Assembly (NCBI GenBank): GCA_964658305.1 | Contig: OZ210885.1 | Coordinates: forward strand, 20,150,001 to 20,214,000 | DNA from: Leptogorgia sarmentosa | Lineage: Eukaryota | Reading direction: 5' to 3' | DNA: 64,000 nucleotides | Shown here: positions 1 through 64,000 of the stretch, one piece after another | Position numbering within the stretch: position 1 is the first letter of the stretch | Layout of the letters: the number at the start of each line of letters is the position of its first letter | Translations under genes and position numbers: made by a program | Notes under the pieces: generated by a model | Seen by the model: only the letters and a program-made list of their open reading frames with translations | Database searches by the model: none | What the model was told of the DNA's origin: nothing

Positions 1-1810
1 TTTAATTTGTTCAAAATTATGGCTTTCTTTGTAGGTTTGAAAGAAGGATTTTATGCTGAACAAAAGACACGGTTTCCCTGTGAAGGACAATGCAAGATCA
101 CTATTACTTGTTAATATCATTTGCAATGTATAGTTTAACAAATAGTTAACATTTCGACCTTAATTTTTTAATCGTGTATTTTTAGTCAATGTGCTCTTTG
201 TTTAAATTCGATTATTAAAGTTGTTATATGTATTCATTCATTTTGTCTCACTCCATGTTCGTGTCGACTCTGATATCTGGTTTAGCGACTGAGAGCCACC
301 AGGTTCAACTGGTGTAGTCGTCATCAAACTGTGTGAATATTAAATGGCTCATTATATGATAAAAGTCAGGCTAATTTACATTGAACTGTTAATTTCAAAG
401 TTATTTGTGTAATTGTGTTCAACATACAGGGTAAACCCTGCATGGTAGAGCTGGTAAACTGCATATTATATCTACGTTTATAATAAGTTAAACCCGTCGA
501 TAGATAACAGGATTTGAAAGATACTATTCATAAACATGTATTCCCGAGATTCTGGATACCCTTGGGTTTCATTGCTGATTATTATAGCGAAAGAAGCTAG
601 AAAACTACGGACTTTACGCAGCTTTAAGCTGTTGTAAAATTTTTTGGATGGCACGGGATATTTAAAATATGGTGTGGAATAATTAATTCTGCCGACAATT
701 TGATTACAGCTAAGTTGGTGACATTTTATATCCATACTCCCCATCGAATTTCCTGTGGCAAAAAATATGGCATGTTACTTAGCAAGGGATGGCCACCATC
801 TTGAATCAGGCCTGGTCACTAAGCAAAGTCGAAAAAGTGAGCCCAAAATATTATTCTGCATGCTGGAACAGTCTTGCAAGGTATTTGCATGAACGAAACG
901 CATGTGAAAAACCTTTTGGTCAGGAATTTGCCCAACGGTCCAACACGAAGGGCTTTCTGCTCACAAGGTTCTTTCGTATTTTCCACTGTCAGTTCCTCGA
1001 AATTCTTGGGCACCTACATGTGAGTATTTTTATGCCTTTCCCGAAACTGTTGCGCTAAGGCGCTGCACAATAATTATGTAAAACACTACTGGCATTGCTT
1101 TTCATTGCAATATTACAAAAGCAGCTCGGTATCTTCAAAGAAGTAATCTGGAATAGCCATCGAAATCTGTCACCAGAAAGATACCAATCTCCCCCGTAGT
1201 GTGATAAACCATATTTATAATTTCCCAGAAGAACATGGTTTAGAAGAATGTGGTATGGAAGCATGCACTAATTTGTTTGGTTTTGCCACACAAAATGGAA
1301 ATTTAACACAATCAGCACAGAATAATAACATTAGGGACTAGAGAGAATCCATGCATAAAGGTTATATTACCATATTGTCATTGATATTTTATTTTTGATA
1401 CTTCTAATGGTAACAAAAAATCAATCACATATCCATATAGGCATTCCAGTTACAGCTGAACAACTACAAGAAGTAGCCCAAAACGAATTTAGGCAATAAA
1501 GAACACATGAAAGTTCATTTTACTATGTGAAGGGATATTTGCTGCAGAGCGAGTGAGCCTGAAGCAAGCGAGCGTAGCAGCAGCCTAATTTGTGCAGTAG
1601 GGCAAAAAAAGCAAATTTTTAGGGTCGTGTGGGGCATTGTGGTTCTGCGCAGTTGTATGCGCAATAGACATATTAAAAATGACTGGAGAACGTGATATTA
1701 CTTGTGTCTTTGAGAAACCAATCATATTGCATGTAACATCACGTTTTCCATATACCATAAAACTTGTGATAAAATGCTCTATTGTTCATAAATTTTCTGA
1801 TCACTCGCTA

Positions 1811-2470
1811 GGGCTATCTTTAAAACAAGGAACGGGGAATCGGGGAACCGGGGAATCGGGGATTCGGGGAATTAGGCGCATTTTGCCAAGTTTAAAAAGA
1901 AATTTTGTTTAATTTAATTTATTTAATTTAATTAATTTTATTATATATATTATTTAATTCTATTAATAGCAGTGATTATACGCGAAGCGGCACGATAAAA
2001 ATACAAAATTGCTTCACGCGAAATTCAGAAATTTCAAAAGTTTTACAATGATTACGACGGCGACTTTTACAACAATTACGATTTAATGGAAACCAGGCTT
2101 TACCGAACGAAGGTTGACGTTAGGGTACGCACTGGGACGGGACTGGGGTTAGGATCACAAACACTGTGTATTGGAAATGTGTCCGCATGTTCATATTGTT
2201 GAGTTATTTGAAACAATTTATAAGCTTTTATTTTTAATAAAAGAACGATAACATAAAACACAAACTATCTTTTAAGTGCCTTGATGTACAAATTGTACAA
2301 ACCATGCAACTTTACTAGATACGTTTGTTAGGCTTCCGTTCAGGAAATTGCATTGAAATTACACTAAGTTGCAGTGAAATCGCTAACAGAAATAAAACAA
2401 ATACAATTTACACCAGATTCCCCAATTCCCCGATTCCCCGATTCCCCGTTCCTTGTTTTAAAGATAGCCC
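1811..2470. mobile_element. Non-autonomous DNA transposon (MITE), ~55-bp TIRs, 8-bp TSD
   Basis: Left end GGGCTATCTTTAAAACAAGGAACGGGGAATCGGGG is the reverse complement of right end ...CCCCGATTCCCCGTTCCTTGTTTTAAAGATAGCCC; ACTCGCTA flanks both sides (1803-1810, 2471-2478). No coding capacity; superfamily unresolved. Confidence 0.9.
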
Positions 2471-2642
2471 ACTCGCTAGCGGCTACACATTCTGTTACTG
2501 TAAATTGTCAACCTGGTAAATTTTAGAAACAGAAGGAAAGCTTTTCACCTCTCGACGACATCGAAGCAAATAGTGATCTGTACATAGGGTTTCCGAGGTA
2601 TTTGGACAATCGGTTGAAGTAAAACGTCTGAAAGATTAAAGT

Positions 2643-2747
2643 AAATACACAACAACATAAACATTTTGATTCAACGTTTTGACTTTATTTGAATGAACGT
2701 TGAATCAAAATGTTTACGTTATTTGGAGGTAGCGTTGTTGTGTATTT
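2643..2747. repeat. Imperfect palindrome/hairpin
   Basis: TAAACATTTTGATTCAACGTT (2658-2678) pairs with AACGTTGAATCAAAATGTTTA (2696-2716); outer arms AAATACACAACAAC (2643-2656) / GTTGTTGTGTATTT (2734-2747). Confidence 0.8.
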
Positions 2748-3176
2748 CATGAAAATACTCAGTAGTTCCCCTAATTAAGGTAAATGTACGAGATTTCGAC
2801 GTCATTCTGTAAGTGTTTAACATACTGTTTAGCATTTCAATGATGCCTTAATTTGTATAAAGTGAAACTGAAAAGTTGGAAATTGCTTGTTGTTTGGCCT
2901 GATTTATTTATACTGTAATGTATTTTAATACACTATAAGCTATTAATATTCGCACATTTAATAATATATCATATTTATACAGGTTTTTTTAACTTGTTTC
3001 AGCAATATAGACTGCTGGTATCAACCAAGGACCTGTTACTGTCCACCGTCCACTAATTAATATATCCTAATGGTAATATATGAGATAATACTAAAAAAAA
3101 TTGAATAATTTAAAAGTTATAATAATACATTATTTACATGGATTAAGAATCAAAGTTAAAATCTTTGCAACTGGAC

Positions 3177-6174
3177 CTAAATCTTAAGATTTTCTGTCTT
3201 CAGTTCATTAAAAATAATTGCACCTTGATATACAAAAGTTTTCCGTCCAGTTTCGGTTCTAATATTTGGGAGAACGATGTTCATATTATTTGCACGTGTG
3301 CATTTACCGTGTGATACCTTTTTGAAATAATCTTCAAAAGCCTTTGTTGCTAAACCATTTAGACACTTAAAGACTGCAAGAGCACACGATCTGTTTCTGA
3401 CTGTGTTGACACTCGGCAACTGTACAGAATTTCGTTGGCCGTTTATTATTCTTCAAGCGCGATTTTGGATTGCCTCAAACTTTTCCTGGTTGGTCGTTGA
3501 TAGCTTTAGATAAACTGTGTTACAGTGCAACATGATTGGTAGGATCATCATTTTATAGACTATTTCCGCTGTTGATGGGCTGAGATTTTGTCTTATACGA
3601 TACAGAAGTTCAACTCCTGATGTAGCTTTCTTAAGTGTTTTCTGCAGGTGTTAAATGTAGTTTAAGTTCTCGTCCATCGTAACTCCGAGATATTCATACA
3701 CTTGCGATTGTACAACGTTGGTTCCTCCAACTTTTATTTCCATTGGTCTTGATTTGGAGGTTTTGTGATGAGTACCATATACAACACACTCTGTCTTTGA
3801 ACGCTTGAGATTCATTACCAGGTTATTTTGGACAAACCAATTAGAAATCAGTTCCATGTCATGGTTAAGTTGTTCTTCGATTTTTTCACAAGTTTTATCA
3901 GCAATTATATTACAGTATCATCAGCATACAGGATAATTTCACAGCACTTCAGGTAAAGATCAATATCATTAATTAAAAGTACAAACATCAACGGACCCAA
4001 AATTGAGCCCTGAGGCATGCTGCAAGAAATTGGCTGAACTAATGATTCTGCACCATCAAATGCAACAAATTGTGTTCTGTTAAAAAGGTAGTCTTCGAAC
4101 CACAGGAGTTCTTCATTTCTGATGCAGTAAATAGTCAATTTCGACAATAGTCGGGCATGGTCAACGGTATCGAAAGCCTTCCGCAAATCAACAAATACTG
4201 CAACTGTCATTAGGCCTTTATCCATATTTTTTCTTATAGAGTCCGAGAGTTTCGTTACTGCATGTTGAGTTGATGACTTAGTTCGAAAGCCAAATTGGTT
4301 TTTCGACAGGAGATCATTTTCTTCAAGATATGCATATAGTTGTTGATGGATGACATGCTCAAACACCTTGGAAAGCACAGGCAGGATAGAAATAGGTCTA
4401 TAATTGTCCAAAATTGATCTTTCTGCAGACTTATATCTTGGTGTAATTTTTGCACATTTGTCTGCAGATGGGAAAAGGGAATTTTCCAAGCATTTGTTGA
4501 TTAGGCTTGCTAGCGGCTTAGCCAATATATTGGCACCGTCTTTTATAAATGCTGTTGGAATTTCATCGTACCCCTGAGCCTTCTTTCTGTTCAATGTCTT
4601 AATGACATCCATGACCTCTTTGCTGCTAACCCTCTGGAATTTAAAAATGCAGTTTTGGGGATTTAGTTTCCGTTGAAAATTTGAATGATCATTGTTTATC
4701 CAGGCTATATTAGTAAACTTTGGTAGAACGTTTGAATGATCATGGTTTATCCAGGCTATATTAGTAAACTTTGGTAGAACATCCTGCAAATTTTCTCCAA
4801 CATTAGTGAAGAATTTGCAGAAGCCATTCGCTACCTCTTTTGCGTTCGACGTAGGTTTGCCATCAATGTTGAAGACTTTTGAGGAGGCTTCTCCCGATTG
4901 AGTAGATTTCTTAGTGGGAAAACACCTTTTTATCTGATTCCAGAACTTCCTTGGTGTGTTGATATTTTCTCTAAAGATCTGCCTCGTATAATTCGCTCTA
5001 CTCTGTCAGATTAATCATGTTACATTATTCCTGAGGCGACGATACGTTGACCAGTCGATCTCTTTGCCAGATTTCCTCACCTTTCTGAGATGGCAATCCT
5101 GTTCGTAGATCTTTGCTTTTATGTCGTTTGTAAGCCAAGGAATGTGTAGACCACATCTTGATTAATGGGGCATGATTATCTATCACAGATTTCAAAAGAC
5201 TCTTAAAAGTATCCCACGCCGTATTAATATTAGGCTCTTGCGCTACTTTTTCCCAGTCCACATTATTTAAGTCCCTCTTGTAATCAGCTTCATTATATTT
5301 TGCGAAGTTTCTCGTGTATATTGTTCTCGGTTTAAATTTATGACTGTTCTTCTTCATTATCATTCCTACGAGGTCATGGTCACTTATGGAATTTGCATAT
5401 GTCATTGTCTTTACGATGTTTTGTTCATGAGTGGTTGCTGTGATATCAATAAGTGTGCTGGAATCTTTAGTAATCCTAGAATAAAACACCCCACTCCACC
5501 ACCAGGGCTGGTGTTCCTATCGTTTCGGATAAATGTATAACCGTCTACTTTTACCTCCTCTTTCATGATGTCACTATTCAAGTGTGTTTCAGATATTCCG
5601 AATATATCGATTCTCCCCCTCGTCTCTAGCATGTGATCAACCATATCAATCTTATTTATTAGGCCATTGACATTTTAATGAAAGATCTTTAGACCTGTAG
5701 CCTGAAGAAACGTTTTTACACCATCGTACAGTGTATTAGGAATAGCAGGCTCGTTGTTTTTGTTTCCATTTGTATTCACACAGGCTAGACAATACAACGT
5801 CTCACAGCCATGGTCAACCACGTCTATTAGACATTTTAGATGGCATTTTCTTTCACAATGAGAGCACATTTCTGAAATTTGGTTTTTCCGTATCATCTTG
5901 TTACATCTGAAGCACTTTATATTCGGACCTGGACACAGTTCAACATCTCCAGCCAGGTCAACAACAGGCTTAAATCAGAATACGAGCTTCGGGTTAACTG
6001 AACACCTCTTTCTTTCTTATAAACCCACAATGAAGTTGTAATGTGAGAGCTACATACATCTGTAGCTTCTTCACAATTAAAAGAATAACAGACTGAATTA
6101 GAACTGCCAAAAGATTGTTTCTTAGCAGTAAATAAAACAAAAATCAAGAGCGCAATATTTACCACAACCGCCAT
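3177..6174 (-). pseudogene. LINE ORF2 (PHD-like finger + AP endonuclease + reverse transcriptase), frameshifted
   Basis: RT motifs YRPISILPVLSKVFE, QFGF, DLRKAFDTVDH, PQGSILGP, YADDT (3905-4789); endonuclease ISETHL, TLID, ISDH (5025-5644); CFRC..CSHC..CHLKC..CLAC finger (~5775-5915); several stops and frameshifts. Confidence 0.9.
4680..4780. repeat. 51-bp in-frame tandem duplication inside LINE ORF2
   Basis: Encodes VLPKFTNIAWIN(H/N)DHSN twice. Confidence 0.9.
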
Positions 6175-6813
6175 ATTGACGGTGCTTCCACTACTCGAAT
6201 TAACATTTGCGCATTGGCACTGTGGCTAGCTCGATAAAATTTGGCAATCCGCTTGTCCGACGCACAAGTGTACGACAAATACAATCAGTAGTTGAAGCGT
6301 ACAGAACAGTATTATTCATTAACACCAGATTTTGCTTCCTTTCAATTTGTCACTTGTAAACTGTTTTAACTCGGCGTAAGCCCTATGAAGGCCATGCTTT
6401 GGTGTTTATTAAAGTCTACATTTTTGTTTATATCGCCATCCTGAGATCTGTCATCTGGCCTTTTATACGAAATAGTATTTGCGATTTGTGTTGACATAAA
6501 AAATTCTACTTTAGCTGCTTTGAGGTTGTTTTGGCCGTAGTCATATGGTGCACTTTGTTGGTGTTTCTCCTTTGACCGCTTTGAAGTTGTCTTGGGTGTA
6601 TTAATAAATACCGACCAACATAGTTTTGGTGTGTTTGCACGCCTTGTGTTTTGGTGTGTTTGCACACCTCGTTTTCACCAACAATATTGCGATAAATTTA
6701 TATTGGTTGATCTTTATATTAAAACTGTTCAATGTTTGTTTTAGAGTTGCACATGATTGATTTTGTAATACATTTAATGGTGCATTTTTGACCATGGCTT
6801 GTCCATTCTCATA

Positions 6814-9800
6814 GGAAAACGCAATCGGACATCCGTCAAACCAAGGTGCTTCCGGAATTTCGCTACGAAGATCGATTTCCGAACGCCGAAGATAGTCCCG
6901 CGCGTTTCGCGTGTCAATTTAATTTGTGCGTGAATGCTTGCGTGTAAAACAATAAGAGCGAAGGAATCAGATAGCAATATTTTCACCAAACAGTCGGATT
7001 TTCTGCCTTAAATCGATACATGAGCAACTGGAATAGGTTAGGAATAGAATGGAGGTGTTATTTACTATATTTGTAAAAATTGAATGAAACTATTAGCCAC
7101 TATGCTATATACAATAAACTGCGTATAGTTATTAAATTTTGAACCTTCACTGGTAACTTTACGGCCTAACTAGAGGCTGGAAAAGCTGAAGTTATCTCAA
7201 ATGCATTCAATATGTCAGCTAACATGGGGAATAGAGGGGATTTTAATTTATTTTTGCTTTGTTCAGGCAAGAAATTTACAACAAAAGAAAATATTCTTGA
7301 AGAGTGGAAACACTCGTTCCCGCGAATTTTCAAATGCGCGAAATGTAAATGTAAACATTGACCTTTCGAATGTATGCAGTAGGAAACCTTTAGCTTGCAT
7401 TTGAATATTTTGTTTTCAAAACTGTTCTTTTAAGAACAACTATGCCAACAGAAAGCATAGATCTTCAGTCGATAACGTCCCTGTTCGACGTTCAGTTGTC
7501 GGATAGATCAGGACTTGTACGTGAGGTGCAAACTGCAGAAGAACTGTTGCGCCGATACGAACTGCTAACCACCACAAATTTTGCTTCTATCAAGCAAAAT
7601 AAAGGATTTGGAAACACCGGTAAGGTCTTCCAAACTGTATTCAAACCTGGAGGGGCTCGCCCTCTCCCAGTTCGAGGAGAACTGGGAGAGGGCGAGAACG
7701 GTGAAGAGCGAATAGGTGGAGCGAGAAGGGGGGAGGGAGCGAGAAGGGGGGAGGGAGGGAGGGCGGGTGTTGGGAGAACGAGGGGCAGGCAATGAGGAAG
7801 GATTGAGCAAGAAGTGGGATGGCAGTATTCAGTATGGTCCATAATTGATAATCATTACTTATCATTTTCATTGATAAAATATAGGTTATAAAATTTACAG
7901 CCACGAAACCGGACGTTGTTTAATAAACCATTGAATCACAAAGACGCTGATTAATTGAAATTGTTATAAAATTGGTTTGAACTTTGTAGATCCTAGACGT
8001 GAGAATCACAAAGTTATGTGGGAGGCAAGTTATTTGCCTTTTGACAAGGTGCCTTTCATTGTGGTTAATCACAGAGTCTATGACTGCCAGCACGGAGTCG
8101 ACAGACATCTGAGTGTTAAAAAAAGAAGCACTACGGTAAGCAAATTTTGTTCGTCTCACAAAATACTTGCAGATTAATAGTTCACCGCTACAGCATTTTA
8201 TTCGTAATAACCTTGTGTATACTATTTTTTTCCCGTCACAGGTCGGGGATCATTTTTTTAAAAGAGTTAAAAAGGGCAACATGGTGCAGGAATCTCGGAA
8301 ACTTAACTGCAAAGCACAAGTACATATGAGAGAGTACATTCAATTTCCAAGTTTTCAGGTACAAAAATAGATGCAAAGTGAATATTTAAAATAAGACTGT
8401 ATAGGCTATTGTACAACAGTATTATCGATGAATCGCCACATTAGAGGATTTTTCGGCTTATTATATTTTAATAGATTCCTGAAAAAACAGGATGGCGCTG
8501 TCAGACCCAATCCAAGAAATTGAGACAGTCCATCAAGGAAGGATTGATTGGAGAAAGGTGGATACATGTACAGTTGCCTTCTCTAGCAGAGCACGATGTG
8601 CATCCTACCGGAAGCGTATGTTCCTTTGAAGTTTTTTATTATATCAATATAATATATATAAACACAACATCGTGATATAATACCATTCTTTGTAATTAAC
8701 ATATCAAATCTTTGTTCGATAATTACATTGTGACATTAATTTTCACCTTCCTCTGTCCAGGACGGTGGTATACATCAACGTATTGACAAACAGCTTGTCT
8801 GTAAAATCGAAGAACTTGTGAATAGCGGAGCAAGGAATGTTAAAGAGATTAAAAGACACCTGAAGATCTTTGTAGAGAAAGAAATATACCGCGACAAACC
8901 AGTGCCACCAAGATCTAATCAACGATTTTATCCGTCCAAGACAACGATCCGAAGTCATATTTACAAAACTTTGGTAAAACAACGCTTTTCGATGTGTGAC
9001 CAAGAAAATCTGGAGAAGAAAGTCGAGGAATGGAGAAGTAAATGTCCCGGTGAAAAGTTCTTTTTCCGTCCTTATGTTAGCGAAGAATCAACTTGCCCCA
9101 TGGACGAAGAAGCTGACGATAACCAAGAAGAGGACGACAATATGGAGGATACCGACGACGAGAACGAAGTCACTTTGCCGACATCAAAGAATGGTTTGTT
9201 GTTCGTGCATCAAACGGATAATCAGCGACGGTTGCTTCTGAGATACGGCAATGAACTTAGTATGTTAGACGCTACCTACAAAACAACGAAATATAGTTTG
9301 GCCTTGTTCTTTCTGGTTGTGAAGACAAACGTCAACTACCAAATTGTTGCATCATTTGTGCTACAGAATGAAACTTCCGAGTCCATTGCAGAAGCCTTGA
9401 AAGTGATCTCTGATTGGAATGATTCGTGGAGTCCATCGTTCTTCATGGTCGACTACTCGGAAGAGGAAATGTCGGCGATAGCGTCTTTGTTTCCAGGTGT
9501 GCATGGTATACTTCGAAATTGGGATAAAGATATCTGGTCAAATGCGCAGTACAAATGGTTAAATTTTGTCAGAGATTAAAAAAGAAGATAATGAAGTATT
9601 ACTACTAAGAAGTGATAATAAAACTTTGTATTTATCATTGATTATGTAGAGTGCCAAGTTTATATATGTGACTTTCACAGAGAGCAAGCCTGGGAAAGAT
9701 GGCTAAGCAAGAACAGTAACGGTCTTGTTCCCAGCAAGCAAGTTATTTTAGGAAAACTTCGGGCGATTGCGAGAGCATGCACAGAGGACGAATATAAACG

Positions 9801-12800
9801 CAACGTAGTAGATCTGAAATCGCTTCCACAATGGAAAGAAAATTCGAAATTTAAAAACTGGATGGAAAAAACATGGTTACCAAAGTATAAGGTACAGTAC
9901 ATCAAAACATAATTGTACAGAAAGTAACATTCAATATTTTGATTATGAGAGAAACGTTAATTGACTTGTTTCAATTTGATTGCAATTCTAACGTCATCAG
10001 ACTAACACACTGAATTCTTTCTGCGTAATATGTACTCCTTTCCATCTTTTAACAATGGCACATATAATATGGTTTCAAATCTATAATCTATGTTCTGTCC
10101 CTAGAAATGGGTTTGGGCGTTTCGTAAAGATCGATTGTTGAGTATTATCAACACAAACAACGGCGTGGAGCGACAGAACAAAGCGTTTAAACATGAATAT
10201 CTAGAAGGTTACAAACACTCCACATTGAGCATCATGCTGACGATTTTGGTAGAAGAATTTCTTCCTGATCAGTATTTTAAGTACGTTCATTAAAAAGTTA
10301 AAATGTGATACATGGACCATGTGTGAATACATGGAGTGACAAAAGAATGCATATTTTCGTCTTAATACATATTGCCCCCCCCCCTCACCTCATCATGGGC
10401 GAATAATTGTTGAATAACCTAGTGATTCGACGCATCTTGTTGCCTAGGTACATAGAGATGAATACCAAATTGTTGAGTAGCTACCGAAGTTATAATAGAA
10501 AGATACCAACATTCCTGCACGAAAGGCCACACAGTATTATCAAACAATGTATGGAAAGGCGAGATGCATCTGGCGACATTCCACTTCAGCATGTTATTGC
10601 TGTAGATGACGAAAAAGGAGAATTCACAGTCAGGAGTCAACGAGATTCTACCAAATTGTACAGAGTCAAGTTTGGCACTGACACTAATCCAGCGATCCCA
10701 CCAAGCCGCGAGTGTTATGATTGGGAGAGGAACCGGCTTCCATGTAAGCACTTCTTCGCAGTTTTCACCCACATGCCAACTTGGTCATTTGAGAAACTGC
10801 CTGGTACATATAGGAACTCCCCTTTTTTAATAGTGGACGAACTTGTAAGTCATGCTCGTCAATACTCGATTAAAGGCGAAGATCGTCCGGACTGTCAGTT
10901 ACTTGACCTCAATACAGATGTTGTCGAAGACTCGACAGTAACAAGCCAATCAACAGTCCTTAACGATCTGCCGGAAAAGAAGAGAAACCACAGAACTGAA
11001 GCAGCTAAGAGTCGTGAAATTTTAGGGCAAATTAAGAATTTAACGTATGTTGCAGAGGGCTGGCAAGATGGTAAACTTCTTGAAAAGCTCAACAGGAAAT
11101 TGGAAAAGTGCTACCAGTTCCTTAAAGAATCTGCACCTAAGGAAAATGGTATCACCCTTGAGGTACCCCCACCAAAGAAACCTGCTGTCAAAACCCATTA
11201 CAACAGGCAATCGCCTCCAGCCACCAAAGCAATAACATACAAGAGACTTCCAACGGCACCTAAGAAGAATCCTTATTCAGGCAGATGTGGTGCAAAGGCA
11301 ATGACACTGAAGCGCAGTTATGTCTCGAGTTTACAAGCTATTGAAGAAAAGCCAGCGAAGATATCAAGAACAGAAAGTGATGTCATAACTGATGGTATTG
11401 CTGAAACAGATACAATAGCCGACACTCAGAAGGTTGAATTGACAACGACCAGTAGTGCTCCACTAGCTGAAGTTAATGTAATCACTGGTGATAACATTAT
11501 GAAACCAACAAGTCCAGCTGATGATGAGGTCGTGATAACCAGGAGCCTCCAGACAGACAAACCAAGAAGACGCAGCCAATTCAAATTGGGGGATGTCGAT
11601 ATACACACCATCATAACAGGAAAACAGTTGACTGACCACATTATCGGTATTGCGCATTCTGTATTGCACGAACAGTTTCCTGAGGCAGAAGGTTTGGAAA
11701 ACACAACTCTGGGTCCATGTTCCAACTTCACAGCACACAACGGGGAATTTTCGCAAATTCTCAACACAAGTAAAAATCATTGGGTATTGGTGTCCAACAT
11801 TGGTTCCACAGGTTCCTCAATTAACCTATATGACAGTATGTTTAAAGGACGCATTACATCTAACATAAAGAAACAGATTGCTGCTCTACTAATGGAGAAA
11901 GGGCCCACAATAACTGTGAACATACCACCTGTACAACAGCAATCAAATTGTGTGGATTGTGGTGTCTTTGCAATTGCATTTCTGGTCACGCTTTTGTTCA
12001 AACAAGATCCTGGAAAGATTACTTTCCGAGTGTGTGGCATGAGAGATCATCTACTTAGATGCCTGAAGCAGAGATCATTCCAGCCATTTCCTGTTGCAAA
12101 GCCAGCAAAGGTGAGAATTCAACATAACGCAAAGCCCAAATGTGTAAAGTTGTCATTGATGTGCAAGTGCCGGATGCCATGGATCTCACAGGATGCCCAA
12201 AACCCAGATCTATGGTGTGCTCAATGTGAATCTTGTTCTGAATGGTATCACAAGATATGTGTTCCAACCATGCCTGATGAAGTTTTCACAGTCAACAACA
12301 TGAAATGGTTCTGTCCAACATGTAAGCAGTGATCATGGTAACCTTGAACTGGATATCCTAAAGATGTAAAGGTCAATTATAACTGTAATGCTGTAAGTAA
12401 GTAAGTAAGTAGTATGTAAGGGGAGGTAGTCAATGAAATTGACAACAATCATATCAACACATCAAAGAATAAAACCATTGAAAAGGTAATAGAAACAGTT
12501 TGAAACAATGAAAAAAAAGGTGCAGACATTGGGATAACTATCATAAGAAAAGGAAGTTGGCCAGCTTGATCAAGTCAAAATATTTTCTTCACCCCTGCAA
12601 AATGCCTGAAATGCCATATGATAAAAAACGTATTATTTTAAAGTTTGTAGTTTACACCACATAATTTTATTATCGCAAAGCTTTCGATCCGTAAACCAGG
12701 ATCTTCATCAGTGCTAATAATATCTGATGATATTATTTCTACCAATATTATTTAAAAAATAAATTAATTAGTTGATTATTTTCATAATGTAAACTTTCAA

Positions 12801-13614
12801 AGAATTTATAAAAAACTTACTGATAAAGAATTTTAATTTGACTGTTTTGTCTGTACCATGCTTCTTGTTGAACTGCAGTAATGCCTCCAAGCATGCCTTG
12901 CTGTAACATATTTTGCAAATATTAGTGGTACAATCATGTAAATTGCAATGAATGAATGCACAAGTTGTTTGGGAACACAAATCAGCATGATGTGGTGGCT
13001 GGGGGAGTGAGAACATTAATATATTTGTGTTCTTTTGGTTTAAAACCACTGTTTCCAAAAGAAATTTATCAGGATTCAGGAGGAACACAAATAATATGAA
13101 TACCCTGATTACCCCCCCCCCCTAATTTCCCTAATTTCTCACTGTAGTTTCACTCCTGTCCCCTGGTAATGGCTGATCCCTGTACCCTCTTTACTCCATG
13201 TTGGAAGACACTTAGTAAAGACAACCAAGCACAATCATTACTGTTTATTAGTGTTTTTAAATTAATTTCAAAATATATAGGCACATTTTATAATAATAGA
13301 TATTTGTACGTACATTTTGCGTTGTGGTTATTTTATTTTCTCCAAGGTATTCCTCACGTTCTGTAAGAAGGCTAACATAAAAAGTTCCCGAGATAACCTA
13401 TAGTTCTATTCAATTCTTGAGGCAGAAAATCCGACTGTTTGGTGAAAATATTGCTATCTGATTCCTTCGCTCTTATTGTTTTACACGCAAGCATTCACGC
13501 ACAAATTAAATTGACACGCGAAACGCGCGGGACTATCTTCGGCGCTCGGAAATTGATCTTCGTAGCGGAATTCTGAAAGCACCTTGGTTTGACGGATGTC
13601 CGATTGCGTTTTCC
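6814..13614 (+). mobile_element. Mutator-like element (MULE), ~195-bp TIRs, 9-bp TSD
   Basis: TIRs GGAAAACGCAATCGGACATCCGTC... at 6814-7008 and 13420-13614 with few mismatches; TSD ATTCTCATA at 6805-6813 and 13615-13623; internal MULE transposase. Confidence 0.95.
7442..12332 (+). CDS. MULE transposase fusion (~1206 aa): CaRF-like N-terminus, DDE core, SWIM, Ulp1/C48-like protease, PHD finger
   Basis: Manual GT-AG splice: 7442-7619, 7990-8135, 8242-8358, 8475-8615, 8761-9496, 9650-9891, 10105-10280, 10448-12332 = 3621 nt, open. Motifs MLDATYKT, FMVDYSEEE, CDFHREQAW, TNNGVE; ECYDW..LPCKH; HWVLV..YDS..QQQSNCVDCGVF; CKC..CESCSEWYHKIC..WFCPTC. Confidence 0.88.
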
Positions 13615-13904
13615 ATTCTCATATCAGTTGATCAAAATGCTCAAAGATTTATGTGCTCTTTAACAAATTTACCACTGATTTTGCCTTGCACAACAAAGCT
13701 AGCCTAAAATGTTAACCGAACCAGCCAAACTGTATCAAATTATAGGTGATGGGAATTGAAACTGAGAACAGAACAAGGAAAAATTGAAGCTGAAGATAGA
13801 ATATACAGCCAAAATATGGGAAGTGATTTGGTTAACCCGAATACTAATTACGGAGAAGGACTACAGTCTCACAGGAACCTACCAACTCAAACTGTCTGAA
13901 ACCT

Positions 13905-15924
13905 CACAGAAGCTAGGGAGATTGTTAAAGAGAAATATGGTCAAAACTACAGAATTGCAACAGCCTTGGTGAATCGCATGACTGAGCTGCACCTATTAAA
14001 TCCGAAGATGGTATTGCATTACAGACATTTTCTGATCTTCTCGTAAGTTGTTGAAACACGCTAAAGGAAATTGGTTATCTTAACAAGATTGAGAACCCAG
14101 ATTGTCTTATCAAAATTAACGAGAAGCTACCAGTTTCTTTGCGACAAAAGTGGAGAGAACGTGCTGATGATATCACTAGCAATAAAGAAAGGGATATAAG
14201 TTTTCATGATGTCGTCAAATTTGTCGAAGAAAGAGTACTGGTTATGAATCATGCAATCTTTGGTAAGCTAACAACAAGTAAATCGAAGGAAGGATGCGAA
14301 ACCAAAGGACAATATTCATTTGGTATCGATGCAAACAGTGGTTATCAGAGTCGGCAACTAGAAGATGGTAAAGTAGAATTGAAAGTGTACAAGTGTCCCA
14401 TGTGTAGCGGTAATCATATCCTACCACAATGTAATCGTTTTCAAAGGGAATCAGTCAAAGGACGTACCAACATGGCCGGAATGTTTTAATTGTTTATTTC
14501 AAGGACATATAGCAAGGTTGTGCCCGAAAAATAGCTTTTGTAAAGTGACTGGCTGCATAGTGAAACACTCAACATATCTACATCCCAAACTGAATGCAAC
14601 TGTGGCTGATAAATCCTGGACCACAGGACTCAATTCAGAGGAGTCTCGACATACCGAAAACCAAGCTCGAAAGAATGCCACCAGCGCTCAAATTGATGTA
14701 ACTGGGGTCGGTGCCACTCACATCAGTTTACCACTTGTTCCAGTCAAGGTGAAATGCACTCAAACATCAAAGACTGTGGAGACTATGCGTTTTAGACACT
14801 AGGTCCAACACAACGTTTCGCACAACTGAATTGTTGCAACAACTGGGTGTTCAAGGAAGAGAGACAACACTATCACTAACTACTTTACAGGAAGAAGATC
14901 ACGTGATAAAAACAAGTGTTATCAGTTTGGAAGTCTTCGACTTAGAAGAGAGCAACACGGTGGAACTTTCCACAGTTTTCTCAACAGGACATCTACCAAT
15001 CAGTAAATCAAGCATACCTTCACAAGTAGATGTTGACAAGTGGTCTCATTTTGAAGATGTGAAATTACAAAGTATCAATCCACCTATTGGTCTTCTAATT
15101 GGCAATGACGCGCCACGAGCCCTTGAACCAATATAAGTGAGAAGATGTAATGGTAAAGGACCTTATGCGGTGAAAACGATTCTAGGATGGACGATTAATT
15201 GCCCACTTAAGCGAAACGAAACTGGTCGTAGTTGTGCAAACTTCATTCGTTGTGAAGCTGACCTTGATGATCAATTCAAGAAATTCTGTGACATGGAATT
15301 CAACAAGTTGGAAATGTCCATTGAAGACCAGTGTGCTCTTGGCATTATGGAAGGATCGGCGCAGCTGAAAAATGGGCATTATCAGATCTCATTGGCTTGG
15401 AGGAATCCCCCTGTTTATTTACCGAATAACAGACCTTTGGCCGAGCATCGTTTGAACCATTTGAAAAAGAGGCTAGTGAAGGATCCAAAATTATTTGCCA
15501 AGTATTCTGATATCATGGATGATTATTCCAGAGAGGTTCCTGAAAGTCTTATCAACACCATCCTCAGCAACCACTTTGGTACCTACCACACCACCCGGTG
15601 ATAAATCCTAACAAACCAGATAAACTGCAAGTTGTTTTTGATTGCGCTGCAAAGTACCATGGTACATCACTTAACCATCACCTCTTCCAAAGTCCTGACC
15701 TCACAAACAGCTTGGTTGGTGTTCTTCAGAGATTCCGAGAAGACCACATTGCATTAATGGCCGACATAAAAGCGATTTTTCATCAAGTGAGGACCACACC
15801 CAGTGACTATGATGCATTACGTTTCCTTTGATGGCCGAATAACGATCTCAACGCAGAATCTTGTGAGTATCAAATGTTAGTGCACCTCTTTGGAGCAACT
15901 TCTTCACTGAGTTGTGCAAACTTT
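13905..15924 (+). pseudogene. BEL/Pao LTR retrotransposon gag-pol, 5' part (gag, Zn knuckles, aspartic protease, RT start)
   Basis: Gag-like ARRLLKEKYGQ...; CPMCSGNH and CFNC..GH..C..C..GC..KH..LH knuckles; LPLVPVKV protease region; RT motifs [31 protein letters not shown]; many lesions. Confidence 0.9.
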
Positions 15925-16909
15925 GACCACTGTGAAGTTGTCACAACATTCATCACAATTCGTAAGCAGATTAAATCTGCTGATAAAGACCACATGTTGC
16001 ACGCTTACTATTTACCATCATTTAAAAGTTTTAACAGTTAAAGTGTACTATTTCTTGAGCAGATTTAACAAATTCTTCATGTTCTAACCTGCCTTAAATT
16101 CCCAAAATAGTTTCGAGAAGGTTTAGGTAATAATGACTACGAAACCTTTTGGATTCAAAGTCTCTTCTTGTTTGATATATCATCGCCAACTTTAACGGAC
16201 ATTGAGCCTGCAGTGCGCAAGGTGATGCGCGCGGTAACGTAAACAATTTTACTACATAAATGCATTGAAATATCCAAAAACCTGGCATTCTAAAGAAAAC
16301 AAATTTCTCTTTTCTATTTGCTCAAATGGAATATTGTTCTTGTGCTAAATATGCACAGTTAAATAAAAAAAAATAGCCATAAAAACGTCGACTTACTTTT
16401 CCATTTTATAAGTTTGGTTCTACCATTGTTGATCCACATAATAAAACATTAAAATGCAGCGCATTTCAAGATTTATTCGTCAGATATTGGGAAATGTGTC
16501 CATTTATTGAGATTTGCTCAAATGGAGTACAAAACGCGGAGATCTTTGCTAACTGCTCGGATAATATAGTCTGTAAATTATGAATACAACCTTTTCCATT
16601 TAGCTTCTGAAATCGAAGGATATTTGCTTTTTGGATAGACATTAATTAAAGTCATGATTACATTCATCTCTGCAAATTTTGACGAGATTCGAATCGAATT
16701 TTAAGCGTTTTAAACGAGCTTCATACGATGTATTTGGTATCAAAATACTCGCCATTATCTGTAGTTTCCAGTTCTGCGATTGGCGCTGGCGTATCGGAAA
16801 CACGATCAATACTATCAGTGGTAAATGGCATTGCAATATTTACTTCCAGTTCAATTTACCCTTCTTCCAGTAGCTTTGGCGCGAGAAAGTGCTCATTTAA
16901 AATTAAAAT

Positions 16910-19900
16910 ATGTCCGGTATTTTTAAACAAGATTATAATTTTGAAAGGTTTAAAGCTGACGTAGTTGTTGATTCAAATCATTGTCTGAATTATGTGAATA
17001 GGCAATGTGTGAGTTCGGAAGAAGTTGCTTTCACAGTTCATACAACCAACGAAGTATTGAAAAGTTGGCGAGACTATAAAGAAAAGGGTACCTTGTTACC
17101 CTTCAGCTATATCGATATTCTTAACTGTTTTCTGTCCGAAAACCACACTATGCTAGTCAAGAAAGACTGCAAAGAATAGAGGAGGTCCTGAGGAAAGTTT
17201 GCTCAAGGGTTAAAGCCAATTTTAAGGGGAAAGTTGGCCGGAGTTATGTCAAATTTGCTAGTCAAACTAAAAGAATTTCCATTCGTCATGGAGAACTTTT
17301 GACCGCAGGGGAATTAAAACGCGAGCTTGATGAACTACGTTCCACGAAAAAAACTCTAGAAGAAGACAATAAAAAGATTCATGAACAGTCCGAAGAATTG
17401 TATGAACGTTTAGTTTAAGCAGAGAAACTTAGTAAGCAGGCAGATGAAGCCTTGACAGATGCAAATGCTGTATGAATTCCAAAAAACTTCAGAATGAAAA
17501 TGCCAACTTGTGGCAATATTTTGATAAACTTACAGAGCTGGAGGGATTAAAGAACTGTGGAAAACCCATTGTTGAACTGAAAGATAGGCAAAAACGACGA
17601 AAAATAAGGGAACTGAAGACATATGTTGAGCAAGCTCTGTGGTTTGCTCAAACATTTGGTCTGAAGTTGAGCTCTGTTACATTTAAAGATGGTAGTGGCA
17701 AGTCTCATGAAATAGATTATCAGAATCAAGATGGCAGAGGAACACCATATAAGGATCTATCCGAAGACGAAAAAGAGAAGGTTCAGCAGGTCCTATTTCT
17801 CATGGACAGTTTTTGTGTAAGTGAGGCGGCTTATCACGAGTTGACAATGGTAGATGGTGGTGAAAATCTCCCTCGCTCTTACTTGGTAAAGCAGTGCAAA
17901 ACCAACCTCAACAGTTTGTGCCACATTACCCGAACCCCGGGTGTGGAAGATGGTGCGCAGCTGGATTTGATATCTGAACTCCAGAATGCAATAAGGAAAA
18001 AGGCAAGTTATCTTTTTTAACCTATATGAAAAAATTGATATAGGAATCAATTTTCTTTAAAACCTATTTGTACCCTGTTTTATAACACTAATTAATTATA
18101 AATCCTGTCCAGGTTGACTTAAAGCAGTTAAACGAAAACAGAGTTGGCAAAGTAAGAGTCAAGATCAGCGGGGATGGGGCACAAATGACCCGTATAACAA
18201 GCTTTGTGATCATGTCATTCTCGCTGATGGATTCCGATGATGTGATGTCATCAAAAGGTATTTTTGTCCTGAATTAAAGTATAAGTTATATATAGCGAGA
18301 CAGCAGGTTCATGTTTGGAAAATAATGTATCAGGGGACAAGGGTATTATTAATGGGTGATAGTCAGAATTATACTTTCTATAAATGCATTCATTGGCCTG
18401 TAATGGTTAGCCGATCTCATTGACGACGTCCATCTTGTAAATTAATTGGACATGTGCATTTTCCTATTTCAGGCAGCCACACTATTGGTATTGTGAAAGG
18501 GCAAGAAAGTTATGACTTGTTGAAAAATTCCTTTTCTGCTATATTTTCTACATTAAATGATATAATTAAGCAAGGACATATCAAAGTGGATGACATTGAT
18601 GTCCCAGTTGAGATATTCGTTGGTGGTGACTATAAGGTAATAAAGCTTGCATTTCAAATAAATTTTCCTATCAATTGGTGATGGAATGTTAAAAATACAA
18701 AAATATTTTAGTTTCTTCTTCTAATCATGGGGATGAAAACTGCAACATCGGACCATTCATGCATCTGGTGCACCATTCACAAAAACAACAGGTAGTGAAT
18801 TGAATACAAAAATATCTCATCAATTCAAGTATTAAATACACCACCCCCCTCTCCTGACATAATATAGATGACACTGATTAAAGATACTGTACTGTTTGCT
18901 AGATTTGACATGTCGAAGCCAGAGAACTATTACTCTGAAAAACCAATGGCCAGGACACTGGAAGAGATTCGAAAATGTGCCTTAAAGCAAAGTTGCTCTT
19001 GCGTTCACCAGCCTTTGCTCAATGTTCCATTAGATAATATTGTCCACGATGAATTACATCTGATGCTGGGGATCACAGGTAACTTGATAACACCTTAAAC
19101 ATTCATGAGGAATATAAACTAGTTATATGCTTAAGACTGAAATGTCAAAAAGTGAATTTATTCAATAAATCATTAGCTGCTACACAGCCAAAAATGCCCC
19201 ACTTGCAACTAGCTTGTTGACAACTTGCATCAGGCTTGTTATCAAGCTGTATCAGGATGTGTTGGCATGGCTTGCATCAGCTTGATGATAACAAGCCTGA
19301 TGCAAGTTGATTTATCAACTTGCAACAAGTCTGCAGATGACAAGTTGCAACAAGCTTGATTTTAACATTTCTCCAATAAAATGTGAGAATTAATTAATCA
19401 AGGGGTTTTCCCAGGATACACCAGTTTTTCCTTTTCACTAGAAGCTAGCCCCTAGACAACTAGAAAAATTTGTTAGTTGTGTTATTCAACCAGTAAACAT
19501 TGATCTTGACAGATGTCTTGACTAAGAATCTTGTGATGGCAGCAATAAACTGGGATAAATCAGAGAACTTTAACAAACCACCATGTGAAAGAACAATTTT
19601 CATCTTGACTCATTAATTGCCGCTATAAACAGCCGTGGAGTCAGTTTCAAAGTATGGGAAAAGAAAAATGTGGATGGTGGAGCAAGTGGCACCTATGATT
19701 TTACTAGCCTGATGGGAACTGACAAGAAACTTCTGCTGAAAAGTCTCCCACAAAAATTAGAGGGCGTTGTTAAGCCAGATTATAGTGAGAGAGTTATAAA
19801 TATCTGGAAGGTTAGTTGTTAATTTACTTGTGCCCGTACCCACCTTATTACAATCCATGTAGATTAATCGAGTGGATTTGAGTTCATTAGGAAGTATAAT

Positions 19901-20265
19901 TCTATGTATTTCTCAATTTTATAATTACAGAATTTCTCGGAACTATACACACTATTGAACAAACAAGAGCCATCTGATGATTTCATTGCTAATTACTTTG
20001 AAAAGGTTTGTGCATGTATGTAATATGTATTACTAGTACATTAAATGCCTAGAATAGTTACACATTTGTTAAATAGTGTTTTTCATGTACCTCTGTTGTT
20101 TGACATATTTTCAGGCGAGGAAATGGATAGAACTATTTACTTCTCTTGGTGGAGTGTGTGATGGATATCGCAAGTCCAATGTCACGCCATATATGCATGC
20201 AATGGTATATCATGCACCCACCTTCATGAGAAAACACAGTGGCATAAAAAAATTCACAGGCCAAG
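16910..20265 (+). pseudogene. RAG1-core-like DDE transposase, multi-exon, 3'-truncated
   Basis: Exons ~16910-18002, 18113-18257, 18473-18636, 18712-18791, 18903-19078, 19513-19810, 19931-20005, 20115-20265 give KISGDG, GGDYK, CIWC, DELHLML, TSLMG, TPYMHAMVYH, FTGQG in RAG1 motif order (ESCDG, GYDEK, CTLC, DALH, MNG, YFHKTLAH, EGNE). Stops and frameshifts present; the exon with the catalytic Glu is missing. Confidence 0.75.
19183..19367 (-). mobile_element. Truncated CACAGCCAAAAA-ended MITE (intronic)
   Basis: Inverted copy of ~20396-20613; internal CAAGCTTG/CAACTTGC repeats; only one end present. Confidence 0.8.
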
Positions 20266-20328
20266 GTGGGTATTACAAGCACACAGAATAAATATACATT
20301 ATTTTTTAATAAAGTGGAATATAATATA

Positions 20329-20613
20329 CACAGCCAAAAATACCACAGGCTTGTTGCAAGTTGATGAAATTGACAAGCTGTTCCAACTTGTTCCTGTTAA
20401 AATCAAGCTTGTTGCAACTTGTCATCTGCAGACTTGTTGCAAGTTGATGCATCACCTTGCATCAAGCTTGTTGACTCAAGTCTGTTCTCAACAACTGGCA
20501 TCAGGCTTGTTATCATCAAGCTGATGCAAGCCATGTGAACACATATACTGACACGGCTTGATAACAGGCCTGATGAAAGTTGTCAACAAGCAAGTGGAGC
20601 GTTTTTGGCTGTG
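20329..20613 (+). mobile_element. CACAGCCAAAAA-ended MITE with TA flanks (CMC/EnSpm-like termini)
   Basis: TA|CACAGCCAAAAA ... TTTTTGGCTGTG|TA; lies where both genes of the host transposon break off. Confidence 0.85.
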
Positions 20614-20926
20614 TAATCGTATATAAACAAATATGCATCAGCATCTACTTTACATACCTTATTAACTCTTCGCTAAGATGATCTGAAGGTTCCCATGTAC
20701 AGCTGCTTAAAGGCCAGCCACTCCATTTGATCAGAAACTCATCATCCTTTAAAGTGCTTATGAAACGAAATTTTTGGTCAAGGGTTTTATATTAATTCTA
20801 ATAGTTTTTGAGAAGCTGAATGCGATGGGTTGATTTATTTTTTCTTATTCCGATTGGAAAGTATATATTTTTCACTTCAAAAAATGCAATTTCCGACGAA
20901 AAGGCTTCCTATAGCGCGCGCGGCCT

Positions 20927-20946
20927 GTGACGTCACTGGTTAGAGT
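20927..20946 (+). promoter_or_regulatory. CRE-containing 20-bp subterminal motif upstream of Kolobok transposase
   Basis: GTGACGTCACTGGTTAGAGT; identical inverted copy at 25904-25923. Confidence 0.65.
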
Positions 20947-20966
20947 GAGCTTCGATCATCATCAAG

Positions 20967-23900
20967 ATGGCGTGTAATTCAAACTTGAGCTCGCAAAAGA
21001 AACCGAAACAACTGGGGAAATATTGCGTTGCTGGCGGGCCTGGAATGGCAAGTTGCAAAAATAATTCGCTATCTACGGGAATATCAATGCATCTCTTTCC
21101 AAAATCAAACGAAAAGTTGAGAAATCTGTGGGTAAAGTTCGTGCAAAGGCATCGCCCTGACTGGCACGCATCTGCATATTCCGCGCTTTGCTCAGCCCAT
21201 TTTGAAAATCATTGTTTTACTCAACGGCTTGATACTGGGCTGGAAATTGGAAATAACAGTAAAACAAAACGATGGCTTAACAAGGATGCGTATCCGACCG
21301 TCGATACTGTGGTACCTTCTCAAACAACTCGAGAAATATCTGACAGAGAACACAGAAAGGTATGTAAATACAAATTCACAATAGGGAGCGGTCTATATAT
21401 TAATATCCTCAACGTTAATGATATTGGTTGTATTAAGTCTATGTTGATATCGAGATATATTTGATATAGCGTCCTTTCACGTTGTTTATTAGATTTTGAG
21501 AGATGTTTTGAAGCCAGGTATTCCTTCGACTTCAATAGCCAGCGCACGCGATTTTGCCAGTGAAACGCTGTCTGTGACAGTCGAACTCCCGAACGTTACA
21601 GTGAACCCTCCTACCACTCCAGAAAACAAGTCGAAAGACCTGGATTTATACAAGGAACGATTGCGCAAAAGTAAAGAGAGAAATGTTAGCTTGAGGAAAA
21701 AGCTTTTTCACGAACGTGACGAGAGGCGTAAGCTGTTCAAGGTATAGTACAGACAGTACAAAGTGTACAGTCGCGTCATATTTCATCGAAGTAAACAATA
21801 CTTGATACAACGAAACAACGCAACAATAAAGCGAATTATTAGAAAGACTTAATTGTTAGGTCTTTATTTGAGATGTTTTGTGTTTTCTAGCTGCTAGAAT
21901 CCAAAGAGGCGACAGGCGAGGGAAGACACGGAACGACGAAGACTGCCACAGTCAGGAAATGTGAGGGTGAGAATGTAGAGGAAGTCCAGGACTATGACAG
22001 TGACGAAGGAAGCATTCACGAGGAACACGACCCAGATTGGGACGTACTGGAAGCTGAGAATGATGCCGATGGGGATGATGCAGACATCCCAAATACAACA
22101 CCCCATTCAAGAAACCTAATAAGGTACTGTCATTTGCAACTAAGGATGAAGGCATGCAGGTCATACTAAAGTAAAACAATCAATTTTCATTTACTTTTTT
22201 ACATAGTTTGCCTTCAGATGTCAAGTGCCAGGATGAACCCAAATTCATAGTGTTTCATAGCATGCTGTTGTCCCTATTTTCTTTGTTCTGTTTTACATGC
22301 AAAAAAGAAAAACCTAAAGTAGACATGTACCAAAATGGAACCATGGTTACGGTTGTCCAGCACTGCGATGCTTGTGGTGTAGACGCATTTAAATGGAGGA
22401 GCCAACCATATATTTTTGGCCGATATCCAGCTGGCAATCTCTTGCTTTCCTTTGCCATAGTGATGGCTGGTGCCTCAGTCAGCAAGATCATTCTTGTTTT
22501 CAAACACATGGGTCTTGCTGTCTACACCTCACGAACCTTCTTCTACCACCAAAGCAACTTTGTATTTCCTACCATCCTAAACCACTGGGAATCATATCAG
22601 GCCAAATTGATTGAGTCACTTCGACCTATCACTGACACAGTGTGGTGTGGAGATGGAAGGTTTGATTCAATGGGCCACTCTGCCAAGTACGGAGTGTATA
22701 CAATGTTTTGTACCACAATAATGAAAATTGTTCACTTTGATTTGCTACAAGTAAGTATGAAATATATTGCATATACTGCATGTTACCCTAGGGAAAGCTA
22801 CACTATTTTCCACAAAAATCTCACAATGAATTGTCAGGTGGTTCCTTGTTTTGCTGGAATGCAAAAAGATACAAAATGTGATATTGTTGTTACGGTAGAC
22901 TCCATTACAAAACAAAATTGATTTACAGTGTACCCAAATCAGAATGACCAATAATTGCACAATTTCCACACATTGCAGGCAAATCAGACTGGTAACAGCA
23001 ACGCAATGGAATTGGAAGGGGCAAAGGGTTGCTTTCATTTTTTGTTGACTGTTGCTGGCTTAACAATCCCAGTATTTATATCTGATCGGCACCACGGGAT
23101 AACAAAGTGGATCAGAGAATCTCATCCAGCAATTCAGCATTTCTTTGATCAATGGCATATTGCTAAAGGCATTGTCAAAAAAATGCTGGCTGCAAGCAAA
23201 GAGAAGGGCTGTGAACAAATTGGAGAATGGACAAGAGCAGTGAGGAACCATGGTTATTGGTGTTCAACATCCACAGTGAAAGGCTTTGGCAATATGATCC
23301 TGGCAAAGTGGAAATCCTTCATGCGACATGTTTCTAATAAACACGACCATCACCCAGACACCTTGTTTCCAAAGTGTGCACATGATGAACTTGAAAGTCA
23401 ACGAAAATGGATCAAAGTCGGTATGTCTAAAGCGACCATTTATTGTAGTTTGTTTAATGAGAACAAACCTCTGAGCCCCTTAGCGGTTACTTTTTGGCCA
23501 TTTTCTTGGAAAACGTTGACCGTTGGGATGTTGTATTTTTACAAAATAACCCAACATTTGGGAATATCTTTTATAGGAACCAGAGCTTACGACAAGATGC
23601 AGGGCATCATTATGAAGACCTCCCTTTTGAGCAGTGTGAAGAAACTCTCTCCTGATGCACAGACAAGTTCATTGGAGGGATTTCACTCCACCCTTAATCA
23701 ATGGCATCCCAAAATGATTTGCTTTTCATGGCTTGGGACATATTGCAGGTGTTTTTCTTATATGTCTTTCCCACCAAGTATTCTCAGTAAAAAATAACTT
23801 TTTCTCTGCGAGTTGAACTTGTAGTAAACATATTTATTTGTTGTTTTTTATCTTTACTCTTTAGACATATACTAGCTACCCTCCACTTCAACGAGAATGT

Positions 23901-24594
23901 GAACCGAAGCACAAAAAAAACAAGAGATGGCAAGAACTATGTCAGTGTGACATATCCAAAATTTAAATTTGGGGAAGAAGTTGTGCGGAATATTCCTGTA
24001 CCACCAACATATGGTATGTTTGATCCTATTCTTTAATCTAACTATAAAGCTAGAGAATTTTACAAAATAAGGCAGTTGTACTAAATAACATTGCTCAAAC
24101 AGTAACTGTGTGCCTTTAATTGGTTATTAATCTAACTTTTCTGATGTTTTACTTTATAGGCTATGTAGAAGATTTGAAACATGTTTTGTGTAGTACCTCT
24201 GAAAATGACCTGGACACTATCAGGAAGAAGTACAAGCGAAAAGTCCCCGAACCCCTAAACAGCCAATTTGCCAATAAAACTCCTCGGGATGATGCTATCA
24301 TTAAGAATGCAGCTCGAAAACGAAAAGTAGCAGAATTGTTTCCATCAGGTATTCTATTTTCTCTCAGTAAGAAATTCACTTGCCTAACAGCCTGCCGATA
24401 CATATTATGCTAAATCCAATTCAAATTTACAGGTGAAGTACAAACTGGGGAGATGGCAAAAGAAATACAGTTACAACAACAACCAAGACAGAAAAAAAAC
24501 AAGAAACTGCAAAAAGTGCAAGCAACCCATGAAAGGTCATCCTCGGTCTCACTGCCCTGATGTTGCAATTCCACCCTCAGACACCAACGAATGA
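20967..24594 (+). CDS. Kolobok transposase (THAP + DDE), 9 exons, near-intact
   Basis: Exons 20967-21359, 21493-21741, 21891-22123, 22207-22750, 22979-23420, 23577-23748, 23865-24013, 24160-24348, 24433-24594. THAP (C..C, FP, W, LCSAHF, AYPT); GDGRFDSMGHSAKYG, ISDRH, FFDQWH, TSSLEGFHS. Exons 1-8 are open; a 1-nt slip in an A8 run in the last exon shifts a CKKC..H..C knuckle out of frame. Confidence 0.88.
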
Positions 24595-24624
24595 TGTATC
24601 TATGAATACTTCCAAAACTTTAGA

Positions 24625-24738
24625 TTGTAAATAGTTTCAGCTCTTCATGTTTGGGTGACATAAACTTAATGTCAATTTGTAAATAGTTCAGCTCTCTCTG
24701 TTTGTGTGACATAAACTTAATGTCAATTTGTAAATAGT
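24625..24738. repeat. ~51-bp tandem repeat between the converging Kolobok genes
   Basis: TTGTAAATAGTT(T)CAGCTCT...GTGACATAAACTTAATGTCAAT twice plus a partial copy. Confidence 0.85.
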
Positions 24739-24990
24739 ATTATTTGTTTTTCCACTGTATTGCTGGTACAGTAAGTAGTACATATCATTGCAGTATTTTT
24801 ACCAGTCACAGATTGTCTATAATTTTAGGAAAATGACAGCTATTGTTTTAACTGTTTAATCATTCCAGCCAGTTGGATATATATATATATATATATATAT
24901 ACCGGTATATATATTTATTTGCACCAAAATACATGCCACTTATCAGGCTGGTCCAGATTGTTGTTTTGATGTGTACACTATACCCACACT

Positions 24991-25827
24991 TTAGTCGTCA
25001 CTCGCTCTTTCTTGACCAGAAATATATCCAACATTGCTGCCTGTTGGGAATGTTTTCCTTATTGTGTGGTATATGCAAGCAGAGAGAGGTCTGGTGTTTT
25101 CCCATCCCATTTCCCCAAAGAGCCATCTTGCTAACCATCTGTAAGCAACAGCTCGCAGAAACCTATCAGGAAAATATGGGTGAAGATGGTAGTGACGTAC
25201 AGTGTATAATCTATCCAACATCAATATAAGTCAGATTATTCTATATTGAAAAATCTAGCACTTACTCATTTTCTGTATGGCCATACTTTCGGTAGCGTTT
25301 CCCACTCTTGTCTCGTAATAAAGGTCCAACTTGCAGCAGAACTGTTCGGTTCGTAAGTGGAGCGAAGTCACGGTGGCTTAAAATACATTCAGTATTCATC
25401 CCCTCGAACGTAAATTTTCCTGTGGCTTCGAGTATTTCTTTGCAGCATCGAAATTCTCTAGCGCCAACAAGTAGCAAATCATCGCATCCACCACATGTAC
25501 ACCTACAGTATAAACCCGAGTATTTTATCGCTTCAGACGAAGAATATTTACCAGTAAAATATAAAACCCTTACCATTGTTGCACTGGGATTTGCTTTTCG
25601 AATCGTTGCTCCAAGACAGGTCGAGAGATCCCATCTTCATCTAACTCTTCGTCGCTTGCTGCCTCGCTTTGGTTGTCACTAGAGCTGGCCAAGGGTTCGT
25701 CTTGGTAGGGCAAGAAATTGTCTTCAATCTTCAATTCATCGCTCTCGTTTGAACTGTGTTGGTCACTGCTGATGCTGCTGGCAGATACCTGATCAGAATT
25801 ATCGGACTCTGAAGCCACGTCAGACAT
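24991..25827 (-). CDS. KolX-type protein (P2X7 C-terminal 'ballast'-like Cys-rich domain), 220 aa
   Basis: Exons 25827-25574, 25502-25266, 25162-24991 = 663 nt, open. PYQDEP, WCTCGGC, E..CC, CI..H..F, R..AYR...W..G..G...R..L.AC....IR..FP. Confidence 0.88.
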
Positions 25828-25903
25828 TTTTTTGGTTTTAAAAGAAGCTGCTTCAGTATACCACACGTAAAAGTAACTAAATTTCTGTTGTTGTTCCAGC
25901 ATG

Positions 25904-25923
25904 ACTCTAACCAGTGACGTCAC
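25904..25923 (-). promoter_or_regulatory. CRE-containing 20-bp subterminal motif upstream of KolX
   Basis: Exact reverse complement of 20927-20946. Confidence 0.65.
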
Positions 25924-26445
25924 GTCTCGGTCCCAGGGCCCGGATTCCTTTTTCTCAAAAATTCAAATTTTCAAACGCTGAAAACGGGTACTTATGTTCA
26001 AGAACATAAAAAATTAACCAGCGCATCGTGCTCAGCGCTCCAAAAACCCTCAGAAACGACCGAAAAATTAAAATCGAAATCTCGTTTCATGAGCACTTTA
26101 AATTTACAGTCCGTGTTAACTTAAGATATTAAAAATTAACTGATTAGAAGCTGTAACACCGTGAAATTTTCACTTACATATTTTGTTCGTCGCATTGAAA
26201 TTATTCTTTCGACGATATAGGTCTTGGGAAGTATCTTTTTCCTTCTTTTCGGTGCTGTGTGATACAACATCACTGAAGAAATGTTGTTCAGTTGCTTGTA
26301 ATCAACATTCCTGTCATTTCCATTTCTTTTTGCCGCCATATTGAAACACGCTCGCGAGAAATTAGCGGGCAGTTTGCGGGCTGTATTAATGGCAATAACC
26401 GCTTTACAGCATGTCCGACACATGACCGGCAAAGTTGGCGATGTA

Positions 26446-29400
26446 CAATTAGTAGTTTACACCTTATATGCTACAGGCCCGACATTTAGTAATTGTCTAA
26501 TACTGAAATTTAGTAAGTGTCCAAATTTATACTTTTAATATATACATATATATAAGAGAATGTGCACACAGATGAGCAGAAGCTATATCATGTAAAGAAC
26601 CTTAATAATTAGAATTGTCAAAAGGAGGGGATGGCTGGCCTGTGGCTCACTACATATAACATCTAATAATAGATCTCCATATATTATAATTACATTCAAA
26701 CAGAAACTAATTCTTTATACTGAAGAACTTTAATAAGTTACAAAAGTCCTTGTTTCAACCTGAGAAACAAATTAATGAAACTCATTTATCTTTGAATTTT
26801 TCGAACACTAGACATACAATTTTCACTTCAAACTATACTTAAAAACATTTCATTGACAATCACAACAATGTATTGCTTGCGTTTAATATTTTTATACACT
26901 GCCATGTTTTTGCCATTTTAAAGTAAAGGTTTGATATGAGAATTAGTCTGCAACTCAAACGGAAATGCATGTGAACTTCAAGTCCTTTTTTTCATTACCT
27001 ATTCTATAGAAATTTTTTATTTTCACATATGTTATTCAGAAAACACTGATATATCATACGATGTATAGCTTGGCCTGGGGACCGAATCGTATCAATGCGT
27101 TTTTTTACTCTGAACATTGATGTAATATGATGCGTTTCTGAGGAATGTGCATGCATGTTAAATTTCAAGTCTTTTTCTCGCTTCATTCTAGCCATAGATT
27201 TTTCATTTTCCAATATATTATACATATTTCAACGATAATTCCAACAATGTATTGCTTGCCTTTAATATTTTTATACACTGCCATGTTTTTGCCATTTTAA
27301 AGTAAAGGTTTGATATGAGAATTAGTCTGCAACTCAAACGGAAATGCATGTGAACTTCAAGTCCTTTTTTTCATTACCTATTCTATAGAATTTTTTTATT
27401 TTCACATATGTTATTCAGAAAACACTGATATATCATACGATGTATAGCTTGGCCTGGGGACCGAATCATATCAATGCGTTTTTTTCCTTTGAACATTGAT
27501 GTAATATGATGCGTTTCTGAGGAATGTGCATGTTAAATTTCAAGTCTTTTTCTCGCTTCATTCTAGCCATAGATTTTTCATTTTCCAATATATTATACAT
27601 ATTTCAACGATAATTCCAACAATGTATTGCTTGCGTTTAATATTTTTATACACTGCCGTCTTTTTGCCATTTTAACGTAAAGGTTTGATATGAGAATTAG
27701 TCTGCAACTCAAACGGAAATGCATGTGAACTTCAAGTCCTTTTTTTCATTACCTATTCTATAGAATTTTTTTATTTTCACATATGTTATTCAGAAAACAC
27801 TGATATATCATACGATGTATAGCTTGGCCTGGGGACCGAATCATATCAATGTGTTTTTTTTACTTTGAAAATGAATGAAGAAAATAATCAAATTGAATCG
27901 TTTTAATAGGTAATGAAAAAAAGGACTTGAAGTTCACATGCATTTCCGTTTGAGTTGCAGACTAATTTTCATATCACACGTTTACTTTAAAATGGCAAAA
28001 ACACGGCAGTCTACAAAAATATTAAGGACAAGCAATACATTGTTGGAATTATCATTGAAATATGTATAATATATTGGAAAATGAAAAATCTATGGCTAGA
28101 ATGAAGCGAGCAAAGACTTGAAATTTAACATGCACATTCCTCAGAAACGCATCATATTACATCAATGTTCAAAGTAAAAAAAACGCATTGATATGATTCG
28201 GTCCCCAGGCCAAGCTATACATCGTATGATATATCAGTGTTTTCTGAATAACATATGTCTATAGAATAGGTAATGAAAAAAAGGACTTGAAGTTCACATG
28301 CATTTCCGTTTGAGTTGCAGACTAATTCTCATATCAAACCTTTACTTTAAAATGGCAAAAACACGGCAGTGTATAAAAATATTAAAGGCAAGCAATACAT
28401 TGTTGGAATTATCATTGAAATTTGAAATATGCATAATATATATTGGAAAATGAAAAATCTATGGCTAAAATGAAGCGAGAAAATGACTTGAAATTTAACA
28501 TGCACATTCCTCAGAAACGCATCATATTACATCAATGTTCAAAGTAAAAAAACGCATTGATATGATTCGGTCCCCAGGCCAAGCTATACATCGTATGATA
28601 TATCAGTGTTTTCTGAATAACATATGTGAAAATAAAAAATTTCTATAGAATAGGTAATGAAAAAAAAGGACTTGACTAATTCTCATATCAAACCTTTACT
28701 TTAAAATGGCAAAAACACGGCAGTGTATAAAAATATTAATAGCAAGCAATACATTGTTGGGATTGTCAATGAAATGTTTTTAAGTATAGTTTGAAGTGAA
28801 AATTGTATGTCTAGTATTCAAACAATTCGAATTAAGTGATTAAAAGAGATTTAAATCAATTTCTCAGGTTGAAACAAGGACTTTTGTAACTTATTAAAGT
28901 TCTTCAGTACAGGGTGTCTCAAAAAAAAGGTAATCGAACTTTGGCACGCCATTGTGCGTTGATTACTGGGTGTATGAACGTGATTTTTGCATGGTCATAA
29001 AGATCAAGGTCTTAGCAGTTGAATGACATATTTGTTGTACGATATGGAAGAAAATCAAGCAAATGCGAGCGTGTTGAAAAATCTCGGTGAAAAACGTATT
29101 CTTTCACCTCTGTGCCTAATTAAAGCAGTGCATAACAAAAGAAAAATGCAATTCATCACGAATGTGTCATGGTAACAAAGATGTTATCAGGATTATTAAT
29201 AATTATGCATAATCAGGTCGATTGTTGAAGGGAAGGTCGTCATCTTCGAGTCCCAGAGGGAGTTAATTTTGAATAAGTTTAGCTGCAATTCTCAGAGGTG
29301 AAAGAATGCGTTTTTCACCGAGATTTTTCAACACGCTCGCATTTGCCTGATTTTCTTCCATATCGTACAACAAATATGTCATTCAACTGCTAAGACCTTG

Positions 29401-29770
29401 ATCTTTATGACCATGCAAAAATCGCGTTCGTACACCCAGTAATTAACGCACAATGGCATGCCAAAGTTCGATTACCTTTTTTTTGAGACACCCTGTATAA
29501 AGAATTAGTTTCTGTTTGAATGTAATTATAATATATGGAGATGTTATATGTAGTGTGCCACAGGCCAGCCATCCCCTCCTTTTGACAATTCTAATTATTA
29601 AGGTTCTTTACATGATATAGCTTCTGCTCATCTGTGTGCACATTCTCTTATATATATGTATATATACGGTGATTAAAAGTATAAATTTGGACACTTACTA
29701 AATTTCAGTATTAGACACTTACTAAATGTCGGGCCTGTAGCATATAATATAAGGTGTAAACTACTAATTG
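26446..29770. mobile_element. Foldback-type non-autonomous element with TA TSD and internal ~355-380-bp tandem units
   Basis: TA|CAATTAGTAGTTTACACC ... GGTGTAAACTACTAATTG|TA. Left arm (~26446-27870; units at 26863, 27242, 27617) mirrors right arm (~27905-29770). Inserted in the inner part of the right TIR of the RAG1-like element. Confidence 0.9.
28910..29495. mobile_element. Tc1/mariner-type MITE, ~200-bp TIRs, TA TSD
   Basis: TA|CAGGGTGTCTCAAAAAAAAGG ... CCTTTTTTTTGAGACACCCTG|TA; the empty site TTCTTTATACTGAA is present in the left foldback arm (~26711-26724). Confidence 0.93.
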
Positions 29771-30052
29771 TATATATCAAAGAAGAAGAGACTTTGAATC
29801 CAAAAGGTTTCGTAGTCATTATTACCTAAACCTTCTCGAAACTATTTTGGGAATTTAAGGCAGGTTAGAACATGAAGAATTTGTTAAATCTGCTCAAGAA
29901 ATAGTACACTTTAACTGTTAAAACTTTTAAATGATGGTAAATAGTAAGCGCGCAACATGTGGTCTTTATCAGCAGATTTAATCTGCTTACGAATGTGCGA
30001 TGAATGTTGTGACGAATGTTGTGATGAATGTTGTGACAGCTTCACAGTGGTC

Positions 30053-31556
30053 AAACTTTGCTCTTCGCAAAACAACAGAAGACAACGCCAACGATTTTGA
30101 TCCCTTGATTACCGACATAGTAAATGAAAATTTCTACATTGACGACTGCCTCAAGTCGGTCCCTGATGAGCAGAAAGGTGTTGAAGTGGCGAGTAAGCTC
30201 CCAGAATTGCTCAGTTGTGGTGGATTCCATCTTACTAAATGGGTATCAAATTCCACAGCAGTGATTGAATCCATCCCCGAGAGTGAAAGAGCTAGCACTT
30301 TCGCAAACAACTGTACAGCGAGCTCTAGGAAAGAATTGGGATGTCATAACAGATGAATTTACCTTCAAGGTCACCACCAAAGAGAAACCACTAACTAGAC
30401 GTGGGCTTCTTTCAATTTTAAGTTCAATATACGATCCTCTGGGACTTGTAGCACCATTTGTTTTACTAGCTAAAATCTTGATGCAAGAACTATGTGGAGA
30501 TGGGACGATCCAATACCCAATCAATATTTAATGCATTGGAATGTTTGGCTTAAAGAGCTTCCAAGGATTGAAAATTTTCGTGTTTCGAGATGTATCAAAT
30601 CAAAGTCGTTGAACGAAATTGCCTCAATACAGCTGCACGATTTTGCTGATGCCTCAAGACGGGGTTATGGAGCCATCTGCTATATCAGATTCAAAGATGT
30701 AGAAGGAAAGATCCATTGTGCCTTTATGATTGCCAAGTCAAGAGTTGCTCCGCTCAAGAAACCTACAATCCCACGAATGGAACTCTCAGCTGCCGTTTGT
30801 GCCGCCAAACTCGAAGTTGGTACGAAAAGAAAGCGATCTTGATATTCAACTGTCTACTTTTTGGACAGACAGCACTTGTGTTCTCGGTTATTTGAACAAC
30901 ACGACCAAGAGATTCCAAACGCTTGTAGCAAATAGAGTTGGTACAATCAGGGAAAAGACAGAATCAGATTTTGTGATCAAAATCCGGCGGACAATGTCTC
31001 ACGAGGCTTATCAGCAGCTGAATTGCTGTATTCAAAAAGGTGGTTGAATGCTCCACAGTTTTTATGGTGTCCAGAAAAATATTGGCCAGCACAACCTGCG
31101 ACTACTCCAACAATCAGTGACAATGATCCTGAAGTGAAGTCTAACGTTCAGACCTTTTTGCTTGGTCGCAAGTCCAAAATCACAATGGATGAGATAATCA
31201 AGAGGTTCTCTATATGGCATCAATTACTTAAATTTGCTGCTTGGATGCTTCGTTACAGAAAGAACTTACTTCGTCGTCTTGATACAAACTCGTTTCTACA
31301 TGCTCTACGAAGATTCATTGCTCGAAGAGGTCAACCTGATGTTATTAGATCTGATAATGGAACTAACTTTGTCAGTCGCGAAAAGGAAATTCAAGCAGCT
31401 ATTAAGAATTGGAACCAAGACAAGATTCACGATTTCTTGACAAAGCGACGCATCAAATGGACCTTCAATCCACCCTTGGGTTCTCATCATGGAGGAGTTT
31501 GGGAGAGGTGTATAAGGACTGCTGGGAAAATTCTCTCTGCACTCCTAAAACACTAA
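30053..31556 (+). pseudogene. BEL/Pao pol, 3' part (RT, RNase H, partial integrase)
   Basis: NFYIDDCL; YDPLGL; HDFADASRRGYG; AKSRVAPLK..TIPRMEL; WTDS; RRFIARRG..SDNGTNFV; GGVWER. Frameshifts and an internal deletion. Confidence 0.92.
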
Positions 31557-31869
31557 CCCAAACAGTAAACACTAAACCAAACAGTGTGGGAATATTTACA
31601 GTTACATACGTAAGCCACATGTAATGATACCAATACACAGTATGAATGAAAAACATCTTTGAATCAAGGTCAATGGTTTTATAGCAATTTGAAATGCTTC
31701 TTTGAAATTGATGTTTGCCGGTCCATTGGAGCGTGCATGTATGTAAAGGTATTTAAGCAAACTTTGCTGGCTGGACACACAGTACAACAAGGATTTGTAG
31801 TGGATGTGAGAACATTTTATTAAGGTATGAATGAGTGAATAAATTTTTAACATAAGGTACGGGGGATGT

Positions 31870-33375
31870 TTATTTTTGAGTGTTTACTTGACTATTATTT
31901 AGATGACCTTGGTTGGCAAACAGCCGCTTAATGTGTTGGGAGATAGTATTGTGACAATGGTGTTCGTATTTTTGTTCATAAAGGTCGAAGGAGATGAGAG
32001 CATCAGCGGGCTGTTTTTGATTAAAACAGTCGTTGGTCTTGGTGCTCCGGTAATTTTGGCCACTATGGTTTTGCCATAGACTTGGCACAGCTCTTGTATG
32101 GCAGCATCAAATTCTTTTGATGTGACCGTTCGGACAGCTGAGGGTGAAGTGGACTGTTTGAAGGACCAGAACCTCAATGCTGGCCCTGGGAAGGAAAGGA
32201 TTGCCAATTTCAAGTTCATCCCGCTTGGCTGATCCCTGATCACTTCACAGGCTTCTTGGGTGATGGACTGTTTTGTCCTAATTAATTATATGGCATTGGT
32301 AGTTACGAAAAATGTGTCCTTAAAAGTGCACTATTTTTCATATAGACTTACTTCACAAACAGCATCTCTTTGTTGCTCAAGATGAGCAACAAACGTGTTT
32401 GCCCTCCTGAATGTTTTGCTGCTTATCACCGTCGGGCAGTCATCAATTGATTGTCCAAGAAGCAGCATTTCTGTGGCATAGCTGAGTACATGGAGGGCGA
32501 GAGCGACTCGTGGTAGGTGATCAGATGTTATTGACTTTGGAGGCACATTTCCATCCAGAATGGCCATATTGACTTCTTGAGTAAACTCATTGTTCATTTC
32601 TTGCAGGAGTTTGTGTGCATCATCGTCAAAGGTGTAGGCAGTGGCATTGTTGATTTCATGATGCTCATGGATTGCCTGGAAAATGTCATTGATCGTTTCT
32701 ATAGGCTCAGTGGAAATATAAGCATTTGCTTCTTGTTGCTGCTGTGGAGTTGGTCGCAGGACCATGGGTACAGAAATCAGGAAACGGTCAATAAGACTGT
32801 GGCCCTGATCCATTCTCGCTATGCGTTTGGCAGCATTTTGTATCTGTGTTGAGCCAAGGATCGAAAACGGCGTGTTTGCTGGGATTTCGTGAACCTTCTC
32901 TGTGCTGTAATGGTACGTCGCTCTTTCCCCAAGAACATCTTACATAACTGTTGTATATCGCCCGTTGCAGATTCATCGTCGGACTTCAGAAGCTTGTTTA
33001 GAGCGTCGTAAATTTCCAATGAAACAATGTACGCTTTGAGTAGAGACTGCTCCGGTTTGCTGATGGACAATATTGGTGTCGTTGCCCCGTGATCAACCAA
33101 AGCTGATTTCCTGGATAGCCAATGAATATTGTGAATATGTTGGGCAGCTGTTCATGGTTGGTGCCTGTTTGCACTTTTACATAGTTCGCCAGAATGAACA
33201 CAGTCGTGGTGCGAAATTAGCCAAGGGAACTGCCAACCAAGATTGCTTTATTTGTGAAAAATGTTAGGACGTCTTCTGGAAAAAGGTTTGAATAGGACGT
33301 CTTCTGGAAAAAGGTTTGAATAGGAATAGTGCGTTCCCAAATCGCGCCTTTGAAGGGATGTCCAAGTACTTTCAT
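31870..33375 (-). pseudogene. Decayed gene, probably a DUF3987-like P-loop NTPase
   Basis: PNIFTIFIGYPG (Walker A cut by a deletion), VSLEIYDALNKL, FSILGSTQ (alternate frame), D.GHSLIDRFL; GT-AG intron 32351-32278. Family call is from remembered motifs only. Confidence 0.45.
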
Positions 33376-33898
33376 GCTGTCAAGCGACCTTTGTCAAAGG
33401 ATTAGTGGCCATGATCTTTATATTCGAACTTGTGGTATAATGTAGAGAGACTTGTATACGGAGTGCTTCTCACAACTTGCCATGAACGGTATGATAGAAC
33501 TATTCAATCCTTGGCGTTTAAGTAACAGTGATAACAAAGAAATGATTGGCAACTCTTGATAGACGAGGTGAGATGTTGAAGACAAATTGAGAGTGATAAT
33601 CCCTGGCACAGTGGATGACATTTCCGTACCGACGAGTATGACACAAAAAACCCCTCAGTTTTTGTGACAGTGATTTTACCTATTTCTTTGATTTAAAAAT
33701 AGCCTAGTAACCAAAAAATCATTGTGTGTATATAGTTATTTTGTTATAAAAATGATTATTCTCATTTTGAATTTATTTAAGAAGTAGACGCTAATCCTTG
33801 CGATGGATGACGTTTGTGTAATGACATATCTTGTTTTGATGACATATCTTATGGCATATTTTGTGTTAACAAACATTTTTTTATCTCTGAGCCATGGC

Positions 33899-35989
33899 GG
33901 GGCGAGGGTAATAATTCCGCCATAGCGGAGTCCAAAGTTGTTGCTCGATTTGGCGGCCATTTTGGGTCAAGGTGTAAGAGAATTTATATAAGGGTGGTCA
34001 TCACTGATTTCAAAATTATGGTGGACTATCATGAAGAGCCGAAGGTATTTAAAGCTTTTGGGCCTTTGGAAAGGCGAAAACAAAGACAAGACCTATGCTG
34101 TAAGACTTGTAAAGCCTTCTCAGAAGATATAAAACGCTGAGAAAGGGGAACAGACAACTACGGATTGAAACACAAGGTAAGTTCGTCAATGTGTTGCCGG
34201 CAGTGAACTGTGTTTTGCGTGTTTACTATCTACAGTCTACTATTTGTATGAAAGGTCGCCGTAGCCGCATTTAATCTATTCACAGCTCAATTCCAGAGTA
34301 TAAGTTATCATTTTAAAGGCAGGACTTCACAAAATTTTTACAAACCGTTTACCCCAAAAGAACACGAGGTAACATTGGCTGGAAATTGTTTCATATCAAA
34401 GACTGACTCAATTAAACCGTTTTATGCAAATAAATGTAGCATTTCGCACCCAATTCAAGTTTATATTAGTCCTAATAACGTACGGATAACAAACGGTTCT
34501 CGAAATTTGAAAAAAAAGCCAATAAAACAAAGATAAAAGCTGATATTTTGACAGTTTTCAAAAAATTACAGAAATATGAATTTTCATTCGTGTTGCCATG
34601 ACAACAACCTCAGGCGGCTTTGAAGTACAGTACTTCATGTTCCAAAAATATAGTTGCATTAATTGTTTAGTAAGGTGAGGGGTTGCTGCATGTATGTATT
34701 TCCAGTATTTATATAATTAAAAATTATTAGAAAAACATATGCATTTGTTTTTTATAGTTGTCGTGTCGTGTAGTGTGTGTATATATAACTGTTGTAGCTA
34801 TGCACTTAGCCATATAGCTACAGGATTATGTGAATATACATGCATGGATATGAATAACAACATATGCACTGAAAATGAAAACACTTAAAATAGTAGATGT
34901 TAATAAAATTATTGATTTTATGGTAGGGATACTGTTAATGGATTTGAAGAGGAAGATTATCTGCATATCAATTGTATCGATAAAAGCTGAAGGACGCAAG
35001 CTAATCCCTTCATGAATCACATTTCTGTAGCAAAGATTATGATGCAATAAAAAAAATTCAGTTCTCCTTGCAATAATTTCAGGTAGTTGTTCCATAAAAA
35101 CATGGCTAGTAACCAAAAAACTAATATTTTGTTTATATAATAGATTTATTATCCCCAAGCCAGGGTGCAAAGTGCCGTCCGGGCGTTAGCCTGGGGTGAG
35201 GGTAATAATTCCGCATAGCGGAGTCCAAAGTTGCTTGATTTGGCTGCCATTTTGGGTCATGGTGCATCGTAGGTCATCACTGATCTCTAAAATATAGCGG
35301 ACTATCATGAATAGCCGAAGCTTTTTAGAACTTTCAAGGAGCTTCTTAAAGCTTTGGAAAGGGGAAACAAAGACAAGATCTGTGCGTAAGTCTTGAAAAG
35401 CCCTCTTAGATGATATAAAACGCTGAGAAATGGGACAAAACGACTATGGATTGAAACACAGGATACGTTCGTCAATATATTGTCGGCAGTGAACTTTTGT
35501 TTTGCATATATTTACTATTTTCATGAAAGGTCGCCGATCGTAGCGGCGTTTAATCAATTCACGGCTCAATTCCAGAGTATAAGTTTATGTTTTTAAATGC
35601 AAGACTTCACAAAATATTTACAAACTTCAATCAAAAGAGCATGAGCGAACACTGGAGTCTCGCTGGAAATTGTTTCATATCAAAGACTGGCTTGAATATT
35701 TAAAACGTTGTATGCAAATAAATGTAGTATTGCGCACCAAATTCGAGTTTATATTAGTGCTAATAATGTACGGTTAACAAATGGTTCTCCAAATTTAAAA
35801 AAATCCAATAAAACCAAGATAAAAGCTGATATTTTGAGTGTTTTCAAAAAAATACAGAAATATGAATTCCGATCGTGTTGCCATGAGAACAACCTCAGGC
35901 GGCTTTAAATACTTCATGTTCCAAAAATATAGTTGCATTTTTTTGGGAGTAAGGCGAGGTAAGGTTGTTGCATATATGTATTTCTAGTA
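33899..35989 (+). repeat. Two diverged ~0.8-kb direct repeats (~33899-34707 and ~35193-35989)
   Basis: Shared colinear blocks GAGGGTAATAATTCCGC..GGAGTCCAAAGTTG, GATATAAAACGCTGAGAAA, CTCAATTCCAGAGTATAAGTT, AACAACCTCAGGCGGCTTT. Confidence 0.85.
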
Positions 35990-36065
35990 AACAATGAATA
36001 CCTCATATTGAAAGTATAAGTTTAAAAAGTGGGTGCTAATCCCTGTCATGGATGACGTTTCCGTA

Positions 36066-36344
36066 TAGAGGCTAGCCTTACGCACATATCTGTGACTACT
36101 GTACATTCACGTCAGCGGTGATAGAAATTTCTATTGGCGTATTCACAAAATAAAACAAAATAAACCAGTCCCAAACCATAAATCTGACCCTAACCACCAG
36201 TCCCAAACCACAACCAAAGGTTAGGTCAGTCAGATTTATGGTTTGGGACTGGTTTATTTTGTGAATACGCCAATAGAAATTTCTATCACCGCTGACATGA
36301 ATGTACAGCAGACGCAGATGTGTGCGTAAGGTCACCATGATCTA
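36066..36344. mobile_element. Palindromic MITE with TAG..CTA termini and 3-bp TSD (Academ-like)
   Basis: GTA|TAGA...TCTA|GTA; ~110-bp inverted arms (36076-36191 / ~36230-36331); interrupts a TTTCCGTACCGAC motif that is intact at ~33621. Confidence 0.75.
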
Positions 36345-37709
36345 GTACCGACCATATTATACAGCATAGGGAAGAAATCTTCGGCTGTCGTTACAGTAAT
36401 TGATGTATATCATAGAAAAAGTAAAGCAACAAAGTAATTTTAATGTGTATGTTTATGATAACGCGTTTTTAATGGAATAGTTTTGTGGTAATAAATTACG
36501 TGTATTTAGTGTGCATGTTTATGATATGAATTTCAAATTGATGGCTACACTACAATTGCTTGTATATATAATGGTAGTAATAATCGTTGCTATCCATGCA
36601 ACGCTAAACCAGGATCCTAAAAATAAAAACTAGTTGAGAGAGCACTAATCCCTGTCATGAATCACATTTCCGTAGCAACGATGATGACACAATGAAAAAA
36701 AATTCAGTTGCCCTTGTCATGGATTAGTGTCATGCCCTTGTCAAGTTGTTTTTATAATAATTTTCAATATTGATATAATAACAAAAACTAGTAGATTTGT
36801 GTGTTGATTATTTTATGCGTGTATTGTTGTGTTGTGATGCACAAAAAGCATATATGACAGGAATATAAAATTTAAAGTTGGCAGGAAGTTGACAATTGAT
36901 GTAACATATAATATCATGGTAATGAAAGGTGGGGCATTTACAAGTAACTGTGTATGTTGATACTGAGCACTTATTGTTCGTGTGAATTTGGTGTAGAGTT
37001 CCTAACTTCTAACATTTCTAAACATCATGATATTGCTGTTCAAGTCGTGAAGAAGAGAGGAAAAATTTACCGGGGGGTGCCCCTGGACACCCATGGTTAT
37101 GCGAGTTTTTGACCCTGCCACGGTCAGATTTAATGCTTCCACGCCTGTTACATACTGTAAAACTCCTTTATCATGCATGGTATTGATTTTCATAGTACCA
37201 ATTTGCTTAATACCCAGGGTGGGTTGGTGCAATCAACACAACCAAAATTTGGACATGATTAATGGTTTGAAAAAATGAAGTTATATTTGTTTCAACACTA
37301 AAACTTATTTTCATATCCCAACTAAAAAACACAATTTGAATTGTATTTGAACTTTTAAGTAACTAAAGTTCAAGTTTCTAAACAACATGAAACGTTCTTT
37401 GTGACGCACCATTGTCGTCAATTTTGTATTTGCATAAATATTCGTTCTAAAACATTTATATTTATGCTGTTCTTTATTTTGTTATCCCATAAGTTTATTT
37501 TTACATCCCATATTTTATAAATTCATGGCAAGTGTTGTTTATTTATCCTTTCTATTTGCTCTTAAATTTTACCTGTACAATGATATGTTTTTATATTTAT
37601 TGCAATTGAAATTTGTATACTAGTTTTTATATTCATTCTAATTAATATTCAGGCATAATTTTTTTTCATTCTAATTAAAATTCAGGCACATTTTCCTCGT
37701 GTTCGAATA

Positions 37710-39090
37710 ATGGTTATTGGCTTTTCAATGGCAGCACAGCAAAGGTATATAGCAAGGGAATGCAATGAAATTGGACTAACTAATTTTGTAGACTCTCTCA
37801 GATCAATTTTTCATCAAATTCAACAACTAAACGTAACAGAAATCGAGCCAGAGTATCTCAAAACAACGCGATCGCACCTGGAGAGCGCCATTGCTTCTCT
37901 ACAGTTGCTACTTGTTAATATTGGGCAAACTCAAGATTGTGTATTGGAAGATTTGAAAGTCATACTAGAAACCGTTCTAAGGCAATCACAGAATCAATCA
38001 ATTTTAGAAGTGATTGTTACATTAGAGAGGCAGGATTCCGAGAGTAGAGCTGTATCATATGCTTGCCCTGCAGCTGTTGTGCAAGGTCCTGGATGACCAG
38101 CGCTAATTGTGCAGCATGAACAAATCAAGTTCCTTTGAATGTTGGCCAGCGGAGATTGCAAGAAGCACTTAGGGCTAGAGGGCTGAAGGTGGAACGAAGA
38201 AGAGTTCGCCAATGCTTGCGCGAAGAAGATCCTCTGGGAACAGCTTTACGATGGAATGAAACAATTTACCGCCGAAAGTATTCAGTACCGGCTCCTAATT
38301 CATTATGGCATATTGACGGTAACCACAAACTGATTAACTATAAATTAGTTGAGCATTGCTGGGTTGATGGTTACTCTAGGTTAATAATTTATGCGCATGT
38401 AGTTGACAATAATAGAGCAAACACTGTACTCGACTTGTTCCTAAATGGCGTTGCTGAATACGGCCTACCTTCCAGTCAGAAGTGACCACGGACTTGAAAA
38501 CATTGAAGTGGCAAGATACATGTCGGAAACAAGAGGGTTGGACAGAGGAATTATTATCACGGGTAGCTCTGTTCACAATTGCAGGGTTGAAAGAACGCAT
38601 AAAGTTGTATACGCTGGTGTATTGTGTCACTTCGCTGAGATTTTTTATGGGATGGAACGGGATGAACGTTTAAACCCGTCAAATGAAATTCACTTATAAT
38701 GCCTTACATTTTGTGTACATTCCAAGAATAAACACAGCCATGAAAGAGTTTGTTTCTCAGTGGAATAACCATCCAGTTTCAACGGAAAGAAATCCATCCC
38801 CACTTCAAATGTATACCCAAGGTACACCAGAAAACATGTACAGTGGCCACACCGGAGTAGATAGTATTTTATCTGAAGTTGACATGCCTTACTATGGATT
38901 GATCCTGATGGGCCATTCCCACTACTTGATGATGAAGATTACCAAGTTCATGTACCACAAATAAACTTGCCTCTATCGGAAGAAAATCTTCACTATTTGA
39001 GTGAAAATTGTTATCCCTTAGCTGATGATGGTGAGGATGGAAGGCAGGAATACAGCAACTGCCTCCAAATCCTTTCCAACTGGGACTTAC
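37710..39090 (+). pseudogene. Integrase-core-like DDE transposase (IS3EU-like)
   Basis: [60 protein letters not shown] across frameshifted ORFs. Confidence 0.82.
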
Positions 39091-40401
39091 AAATGTAGTG
39101 CACGTACACTTAGCTTCGTTGAGATGATTATGTTTGCAGCCCAAGTATAGTACCCAAGGGAATTCTAAAACAGTTTTCCATTTGCATTTTTATCAACGAA
39201 CATCTTGTATACAAGACACTAGGATTACATAATATACATGTATAATATTAAAGAACTACTTTTCAGAACATGAATAAGTGTTTGGTTCCCCAGTATAAAG
39301 TCGTAGTATGGAATTAACAGATGAATAACTCAACGAAACACCCCAATATGACAAGAATCACGAAACGTGTCTAATGGGAATTTAACAAACAGATTACAAG
39401 CAGGTCTTTGTTGTAGGCAAGCATGCACTTTATTTCCCAATTATGTGCCATCAGAATATGATTGAATTCCTCTCGCAACTCGGGGAATGACTGGTATGAA
39501 GATGGTAGTTGCAGTAATGTATTGCATGTACGAGCAATTGGTCTTCTCTCAAGGCCAGACAATTCCGTAAATGTAACTTGAATGCCTTCAAACAGCATCA
39601 GCTCAGAACCACTAATAAACCTGATGAAAGTTGCCAGCTTTTCGGGAGTGTCCAAACCTCTGATATATCGTCGAAGGAACCCTAAACACTCTCTTTCTGC
39701 ATCTGACTGTGGAAAGGACTCAATACATTTTGCAATTTTACTGACTGTTGGTTTTACCCGCTCATAAATATCTGCCAAGGAATTTGGAGTCGGAAAATAT
39801 TCTGCAAGAAGTTGGACAATATCTTTCCAACAATCTGTGACATACTGTGGCTTTTGAATAATTTCTTTGTGTGCTATTCCTTGGATAACCTTTCTAATAT
39901 TTTCCTGAGTGACACGTGATCGACAATCATACAACTTCAACATGTCCAAAAGCTCTTCGAATTCACTTTCATTCGCAAAATCTAAATCTCCAGAAAGGCA
40001 TTTCTCGAATATTCTTCTCTCGTCTGCCGAAATAAACTTCATGAATACTGGATTAACATATTGGGGTCACTGGACATTGGACGATTCTCCAAAAAGAACA
40101 TGTGATAAGAATGTCTTGGATACAAGAAGTGGTAGGTACTGGCACATACGGTATCCTTTAAGCAACACCCTTGCAATGGCTTCCCAGTCAAGTCTATTAT
40201 AGTTGTGCCTTATAAATGGCACACGTTTATTCGCACCAATAAGAAGGGAGTCATATATTTCCTTCCAGAAAAGACTTACAACGTACCTTACAACTCCTAT
40301 GCCATGGCCCTTTTCTTCATTCCCTCTGCCATCGATAAACACAAATGTAACTTTGCAATCCATAGCAGAAGGATCTTTAAATGCCTCAATAATGTCCTTT
40401 T

Positions 40402-41620
40402 TAGTGCAAAGTTTAACTTTGCAGTATTGTGATGAGGGGCGAAAATTCACATCAGCGATTCAGCGATTCATTCATAGTGTAAACTCCGGGGGGAGCGTCC
40501 CAAATTCTTCTGATATGCGAAACACCGTAGTTGACTGATATCCATGGAATGTTTCAACAAAAATGATTCGATTGCAGTTATAAATCATTGCTTATCATTA
40601 TTCGCAGTTGTTCTCATCGATACGAAAGTTAGTTAGATGAGAAATGTGATCAAAGAAGCGCACATTATACAGTACACAATGGCGGAAGCCCCTCCGGAAT
40701 TTCAGTTTTTGCAAAAATTGCAACTCAGCACATGTCTGGGGAATGAAATTACACAATATGGCGGACGCTAAGAGTGGGGCCGTGAATAAGTAATTCAGTA
40801 TGATGATAATATAATGTGGCCAACATGTCTGAATACATTGATAAAGCAGTTAAAATGTTCTTTATATATCAGCAATGAATCTAGAGATTTGAATTTATTA
40901 TCATTATTAGTAGAAAACTTGTATTTGGCTCGTCATGGACAATTTAAAATAGCTAATGTTAACTACCGCCGTGCGTATTATATTAAAACATTTAGTTGGC
41001 CGACATTGCCATCGCAATTCGCAAATAGTGGGCAAACTCAGATGTGTAGCACAGTAGAACTCGTCATAACAAGATAGCCATAATTTTGTATCGTATTTAG
41101 TTAATATGGTTGTCAAAGCCAACATATATTTGCGAGCTTTCGCATTTATAGCTTTCGTGTTTGTTTTCGCCGTCTTCGACTCTTCCCCGTCTTCGACTCT
41201 TCCCGTCTTCCGGCCTCGCGGTTGTTTGTTTACCAGACATACCGGGGATTTACAGAATTTTCGATACTAAAAGAACTAAACCATATACAGGCATACAAAA
41301 GTAAATTTAACGTTGGCCTGATACTGTGAATAAACTGGATATTTTATTACGACGCAGAAGTATCAGCACGATGTGTATGTAATTTAAAACGGTCAGAGGT
41401 CAGAGATTTATCTGATTTGCTTTTAACACGCGCGCTGCTGCGACTGCCAGTTGCTTTCCGATAATAAAATAGTGATTATTTTCCAAATATGATTTTAATG
41501 TCTTCTTAGCCCGTTTCAAACGTGGAATTTTGGTCGCATCGAATGCAATTGCATTCGATACGACCAAAATTTGACATATGAAACGGGCCTTAGAAACTTT
41601 GCACTATCCTTGGATCCCTA
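40402..41620. mobile_element. Non-coding insertion with TAGTGCAAAGTTT inverted ends (Academ-like termini?)
   Basis: TAGTGCAAAGTTT (40402) / AAACTTTGCACTA (ends 41606) followed by TCCTTGGATCCCTA; splits a HECT exon; TSD unresolved. Confidence 0.65.
41509..41589. mobile_element. 81-bp hairpin PIF/Harbinger MITE, TTA TSD
   Basis: TTA|GCCCGTTTCAAACG...ATGAAACGGGCC|TTA; near-perfect palindrome centred on GCAATTGC. Confidence 0.85.
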
Positions 41621-43155
41621 GTTAACATTTAACCTGTGTATATCAAGGATCTTGCATCGTCGTTGTTCAATCACTTCATCTATCTCAATAGGCTCGTCAA
41701 CGTTGCCTGGAATTTGAACCATAGGTGCGTTCAACAGACCCACAACATCACTGCCAGATCCCACTTCGACTACATCATTTTCTTGTATATATATTGCGTC
41801 GTTGTTTCGACTAGACAAAACTGTTACATTGGACTCATTATTGTTGCTACAGACTACAGAAATTTCTGCTGTATCACGGTTGCTTTCGCTTTCCTCAAAT
41901 GCCGATAACACATCATCAGCATTAAAATAATCATTTGAGTTCTGATGACTGAAAGATGATGGACTCGTCATGTATGTTGCAATGTTGGTTTGGTTGTTAG
42001 TGCTTTCAGTTTTACTTTAAAAGTGAAAAACAAAAAGAACAAATGTAAAACATGTGGATTTCTAAATAATGTTAGTGCTAGATGTACTACAGGATGTTAA
42101 AGGCCAATTTGGAAATTTTAGGGTAGTCAGTTGAAAAGCACAGTTTTCAAAGTCTTTTGATATACCCAATATACAAATTTAATGATATTGATAGAAGTAT
42201 GTACCTTATTTGAAGTGATAGCTCTTCATTGTCTTCATTTTCCTCCATCATCGGAAAACAGTGACCTAACATAAACTGCTCCTTGACCAGCCATTTTTAC
42301 AACTCTTTCAGTATGAAACTGAACTCCTTCAGCAAGCTTTGGTTTGATCAAATTGCCATAGCATGGCTATTGAATAGAAATGAATATTAATTAACAAGCT
42401 TTCAATACAGTTTGTACAGTTTTCAAACATTTTAGAATTGTTGTTGCTCCAAACTGAATTGCTATTATGATTTAGTATGTGTCAACACACACAAACAAAA
42501 TAATGCACTTTTTTAAATCTGATTTTACTTGAACAGAAGTTGTTTTCTTTTGTTCCTTTTATGATTTATTCAGCCTTAGTCCCCTCTAAATTTGTTTCAC
42601 CCCACATGTTTCATGCATGTTCAAGGCCAGGAATGACACCCAAGAAATAGCTTCTCGATCATCACTATTGGCTTCATTTTTTAAGTGTATTAAAGTCATA
42701 ATAATTTAGTGGCCTAGCTACAGTGAGTGAGAGTATATATGGCGATATTTATAATGCCACTACTGATTGCAAAGTTGAATGAAAATAACAAACATTGACA
42801 CAATATATTAGGACTATTCAAACGTTTCATGTTACCTTTACAAACTCCATACTAATTCATTGTGGAAATTGTTTATAAATTTCATCTTTCAGGGAAGCTT
42901 CATTCCACTCTTTATTAAATGGAAATTCATGGCAAACTAGTTGCCTTTCTTCCAGCTTGACACAACTGTTATGTTTTGGCACTTTTTCAAAATCAGGACC
43001 AGGAATGACAACTGAGTCTTTGTAAACAATCACTTTCTTTGGTCGTCCACACGTTCCAGTTTTTCTCGTATTTGATTTAACGACTCTGCCATTTCTTGTA
43101 GTTCTTCATGTTGGATTGCTAATTCTTTGACGACTAGCGATAGTTGGGAAACACG

Positions 43156-43440
43156 AGTAGTACTATACCGACGATATAGCGTCAGGCCCCGCTGTGCGGG
43201 GTCCCCGCGCAGCCAGACGCTATATCTCCGATACAGAGATATCACGCGAGGGATATCACGCGAGGGGGAGGGGATATCACATGAGGGATATCGTGCTAGG
43301 GATATCACGCGAGGGATATTGCGTGGGGTATCACGTGCTGTGTGCGTGGGGGATATTGCGAGGGATATCACGCGAGGGACATTGCGTGGGGTATCACGTG
43401 CTGTGTGGGTGGGGGATATTGTTGGTTCCCAACCCCCCTC
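43156..43440 (+). repeat. Polinton terminal (presumed TIR) region with GC-rich hairpin and GGGATATCACG repeats
   Basis: TATAGCGTC/GACGCTATA stem around CCCCGC/GCGGGG; multiple GGGATATCACG(C/T)G; 63-bp unit at 43298 and 43361. Confidence 0.75.
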
Positions 43441-43502
43441 TTTGTGAAGGATTTCACACCCCCTATTTGTGTTAGGTGTTGTGGGTGACGCGGAAAAGAG
43501 AA

Positions 43503-43575
43503 TCCCACGTGGTGGACTCGAACCACCAACATCCGGAGCTACAATCCGATGTTCTACCGATTGAACTACCGCGGG
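43503..43575 (-). tRNA. tRNA-Tyr (GUA), intronless, inside the Polinton
   Basis: CCCGCGG TA GTTC AATCGGTA GAAC A TCGGA TTGTAGC TCCGG ATGTT GGTGG TTCGAGT CCACC ACGTGGG A: 73-nt cloverleaf, C1:G72/A73, B box GGTTCGAGTCC, TTTT a few nt downstream; one G7:A66 mismatch. Confidence 0.85.
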
Positions 43576-43977
43576 TATACATTAATGTACATAGTAAAAT
43601 GTGTTTTAATAACAAGAAATATTTTATTTACAATGTGATTTTTATGTAGTTTTTATGTTTTATCCCCGTCGTGGGGGTTAATTCATCTTCATATTTTTGC
43701 GATTTTTTCGACAATTTCCCGGTTTACAGAGGTCTATGAAACCATTTCCACCAACGATCATCAACCACATCAGAATGAGGACTTTAAGTATTACGCAAGG
43801 TAATTTCATGATGTTTTTGAGCTCCGATTTGCTTGATTTTTTTGTAATTATGATGTAAATAAAAAACAACATGTGTTTTATAAACTGTTTTATTCATATA
43901 ACCGTATTTATTACGTGATGTTTTTTCAATAAAATGTGTTTTTTGTATGCAAATTTAGTTAAAAATACACAATTTAT

Positions 43978-44087
43978 GTGCGGTTATTTACGTGCGGTTA
44001 TTTACGTGCGGTTATTTACGTGCGGTTATTTACGTGCGGTTATTTACGTGCGGTTATTTATGTGCTGTTATTTACGTGCGTTTTTAC
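43978..44087 (+). repeat. 14-bp tandem array (GTGCGGTTATTTAC)x~7 upstream of ORF 44133
   Basis: Directly visible; followed by TATTTAAA and TCATT before the ATG. Confidence 0.92.
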
Positions 44088-44132
44088 TGTATTTAAACCC
44101 GAACGTATAGTAGTTTTATTTCATTTTACACA

Positions 44133-44984
44133 ATGGATTTCTCACGATGTGTTGTTATGAATGCGAGCGAATATGCGTGGGAGCGCATATTACCCTATAT
44201 GATGAAGAAAAGTGAAAGATACCACTGGATTACGGTTACTAAAAACGAACAGCATAAAGTGGATACCCATATTGCTGCCCATATCACTTTGTATATTTGG
44301 TGGCAAGGAAATAAAGATTTTTCCGCGACACCGTTACACTCACACATGAAAAGAGTGAAACAGAAAATAATTAGGAATAATGTTGAAACGGAGGATGTTA
44401 AGAAATGCGTTCAATCTTTTAAAATTTCGAGAAGTACACCAACCAAATGTATTCTTCTTGCTTTGATCCAATCAGTAAAGACACACGATTTGGGCGGTAG
44501 TAATATTACCCGGGAATTGGGAGAGTATTTGATGGCATTGATGAAGAAAGCAAAATACACACAAGTTTGTATAAACAAGTTTATACAAAAAGTGAACCCA
44601 CCACCACAAAGCGAGCTAACTGAACCGGAAGATATGCCACTCATACCACCGAGCGTACCATCACAAAGCGAGCCAGCAGATCGACCGCTCGAGACACCAT
44701 CACCACAACCGAGTACATCGCAAGTAGAGGGAAATCAGGACAAAAACGTTTTGACAAAAGGGGTCAAAAAGATATTGGGTGTACAGATTCTAAAGTTGAT
44801 GGGACGCGTTTTTCATGGTGTGAAAGATATGTCCGAAGATATGCGAAGTTTGGCCAAAGATGTTTGTGTTCTTAATAGCAAGATTGACAAGATAGAGGAA
44901 ACTTTTCCTAAACATTACAAGCCTACCATGTATGTGGGTAAAGATAATCCAACGAGCACAAAGTATGGGGTTACACTTTTTTAA
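44133..44984 (+). CDS. Polinton hypothetical protein (283 aa; Pro/Ser-rich linker, short coiled coil)
   Basis: Open ATG ORF in the viral gene array; no recognised domain. Confidence 0.65.
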   Translation: MDFSRCVVMNASEYAWERILPYMMKKSERYHWITVTKNEQHKVDTHIAAHITLYIWWQGNKDFSATPLHSHMKRVKQKIIRNNVETEDVKKCVQSFKISRSTPTKCILLALIQSVKTHDLGGSNITRELGEYLMALMKKAKYTQVCINKFIQKVNPPPQSELTEPEDMPLIPPSVPSQSEPADRPLETPSPQPSTSQVEGNQDKNVLTKGVKKILGVQILKLMGRVFHGVKDMSEDMRSLAKDVCVLNSKIDKIEETFPKHYKPTMYVGKDNPTSTKYGVTLF

Positions 44985-46297
44985 GACATTTATGTAATAA
45001 GACATTCAAGTAAAACATTGTATAAACATTTTTATAGTAAAAACATTGTAAACACATGAAATAACAGTTTTGAACATTTTATTTGATAATTGGTAATTGT
45101 ACAGCATTGAATACAATATTTGACTCATTACCGATTGCTGTTGTGGGCTTTATTTGTCTAAATTGTATAGTGTAACAAATATAGACCCCTGTTGTTGGGG
45201 GGTTATATTGAAATAGATGGTTGAGGAGGAATCTTTTATCGGATCGTTTCTTGTCCTTGTATTTTATTGTACCAAGGGTAGCTGCTGTTCCACTGTCTGT
45301 TTGTGTGTTTGTACCGGCTGTGTACAAAAGTAGGCGGAATTCCAATTCCAAATCATTACCGATAGTGTTATCATTGTCGAATGCATGCACTAGTAATGTT
45401 AGACGCAAAGGATCGGTGCTTACTAACGGGAAGGTTGGTGTGGGGTATCCGGTAATGGGGGTTTTAGGGGAACACCACATTGAGGTTGTTTGCGCTGGTG
45501 ATGACATAAATAAACTGTCCATTACAGTATTATTGTACGCGTTTGTGATATAATGTAGTATAGTTTTTGCCATATGTAGTTGAGTGGAAGTTAGCAGGTT
45601 TGCTGTGGCTATTTTTAGTTTGCCATTAGCGAGAATAGTTCCATCTTGTTGTTCGAATCCTGCGAGAAGAGTATTTCCTCTCATGATACTTTTGAATTTC
45701 TGCCTTTCAAAGTCTTTGTGATAGGGAAAATGAAGTCTGTTTGTGAGATTTGCGCTGGAATAATTTGCAGTGGATAACTGTAGAAATGTAAATCCCCCGT
45801 AAACGCTTATTGCCATGTTCCTTTCAGGTAAGTCGGCAGTTGTGTACAAAATTTCAAAAACAAATTGTGATTTAGGGTTAGCGGTAGGATTTGCGTTTTT
45901 GTCAACTCTTCCCAAATAGTATTCGTACGTTTTTCCGTTGTGGTCCACCGTTCCTATTCGCCTTACAGAAGCACTTGAGTTAACATTTGAACCGTAGTTT
46001 GTGAACATGAGTACGGTTTTTGTCACTCCGCTGTTGATGTGATCTCGGATAGCAAATATTACTCCGTATGACTCCGCTTGAGAGTAAGGCCCGGTTCAAA
46101 CGTCGAGTATAATGCTTGTCGAATATAATTCTAAATATAGTCGACTTTAATTTTTGTAATTTGACATTCGATTTAGACGTCGAATTTAATAAATAGTCGC
46201 ATATATAATCGCACATGCAGTCTAATAGCGAAAAGCAATGACATTGGTCAGCAGATTATAATTCGCAGAAATAAGGATCTATTGTTGAGTTGCAAAA

Positions 46298-47563
46298 ATG
46301 GCAAAGGTGAAAGATCCAGGTAATATGATTTTATATCGAGTTATTCGGGAGTGCAGGCGGCGTAGAAAGATCATTCGACGAACTCTGCAATACGCTATGA
46401 TGCGGAGAAAACGAGTATTGCAATTGTCTTTACTTCTGCTTCTGTTGATCACTTCCATAAAAGCTGTTCCAGTTGATCGATCCTGCCGCAGAGTATCTCG
46501 AAATTGTGGTTGGTGGGAGAAAGTATGGAAAACCTATTCAGAAGCCCGCTTTAAAAAAACCTTTTGTGTATCTCGTGCTACTTTTATTTACTTACTTTCC
46601 AAAATAAGGCATAAGCTGGAACGTCACGTTGTCTATATCGGCTTGGCAGAGGTAGTTACTACTATACCATTGCCGAGATGTCTGGGCTTGGGATATCAAC
46701 TGTTTGCTCCATCACACAAGAAGTATCACAAGCCATTGTTGACTGTTTATGGGACGGGACTGTATCGAAATATATGCCAAAATCAACTGAAGATTTCAAA
46801 GAGAAAATGATCGATATGGATGTAATGTGGCAATTCCCCAGCTGCTGGGCAGCAATGGACGGATGTCATATTCCAATCAAATGCCCGGCCGGTGGAAAGA
46901 TTGCATGCAAGGAGTATCACAATTTTAAAAATTTTTACTCAATAGTGTTAATGGGATTGGTAGATTCCCATTACAGGTTTGTGTGGGCAAGTTGTGGCTA
47001 CCCTGGCAATTCTCATGATGCTATCATTTTTGAGTCCACGGAACTTTGCTCAAAGATCAAAGAAGGCAATTGCATACCAGAAATTAAAAATAATATTGGG
47101 GGTGTTAATGTTTTGCCTCTAATTATTGCTGACTCAGCATTTTCCCTATCAAAGTGGATGATGAAGCCTTATGGTGAAGCTGTGCTGTCTGAAAAGCAAA
47201 GGTACTTTAATTACCGCTTGAGCCGTGCTCGCATGGTGACAGAAGGGGCCTATGGGCAGTTGAAGGGTCACTGGCGCATCCTCTTGAGAAAGTGTGAAAG
47301 TACAAATGAAGAGGTCAGAAGGTGTGCACTGTGTAGTATTGCACAATGTTTGCATTGAGAGAGGCGATACCATTTCCCAAAAGCTAGACTTAACAACTGA
47401 TCCTTTAACCCAACAGAGAAGAGATCCAGAAGTAGTAAGATTACTGGATATGCGGGCTTGTAAAAGCACTACAGATACAAAATGTTCTCCAGCAGCTAAG
47501 AATGTTCGAAACATTATTGCAAACAAACTATGGGCAGAAAAGGAAAGTGGAAAAGTTGATTAA
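46298..47563 (+). pseudogene. Harbinger (HARBI1-like) DDE transposase, frameshifted
   Basis: FKKTFCVSRATF; AMDGCHIP; PGNSHDA; IADSAF; RARMVTEGAYGQLK; VLHNVC in another frame. Confidence 0.9.
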
Positions 47564-47956
47564 AAACAAGTTAATGTTTTGTATTTGATATTACTTTATT
47601 ATGAAGAACTCAATGAAATGTAACACTACAGAGTATGCATCATGTTTATGGCTATTTGCAAGCGTGCATTCTGCAATGGACACATAAAATGCTAATTGAT
47701 TTGCACAAAACATACAAAATCTACAGTGAAACATGAAGGTCTGAAATAAACATGTTCGAAGTTGGCAGTTAAAGGTAGCTTGCAAACAGCAGTAAGTGCT
47801 TCTGCAGTGGTACGGAAAACAGCTTTAAGATACTGTACATAACTTGAAAAAACTCAACATTTGGTGCATGCCCATAATTATTATTGTTATTTCTTTCTAT
47901 ATGACGTATTTCCAAAATACTTAAAAATGTTTCAATTCAGCACCCTGTAAATAACT

Positions 47957-49459
47957 TCATAATTTGTGATAAGTTTTTTCCTCTAATTGTAAATGCTCTT
48001 CATGTGATTGAGACGCAGATGAGATTAAGGAACTGCTTGAGCATGATGAGGATGGCCTAGTGGTCAAGCGGGAAGAAGGACTGAAAAACATACTTGATTC
48101 ACCTTGCCATGGTTGATATGATTGGAATGACCTACCACATCCCTGACCTGTGACATGGTTTGCCACTTGCTGATACTCATTTCCATGCACTTGCCAATAT
48201 GTCTGCGGTGTGGGACCAGAAGCATGTTGCTGTGGTGGATGATGTGTTGCTGATAAGAACTTATCTACAAGCTTTGCTTCATGCTCCATTGACTTTTGTA
48301 ATTCTTCACGCATGAAAGATATCATCTCTTTGGCAGGGTCATTTGATATTGTTTCTTTTATAAGCCCAATTACCTCAGCAATGGTATCTTTGTTTGAAGA
48401 CTTCTTTTTAGTTGATTTAATTGGTACAAAAGGTTTTTCTGAGTTTTCCTCTTCATGTGAGTCATTTTCAGTATTACTTCCAGCAATTGTGCTTGTTGTT
48501 GCAGAAGGCTCTACAGCTTTCTCAGGGTTACATGAATCCCTTGTTTGAACTAGTGGGAACAACTTATTGAACCAAGCACCAAATCCTTTATCTTCTTGGA
48601 ACCTTTTAATGCCTGATCCAGTCTTAATAGTTAGTGCTGCAAACTTACAATCACTCACACATTTCTTAAACTTTGTGCGTAGCTGAGCAGCAGTAAAGTC
48701 AATATCCTCATCTCTGGCAGAACACCTATCCTTTAACTCTTTGAGGATTTTCTCATATATGAGGCCATTTTGCTGATTCTTTGTGTTTGTAGTATTCATC
48801 ATTTGTAACAATGTCTACAAAGTCGTCTAGTGCTTCAGTGCTCCATCGGGTTTTTTGCGTCCCTTTTTCTTCTTTTCAGTTTTCGGTTTCTCACATGTAG
48901 CTTTTTTAGTTCTATATAATATTATAATTAAATGAAAACAGTTTGTAGTAAGACAACCAGAAACCATTAGACAATATAAAAAATGCTTAATAGGGGGAGT
49001 AATTATTAAATTTTGAAATTAAATTGCAGCAATTTTAAAATTTATTTTATATGGTGCTATACATCTCACATACTTTTATTATAGTTTCATATTCTCTATG
49101 GTGAGAAATATATAGAAAGAAAGTGAGCAGTGAGATGAAGTAAACTCGTGTCTAAAAGACCAATGAAGTATGTACCTTTTTCGCTTTTGCTTTGGTTCAC
49201 TTGGGTCAGCATCGTCAGGTGTATCGCTAGTTTCTTTATCCTCTTCCCAATGGTTATTTTTATCAATAATAGAATTGCCTATTTGACACGTTTGGCAACG
49301 GCCAACAGATTTTCCCATTACCCATCCAGCTGTCTCGTCATCTTCTTCAAACTCTGAACATTTGTTGCAGATGGGCGAAGTACAGTCTATACACTGGTAT
49401 GTTGTTAAAATAGAACAAGAACAACAGTGTGCTTTATCTTCTGTGCATTTACCCGCCAT
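47957..49459 (-). pseudogene. Harbinger partner protein (Myb/SANT-trihelix-like) with Cys-rich first exon
   Basis: RWSTEALDD..IYEKI..EL..FTAAQLRTKFKK..WFNKL; exon 1 starts MAGKCTEDK with CxxC pairs; frameshift near 48815. Confidence 0.78.
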
Positions 49460-50361
49460 CTTGAAAATTTTATGAGGGACAGGACCCGTATGTGGAATTC
49501 TGCGCATGTCATTCAGCTTCGTGGAACGTTCGTGGCGCCTAATATAATTTCTCATAATTTATGCATTTTATTCGGCGCATGAAATATTTGATGTTTGAAT
49601 CAACGTCGCCCTACTGCCGAATTATTCGACCGGGACAGTCAAATAAAACGGCATGGTCGCATTTAATTCGAATAGTCGAATTTAATTAATTCATACGTCG
49701 AATTTTTCATGCACTTAATTTTTTAATTGTATTCGGCACATGAAATATTCGACGTTTGAACCGGGCCTAATTTGCAACAATGGAGATTCCTGTTGAGTCT
49801 ACAGCAGGGTCTGAGTTTTGGGTTATTTCAATAGGAGCACGAGAACCCAAAATCGGAACTGTTTCGCTTGTGGCACTTTTTGCTACAACGAGATTTAATC
49901 CTCGATGTCCATTGTAAGGGGCATCAGTGCCCGAATCCTCAAATTCAAAGGTTTGAAAAGCGTGTGGGTATGTTATTTGTCCGAAGTTTTTATTCACCAA
50001 AATAAGCTGCTTTTTTGTGGTGGCGTCGAAATCACCAACATCTCCTTTATCTCCTTTCTGTCCTTGTGGTCCTGCAGGCCCTGTAGGTCCCATGGGGCCT
50101 GTGTTTCCAACTGGCCCTGTGTTTCCTGTATGTCCTGTGGGTCCGATATCTCCTTTGTCTCCTTTAGGTCCCTGGTTTCCTGGATCTCCCTTTGGTCCTT
50201 TTTGTCCACATCCCAATCACGTAATTTTTGTTATAATGACACGATGTTACAATGATGATTCAGGATCTCAAGTAAACAGGATAACGCTATTCTCCTGAAA
50301 AACTTAAGGGAAAGCACATAAAAACTATTTTTAAATGTAGTTGTTCATTCATACAGTAAAC

Positions 50362-50631
50362 ATGACGATACTTGAACTGGACTTTCATTGCATTTATTAC
50401 CGACGCACCCTTGCATGTGTCAATGTTTATACATCGGATTTTTACTCTAAAGTGTGTGCAGAAATTTTGGAGGAAGAGATGAATGAGATGAAAAATGAAA
50501 TCGAACAATATGGTATAATTACGAACAGATCGATTATTAAGAAAATCTGGTATGCGTGTCTTGCGCATGGTTACATCATGGATTATCAAGATTTTCTCGG
50601 TTCTTATGTGGGGATGATAATACTTAAGTGA
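50362..50631 (+). CDS. Small Polinton hypothetical protein
   Basis: ATG preceded by a leader that is duplicated before the next ATG (50682). Confidence 0.45.
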   Translation: MTILELDFHCIYYRRTLACVNVYTSDFYSKVCAEILEEEMNEMKNEIEQYGIITNRSIIKKIWYACLAHGYIMDYQDFLGSYVGMIILK

Positions 50632-50940
50632 AAAGCATGTAAAACTATTTTTAGATGAAGTTGTTTATTCATTCTGTAAACATGGGTAGTGCTGGTAGTA
50701 AAAGAAAAAAGCGATTAAATAAAGATATTGATAAAAAACAAATGTGTAAATTGGGGTTGACTATGCGTCGGGGGGGATACAAATGTTGAGGGTTGCCTCA
50801 AGACGTGGAGTATCACGGAAAAACATGGAAAAAGTATTTACCCGTTGCCAAACTACCAACCATTGAGGAGGAGCCCCCACCCTTTACCATAGAAATAAAA
50901 GAAGACTAACCTTTTATGCTTTCTCATTTTGGAAAAAGTG

Positions 50941-53445
50941 ATGGAGGCATACTTATCTAGTGTTTACCATAACCCAAAACGATCTGGGGGATATGGTGGG
51001 GTAGAACGATTATACAATGACGTGTCATTGTCGGAGGTGTTGACGAGTTGTGGCAGATGGATTTAGCTGACATGCAGCCTTTGGCGAGTGAAAACGATGG
51101 ATTCCGATACCTGCTCGTATGCATTGATGTATTCTCAAAATTTGCATGGATTATACCCTTAAAAACTAAAACAGGACCTGCTTTGGTAGAAGCTTTTAAA
51201 GTGATTTTGGAATCGGGACAAAAACCTCAGAAAATTCAAACGGATCAGGGAACAGAAATTTTCAATAGACCCTTTAAAGCACTAATAAAACAAGAAGACA
51301 TACAACTTTATAATACTTACAATGAAACAAAAGCATTGGTTGTGGAGCGCCTCATTCGTACTTTGAAAACAAAAATGTGGCGCTTTTTTACAGCTAAGAA
51401 AACACGTAGGTACATTGACATGCTGGACAAATTAGCGTACTCATATAATCATAGCAAACATCGTAGCATTAAGAAAAAATCTGTAAATGTCACCATAGAA
51501 AACGAGCAAGAAGTATGGCACACCCTATACGGTGATCGCCCATCACGTAAGAAAAAAGTAAAGTATAAGTTCTTTATAGGTGATCAGGTATGCATAAGTA
51601 AAATGAAGCGTAAATTTGAAAAGGGTTATCTTCCTAATTTTTCAAAAGAAATTTTTACCGTAAGCAAACAAATACCTCGATATCCAGCAGTGTATAAACT
51701 AAAAGACTATGATCAAGAGGAACTTGACGAGACATTTTACAAAGAGGAGTTATTAAAGTGTATATGAAATGAAAATTTCGAATTTTTTTTTCTTACATAA
51801 TCTGAAAATTTCATCTTTTGCGAGCATATTAATACCAATCTTGTTGAAAACTTCGAACCAGAAGTTTGCGAATTTTACGTTCAAAGTTGGGCTGTGAGAC
51901 ATGTTACCTGATGAAATTCCTGCGCGGCCAAAAGGTCGTTATGACGTATGCAGTGTGACACAGTGCGCTTTTCCTATATGTAAATACTATAAACAATGCT
52001 AACTCAACTGTGTTAAACTTGAAATTTCTTATAGTTGAGGAAAATTCAGACATATCTGTGTCGAGTATATCCGATTCTATGGCTCAAATAACGATAGGAA
52101 TACGACAAGTCATGTTAAATGGACTGCAGAAATACGAACGTAATCGTAGATTTCGCTTATACAGATCAACATAATTTATGCTGTTGAGATCTTACTTGTG
52201 GCGTATGGTGAATATTTTTGAGAAAAAAAGGGTTATTCCAGACAACTGGATACAATTAAGATTTATACAGTCCGCGTGTACTAGACTGGAGAGCCAAAAC
52301 AAAATCGAAGTAAACGAAAAGTATACCGGAACGCAATATTGTATACCACATATACACCTAGGAAATATGAGTACCTCTTTGCCGCACGACATATTAAAAT
52401 AGTTTAAATGCTTCAGTTTAGCTTTCATTTGTGTTATGATTTCATCTATTTGCGGTTGCTGAAACGTGCCGTATATATATCCTGTTTAATGCGCGCAATT
52501 TATTCCTTTGCCACTGGAATACCAAAAGGGCAGTTGCCAATGGAACACGGCCTGTCCGCAAAACGATTAACCAAGCTGGTACATTGTCCATCTTTATTAA
52601 GAATAATCTGAACAATAGAATACAACCCTGATAGAATACAAGTCTTGGAATCGCACGTTTTGCTTTTTGGTTCAAGATAATTTCCCCTGTCTTATCAGGT
52701 ATAAAAGCCTTTGGCCTGCACTGACTGCAGTCAGCTGTATTTTATACCTTGTTCGTAACTGCTGGGTGCGTCATGAGACGATATACCCAGTGCGTATAAT
52801 TTTTGGCCATGCATTCGAAAATCAAGAATCTCTTTACAAAGTCTCTCTATAGCATTACTTTCTCACTTCAAAGGTTATTCCGCAAAATATAGACCACCAA
52901 TCCCGCCGGTTTTGTTGTGGTTTTGTCTACCTTATAGTTTTAATACCGTAACTGGCTCCACCTGTATATTGTACAACAGACGATGGTTTAACAACGTCCT
53001 TGTTATTTGTTGCTTGTTCTGTATCTCTCTGAGATTAAAATCTTCCATTACTGAACACGTTTCGCATTTAGAAGAAGAAATATACAAGCTAATGTCTTGT
53101 GATCGGTGAATTTTGTTGGTATTTATTATGTCTTACTACGGTGTGTCACACTGCCCATGTCTTATAGCCCAACTTTGAACGTAAAATTCACAAACTTCTC
53201 GTTCGAAATTTTCTACAAGATTGGTATCAAAATGCTCGGGAAAGATGGAATTTTCAGATCATGTAAAAAAAAAAAATTCGAAATTTTCATTTCATATACA
53301 CTTTAAGGAAGATGATGTGTATGAAGTAGAAGAGGTTTTAAAAAAGAAAGGTAGAGGAAAGAATGAGCAATACTTTGTAAAATGGTTAGGATATCCATCG
53401 AAATTCAATTCATGGATACCTGCATCTCAATTAAAAAATATTTAA
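50941..53445 (+). pseudogene. Polinton RVE integrase with C-terminal chromodomain, interrupted
   Basis: WQMDLADM, IDVFSK, IQTDQGTE, VERLIRTLK, FEKGYLPNFSKEIF; chromodomain YEVEEVL..YFVKWLGYPSKFNSWI after the 51757-53302 insertion. Confidence 0.92.
51757..53302. mobile_element. Non-autonomous Kolobok-type element, TTAA TSD, ~150-bp TIRs
   Basis: TTAA|AGTGTATATGAAATGAAAATTTCGAA ... TTCGAAATTTTCATTTCATATACACT|TTAA; terminus resembles the 20753 Kolobok TIR. Confidence 0.9.
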
Positions 53446-53495
53446 AAAGCAATTTTTGTGTGTGTTTTTGTCATTTGTGATCTAACGTTTTAATC

Positions 53496-54253
53496 ATGAG
53501 CACTACGGAAAATGCTTCTGATTTTTACATTACACTACCAGGTAACACATCTTCAGACTTTTTTCCTAATAATACCACATCGGACTATATGACAAAGTTA
53601 ACCCGTCGTATTCAGCTAAACGGTGAGTGGGAAGCTGCGTTACATTCTATATCCTATGTGAAATGGAATACAATAAAATTAAATGGGGAATCTATACATT
53701 ATGTGGTAAATGGTACTAAAAAAACAGGATCACCATTAAAGGATTACTATACAACCGTTAAGGAATATGTCGCAGATGTCAATGCATCTATTCCTGAAGA
53801 GGATAAGGGAAAAATTACGTTTACTACCCACATTGGAAAGTTACCGTTACATTAAAAAGTGGGTACGAAGTTCATTTACGTAAAGAGCAGGCTATTATTC
53901 TCAGTTTTCTTACGTTTGATGATCCTGATATTGTTAAAAAGATAATTTCTACGGAAACGGGAAATCATGAAGCAAATTTACATCGTGAAACAAACATTTA
54001 CGTTTACTGTGATATTGTTCACCTGCAAATTGTTGGAAACCAAACAGTTCCGTTATTGGATATTCTATGGGATGAAGGAAAAGAGAAACGTGAAACGACG
54101 TACTTTACAAAAAACCTACACTACGTACCTGTTCGTATAAAATCATTTGAAGAAGTAAAGGTTCTTTTAAGGAGTAGCACAAATGAACATATCTCATTTG
54201 AGCACGGACATACATCGATAACACTACACTTTCGACAAAAGAGTTACTTTTAA
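53496..54253 (+). pseudogene. Minor capsid protein (penton-like), frameshifted
   Basis: FYITLPGNTS..FFPNNT.S.Y..L...I.L.GEWE.AL..ISY; IYVYCDIV...VG....PLL; HYVPV; ITLHFR. Confidence 0.82.
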
Positions 54254-54256
54254 AGA

Positions 54257-54793
54257 ATGACTCAACTGGGTTATGGGGTAGGAGGTATATTTCGTAGTAG
54301 AAGCATTGCTGCAACAGGAGCAAAGCTTAAACCTATTTTGGGGGAGATTGGTAGAATTGGTGTGACCGTAGGAGCTGATTTGTTAAAAAACATGGTAGCC
54401 GGCGTAGTTGATGGTAAATCAGTAAAAGAAGCAGCACGAGAGAGTGGAAAACAAGCAGGGAAACATTCAATAGATCTTGTAGGGAAAAGAGCAGTGGAGG
54501 CCTTGAAAGCACCACCTAAACCTAAGCCTGTGGTGACACCAATGGTTGTAAAACGACCAAGATCACAATCAGCACCTAAAAAAAGAAAAAAGCAAAAAAA
54601 GTCTCAAAAAGGAGGTAGAAGGAAAAGGCTATACAAACCAATTTGGTTTCAAACTGGTGGAGAGAGCACAGGGGGTCAGCGTAAAAAGAGAAGAGGTGTA
54701 TGTAGAAATGGAAAAGCTGTAGGTGTTGTGTTTCCAAGAGCAATGACGTCAAAGCAAAAAAAGTCTTTACCTGCAAAGGATATATTTGGTTAA
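54257..54793 (+). CDS. Basic Polinton core/membrane-active-like virion protein (178 aa)
   Basis: QLGYGVGGIFRS, amphipathic segment, Lys/Arg-rich tail ending DIFG; lies between penton and MCP. Confidence 0.7.
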   Translation: MTQLGYGVGGIFRSRSIAATGAKLKPILGEIGRIGVTVGADLLKNMVAGVVDGKSVKEAARESGKQAGKHSIDLVGKRAVEALKAPPKPKPVVTPMVVKRPRSQSAPKKRKKQKKSQKGGRRKRLYKPIWFQTGGESTGGQRKKRRGVCRNGKAVGVVFPRAMTSKQKKSLPAKDIFG

Positions 54794-54850
54794 ATAAAGA
54801 AAAAGTATTCACATTTAGTTTGACATTGAATCAGAGAAGAGGTCTTCAAA

Positions 54851-56268
54851 ATGAGTTACGTACACAATAATTCAAAACGTTGTGGTAAAACAGAAGTTGA
54901 ATTGTTTAACATCCCACCCACACAAACAAGTTTGGAAAAAAGTCGGTGGGTTGAATACCACCCTCTTTCAAGTGTTGAAAATGATGAGAGACCCATTACA
55001 TTTCTGGTTACCGGTGACGATGACTATATTGACCTGTCCAAAACAATTTTGGTTGTTGAGGGAAAAGTGGTAAAGGCTAACGGTGATAATTTAGACGGTA
55101 ATGAGCAAGCGAGTATTGCCCCAGTCAACAACTTTTTACACACTGGATTTAAACAAGTTGATGTGTACATGAATGGGAAACAAGTAACACCTGCCATCGG
55201 AACCTACCCCTACCGTGCCTATTTTGAAACATTGTTGAATTATGATGTTACTGCCAAACAATCACAGTTTACGTCAGCACTGTACTACAAGGATACCCCC
55301 GGAGAAATGGATAATGCAGGAAGTCTTCCCTCAGAGAAAACATTGACCTACGTCACAGGACATAGCAGCAGCGGATCACCGCAAACCAACAATAAAAAAA
55401 TGATGGTACCTGGAAGTGGAAATCAAGGTTTTGCCAAAAACATCAGTTCATACGGGATGGAAAGCTTCTCACTACGGAGGGACCCCTTTTTGTTGACGCG
55501 TTTATGAGTGATCGTCTCTTATTGGATAAGGTGAATGTTAAATTGATTCTCAACCGAAGTGCCGATCAGTTCTGTCTGATTGACAAAAACACAGTTCCTA
55601 TTGGTGCCAAAGTGAAGTTAACCGATGTTATCCTTAAAGTACGTAAAGTCAAAGTGAGCCAAGCGGTTCAAGCAGCTCATGCAGCTGCACTAAAGAGGGT
55701 ACCAGCTATTTACCCTACACGTCGTGTTGAATGCAAGGCGTTTGTTGTACCTGGAAACATTCCATCTATAAGAAAAGATAACATTTTTACGGGTACCATA
55801 CCAAAAACATCTGTGTGTGGCCTTGTGGAGGCTACGGCTTTCAATGGAAACTATGGAAAAAACCCGTTTAATTTCAAAAATTATGATGTAACGTCGGTGA
55901 CACTTACAGTAAACGGAGAAGAGTTACCCTTCAAACAATTCAATCTGAATTACGAAAACAACAAAGAAAATTACACGCAAGCATTTGGTACTTTGTTCTC
56001 CGGTACCGGAAAGATGAATTACAACACAGGACTCAATATATCCCGAGAAGATTACCCTAAAGGGTACACCATTTATGGCTTTGATCTAACCCCTGACATG
56101 TGTGGTTCCTCTCCCTATTTTAATGCTGTACAACACGGTGCACTGATAATTGACATCACGTTCACCACTGCACCAACCACTGCTCTTGCTTTGGTATGCT
56201 ACGGAGATTTTGAAAATATTATACAAATTGATGGTGACAGAAATGTAATGTATGACATGTCGTCATGA
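54851..56268 (+). pseudogene. Double jelly-roll major capsid protein, one frameshift (~55435)
   Basis: ELFNIPPTQTS..WVEYHP; YIDLSKT; PVNNFLH; YPYRAYFETLL; KNPFNF; GYTIYGFDLTPD. Confidence 0.92.
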
Positions 56269-56843
56269 ATACCCAACAAATTGAGCGTGCCTTGGAACAT
56301 AATTCAAAAACATCAAAGAGGTTTTGTGGAGTGTTTCCTGCTGACCAACTACCAAAATCCTTAAGCACATTCCCCTGTGGGTTTGTGGCTAATACGGACC
56401 CATCTACGAAACCGGGAACGCATTGGGTGGTATTTTACTTTCCCACATATAATACAGGAGAATTTTTTGACAGTTATGGACAAACACCTGAACATTACAA
56501 CGAATCTTTTAAAACTTATTTTAAACCTTATGAATGGAAACATAATACACAAAAATTACAAAGTTCATGGACTGAAGTGTGTGGGCAATACTGTATTTTT
56601 TACTTATATCAGAGAGCTTGTGGTCGTAATATGAATGAAATTGTAAATATGTTTGGAAATAATGCGTTGTTGAACGATAAAAACGTATCTTGTTATGTTA
56701 AAAAGTATTTTGATATTACTAACAAACCCATTTGTGGGCTTAGTCAATGTTGTAAAAGATTGCTTCAAATAAAAAATCAGCTTTTCAAAAAGTGTTTTAT
56801 TCATTTTAACAATAATTATTTACAAAAAAGTTATCCTTTATAA
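56265..56843 (+). CDS. Adenain-like cysteine (maturation) protease
   Basis: F.GVFPAD.LP; NTD....PGTHW; FFDSYG; LQ....VCGQYC (His-Asp-Cys triad). Confidence 0.92.
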   Translation: MNTQQIERALEHNSKTSKRFCGVFPADQLPKSLSTFPCGFVANTDPSTKPGTHWVVFYFPTYNTGEFFDSYGQTPEHYNESFKTYFKPYEWKHNTQKLQSSWTEVCGQYCIFYLYQRACGRNMNEIVNMFGNNALLNDKNVSCYVKKYFDITNKPICGLSQCCKRLLQIKNQLFKKCFIHFNNNYLQKSYPL

Positions 56844-57485
56844 CATTCCCATTTGGGTAGTTTTTCCCCTCGACCTCTTTGTCGTTTTTTTCGCTTTTTT
56901 CCTTCTTTCTCTTTTTACCATATATCTCGCTCCGCTTGTTGCTGCTTTATTTGCTATGTGAAAGATTGTGTCTGAGAGTTCCAAAAATGATCCACCACCA
57001 AATCCTCCTTTTTGTGTTAAGGGTTTTTTACGTTTATTCATGGATTCTTCATTTCTTACAAGATCTCTAGGTACATTTAAATTATTTAATACGTTAAAAA
57101 ATTCTTGCGAGGCTATAGGATTAAAGTTTTTGCGTGATCTCATAGCACTGGAGATCAAATCCGAGATATTTGATTTCGGTATAAAGACTCCATCTATTTT
57201 GACTTGGCCCATATCATCCCAGGAAATAACGTCTGGTCTTGCTTTCAGTCGTTCCAATAGAGCACTAGCCCGGGTTCTCATAGTCTTTGGAATTCCCCGG
57301 ACAATAATATCATCTGATAACTCCCTTTCCTCTTCTTTTTTTCCATAACCATACTGTGGCGTAGGTGGTGTAGTCCACCCAGTGGATGTATAGGGTGTAA
57401 TATTTATATATGGGTGTGTTCCACCTCCTTTTTGTTGTTCATATTGCATAAGCTTTTCTTCGGGAACCAAAACCATGCGCTTCAT
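56838..57485 (-). CDS. Polinton hypothetical protein (215 aa)
   Basis: MKRMVLVP; ISWDDMGQVKIDG..I..SNISDLI; QxGG/QxGxG motifs. Confidence 0.72.
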   Translation of the reverse strand: MKRMVLVPEEKLMQYEQQKGGGTHPYINITPYTSTGWTTPPTPQYGYGKKEEERELSDDIIVRGIPKTMRTRASALLERLKARPDVISWDDMGQVKIDGVFIPKSNISDLISSAMRSRKNFNPIASQEFFNVLNNLNVPRDLVRNEESMNKRKKPLTQKGGFGGGSFLELSDTIFHIANKAATSGARYMVKRERRKKAKKTTKRSRGKTTQMGML

Positions 57486-57835
57486 GATCGACCAGTAATT
57501 GCAGCAATAGCCAAAGGTACGAGTATTGACGCTAAAACAGAACCACCACCACCACCTTTTTGTGTAAGAAACCTTCTTTTTGCTTTTTCCGATACTCTGT
57601 TACTTGCTAGTTCACGGAGCCTGTTTTTGTAGCGAGCCAAACGTTTCTTCTGACTTGGGGATATTTTTATAGCCCCTTTAAGTACGTTTAAAATAATTTC
57701 GGAAATAGCTTCAATCAAATCCGCGGGAGCGTGCTCAAGAATAGCGTTTTGCAAAGCTGGTTTTGATGTTGCTAATGTCTGAAGGAGCGGTAGGGTTCTT
57801 TTCACATACGAAGACATCCTATAAATGACTAACAA
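57482..57835 (-). CDS. Polinton small protein ending QKGG + hydrophobic tail
   Basis: AISEIILNVLKG.I...QKKRL..YK..LR.LA...QKGGGG..LASILVPL. Confidence 0.72.
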   Translation of the reverse strand: MLVIYRMSSYVKRTLPLLQTLATSKPALQNAILEHAPADLIEAISEIILNVLKGAIKISPSQKKRLARYKNRLRELASNRVSEKAKRRFLTQKGGGGGSVLASILVPLAIAAITGRS

Positions 57836-57843
57836 CCCCTAGG

Positions 57844-58545
57844 TTATCCCCTTTGTATACCATTCACAACAAGATTAAGAAGCACATCAACATCCACAGG
57901 AATATTTATGTTCGGATTTACAGTAAACGTCATTTCGGTAACAATGTCTTCCTTAAGAGGAACCACAGGATGATTTTTGTTAAAACTGGAAACGGTGGAG
58001 TTTAAATGTGTACCAGGAGGTATGGGTAAATAGGCAATGTTTGTGTTTCTGTTTCCGTCTGTGTCAACATTTTTAAGTGGATTTGCAAGATCACATGTAA
58101 CCTTTAGGTATCTTAATCCGCGATTAACGTCAACTGGTTTTGGTGATCTGGCAACTGTATTTTGAGGTATGCTTGTATCAGCAGGAAATCCCAATAGTTC
58201 TCCAAGGTTTTTTAAGTTTACGGGTTTATCATTTTCATTTTCGATATCACACGTATTATCGTGTATGTTTGCAGTAAGATTGATTTTATCTATTTTCAAC
58301 CGCTCTTTAATGAGTTCAAAATCCCAATACCCCACACCGATTTCTTTTTCACTACCATCAACAGTGTATTTATTATTTGCAGATGTAACATTTTTGAACT
58401 TCCAAAAGACTGTTGCTCGTTTTAGTTGTATTGTAGTACCATTTCGTGTTAAAAAAGGTTCATTTAATGTTAATTTCTTTGTACCCCCAGTAACAAATAC
58501 GGTAATGTTTCTCGATGTCATTATCGTACACAACGTATCACACAA
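57844..58545 (-). CDS. Second putative minor capsid/penton-like protein (233 aa)
   Basis: Beta-rich; LGELLGF..DVNRGLRYLKVTCDL resembles the penton LSF...IYVYCD region at ~53900-54015. Confidence 0.55.
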   Translation of the reverse strand: MCDTLCTIMTSRNITVFVTGGTKKLTLNEPFLTRNGTTIQLKRATVFWKFKNVTSANNKYTVDGSEKEIGVGYWDFELIKERLKIDKINLTANIHDNTCDIENENDKPVNLKNLGELLGFPADTSIPQNTVARSPKPVDVNRGLRYLKVTCDLANPLKNVDTDGNRNTNIAYLPIPPGTHLNSTVSSFNKNHPVVPLKEDIVTEMTFTVNPNINIPVDVDVLLNLVVNGIQRG

Positions 58546-58564
58546 ATGAATGTATGTTTTGTTT

Positions 58565-59193
58565 TTACTTTTTTATATACACAATTTGTCTTTCTCCAGG
58601 TAAAATATTTGTACGTAATCGTATATTTTCCGGAGTTTGTGGATGACAATCAATAAGTAAATAACTATGTGGTTGTTTCGTAGCATCTTGAAAGCAATCC
58701 ACCAAAAAATTGCTTTGTCTAGGATACATTTGTTTAGCTAGTGTTGCAATCGCAAGAGAATCACGTGGATTTTTAAACACAAAAATGTAATGACAATTTA
58801 AGCTAATGGTTCTCGATAATTTTCCTGGTGGAAATAGGTTCTGTGTGAGATATAATACAGAAATGCCTTTATGGTGAGAACCACACGTAAATAATCGGAA
58901 ACACGTTGATCTTTTGAACATTCTCCCATAAGATCATCCAATACCACAATAGAATTGTCATGTCCTCGGGTTAACTCATCCAAATTTGACGGAAATCCTT
59001 CGACCAAATCCACATTTTGTAGTTCTTCAAACTCTTTCTGATACTCCCCATAACAATAAATGATCTTTGTAGGAACGGGGTTAAATAATTCGTTTGAATG
59101 TTGTAGTAATTTATGAACCAAAAATGATTTTCCACTTTGACTTTGTCCCGACACGTAAAAATTAGCTGGTACTTTGAACCTTACATCCATCAC
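58565..59193 (-). pseudogene. A32/FtsK-type packaging ATPase, one frameshift
   Basis: Walker A GQSQSGKS, Walker B VVLDD, GSHH, YLTQN, RTISLN, FKNPRD. Confidence 0.92.
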
Positions 59194-59344
59194 GTCAATG
59201 TGTCTTATATTCCAAATCTGTTATGGTATCGTATTTTATAGTACAAATAACGTGCAGTAGTTTGCACTCTTTCCAATATTCTCCATCTGTTTGCAAATGT
59301 CCCAATGACATTTCCGATAATGTAACAATAGCATAGTACAGGGT

Positions 59345-59668
59345 CTAAGCGACGACACACATAGCGATGCAAAAATTGGTGTACGGTATTTGTACCAACG
59401 TGTAATTATCCAAAATGGATTTTTCTCTTTTGTACTTTGATAAATTAATGTTTTTCAAAACTGGAACTGTAAGTCGTGCTACATAGCGCGTTTTATTTTC
59501 GCTAAAATCCTGTAAATGTACTGCTGTCAGAAAACCCATCACGTGTCCAAACTTTTCGGGATGTATTTGCCTCCATACTATAAACAAATCCTCATACGAA
59601 AGTGTACCTAAAAAACTTTCATACACACTTTGATAATCATTGTATGTTTTATTAATAAAATAAGACAA
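59345..59668 (-). CDS. Polinton hypothetical protein (start probably degraded)
   Basis: 107-aa ORF downstream of TGCGGT repeats and TATAAG on the minus strand. Confidence 0.45.
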   Translation of the reverse strand: MSYFINKTYNDYQSVYESFLGTLSYEDLFIVWRQIHPEKFGHVMGFLTAVHLQDFSENKTRYVARLTVPVLKNINLSKYKREKSILDNYTLVQIPYTNFCIAMCVVA

Positions 59669-59802
59669 TCAATATCGATACCGCTCTTACGTAACTCATC
59701 AACTATCACATCCATAACGTAAATGGGTTTTATCATTTACATTACGCCTACTTATATGAAAAACCGCAGGTAAAAACCACAAGTAAAAAACCGCACGTAA
59801 AT

Positions 59803-60165
59803 ATGATATATAAAGAGAGAACTTGTTTACCTACTTCATTTACAAAAATGTGTTTCTGTGACGGAGAATACTTTGTTATTACCAACAAAACAACTGGTAG
59901 TGTACATTACGTGAATGGAGATGATGACATACATACCTTCTTCGAGGGTTTCTACTCTATTCCTCAGCTATTTCATCGCATGATAAAGAGAGAACAAATT
60001 CACTGGAAAGATAACTACTACACTTTAGCTGTCAATTCTCATCCTGAATGTGAACAACTAAGACGGACAATTGCAAAGTATGGGGATCAAAGTTTAAAAG
60101 ACGGCGGTTTTTGGGGAAAGTGTCCAGAAAAGTACCGACACATGTTACCAAAAGAGAGACAATAG
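59803..60165 (+). CDS. Polinton hypothetical protein (120 aa)
   Basis: Open ORF divergent from 59668; TATATAAA and TCATT before the ATG at 59848. Confidence 0.5.
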   Translation: MIYKERTCLPTSFTKMCFCDGEYFVITNKTTGSVHYVNGDDDIHTFFEGFYSIPQLFHRMIKREQIHWKDNYYTLAVNSHPECEQLRRTIAKYGDQSLKDGGFWGKCPEKYRHMLPKERQ

Positions 60166-60257
60166 ATGGTGTTCAAAAAATGTTTAACAAAATATATTTA
60201 CATTAAAACCCATAGGGTACTGTGTTCAAAAACAATGTTTAATAAAATATATTTACA

Positions 60258-63200
60258 TTAAAACCCATAGGGTAATGTTTCATAATTGTCTTTAATAACA
60301 CGTTTGTCATATACAATCCGATAATCCTTTTTCATCTTTTTTGTTACAATGTTTTTTTCCTTTTTATTTCTCGTAATTTAAAAAGGAATATTGATCGTGA
60401 CTTTCGCTTCAGCATCACATTCTGTATGTAAGTACACAAGCGAGCGAATAACGTCGGGGTTTATCTTTTGCAGTGTTGTATGATTCAAGGTAATTCCCCG
60501 TACTTTTGTTCCGACTTTCCTTTGGCTGTATGATATGCGTAATTCTTTGGTCCTCCCGATACAAACGTAGTAATATGGTCTCCGTCTAACTCGTCGGTTA
60601 AATCACCGAGATAATTTCCTAAAGGTGGTTCTGGTTCACCGGGCTTTGACACATATATAACCGAATCCGTATCGTAGTAAAGTACGCGTTCCTGTAGCAT
60701 GTCCAATAAACCGTAAAGTTTCAGACGGGCGTACGCCATGGTAAAAGCAGCAACAACCACATTCGCTTTGCTGTTTGGTTCCTTAAAATCACCAACGCTC
60801 TTGTATTGTACCTCAATCATGTTATCGCTAACTATTCGGGCATTGGACACTTCAAATTCGTCGGAGGTCAAAAGGTCAAAGTACTTTTGCGGTTCCGTTA
60901 TCATTTCTGTCTTGCCTAAATTTCCGCGCTGTCCAAATTTACCTAAACAAAAAATACAATTACCCAACAATATTATAAATATGAAAAGCAATATATTACT
61001 TACCCCAAAACAAGTTTAGCATGAGTTTGGCTAAAGTGCGCAAACCAGGATTGTGTGTAATCTTTTCCGGATCCAGTACAATTCCTTCATGCTCCAAATA
61101 TTCAGCAACGTATGCTTGCTTCTGTTCGGGTGTTGTGCGATCTTTCGGGTAACCGCTGGCTTCCTGTTTGATCTTTAAAAAGGTGTCCACATAGTTTTTA
61201 AATAACTCGTCGGATTGCTCCGGAAAATGCCACACCTCGTGTAGCTGTAGAATTCGGTACCCTTTTTCTATTGCCTTTAGTAACTCCACATGACACCACG
61301 TACCAAGAATAGCTCTCTCTCTTCATCAGAGTGGGTGCATGTAGTTTGGTTAGTGGTATCAACGCACGCTTTGCATAATGGGAAGGTTAATTTACCAGGA
61401 GTACGATAAGGTAAAACAGGATGAAACAATCCTCGGGGTGGTAACACAGTGCATTTTATAAGACCAAAGTATGCTGAAATGTCCTGAAAATTTTCAGTGA
61501 TAATTTCTGGGTGTCCTACTACCATTCTCGTTGACTTGTTACACCAAGGATACAAACTTGTAAAATCCACGTATTTTATTTTCTCTCCGTTCTCACATTT
61601 GTGAAATAACTGCGGCATTTGTGCAACCACCAAAAAATGCATCACGTGGCACATACGGCAGCATGCTTTACGATTTTCGAGACTCATTTCATTCGGATTA
61701 TAGTACGGTTCACACGGAATAGGCCCAATATAATTCTCATTTTCTTTCTTATTAAACAAATGAGGAAAATATCCTTTATGTAATTCATCCAATCCAAATG
61801 TCTTTGGAAATTTAGCAAGACCCATAGGAATAAAATTTAACGAGTCAATGAATCGTATGTTAAGCATAGGAACTGTCAGTGTTATAATCTTGGCTCCGCT
61901 CATGATAACGTCGTACTTCACTCCATTTTCGCTCAAATAATTTTGAATAAAATAACCGTCATATCCCTGAAAGTTATGAGCTAGGAACACGCAATTCTTA
62001 TGCTCTTTTGTAAACATTTACAAAAATCTAAATTTGTATTTTCTCCAGAAAAACACCATTCATCCCCCATTTCATTTTGTACAATGCATAGATTTGGTTC
62101 GTGAATTCCATTCTCTTGCTGACACTCATAGTCAAAGAAGAACAACTGATCATAGCTTTCCTTCTCCCCCTCTTTTTCCTTTGGTTTTTTCATGTAACAA
62201 TGATGTACATCCTTATTACCAACAAGCTCTCCCCACACGTTTTGCATTTTGTTTGTTGGCATAGATGATCTGGTAGGTGGTGAATTCTCATTGATTTTCC
62301 ACATTTCAAACACTTTTTCATTTGTTGACATACAGATTGACCATTTTCTATAGGGTTTTTATGTCTATCAAAACACGATTGGCTCTTAAACACCCGTCTA
62401 CAATCCGTACAGCTTCTTGGATCAATCCATGAACAATCTAAACCACGACACATTTTGCACTGGCTATCACATAAATGATCCACTGTATGATCATAAGGTT
62501 TTCTGCACATGTGGCAAAAATAACCCCGACTTAAAAATGCAGGCATTGACGTAATAACATCATAGTGGTTATTATGTAAGTACAAATAAATACATTTCGC
62601 TTCCGTAGCAACGGGTTGTTATGGGTGTATAATTGTATCTCCGGCGTCCATCGAAACAATGTTTATTTCATACCCCGTCAAATATTTCTGGAACTGTTTC
62701 ACCTCGGAAATCCCGCACGATCCTAAAGGGACGCCCGCCTTTTCATGTAAATCCTGTGCTGCTTTCCCCTGCGCAGGCCTACGGGAATCCGCTAATAACT
62801 TGTACCTTTTGTCTTTATCAATTTTTGCAATAGCAACCACCAAAGCTCGGGCTAAACATAAATTGTCTTTGTTCTTAATGACCACCATCGATCTCTTATG
62901 TAAATAACTCAGTAAATCAATATCATTACGTCCTTTTCTTCTTCCGCTACCGTTTGGCATCTCGACGTGTACAATATCAACAATAGCTGACTCGTTTAAA
63001 CGTAACTCCTGTTTGGATTGTACAACACGTTCAATTTGAGAAAAAACATGTTCAGGTGTCAGACGTGAAACAGGCATAAACGGTAGTGATATTGGTTTAT
63101 CCAACTGATCCGTACGCAAAACAAATCGAATCAAATCGCTTTCCTGCATTCCTTCCGTAACATCGGTAAGTAGTTGCTCAAAAATTTGTTGTGTACGTTC

Positions 63201-63557
63201 ATACTCTCGAACAAGATCAAGATCTTCCAAATCATTAAAGTGTACAGAATAATCCACGGCTGTTGTACGATACTTTTTGGCTTTTACTTGACGAACTTCA
63301 TTAATTGTATAAAACTTTTCCGGTGTTCTAACTTCGTCATCTTCGGCTTTTCTTTTTTTCCCTCCATATTGTATATCGGTTTTGGGATCAGGTACATCCC
63401 AAATCCATGAGTCGTTCGTATCTCCCCATTCCCACTCAGCATTTTGCGGTTCTGTCATAACAATATCTTACTGTTCTTCGACATTTGTTTTCGGATCGGG
63501 TACATTCCAAATCCATGCGTCGTTTGTATCTTCCCACTGCCACTCATCACGCTCCAT
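60258..63557 (-). pseudogene. Protein-primed family B DNA polymerase (pPolB) with N-terminal TP/OTU-like region; frameshifts, deletion, one intron
   Basis: FFDYEC (ExoI), AHNFQGYD (ExoII), FIDSLNF, KGYFPH, YVDFTSLYP (A), KLMLNLFWG|KFGQ (B, intron 61003-60943), YYDTDS (C), GPKNY; DNLCLARAL and HYD in the N-terminal region. Confidence 0.95.
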
Positions 63558-63687
63558 ACTTATTGAATAAAAAACTTACTTTCACAGCATTCATATACTC
63601 ACATGAACAAAAACTCACAACATTTATATACTCACAAACCACAAGGTAAATAACCGCAAGTAAAAAACGCATGTAAAGAACTGTGAG

Positions 63688-63787
63688 TAAATAATCGCAC
63701 CCCCTTTTAATAAATAATCGCACCCCCTTTTAATAAATAATTGCACCCCCTTTTAATAAATAATCGCACCCCCTTTTAATAAATAAT
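63688..63787. repeat. 23-bp tandem array (TAAATAATCGCACCCCCTTTTAA)x4 upstream of pPolB
   Basis: Directly visible; its core is a variant reverse complement of the 14-bp array at 43978. Confidence 0.9.
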
Positions 63788-64000
63788 TACAAACAAACAA
63801 AAAACATTTTATATTTTTATTAAAAACATTTTATTTATTTATTTATTAAAAAAATTTTAGAATTAAAATTCGCTGTATTTTAAAAATACATAACTAAAAA
63901 TTTTCAATATCCAGTTCTCCGTATAATTCCTCATATGCCACTATTTCAGGTATTTCGGGTAAATCTTGTGTTAACTCTTTTACGAGTTGATCCAATTCAT

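Follow-up and report, generated by a model that had tools for sequence, protein, structure and literature searches.

Does Leptogorgia sarmentosa carry a transposon that pairs a RAG1-type transposase with a chromatin-reading partner of its own? This question is raised by a locus in contig OZ210885.1 (assembly GCA_964658305.1), of which a stretch of 64,000 nt was analyzed (hereafter, the window; all coordinates are window positions). RAG2 is the sole well-known partner of RAG1-type enzymes.

Extent and ends of the element

The original prediction placed a single transposon at 15925-30052, with long terminal inverted repeats; these long repeats lie at 15926 and 30051. It was found that the RAG1-fold element actually spans 16181-26443 and lies inside a host foldback element, together with several nested inserts.

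15926-16180, no strand: outer part of the left arm of the host foldback element, separate from the RAG1-fold element; 15962-16142 is missing from runs X4 and X10
16181-16193, plus strand: terminal inverted repeat at the left end of the RAG1-fold element, perfect over 13 bp and imperfect over about 22 bp, starting with CAT; an X10 contig begins at 16181
19183-19367, no strand: partial MITE in intron 5 of the transposase gene, with a CACAGCC end and high depth in X4 and X10
20329-20613, no strand: MITE with CACAGCC ends and TA flanks, sitting where an internal deletion removed the 3′ ends of both genes
20753-26097, plus strand: Kolobok transposon nested within the second gene's first intron, with a THAP domain, a Mutator-like DDE match and a TTAA duplication
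26431-26443, minus strand: terminal inverted repeat at the right end of the RAG1-fold element, mirroring the left 13 bp perfectly
26444-30051, no strand: remainder of the host foldback element, in which a palindrome of 375-bp repeats lies between the rest of the left arm and the right arm; separate from the RAG1-fold element

When 15926-16180 and 26444-26720 are joined, skipping 16181-26443, the resulting left arm aligns continuously to the right arm at 29495-30051 (500 of 532 positions identical). The sequence cover of X4 and X10 breaks at 26443/26444 with different flanks beyond, and the empty insertion site of the element is visible after 16180 in run X1. By these observations, the long repeats belong to the foldback element and are not the ends of the transposon. 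The RAG1-fold element was inserted into the left arm of the foldback element, and its copy in the window is inactive and internally deleted. The window copy thus lies in a repeat within a repeat, a setting that speaks for the mechanism proposed below. The predicted nested inserts are real; the Kolobok transposon has its TTAA duplication, and X4 and X10 contigs carry the site without it. The outer flanks of the foldback element form a 9-bp direct repeat; as its target comes close to a palindrome, lengths of 7, 5, 3 or 1 bp are possible readings too. A CACTGTG heptamer within the long repeat was considered as an RSS-like end and rejected, as it has no flanking duplication and is part of the foldback element.

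An inverted repeat as long as the 13-bp one of the element was reached in 2 of 2000 shuffles, and relatives carry the same CAT..ATG termini. A scan for the terminal motif gave three additional unrelated matches, two within transposase coding DNA and one at 52811. An RSS-like 12/23 asymmetry was also rejected: a short motif repeats 11 nt inward at the right end in the window, and four other end pairs, compared by eye, have no common offset. The insertion in the window, the only one with a known empty site, has a 1-bp target duplication. Among relatives, whose multi-copy contigs are partly chimeric, duplications of 1 bp (L066/L068), 1 bp (L041) and 2 bp (L045) were read, and none in L004, L040 and L044. 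A 5-bp duplication was found in none of the seven insertions having both ends, of which the window insertion has a known empty site; a search for empty sites matching the flanks of the relatives' copies found none. If the 1-bp duplication holds, it would be an unusual target geometry for a RAG1-type fold. Intact copies of the family are 5-7 kb long, and in families 2, 17 and 24 the same ends recur in copies whose flanks differ, indicating mobility.

Transposase

The transposase gene was modeled as eight plus-strand exons (16910-20265), with canonical splice sites except for one GC donor; the reading frame is broken within exon 1 and exon 6.

16910-18002, plus strand: exon 1, N-terminal domain, coiled coil and NBD-like basic helix; interrupted by frame shifts as well as a stop, and ending in a GC donor; an X19 contig ends at 18002
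18113-18257, plus strand: exon 2, with the first catalytic Asp (SGDG); an X19 contig joins it to exon 3
18473-18636, plus strand: exon 3, second catalytic Asp, GGDYK
18712-18791, plus strand: exon 4, CxxC zinc ligands
18903-19078, plus strand: exon 5, DELH; an X19 contig joins it to exon 6
19513-19810, plus strand: exon 6, one frame break
19931-20005, plus strand: exon 7
20115-20265, plus strand: exon 8, HxxxxH zinc ligands; final surviving exon, ending two codons short of the catalytic Glu

Pieces of exon 1 are 83% and 71-81% identical to the relative P0001. The motifs SGDG, GGDYK, CIWC, DELH, YMHAMVYH and FTGQ follow one another in this order across the exon models. The Cys and His motifs quoted in the original prediction are common to the entire CMCT clade (PMC12730594). 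The 3′ truncation of both genes was also borne out; the catalytic Glu exon and the third exon of the second gene are absent from the window copy.

The fold was predicted for a full-length relative (P0052) of the broken window copy. The model matches RAG1 with a Z score of 27.9 (rmsd 3.3, 443 residues aligned), ProtoRAG with 24.8 and HzTransib with 23.0, far above P (13.4), ISCth4 (10.1) and Hermes (8.8); since the solved matches listed are limited to RAG, Transib, P, ISCth4 and hAT, the CACTA, Chapaev, Mirage, Plavaka and ESTA groups stand outside this ranking. Identity in the structural alignments is 10-18% to the matched structures and 13-18% to RAG1, ProtoRAG and Transib; this is below the means of 26% across RAG1L and Transib and 34-37% within groups, which were obtained by a measure that is not identical (PMC9435367). 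The family profile matches RAG1 (E 1.4e-8) and RAG1L (E 1.4e-6), and a small 16-row profile matched only coiled coils in the PDB. When 65 members were compared with Pfam, RAG1 matches appeared in six, all sub-threshold, and none matched the EnSpm/CACTA, Mirage, Plavaka, ESTA or Lanisha families. In the aligned rows, D, D and E are conserved in 64, 64 and 56 of 65 (eight rows are gapped at E), and CxxC in all 65. The D2-E spacing is 235-275 (median 257) in these rows; in the available part of PMC1131882, it is 253 for RAG1 and 206-214 for Transib. The N-terminus was modeled as a small alpha/beta domain followed by a long coiled coil, and no Chapa or RING cysteines (CxxC) were found in the first 250 residues of ten out of ten proteins. 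Thus, the transposase is predicted to have a RAG1/Transib-type fold with DDE and zinc sites. The original prediction is supported as to the fold; the implied closeness to ProtoRAG is not borne out, given the clade-wide Cys and His motifs, the low identity and the different ends and target duplication.

Chromodomain gene

As predicted, a minus-strand gene lies tail to tail with the transposase gene, and its two surviving exons encode a chromodomain.

26178-26339, minus strand: exon 1, coding for a conserved N-terminal motif and for the chromodomain's first strand
20658-20746, minus strand: exon 2, coding for the chromodomain's C-terminal half (Pfam Chromo E 2.5e-9); an X19 contig shows it spliced both to exon 1 and to a third exon

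Exon 2 alone scores 37.4 bits against Pfam Chromo (cut-off 25.1). The gene is spliced in a related organism. In the family, the full protein has 214-240 residues and consists of an HP1/Polycomb-type chromodomain and a 140-residue C-terminal domain, the latter being deleted in the window copy. The best matches of the chromodomain model are HP1, Chp1 and Polycomb (Z 6.8-7.0). The chromo fold has a three-residue aromatic cage at the HP1 positions; the second and third are aromatic in all 16 loci having exon 2, whereas two of the cage aromatics are gone from one full-length homologue (P0220). The chromodomain resembles readers of H3K9/K27 methylation, unlike the H3K4me3-reading PHD finger. The second protein likely binds methylated histone H3. 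The C-terminal domain has no match in Pfam, PDB sequences, Foldseek PDB or viral proteins, and a wide structure search was a weak test, swamped by the chromodomain. A language model linked it to DEDD exonuclease-like clusters with a score of 0.83, below the accepted mark of 0.9, which a second sequence did not reproduce.

Linkage of the two genes in relatives

Is the second gene a regular part of the family? Among informative metagenome loci, it follows the transposase gene in 18 of 22 (12 of 14 families) and was undetected in the other four (two families); the profiles behind these counts were built partly from the very same loci. All 54 second-gene matches are downstream and on the opposite strand, and none lies upstream of the transposase within the 132,618 nt searched. 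The 12 families with the gene share its orientation and intron positions at 39-76% identity of the transposase core. The two genes have diverged together (Mantel rho 0.615, p 0.0001, 13 families), and the second gene is under purifying selection (five closest pairs: pN 0.20-0.26, pS 0.68-0.80). The transposase family is large, with 613 clusters at E 1e-30; prokaryote and viral contigs gave no relatives in a word-based, weak search. A metagenome scan with a single protein and a homolog search with exon 1 gave no matches.

The chromodomain gene is, by its presence in 12 of 14 families and its co-divergence, a conserved family trait. It is very improbable that a captured host gene is merely being carried along by a small number of copies. 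Chromodomains are common and some families lack the gene, but the constant orientation and intron positions and the purifying selection speak against such a passenger, and the co-divergence contradicts it.

Proposed mechanism and alternatives

The family probably comprises two-gene, cut-and-paste transposons, in which a transposase of RAG1/Transib fold is steered or licensed by a co-inherited chromodomain protein likely to bind methylated H3. From the biochemistry of RAG and Transib, the 13-22 bp ends would be bound by the NBD-like region of the transposase, and nick-and-hairpin cleavage would be followed by strand transfer. The chromodomain may bind H3K9me or H3K27me, and the C-terminal domain may tie it to the transposase, which would bias insertion to repeat-rich silent chromatin. 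That the second protein acts in insertion targeting has somewhat less than an even chance. A bolder and rather unlikely reading is that the RAG1/Transib clan contains a widespread, so far unnamed animal lineage which arrived on its own at a RAG-like two-component transposase, with a chromodomain protein as the obligate chromatin-reading subunit and with integration at a 1-bp stagger unlike that of described clade members.

The second protein might instead be a self-regulator or anti-silencing factor: without joining the transposase, it would recognize silent marks carried by copies of its own element and alter the expression of these copies. The H3K9/K27me type of the chromodomain, the separate transcription unit and the weak DEDD-like link would suit such a role, and fungal CMCT elements bear TET/JBP genes with a proposed anti-silencing function (PMC12730594, accessible sections). 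The same sections report swappable cargo genes that move between superfamilies; the tight co-divergence seen here suits a partner better than such cargo, and no catalytic motif is apparent among the residues invariant in the C-terminal domain. This role is rather unlikely. It is unlikely, too, that the family is a catalogued CMCT lineage (e.g., a coral EnSpm, Chapaev or Transib subgroup in Repbase) whose second gene is noted only there. In its CA..TG ends and its two zinc motifs the family agrees with how CMCT is defined, and its size suggests that coral repeat libraries probably include members. However, a search of the open literature found no description of a RAG1-fold transposase with a chromodomain partner; the sole resolvable target duplication falls outside 2-5 bp, and the missing Chapa/RING cysteines and sub-threshold RAG1 matches also argue against a catalogued lineage.

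If the preferred reading of a steered transposase is true, the family would offer a DNA transposon that brings along its own candidate module for chromatin targeting. Such pairing would have arisen more than once, given a large and still mobile lineage that is distinct from RAG and shares its layout, but has a different reader. It would account for cnidarian chromodomain proteins currently annotated as uncharacterized host genes, and the intact copies allow asking why the RAG transposon gained a chromatin-reading second gene.

Comparison with known systems

The CMCT clade comprises EnSpm/CACTA, Mirage, Chapaev, Transib, Plavaka, ESTA as well as Lanisha, showing C(2)C and H(3-4)H motifs in the interval from D2 to E, CA..TG termini and 2-5 bp target duplications; PlavakaB termini likewise start with CAT, and a chromodomain partner does not appear in the accessible sections of this description (PMC12730594). 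The window family resembles the clade in its DDE core with both motifs, its CA..TG ends and its accessory gene, and differs in the 1-bp duplication of its sole resolved case.

Like RAGL, ProtoRAG, TransibSU and RAG1-RAG2, the window family has the predicted core fold, the DDE and C2H2 zinc sites and a long D2-E insertion. As in RAGL and ProtoRAG, two convergent genes lie inside terminal repeats, the second bearing a histone-reader-type module. The window family differs from these in its 13-17% identity and in its partner, a chromodomain with a 140-residue domain lacking matches versus the kelch and PHD domains of RAG2L. RAGL and Transib termini begin with a CAC that resembles the RSS heptamer (PMC7204232 and PMC1131882, available parts); those of the window family, placed where the flanks of copies diverge, begin with CAT, with no conserved end asymmetry seen and no 5-bp duplication, and its N-terminus is a coiled coil rather than Chapa/RING. 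Transib (HzTransib and subgroups I and II of PMC9435367) is similar in fold, motifs and short terminal repeats, whereas the window family has 15-18% identity to it, a longer D2-E spacing, a second gene, CAT ends and no 5-bp duplication. The N-terminal Chapa zinc finger that, with or without RING, marks Chapaev/Chapaev3 in the available part of PMC4411706 is missing. Thus, the element is neither a RAGL, a canonical Transib nor a Chapaev, since CAC ends, the 5-bp duplication, RAG2 and Chapa domains are absent.

Gypsy chromoviruses have chromodomain-bearing integrases associated with targeted insertion, according to the available part of PMC12477816. In both systems a chromodomain is tied to a DDE enzyme, but those are retroelements with the domain fused to the integrase, and the window family is a DNA transposon with a separate gene. 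PIF/Harbinger transposons encode a transposase and a required second protein (Myb/SANT). They are two-protein transposons like the window family, although their transposase and partner are unrelated to those described here.

Boundaries of the Element and Its Host

The original prediction read 15925..30052 as one RAG1-like transposon with long TIRs. It was found instead that positions 15926-30051 hold nested elements, which sit in the reverse-transcriptase region of a BEL/Pao-type retroelement (a label taken from motifs read by eye):

15926-16180 and 26444-30051, foldback element: non-coding, with ~550-nt inverted arms and a 2.2-kb central palindrome of 375-bp repeats
16181-26443, RAG1-like element: plus-strand transposase and convergent minus-strand chromodomain gene (the second gene; exons 26339-26178 and 20746-20658)
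19183-19367 and 20329-20613, two copies of a high-copy MITE: CACAGCC ends, TA flanks, CMCT-like termini
20753-26097, Kolobok: plus-strand multi-exon gene with THAP and DDE, and a convergent minus-strand Cys-rich second gene (about 25000-25830)
28910-29495, small Tc1/mariner-MITE-like element inside the foldback: ~205-nt inverted arms, TA flanks

Once 16181-26443 is removed, the left foldback arm resumes at 26444 and matches the right arm over 532 columns (94%). The empty site after 16180 is present in sequencing run X1, and in X4 and X10, two runs from other organisms, coverage begins at about 16181 and ends at 26443/26444 with different flanks. Thus, the foldback is the host, the RAG1-like element spans 16181-26443, and the outer 242-nt inverted repeat, once taken for its long TIRs, belongs to the host. 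The foldback is absent from X4 and X10 and has very high depth in X1, where the summed depth over its arms is ~15- to 50-fold above that over the genes (depth is no copy number). It is flanked by a 9-bp direct repeat and by that length would be Mutator-like. The RAG1-like element is closed by a 13-bp perfect inverted repeat starting with CAT, reached in 2 of 2000 shuffles. Without the nested Kolobok, it measures 4,914 nt; relatives that retain the two genes and the two ends are 5.2 and 6.8 kb long.

The relatives have a common terminal motif, CATNGCCAGAAAT, aligned from 15 distinct ends of 11 families; metagenome locus L061 represents a twelfth. Since the motif was picked after the first matches, its independent support is the divergence of flanks, which occurs exactly at the terminal C in families 2, 17, and 24. 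The window insertion has one added T compared with the other foldback arm and with the X1 empty site. In relatives, the target duplication is 1 bp at L066/L068 and L041, 2 bp at L045, and absent at L004, L040, and L044, some of these contigs being partly chimeric (L040 and L044 share the left flank but not the right one). A 2-bp TA duplication that later lost one base is conceivable for the window copy. A 5-bp duplication was seen in none of the seven insertions.

Other repeats lie elsewhere in the window. An element at 6814-13614 is bounded by 198-nt inverted repeats (97% complementarity), and a ~840-nt direct repeat (80% identity, 1286-nt spacing) occupies 33899-35989. At about 51000-60000, a Polinton/adintovirus-like stretch, judged by eye, has capsid-like, protease-like, and packaging-ATPase-like frames and an integrase with its own chromodomain (53311-53436); at 51753-53306 it is interrupted by an element of 1.5 kb whose inverted arms are 151 nt long.

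Genes of the Window Copy

Eight exons make up the transposase gene; their splice sites are canonical, including one GC donor. Exons 1 and 6 contain frame breaks, and coding stops directly ahead of the catalytic Glu. Of the second gene, two exons survive, the intron between them is invaded by Kolobok, and the third exon is missing from the window. Thus, both genes are 3′-truncated, as had been predicted. This copy is dead. A MITE sits at the deletion point, and the deletion may plausibly stem from recombination or aberrant transposition there. The MITE at 20329-20613 was also seen in the same intron in run X4. An internally deleted copy at L066 (5121-9088) and L068 keeps both termini, while neither of its genes retains a 3′ end, as in the window.

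Contigs of run X19, whose reading as RNA is a guess (share 0.15), link transposase exons 2-3 and 5-6; in the second gene, they join exons 1 and 2 exactly where the splice was predicted. Thus, both genes are spliced in a related organism. Beyond 20658, the contigs continue with sequence that the window lacks; by eye, its first codons resemble the third exon of relatives.

Conservation of the Second Gene

Is the chromodomain gene a one-off capture? Scanning metagenomes yielded 79 loci, which fall into 35 families when grouped at 90% identity. Of these loci, 22 were informative: the transposase end is complete and is followed by 1 kb or more of sequence. The second gene is present in 18 of these 22 loci and in 12 of 14 families, which bears out its prediction as a family trait. 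It is missing at L009 and at three loci of family 12; among these, L032 retains a remnant. In family 12 (L020, L028, and L034), the chromodomain gene gives way to another plus-strand frame downstream of the transposase, which may be an insertion or a substitute partner. Over all loci, searched with profiles derived partly from the same 79, second-gene matches occur at 25, all 54 being downstream on the opposite strand (124,792 nt) and none in the 132,618 nt upstream of the transposases.

Across 13 of the 16 families with matches, namely those with a long C-terminal match, identity in one gene correlates with identity in the other (rho 0.615, p 0.0001). Close clades agree between the two trees, while deeper nodes disagree. 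The pN of the second gene is about a third of pS. These results showed that the second protein is maintained by selection as part of the element.

Desmophyllum, Dendronephthya, and Paramuricea have annotated full-length homologues (214-240 aa); the one annotated in Acropora is shorter. Judging from these genera, the organism carrying the window is probably an anthozoan. In the homologues, a short motif at the N-terminus is followed by a chromodomain and by a domain of 140 aa, for which no family match was found. The predicted model (pLDDT 88.5) best matches the chromodomains of HP1, Chp1, and Polycomb.

Transposase Family and Fold

Of 646 candidates searched with exon 1, 55 proteins matched, with identity up to 91%; the named ones are from Paramuricea and Oculina. 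A profile search gave 7,047 clusters at E 0.001, of which 613 reach E 1e-30. The 65-row alignment matches RAG1 (E 1.4e-8) and the RAG1L of ProtoRAG (E 1.4e-6). Catalytic and zinc residues are near-invariant across the family and the D2-E spacing is RAG1-like; a basic helix aligns to the nonamer-binding region of RAG1, without significance on its own. The predicted model of a homologous protein, P0052 (mean pLDDT 88.4), matches RAG1 (Z 27.9), ProtoRAG (24.8), and HzTransib (23.0), followed by P (13.4). Its closest solved fold is thus shown to be that of RAG1, among matches that include no CACTA, Chapaev, Mirage, Plavaka, or ESTA structure. The predicted RAG1/Transib type is upheld by this fold; the motifs first cited for it are common to the entire CMCT clade (PMC12730594). 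Because of these clade-wide motifs, the set of structures matched, and an identity of just 13-18% to RAG1, ProtoRAG, and Transib, the fold stops short of a sister relationship to RAG1.

Many full-length transposases (P0042, P0056, P0061, P0062, P0064, P0066, and P0068) end in a SAP/Rho_N-like helical tail with sub-threshold Pfam scores, possibly an extra DNA-binding module replacing the C-terminal tails of RAG1L/Transib. Weak DUF1280 matches (E 0.0015-0.04) at 18424-18678 and in P0042 suggest that DUF1280 may be a related uncharacterized transposase family.

Proposed Mechanism and Relation to Known Systems

Judging from the fold, the element most likely moves by cut-and-paste, with a dimeric transposase that would bind the short ends and cleave in the manner of RAG and Transib. 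The second protein, if RAG2 and chromovirus integrases are a guide, would most likely act as a chromatin-targeting or licensing cofactor; a self-regulation or anti-silencing factor ranks next.

No description of the element was found in the open papers searched, a scope that excludes Repbase and its Reports, Dfam, and most articles behind subscriptions; supplements of RAGL/Transib surveys may hold members of the family. The string "chromo" does not appear in PMC4411706 or PMC7204232 and appears once in PMC12730594 and once in PMC1131882. The chromodomain-partner lineage is apparently new to the open literature searched. This two-gene transposon lineage is real and conserved, belongs to the CMCT/RAG1 clan, and pairs its transposase with a chromodomain protein of putative function; by the tests made it is distinct from RAGL, canonical Transib, and Chapaev.

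Follow-up and report, generated by a model that had tools for sequence, protein, structure and literature searches.

Why would a mobile element of an animal carry a tRNA gene close to its end, and what would the tRNA do there? The question arises at a locus of the cnidarian Leptogorgia sarmentosa, where an intronless tRNA-Tyr(GUA) gene lies just inside the terminus of a Polinton. We analysed the 64,000 nucleotides of contig OZ210885.1 (assembly GCA_964658305.1) from position 20,150,001 to 20,214,000 of the forward strand. This whole stretch is called the window, and all coordinates below are positions in it. An earlier note had described the gene as encoding a virus-borne Pol III RNA and had offered three functions for it: a supplement to translation, a decoy of the adenovirus VA RNA type, or a chromatin barrier bound by TFIIIC. 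Our analysis favours the first. Judging from its pattern of change, the gene appears to be cargo that a Polinton family with many copies has conserved, and we consider it fairly probable that it encodes a working tRNA-Tyr, which would add to the host pool when the element is expressed.

Identification of the tRNA-Tyr gene

With default settings, ARAGORN calls a single tRNA in the 64-kb window, a tRNA-Tyr(gta) of 73 nt spanning exactly 43503..43575 on the minus strand. The same span scores 58.7 bits with the Rfam model RF00005 (cut-off 29, E 4e-10), the full model being covered, which settles the covariance-model check proposed in the earlier note in favour of the gene. No call is made by ARAGORN in 30 locally shuffled windows, and a relaxed run on the window returns, among the matches listed, only a poor intron-split candidate.

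The cloverleaf has 20 standard pairs out of 21, two of them G-U; the exception is 7:66, which is unpaired. The bases for the tertiary contacts U8-A14, G18-U55, G19-C56 and U54-A58 are present. The gene has the C1:G72 pair, A73, the anticodon GUA (43540..43542, minus strand, from the ARAGORN call) and a short variable loop, and it does not encode CCA. Its 73 nt are contiguous, i.e. there is no intron between positions 37 and 38, and the anticodon loop contains U32, G37 and C38.

Inside the gene, tRNA positions 8-19 (43557..43568, minus strand) match the A-box consensus. The B box is found at tRNA positions 52-62 (43514..43524, minus strand), and its sequence, GGTTCGANTCC, is the single perfect match in the whole window. 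A run of four T (43494..43497, minus strand), the likely Pol III terminator, begins 6 nt past A73. By sequence match, the A box, the B box and the oligo(T) make up a complete predicted type-2 Pol III layout.

The lowest-energy fold of the sequence is not the cloverleaf (-26.6 versus -24.6 kcal/mol; z -1.8). Unmodified tRNAs commonly have a minimum-energy fold other than the cloverleaf, and because the tRNA was unmodified in the prediction, the mismatch says little.

By its structure, identity bases and promoter match, 43503-43575 is a real eukaryotic-type tRNA-Tyr gene. The complete intronless cloverleaf with Tyr identity bases, the two internal boxes and the T4 run, as described in the earlier note, are all confirmed. 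Directly upstream of the gene, at 43576-43590, there is a perfect palindrome of 12 bases.

The Polinton that carries the gene

The element was read inward from its likely left terminus, an (AGT)2 motif at 43156..43161 (plus strand), and its right end lies beyond the window. According to a survey of vertebrate elements, 5'-(AGT)2 is the most frequent end motif of Mavericks (PMC8097293, partial text). The distance from the AGTAGT motif at 43156 to the 3' end of the tRNA gene is 348 bp, placing the gene 348-420 bp inside the element, in agreement with the roughly 350 bp first noted. The terminus is followed by a GC-rich subterminal region with short degenerate repeats (43162..43470, plus strand, repeat family D5), which likely lies within the terminal inverted repeat and is weakly conserved between copies.

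On the interior side, a repeat search identifies a 14-bp tandem array (43958..44097, plus strand) upstream of the first Polinton ORF (44133..44984, plus strand), which encodes 283 aa, has nine relatives and matches no Pfam family. A collagen-repeat, fibre-like gene (45079..50216, minus strand; Collagen PF01391 at 49770-50216; 38 relatives) is split by a nested PIF/Harbinger transposon. The transposon occupies 46088-49767 and has a DDE_Tnp_4 domain at 46615-47355, a second ORF, inverted ends and a TAA duplication. An rve integrase with a chromodomain follows (51021..53445, plus strand; PF00665 E 2e-13, PF00385 E 9e-11), parted by an insertion (inverted repeat I13). This insertion, at 51753-53306, is flanked by inverted repeats of 151 nt and separates the integrase core from the chromodomain.

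The major capsid protein gene is present in two reading frames (54851..56268, plus strand; 1142 relatives). It is followed by a likely maturation cysteine protease (56265..56843, plus strand), recognised by a weak match to S273R (E 0.025) and without a Pfam family. On the minus strand there are a likely packaging ATPase in two reading frames (58565..59190), with weak AAA matches (E 0.005) and a Walker A motif in the translation, and a protein-primed polymerase (PolB) in pieces (60485..63458; PF03175 E 3e-22 on 61280-62017). The named relatives of the capsid protein are octocorals, two among the 120 relatives listed, at 57-64%, and the closer relatives are unnamed; the named ones point to an anthozoan as the likely host. 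For a natural relative that is 75% identical, the predicted fold resembles double jelly-roll capsids (pLDDT 62; Foldseek E 6e-13), and on this model the carrier has a predicted double jelly-roll major capsid protein.

The protein-primed PolB and the rve integrase are both present in the carrier and both broken. The copy in the window is a dead, decayed Polinton: its polymerase, capsid and ATPase genes are fragmented, and its collagen-repeat gene and integrase are interrupted.

Two further observations concern repeats. The 14-bp array (43978-44059, plus strand) and a 23-bp array before the polymerase (63689-63769, minus strand) have an 11-base motif in common, present six times in the first and three times in the second and absent from the rest of the window; the match extends over 56 nt (E 2e-8). 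The motif is likely a common promoter element of the two inward-facing end genes. The last 540 bases of the window resemble the left end in these promoter-like arrays only. Elsewhere, at 26464-29747, a palindromic block consists of tandem units of about 370 bp in opposite orientation, with arms that are 90-99% complementary, and is probably a foldback-type element.

Recurrence of the gene and its pattern of change

Contigs of 15 public sequencing runs were compared with the window, and seven of the runs, from two studies and under two species labels, contain the stretch or a part of it. Runs X1 to X3 may be the source sample, while X7 has the second species label. Over 91 bases around the tRNA gene we aligned 28 contigs from X2, four from X5 and nine from X7, contigs less than 80% alike being left out, which favours finding a conserved core. 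The summed depth over the gene core in X2 is about 3700-4300, versus 50-90 for single long contigs. When 42600-45200 was profiled in four runs, the tRNA bins had a depth of 2050-3660 in X1 and X2, the terminal repeats one of 136-548 and the first ORF one of 257-2263; the gene has about 1 to 2 times the depth of the first ORF, where depth is not to be equated with copy number.

The contig that runs across the host junction stops inside the tRNA-Tyr gene, at a branch of the assembly graph, and in X1, X2 and X4 a joint at 43615-43694 connects the 5' end of the gene to the interior of a diverged element copy. Many copies of the gene clearly exist, and it has been preserved better than either of its flanks.

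Among the contigs aligned over the 91 bases, differences are listed at tRNA positions 24, 26 and 50 only, in a table that omits differences near contig ends. Positions 27-49, the anticodon arm and variable loop, have no listed difference, even though in some contigs 11-14 of roughly 70 bases have changed. The loose contig ends, which are unphased variant pieces, contain further versions of the acceptor strands, three on the 5' side and four on the 3' side, with changes at positions 4/5 and 68/69. In all of these acceptor variants A73 and the C-G pairs 1-3 are retained, and in X2 one 5' variant is exactly complementary to one 3' variant. The change at position 24 has a matching change at position 11. 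Close behind the gene, most loose ends of other copies have a run of 4-6 T, and one has only three.

These paired changes suggest covariation within the tRNA-Tyr of the Polinton family, and the pattern of change is as expected for a selected, working tRNA and not for a drifting pseudogene or a SINE. Given that the copy in the window is decayed, selection would therefore have acted in active lineages. The earlier view of the gene as a virus-borne Pol III tRNA, rather than a SINE or a one-off pseudogene, is supported by these data, i.e. many copies, further samples under two species labels, an anticodon arm that is held and an acceptor stem that varies on both strands.

Some contigs show other rearrangements. 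One X2 contig passes from 43632 back to 43493, a sign that the tRNA unit may stand twice in tandem in some copy of the Polinton. Several contigs cease to align in the D loop, at 43556, as would fit one extra base near tRNA position 20; the length around this position varies in real tRNAs.

Comparison with other tRNA-Tyr genes

The element gene resembles the nuclear tRNA-Tyr(GUA) of animals in C1:G72, A73, GUA, G37, the short variable loop and the type-2 promoter (PMC9023262; PMC12239594, partial text), and C1=G72 is a mark of Tyr (PMC9023262). It differs from the animal genes in the lack of an intron, in having U32/C38 instead of C32/A38, and in its stems, where 14 of 21 bases match the motifs conserved in human, mouse and silkworm (PMC9023262, Table 1).

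We also compared the gene with viral tRNAs. A pattern for intronless short-arm Tyr genes matches nine viral contigs (L044-L052); all nine genes have C1:G72 and A73 and lack an intron, and three of the contigs have a giant-virus capsid gene among the ORFs scanned. The base at position 38, which the pattern left free, is U or C in eight of the nine, and is A in animal tRNA-Tyr. A second pattern, fixed on the loop of the element itself, matches 29 metagenome loci, among which 10 different cores occur; as U32/C38 was fixed in the pattern, the count gives no frequency for this loop. The tRNA-Tyr is the sole tRNA at 22 of the 29 loci, nine adjoin a giant-virus capsid gene (65 ORFs scanned from the metagenome and viral loci), and Polinton genes were found at none of them. 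On the giant-virus contigs L059, L061, L063, L065, L067, L068, L075 and L079 a lone intronless tRNA-Tyr lies within about 1-3 kb of the major capsid gene.

At the level of sequence the likeness is low. The element tRNA is identical at 43-53 of 73 positions to 16 aligned sequences, taken from 39. The highest value, 53/73, belongs to a tRNA from an unrelated viral cluster of 22 tRNAs (L003), and the other 15 are at 43-52/73. Across these 16 tRNAs and the element gene 13 of the 21 pairs have changed on both sides, a count that concerns unrelated viral tRNAs chosen from the 39 rather than members of the Polinton family. A pattern made from the anticodon arm of the Polinton family has no match in the viral contigs, and searches with a piece of the capsid and with the alignments of the capsid and fibre-like proteins gave no confirmed locus of related Polinton DNA in viral contigs, nor was one confirmed in genome contigs. 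No prokaryotic source was seen, since a looser anticodon-arm pattern has no match in 185,579 prokaryote genomes. An 18-base D-arm pattern was discarded: its 43 viral loci are generic phage tRNAs, and one of the 43 is a Tyr.

Prasinoviruses carry Tyr-GUA (PMC3673656, partial text). Taken together, the intronless tRNA-Tyr(GUA) of Nucleocytoviricota is like the element gene in its 73-nt short-arm build, C1:G72, A73, frequent occurrence as the lone tRNA and frequent non-A38, and the U32/C38 loop is found in both (prasinoviruses, PMC3673656, partial text; L044-L081). The differences are the low identity (43-52/73 for the 15 aligned) and the carriers, which have no Polinton genes at the 29 loci. We conclude that the element tRNA-Tyr resembles giant-virus tRNA-Tyr in its build, and that this would be compatible with a transferred gene, with an old retrocopy and with convergence.

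Possible functions of the tRNA

If the gene supplements translation, host TFIIIC and Pol III would transcribe it in the nucleus from its internal boxes, RNase P and RNase Z would trim the transcript, the host would add CCA, and the host tyrosyl-tRNA synthetase would charge the tRNA. We infer transcription, trimming, CCA addition and charging from established pathways. The charged tRNA would then read UAC and UAU. More tentatively, as the gene has no intron, the supply of Tyr-tRNA might be independent of splicing by TSEN, CLP1 and ligase, which could matter if infection disturbs splicing or if tyrosine-rich viral proteins raise demand. Splicing is needed for animal tRNA-Tyr (PMC4090602, partial text), herpesvirus infection leads to TSEN/CLP1-dependent fragments of pre-tRNA-Tyr (PMC12239594, partial text), and the tRNAs of chloroviruses are charged in vivo (PMC7019647, partial text).

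The codon usage of the element was compared with this proposal. Tyr codons make up 4.6% of the Polinton ORFs versus 3.3% of the other ORFs of the window (177/3880 versus 87/2634, p 0.012). This excess is the largest among the 20 amino acids, the p value is uncorrected, and the comparison set consists of transposon fragments and not of host genes. In the virion genes TAC is used in 39 of 68 cases versus 94 of 283 for the other NNY codons (odds ratio 2.14, p 4e-4). The TAC preference is not counted as support, because the odds ratio is much the same, 2.06 and 1.87, in two of the five controls read out of frame. It is also not obvious what benefit a single additional tRNA-Tyr gene would bring, as the animal host already has many.

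Another possible function of the tRNA is counter-defence, an explanation to which we give a small probability. The working tRNA would then be kept since the host destroys its own tRNA-Tyr, or stops maturing it, during infection, and the altered loop (U32, C38, no intron) would escape. By analogy, an intronless tRNA-Tyr in the style of giant viruses might sustain tyrosine decoding while the intron-containing tRNA-Tyr of the cnidarian host is being cut or is no longer spliced. The simple codon-demand signal does not survive controls, A38 is missing in eight of the nine viral intronless tRNA-Tyr genes and the element gene has C38, all of which speaks for this explanation. Mouse pre-tRNA-Tyr is cut at or near the splice junction in herpesvirus infection (PMC12239594, partial text), and the tRNA-Tyr of phage T5 rescues from retron-Eco7 (PMC11555353, partial text). 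However, these analogies stem from mice and bacteria, and the loop bases may be merely inherited. We know of no defence in cnidarians that targets tRNA-Tyr.

Less probable again is a role at the level of DNA, in which a site bound by TFIIIC and Pol III near the element end acts as a chromatin barrier or end-opener and the RNA is incidental. The subterminal position and the perfect B box would suit such a role, as would the report that a yeast tRNA-Leu gene can serve as a barrier when it lacks the intron but not when it contains one (PMC4090602, partial text). However, a barrier requires the boxes only, and the copies keep the anticodon arm, A73 and a paired acceptor stem. Barrier activity alone cannot explain the conservation of the anticodon arm and may be a side effect.

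We regard it as quite improbable that the RNA is a decoy like VA RNA or the TMERs, or a source of tRNA fragments, instead of a translating tRNA. Adenoviruses are relatives of Polintons, but the T4 run 6 nt past A73 leaves no room for a hairpin body, no Rfam family besides tRNA reaches the cut-off in 43000-64000, and the gene has the canonical 73-nt build with full Tyr identity.

The explanation with the lowest probability, slightly below that of the decoy, is a neutral passenger: a retrocopied host tRNA, or the head of a SINE, would have inserted into an ancestor of the Polinton and multiplied with it. Intron loss is expected from reverse transcription of a mature tRNA, and the window copy has one unpaired acceptor position in a decayed carrier, but CCA, poly(A), a SINE body and a target-site duplication are all absent (the longest word common to the 60-nt flanks is six low-complexity bases), the stems depart from the animal consensus and yet remain paired, and the neighbouring DNA on both sides has been preserved less well than the gene. 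A SINE or retropseudogene was rejected on the same lack of a body, tail and flanking duplication, together with the joint of the gene to the element interior in X1, X2 and X4.

Among the three functions first offered, the supplement to translation therefore fits best, the decoy fits poorly, and the barrier falls short as the sole explanation. A selected, translation-grade tRNA would hardly be of use to an element that only cuts and pastes itself, but would be well suited to bursts of capsid synthesis. The tRNA-Tyr may therefore be an indirect sign of a viral phase in animal Polintons. Few nuclear viruses of animals are known to carry translating tRNAs. As intronless tRNA-Tyr is common to many giant viruses, the supply or the splicing of tRNA-Tyr might be a recurring bottleneck for eukaryotic DNA viruses. 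If counter-defence were the true function, the gene would be an animal parallel to the phage tRNAs that defeat tRNA-destroying defences and would indicate that these Polintons go through a true viral cycle; it might also have been exchanged with Nucleocytoviricota. The tRNA would also provide a small, distinctive RNA marker for tRNA sequencing in corals, since it differs from the animal tRNA-Tyr consensus in all four stems and in the loop.

Relation to known systems

The VA RNA of adenoviruses and the TMERs of murine gammaherpesvirus have a long hairpin or microRNA body. The element gene lacks such a body and is a canonical cloverleaf that ends at T4. What they have in common is a type-2 Pol III promoter in a nuclear DNA virus of animals (for TMERs: PMC12239594, partial text).

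The MELD viruses of non-animal eukaryotes are, like the Polinton, linear dsDNA elements of middle size, and have predicted tRNAs (PMC8502044, partial text). In the available part of that source, tRNAs receive a single mention, for elements with other replicases, and the animal adintoviruses are not said to carry them. The word "tRNA" is absent from the main texts of surveys of Polintons in corals (PMC11131425), vertebrates (PMC8097293) and nematodes (PMC10748475). No report of tRNA genes in animal Polintons was found in the literature searched, a scope outside which most subscription papers and the Repbase annotations fall.

The closest likeness is to polinton-like viruses and virophages. For these, 558 tRNAs have been reported in about 8300 genomes (PMC12220804, partial text), and among virophages 18 high-quality and 12 further sequences carry tRNAs (PMC6905037, partial text). 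The supplement file of the former nowhere contains "tRNA-Tyr", and Tyr is absent from the isotypes listed in the available part of the latter. They share with our element a small dsDNA genome that integrates, the same broad lineage and a single or a few tRNA genes, and the roles proposed for them in these partial texts are the same, codon supply and countering depletion. They differ in that the genomes described in these texts come from protists and environmental contigs, whereas the carrier here is the rve/pPolB Polinton of an animal. The novelty implied in the earlier note was thus overstated, since both polinton-like viruses and virophages are on record as carriers of tRNA genes (PMC12220804 and PMC6905037, partial texts) and intronless tRNA-Tyr is common on giant-virus contigs. 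A tRNA cargo is already known from the polinton-like viruses and virophages of protists; what appears to be new is the animal host, the Tyr isotype and the predicted independence from splicing.
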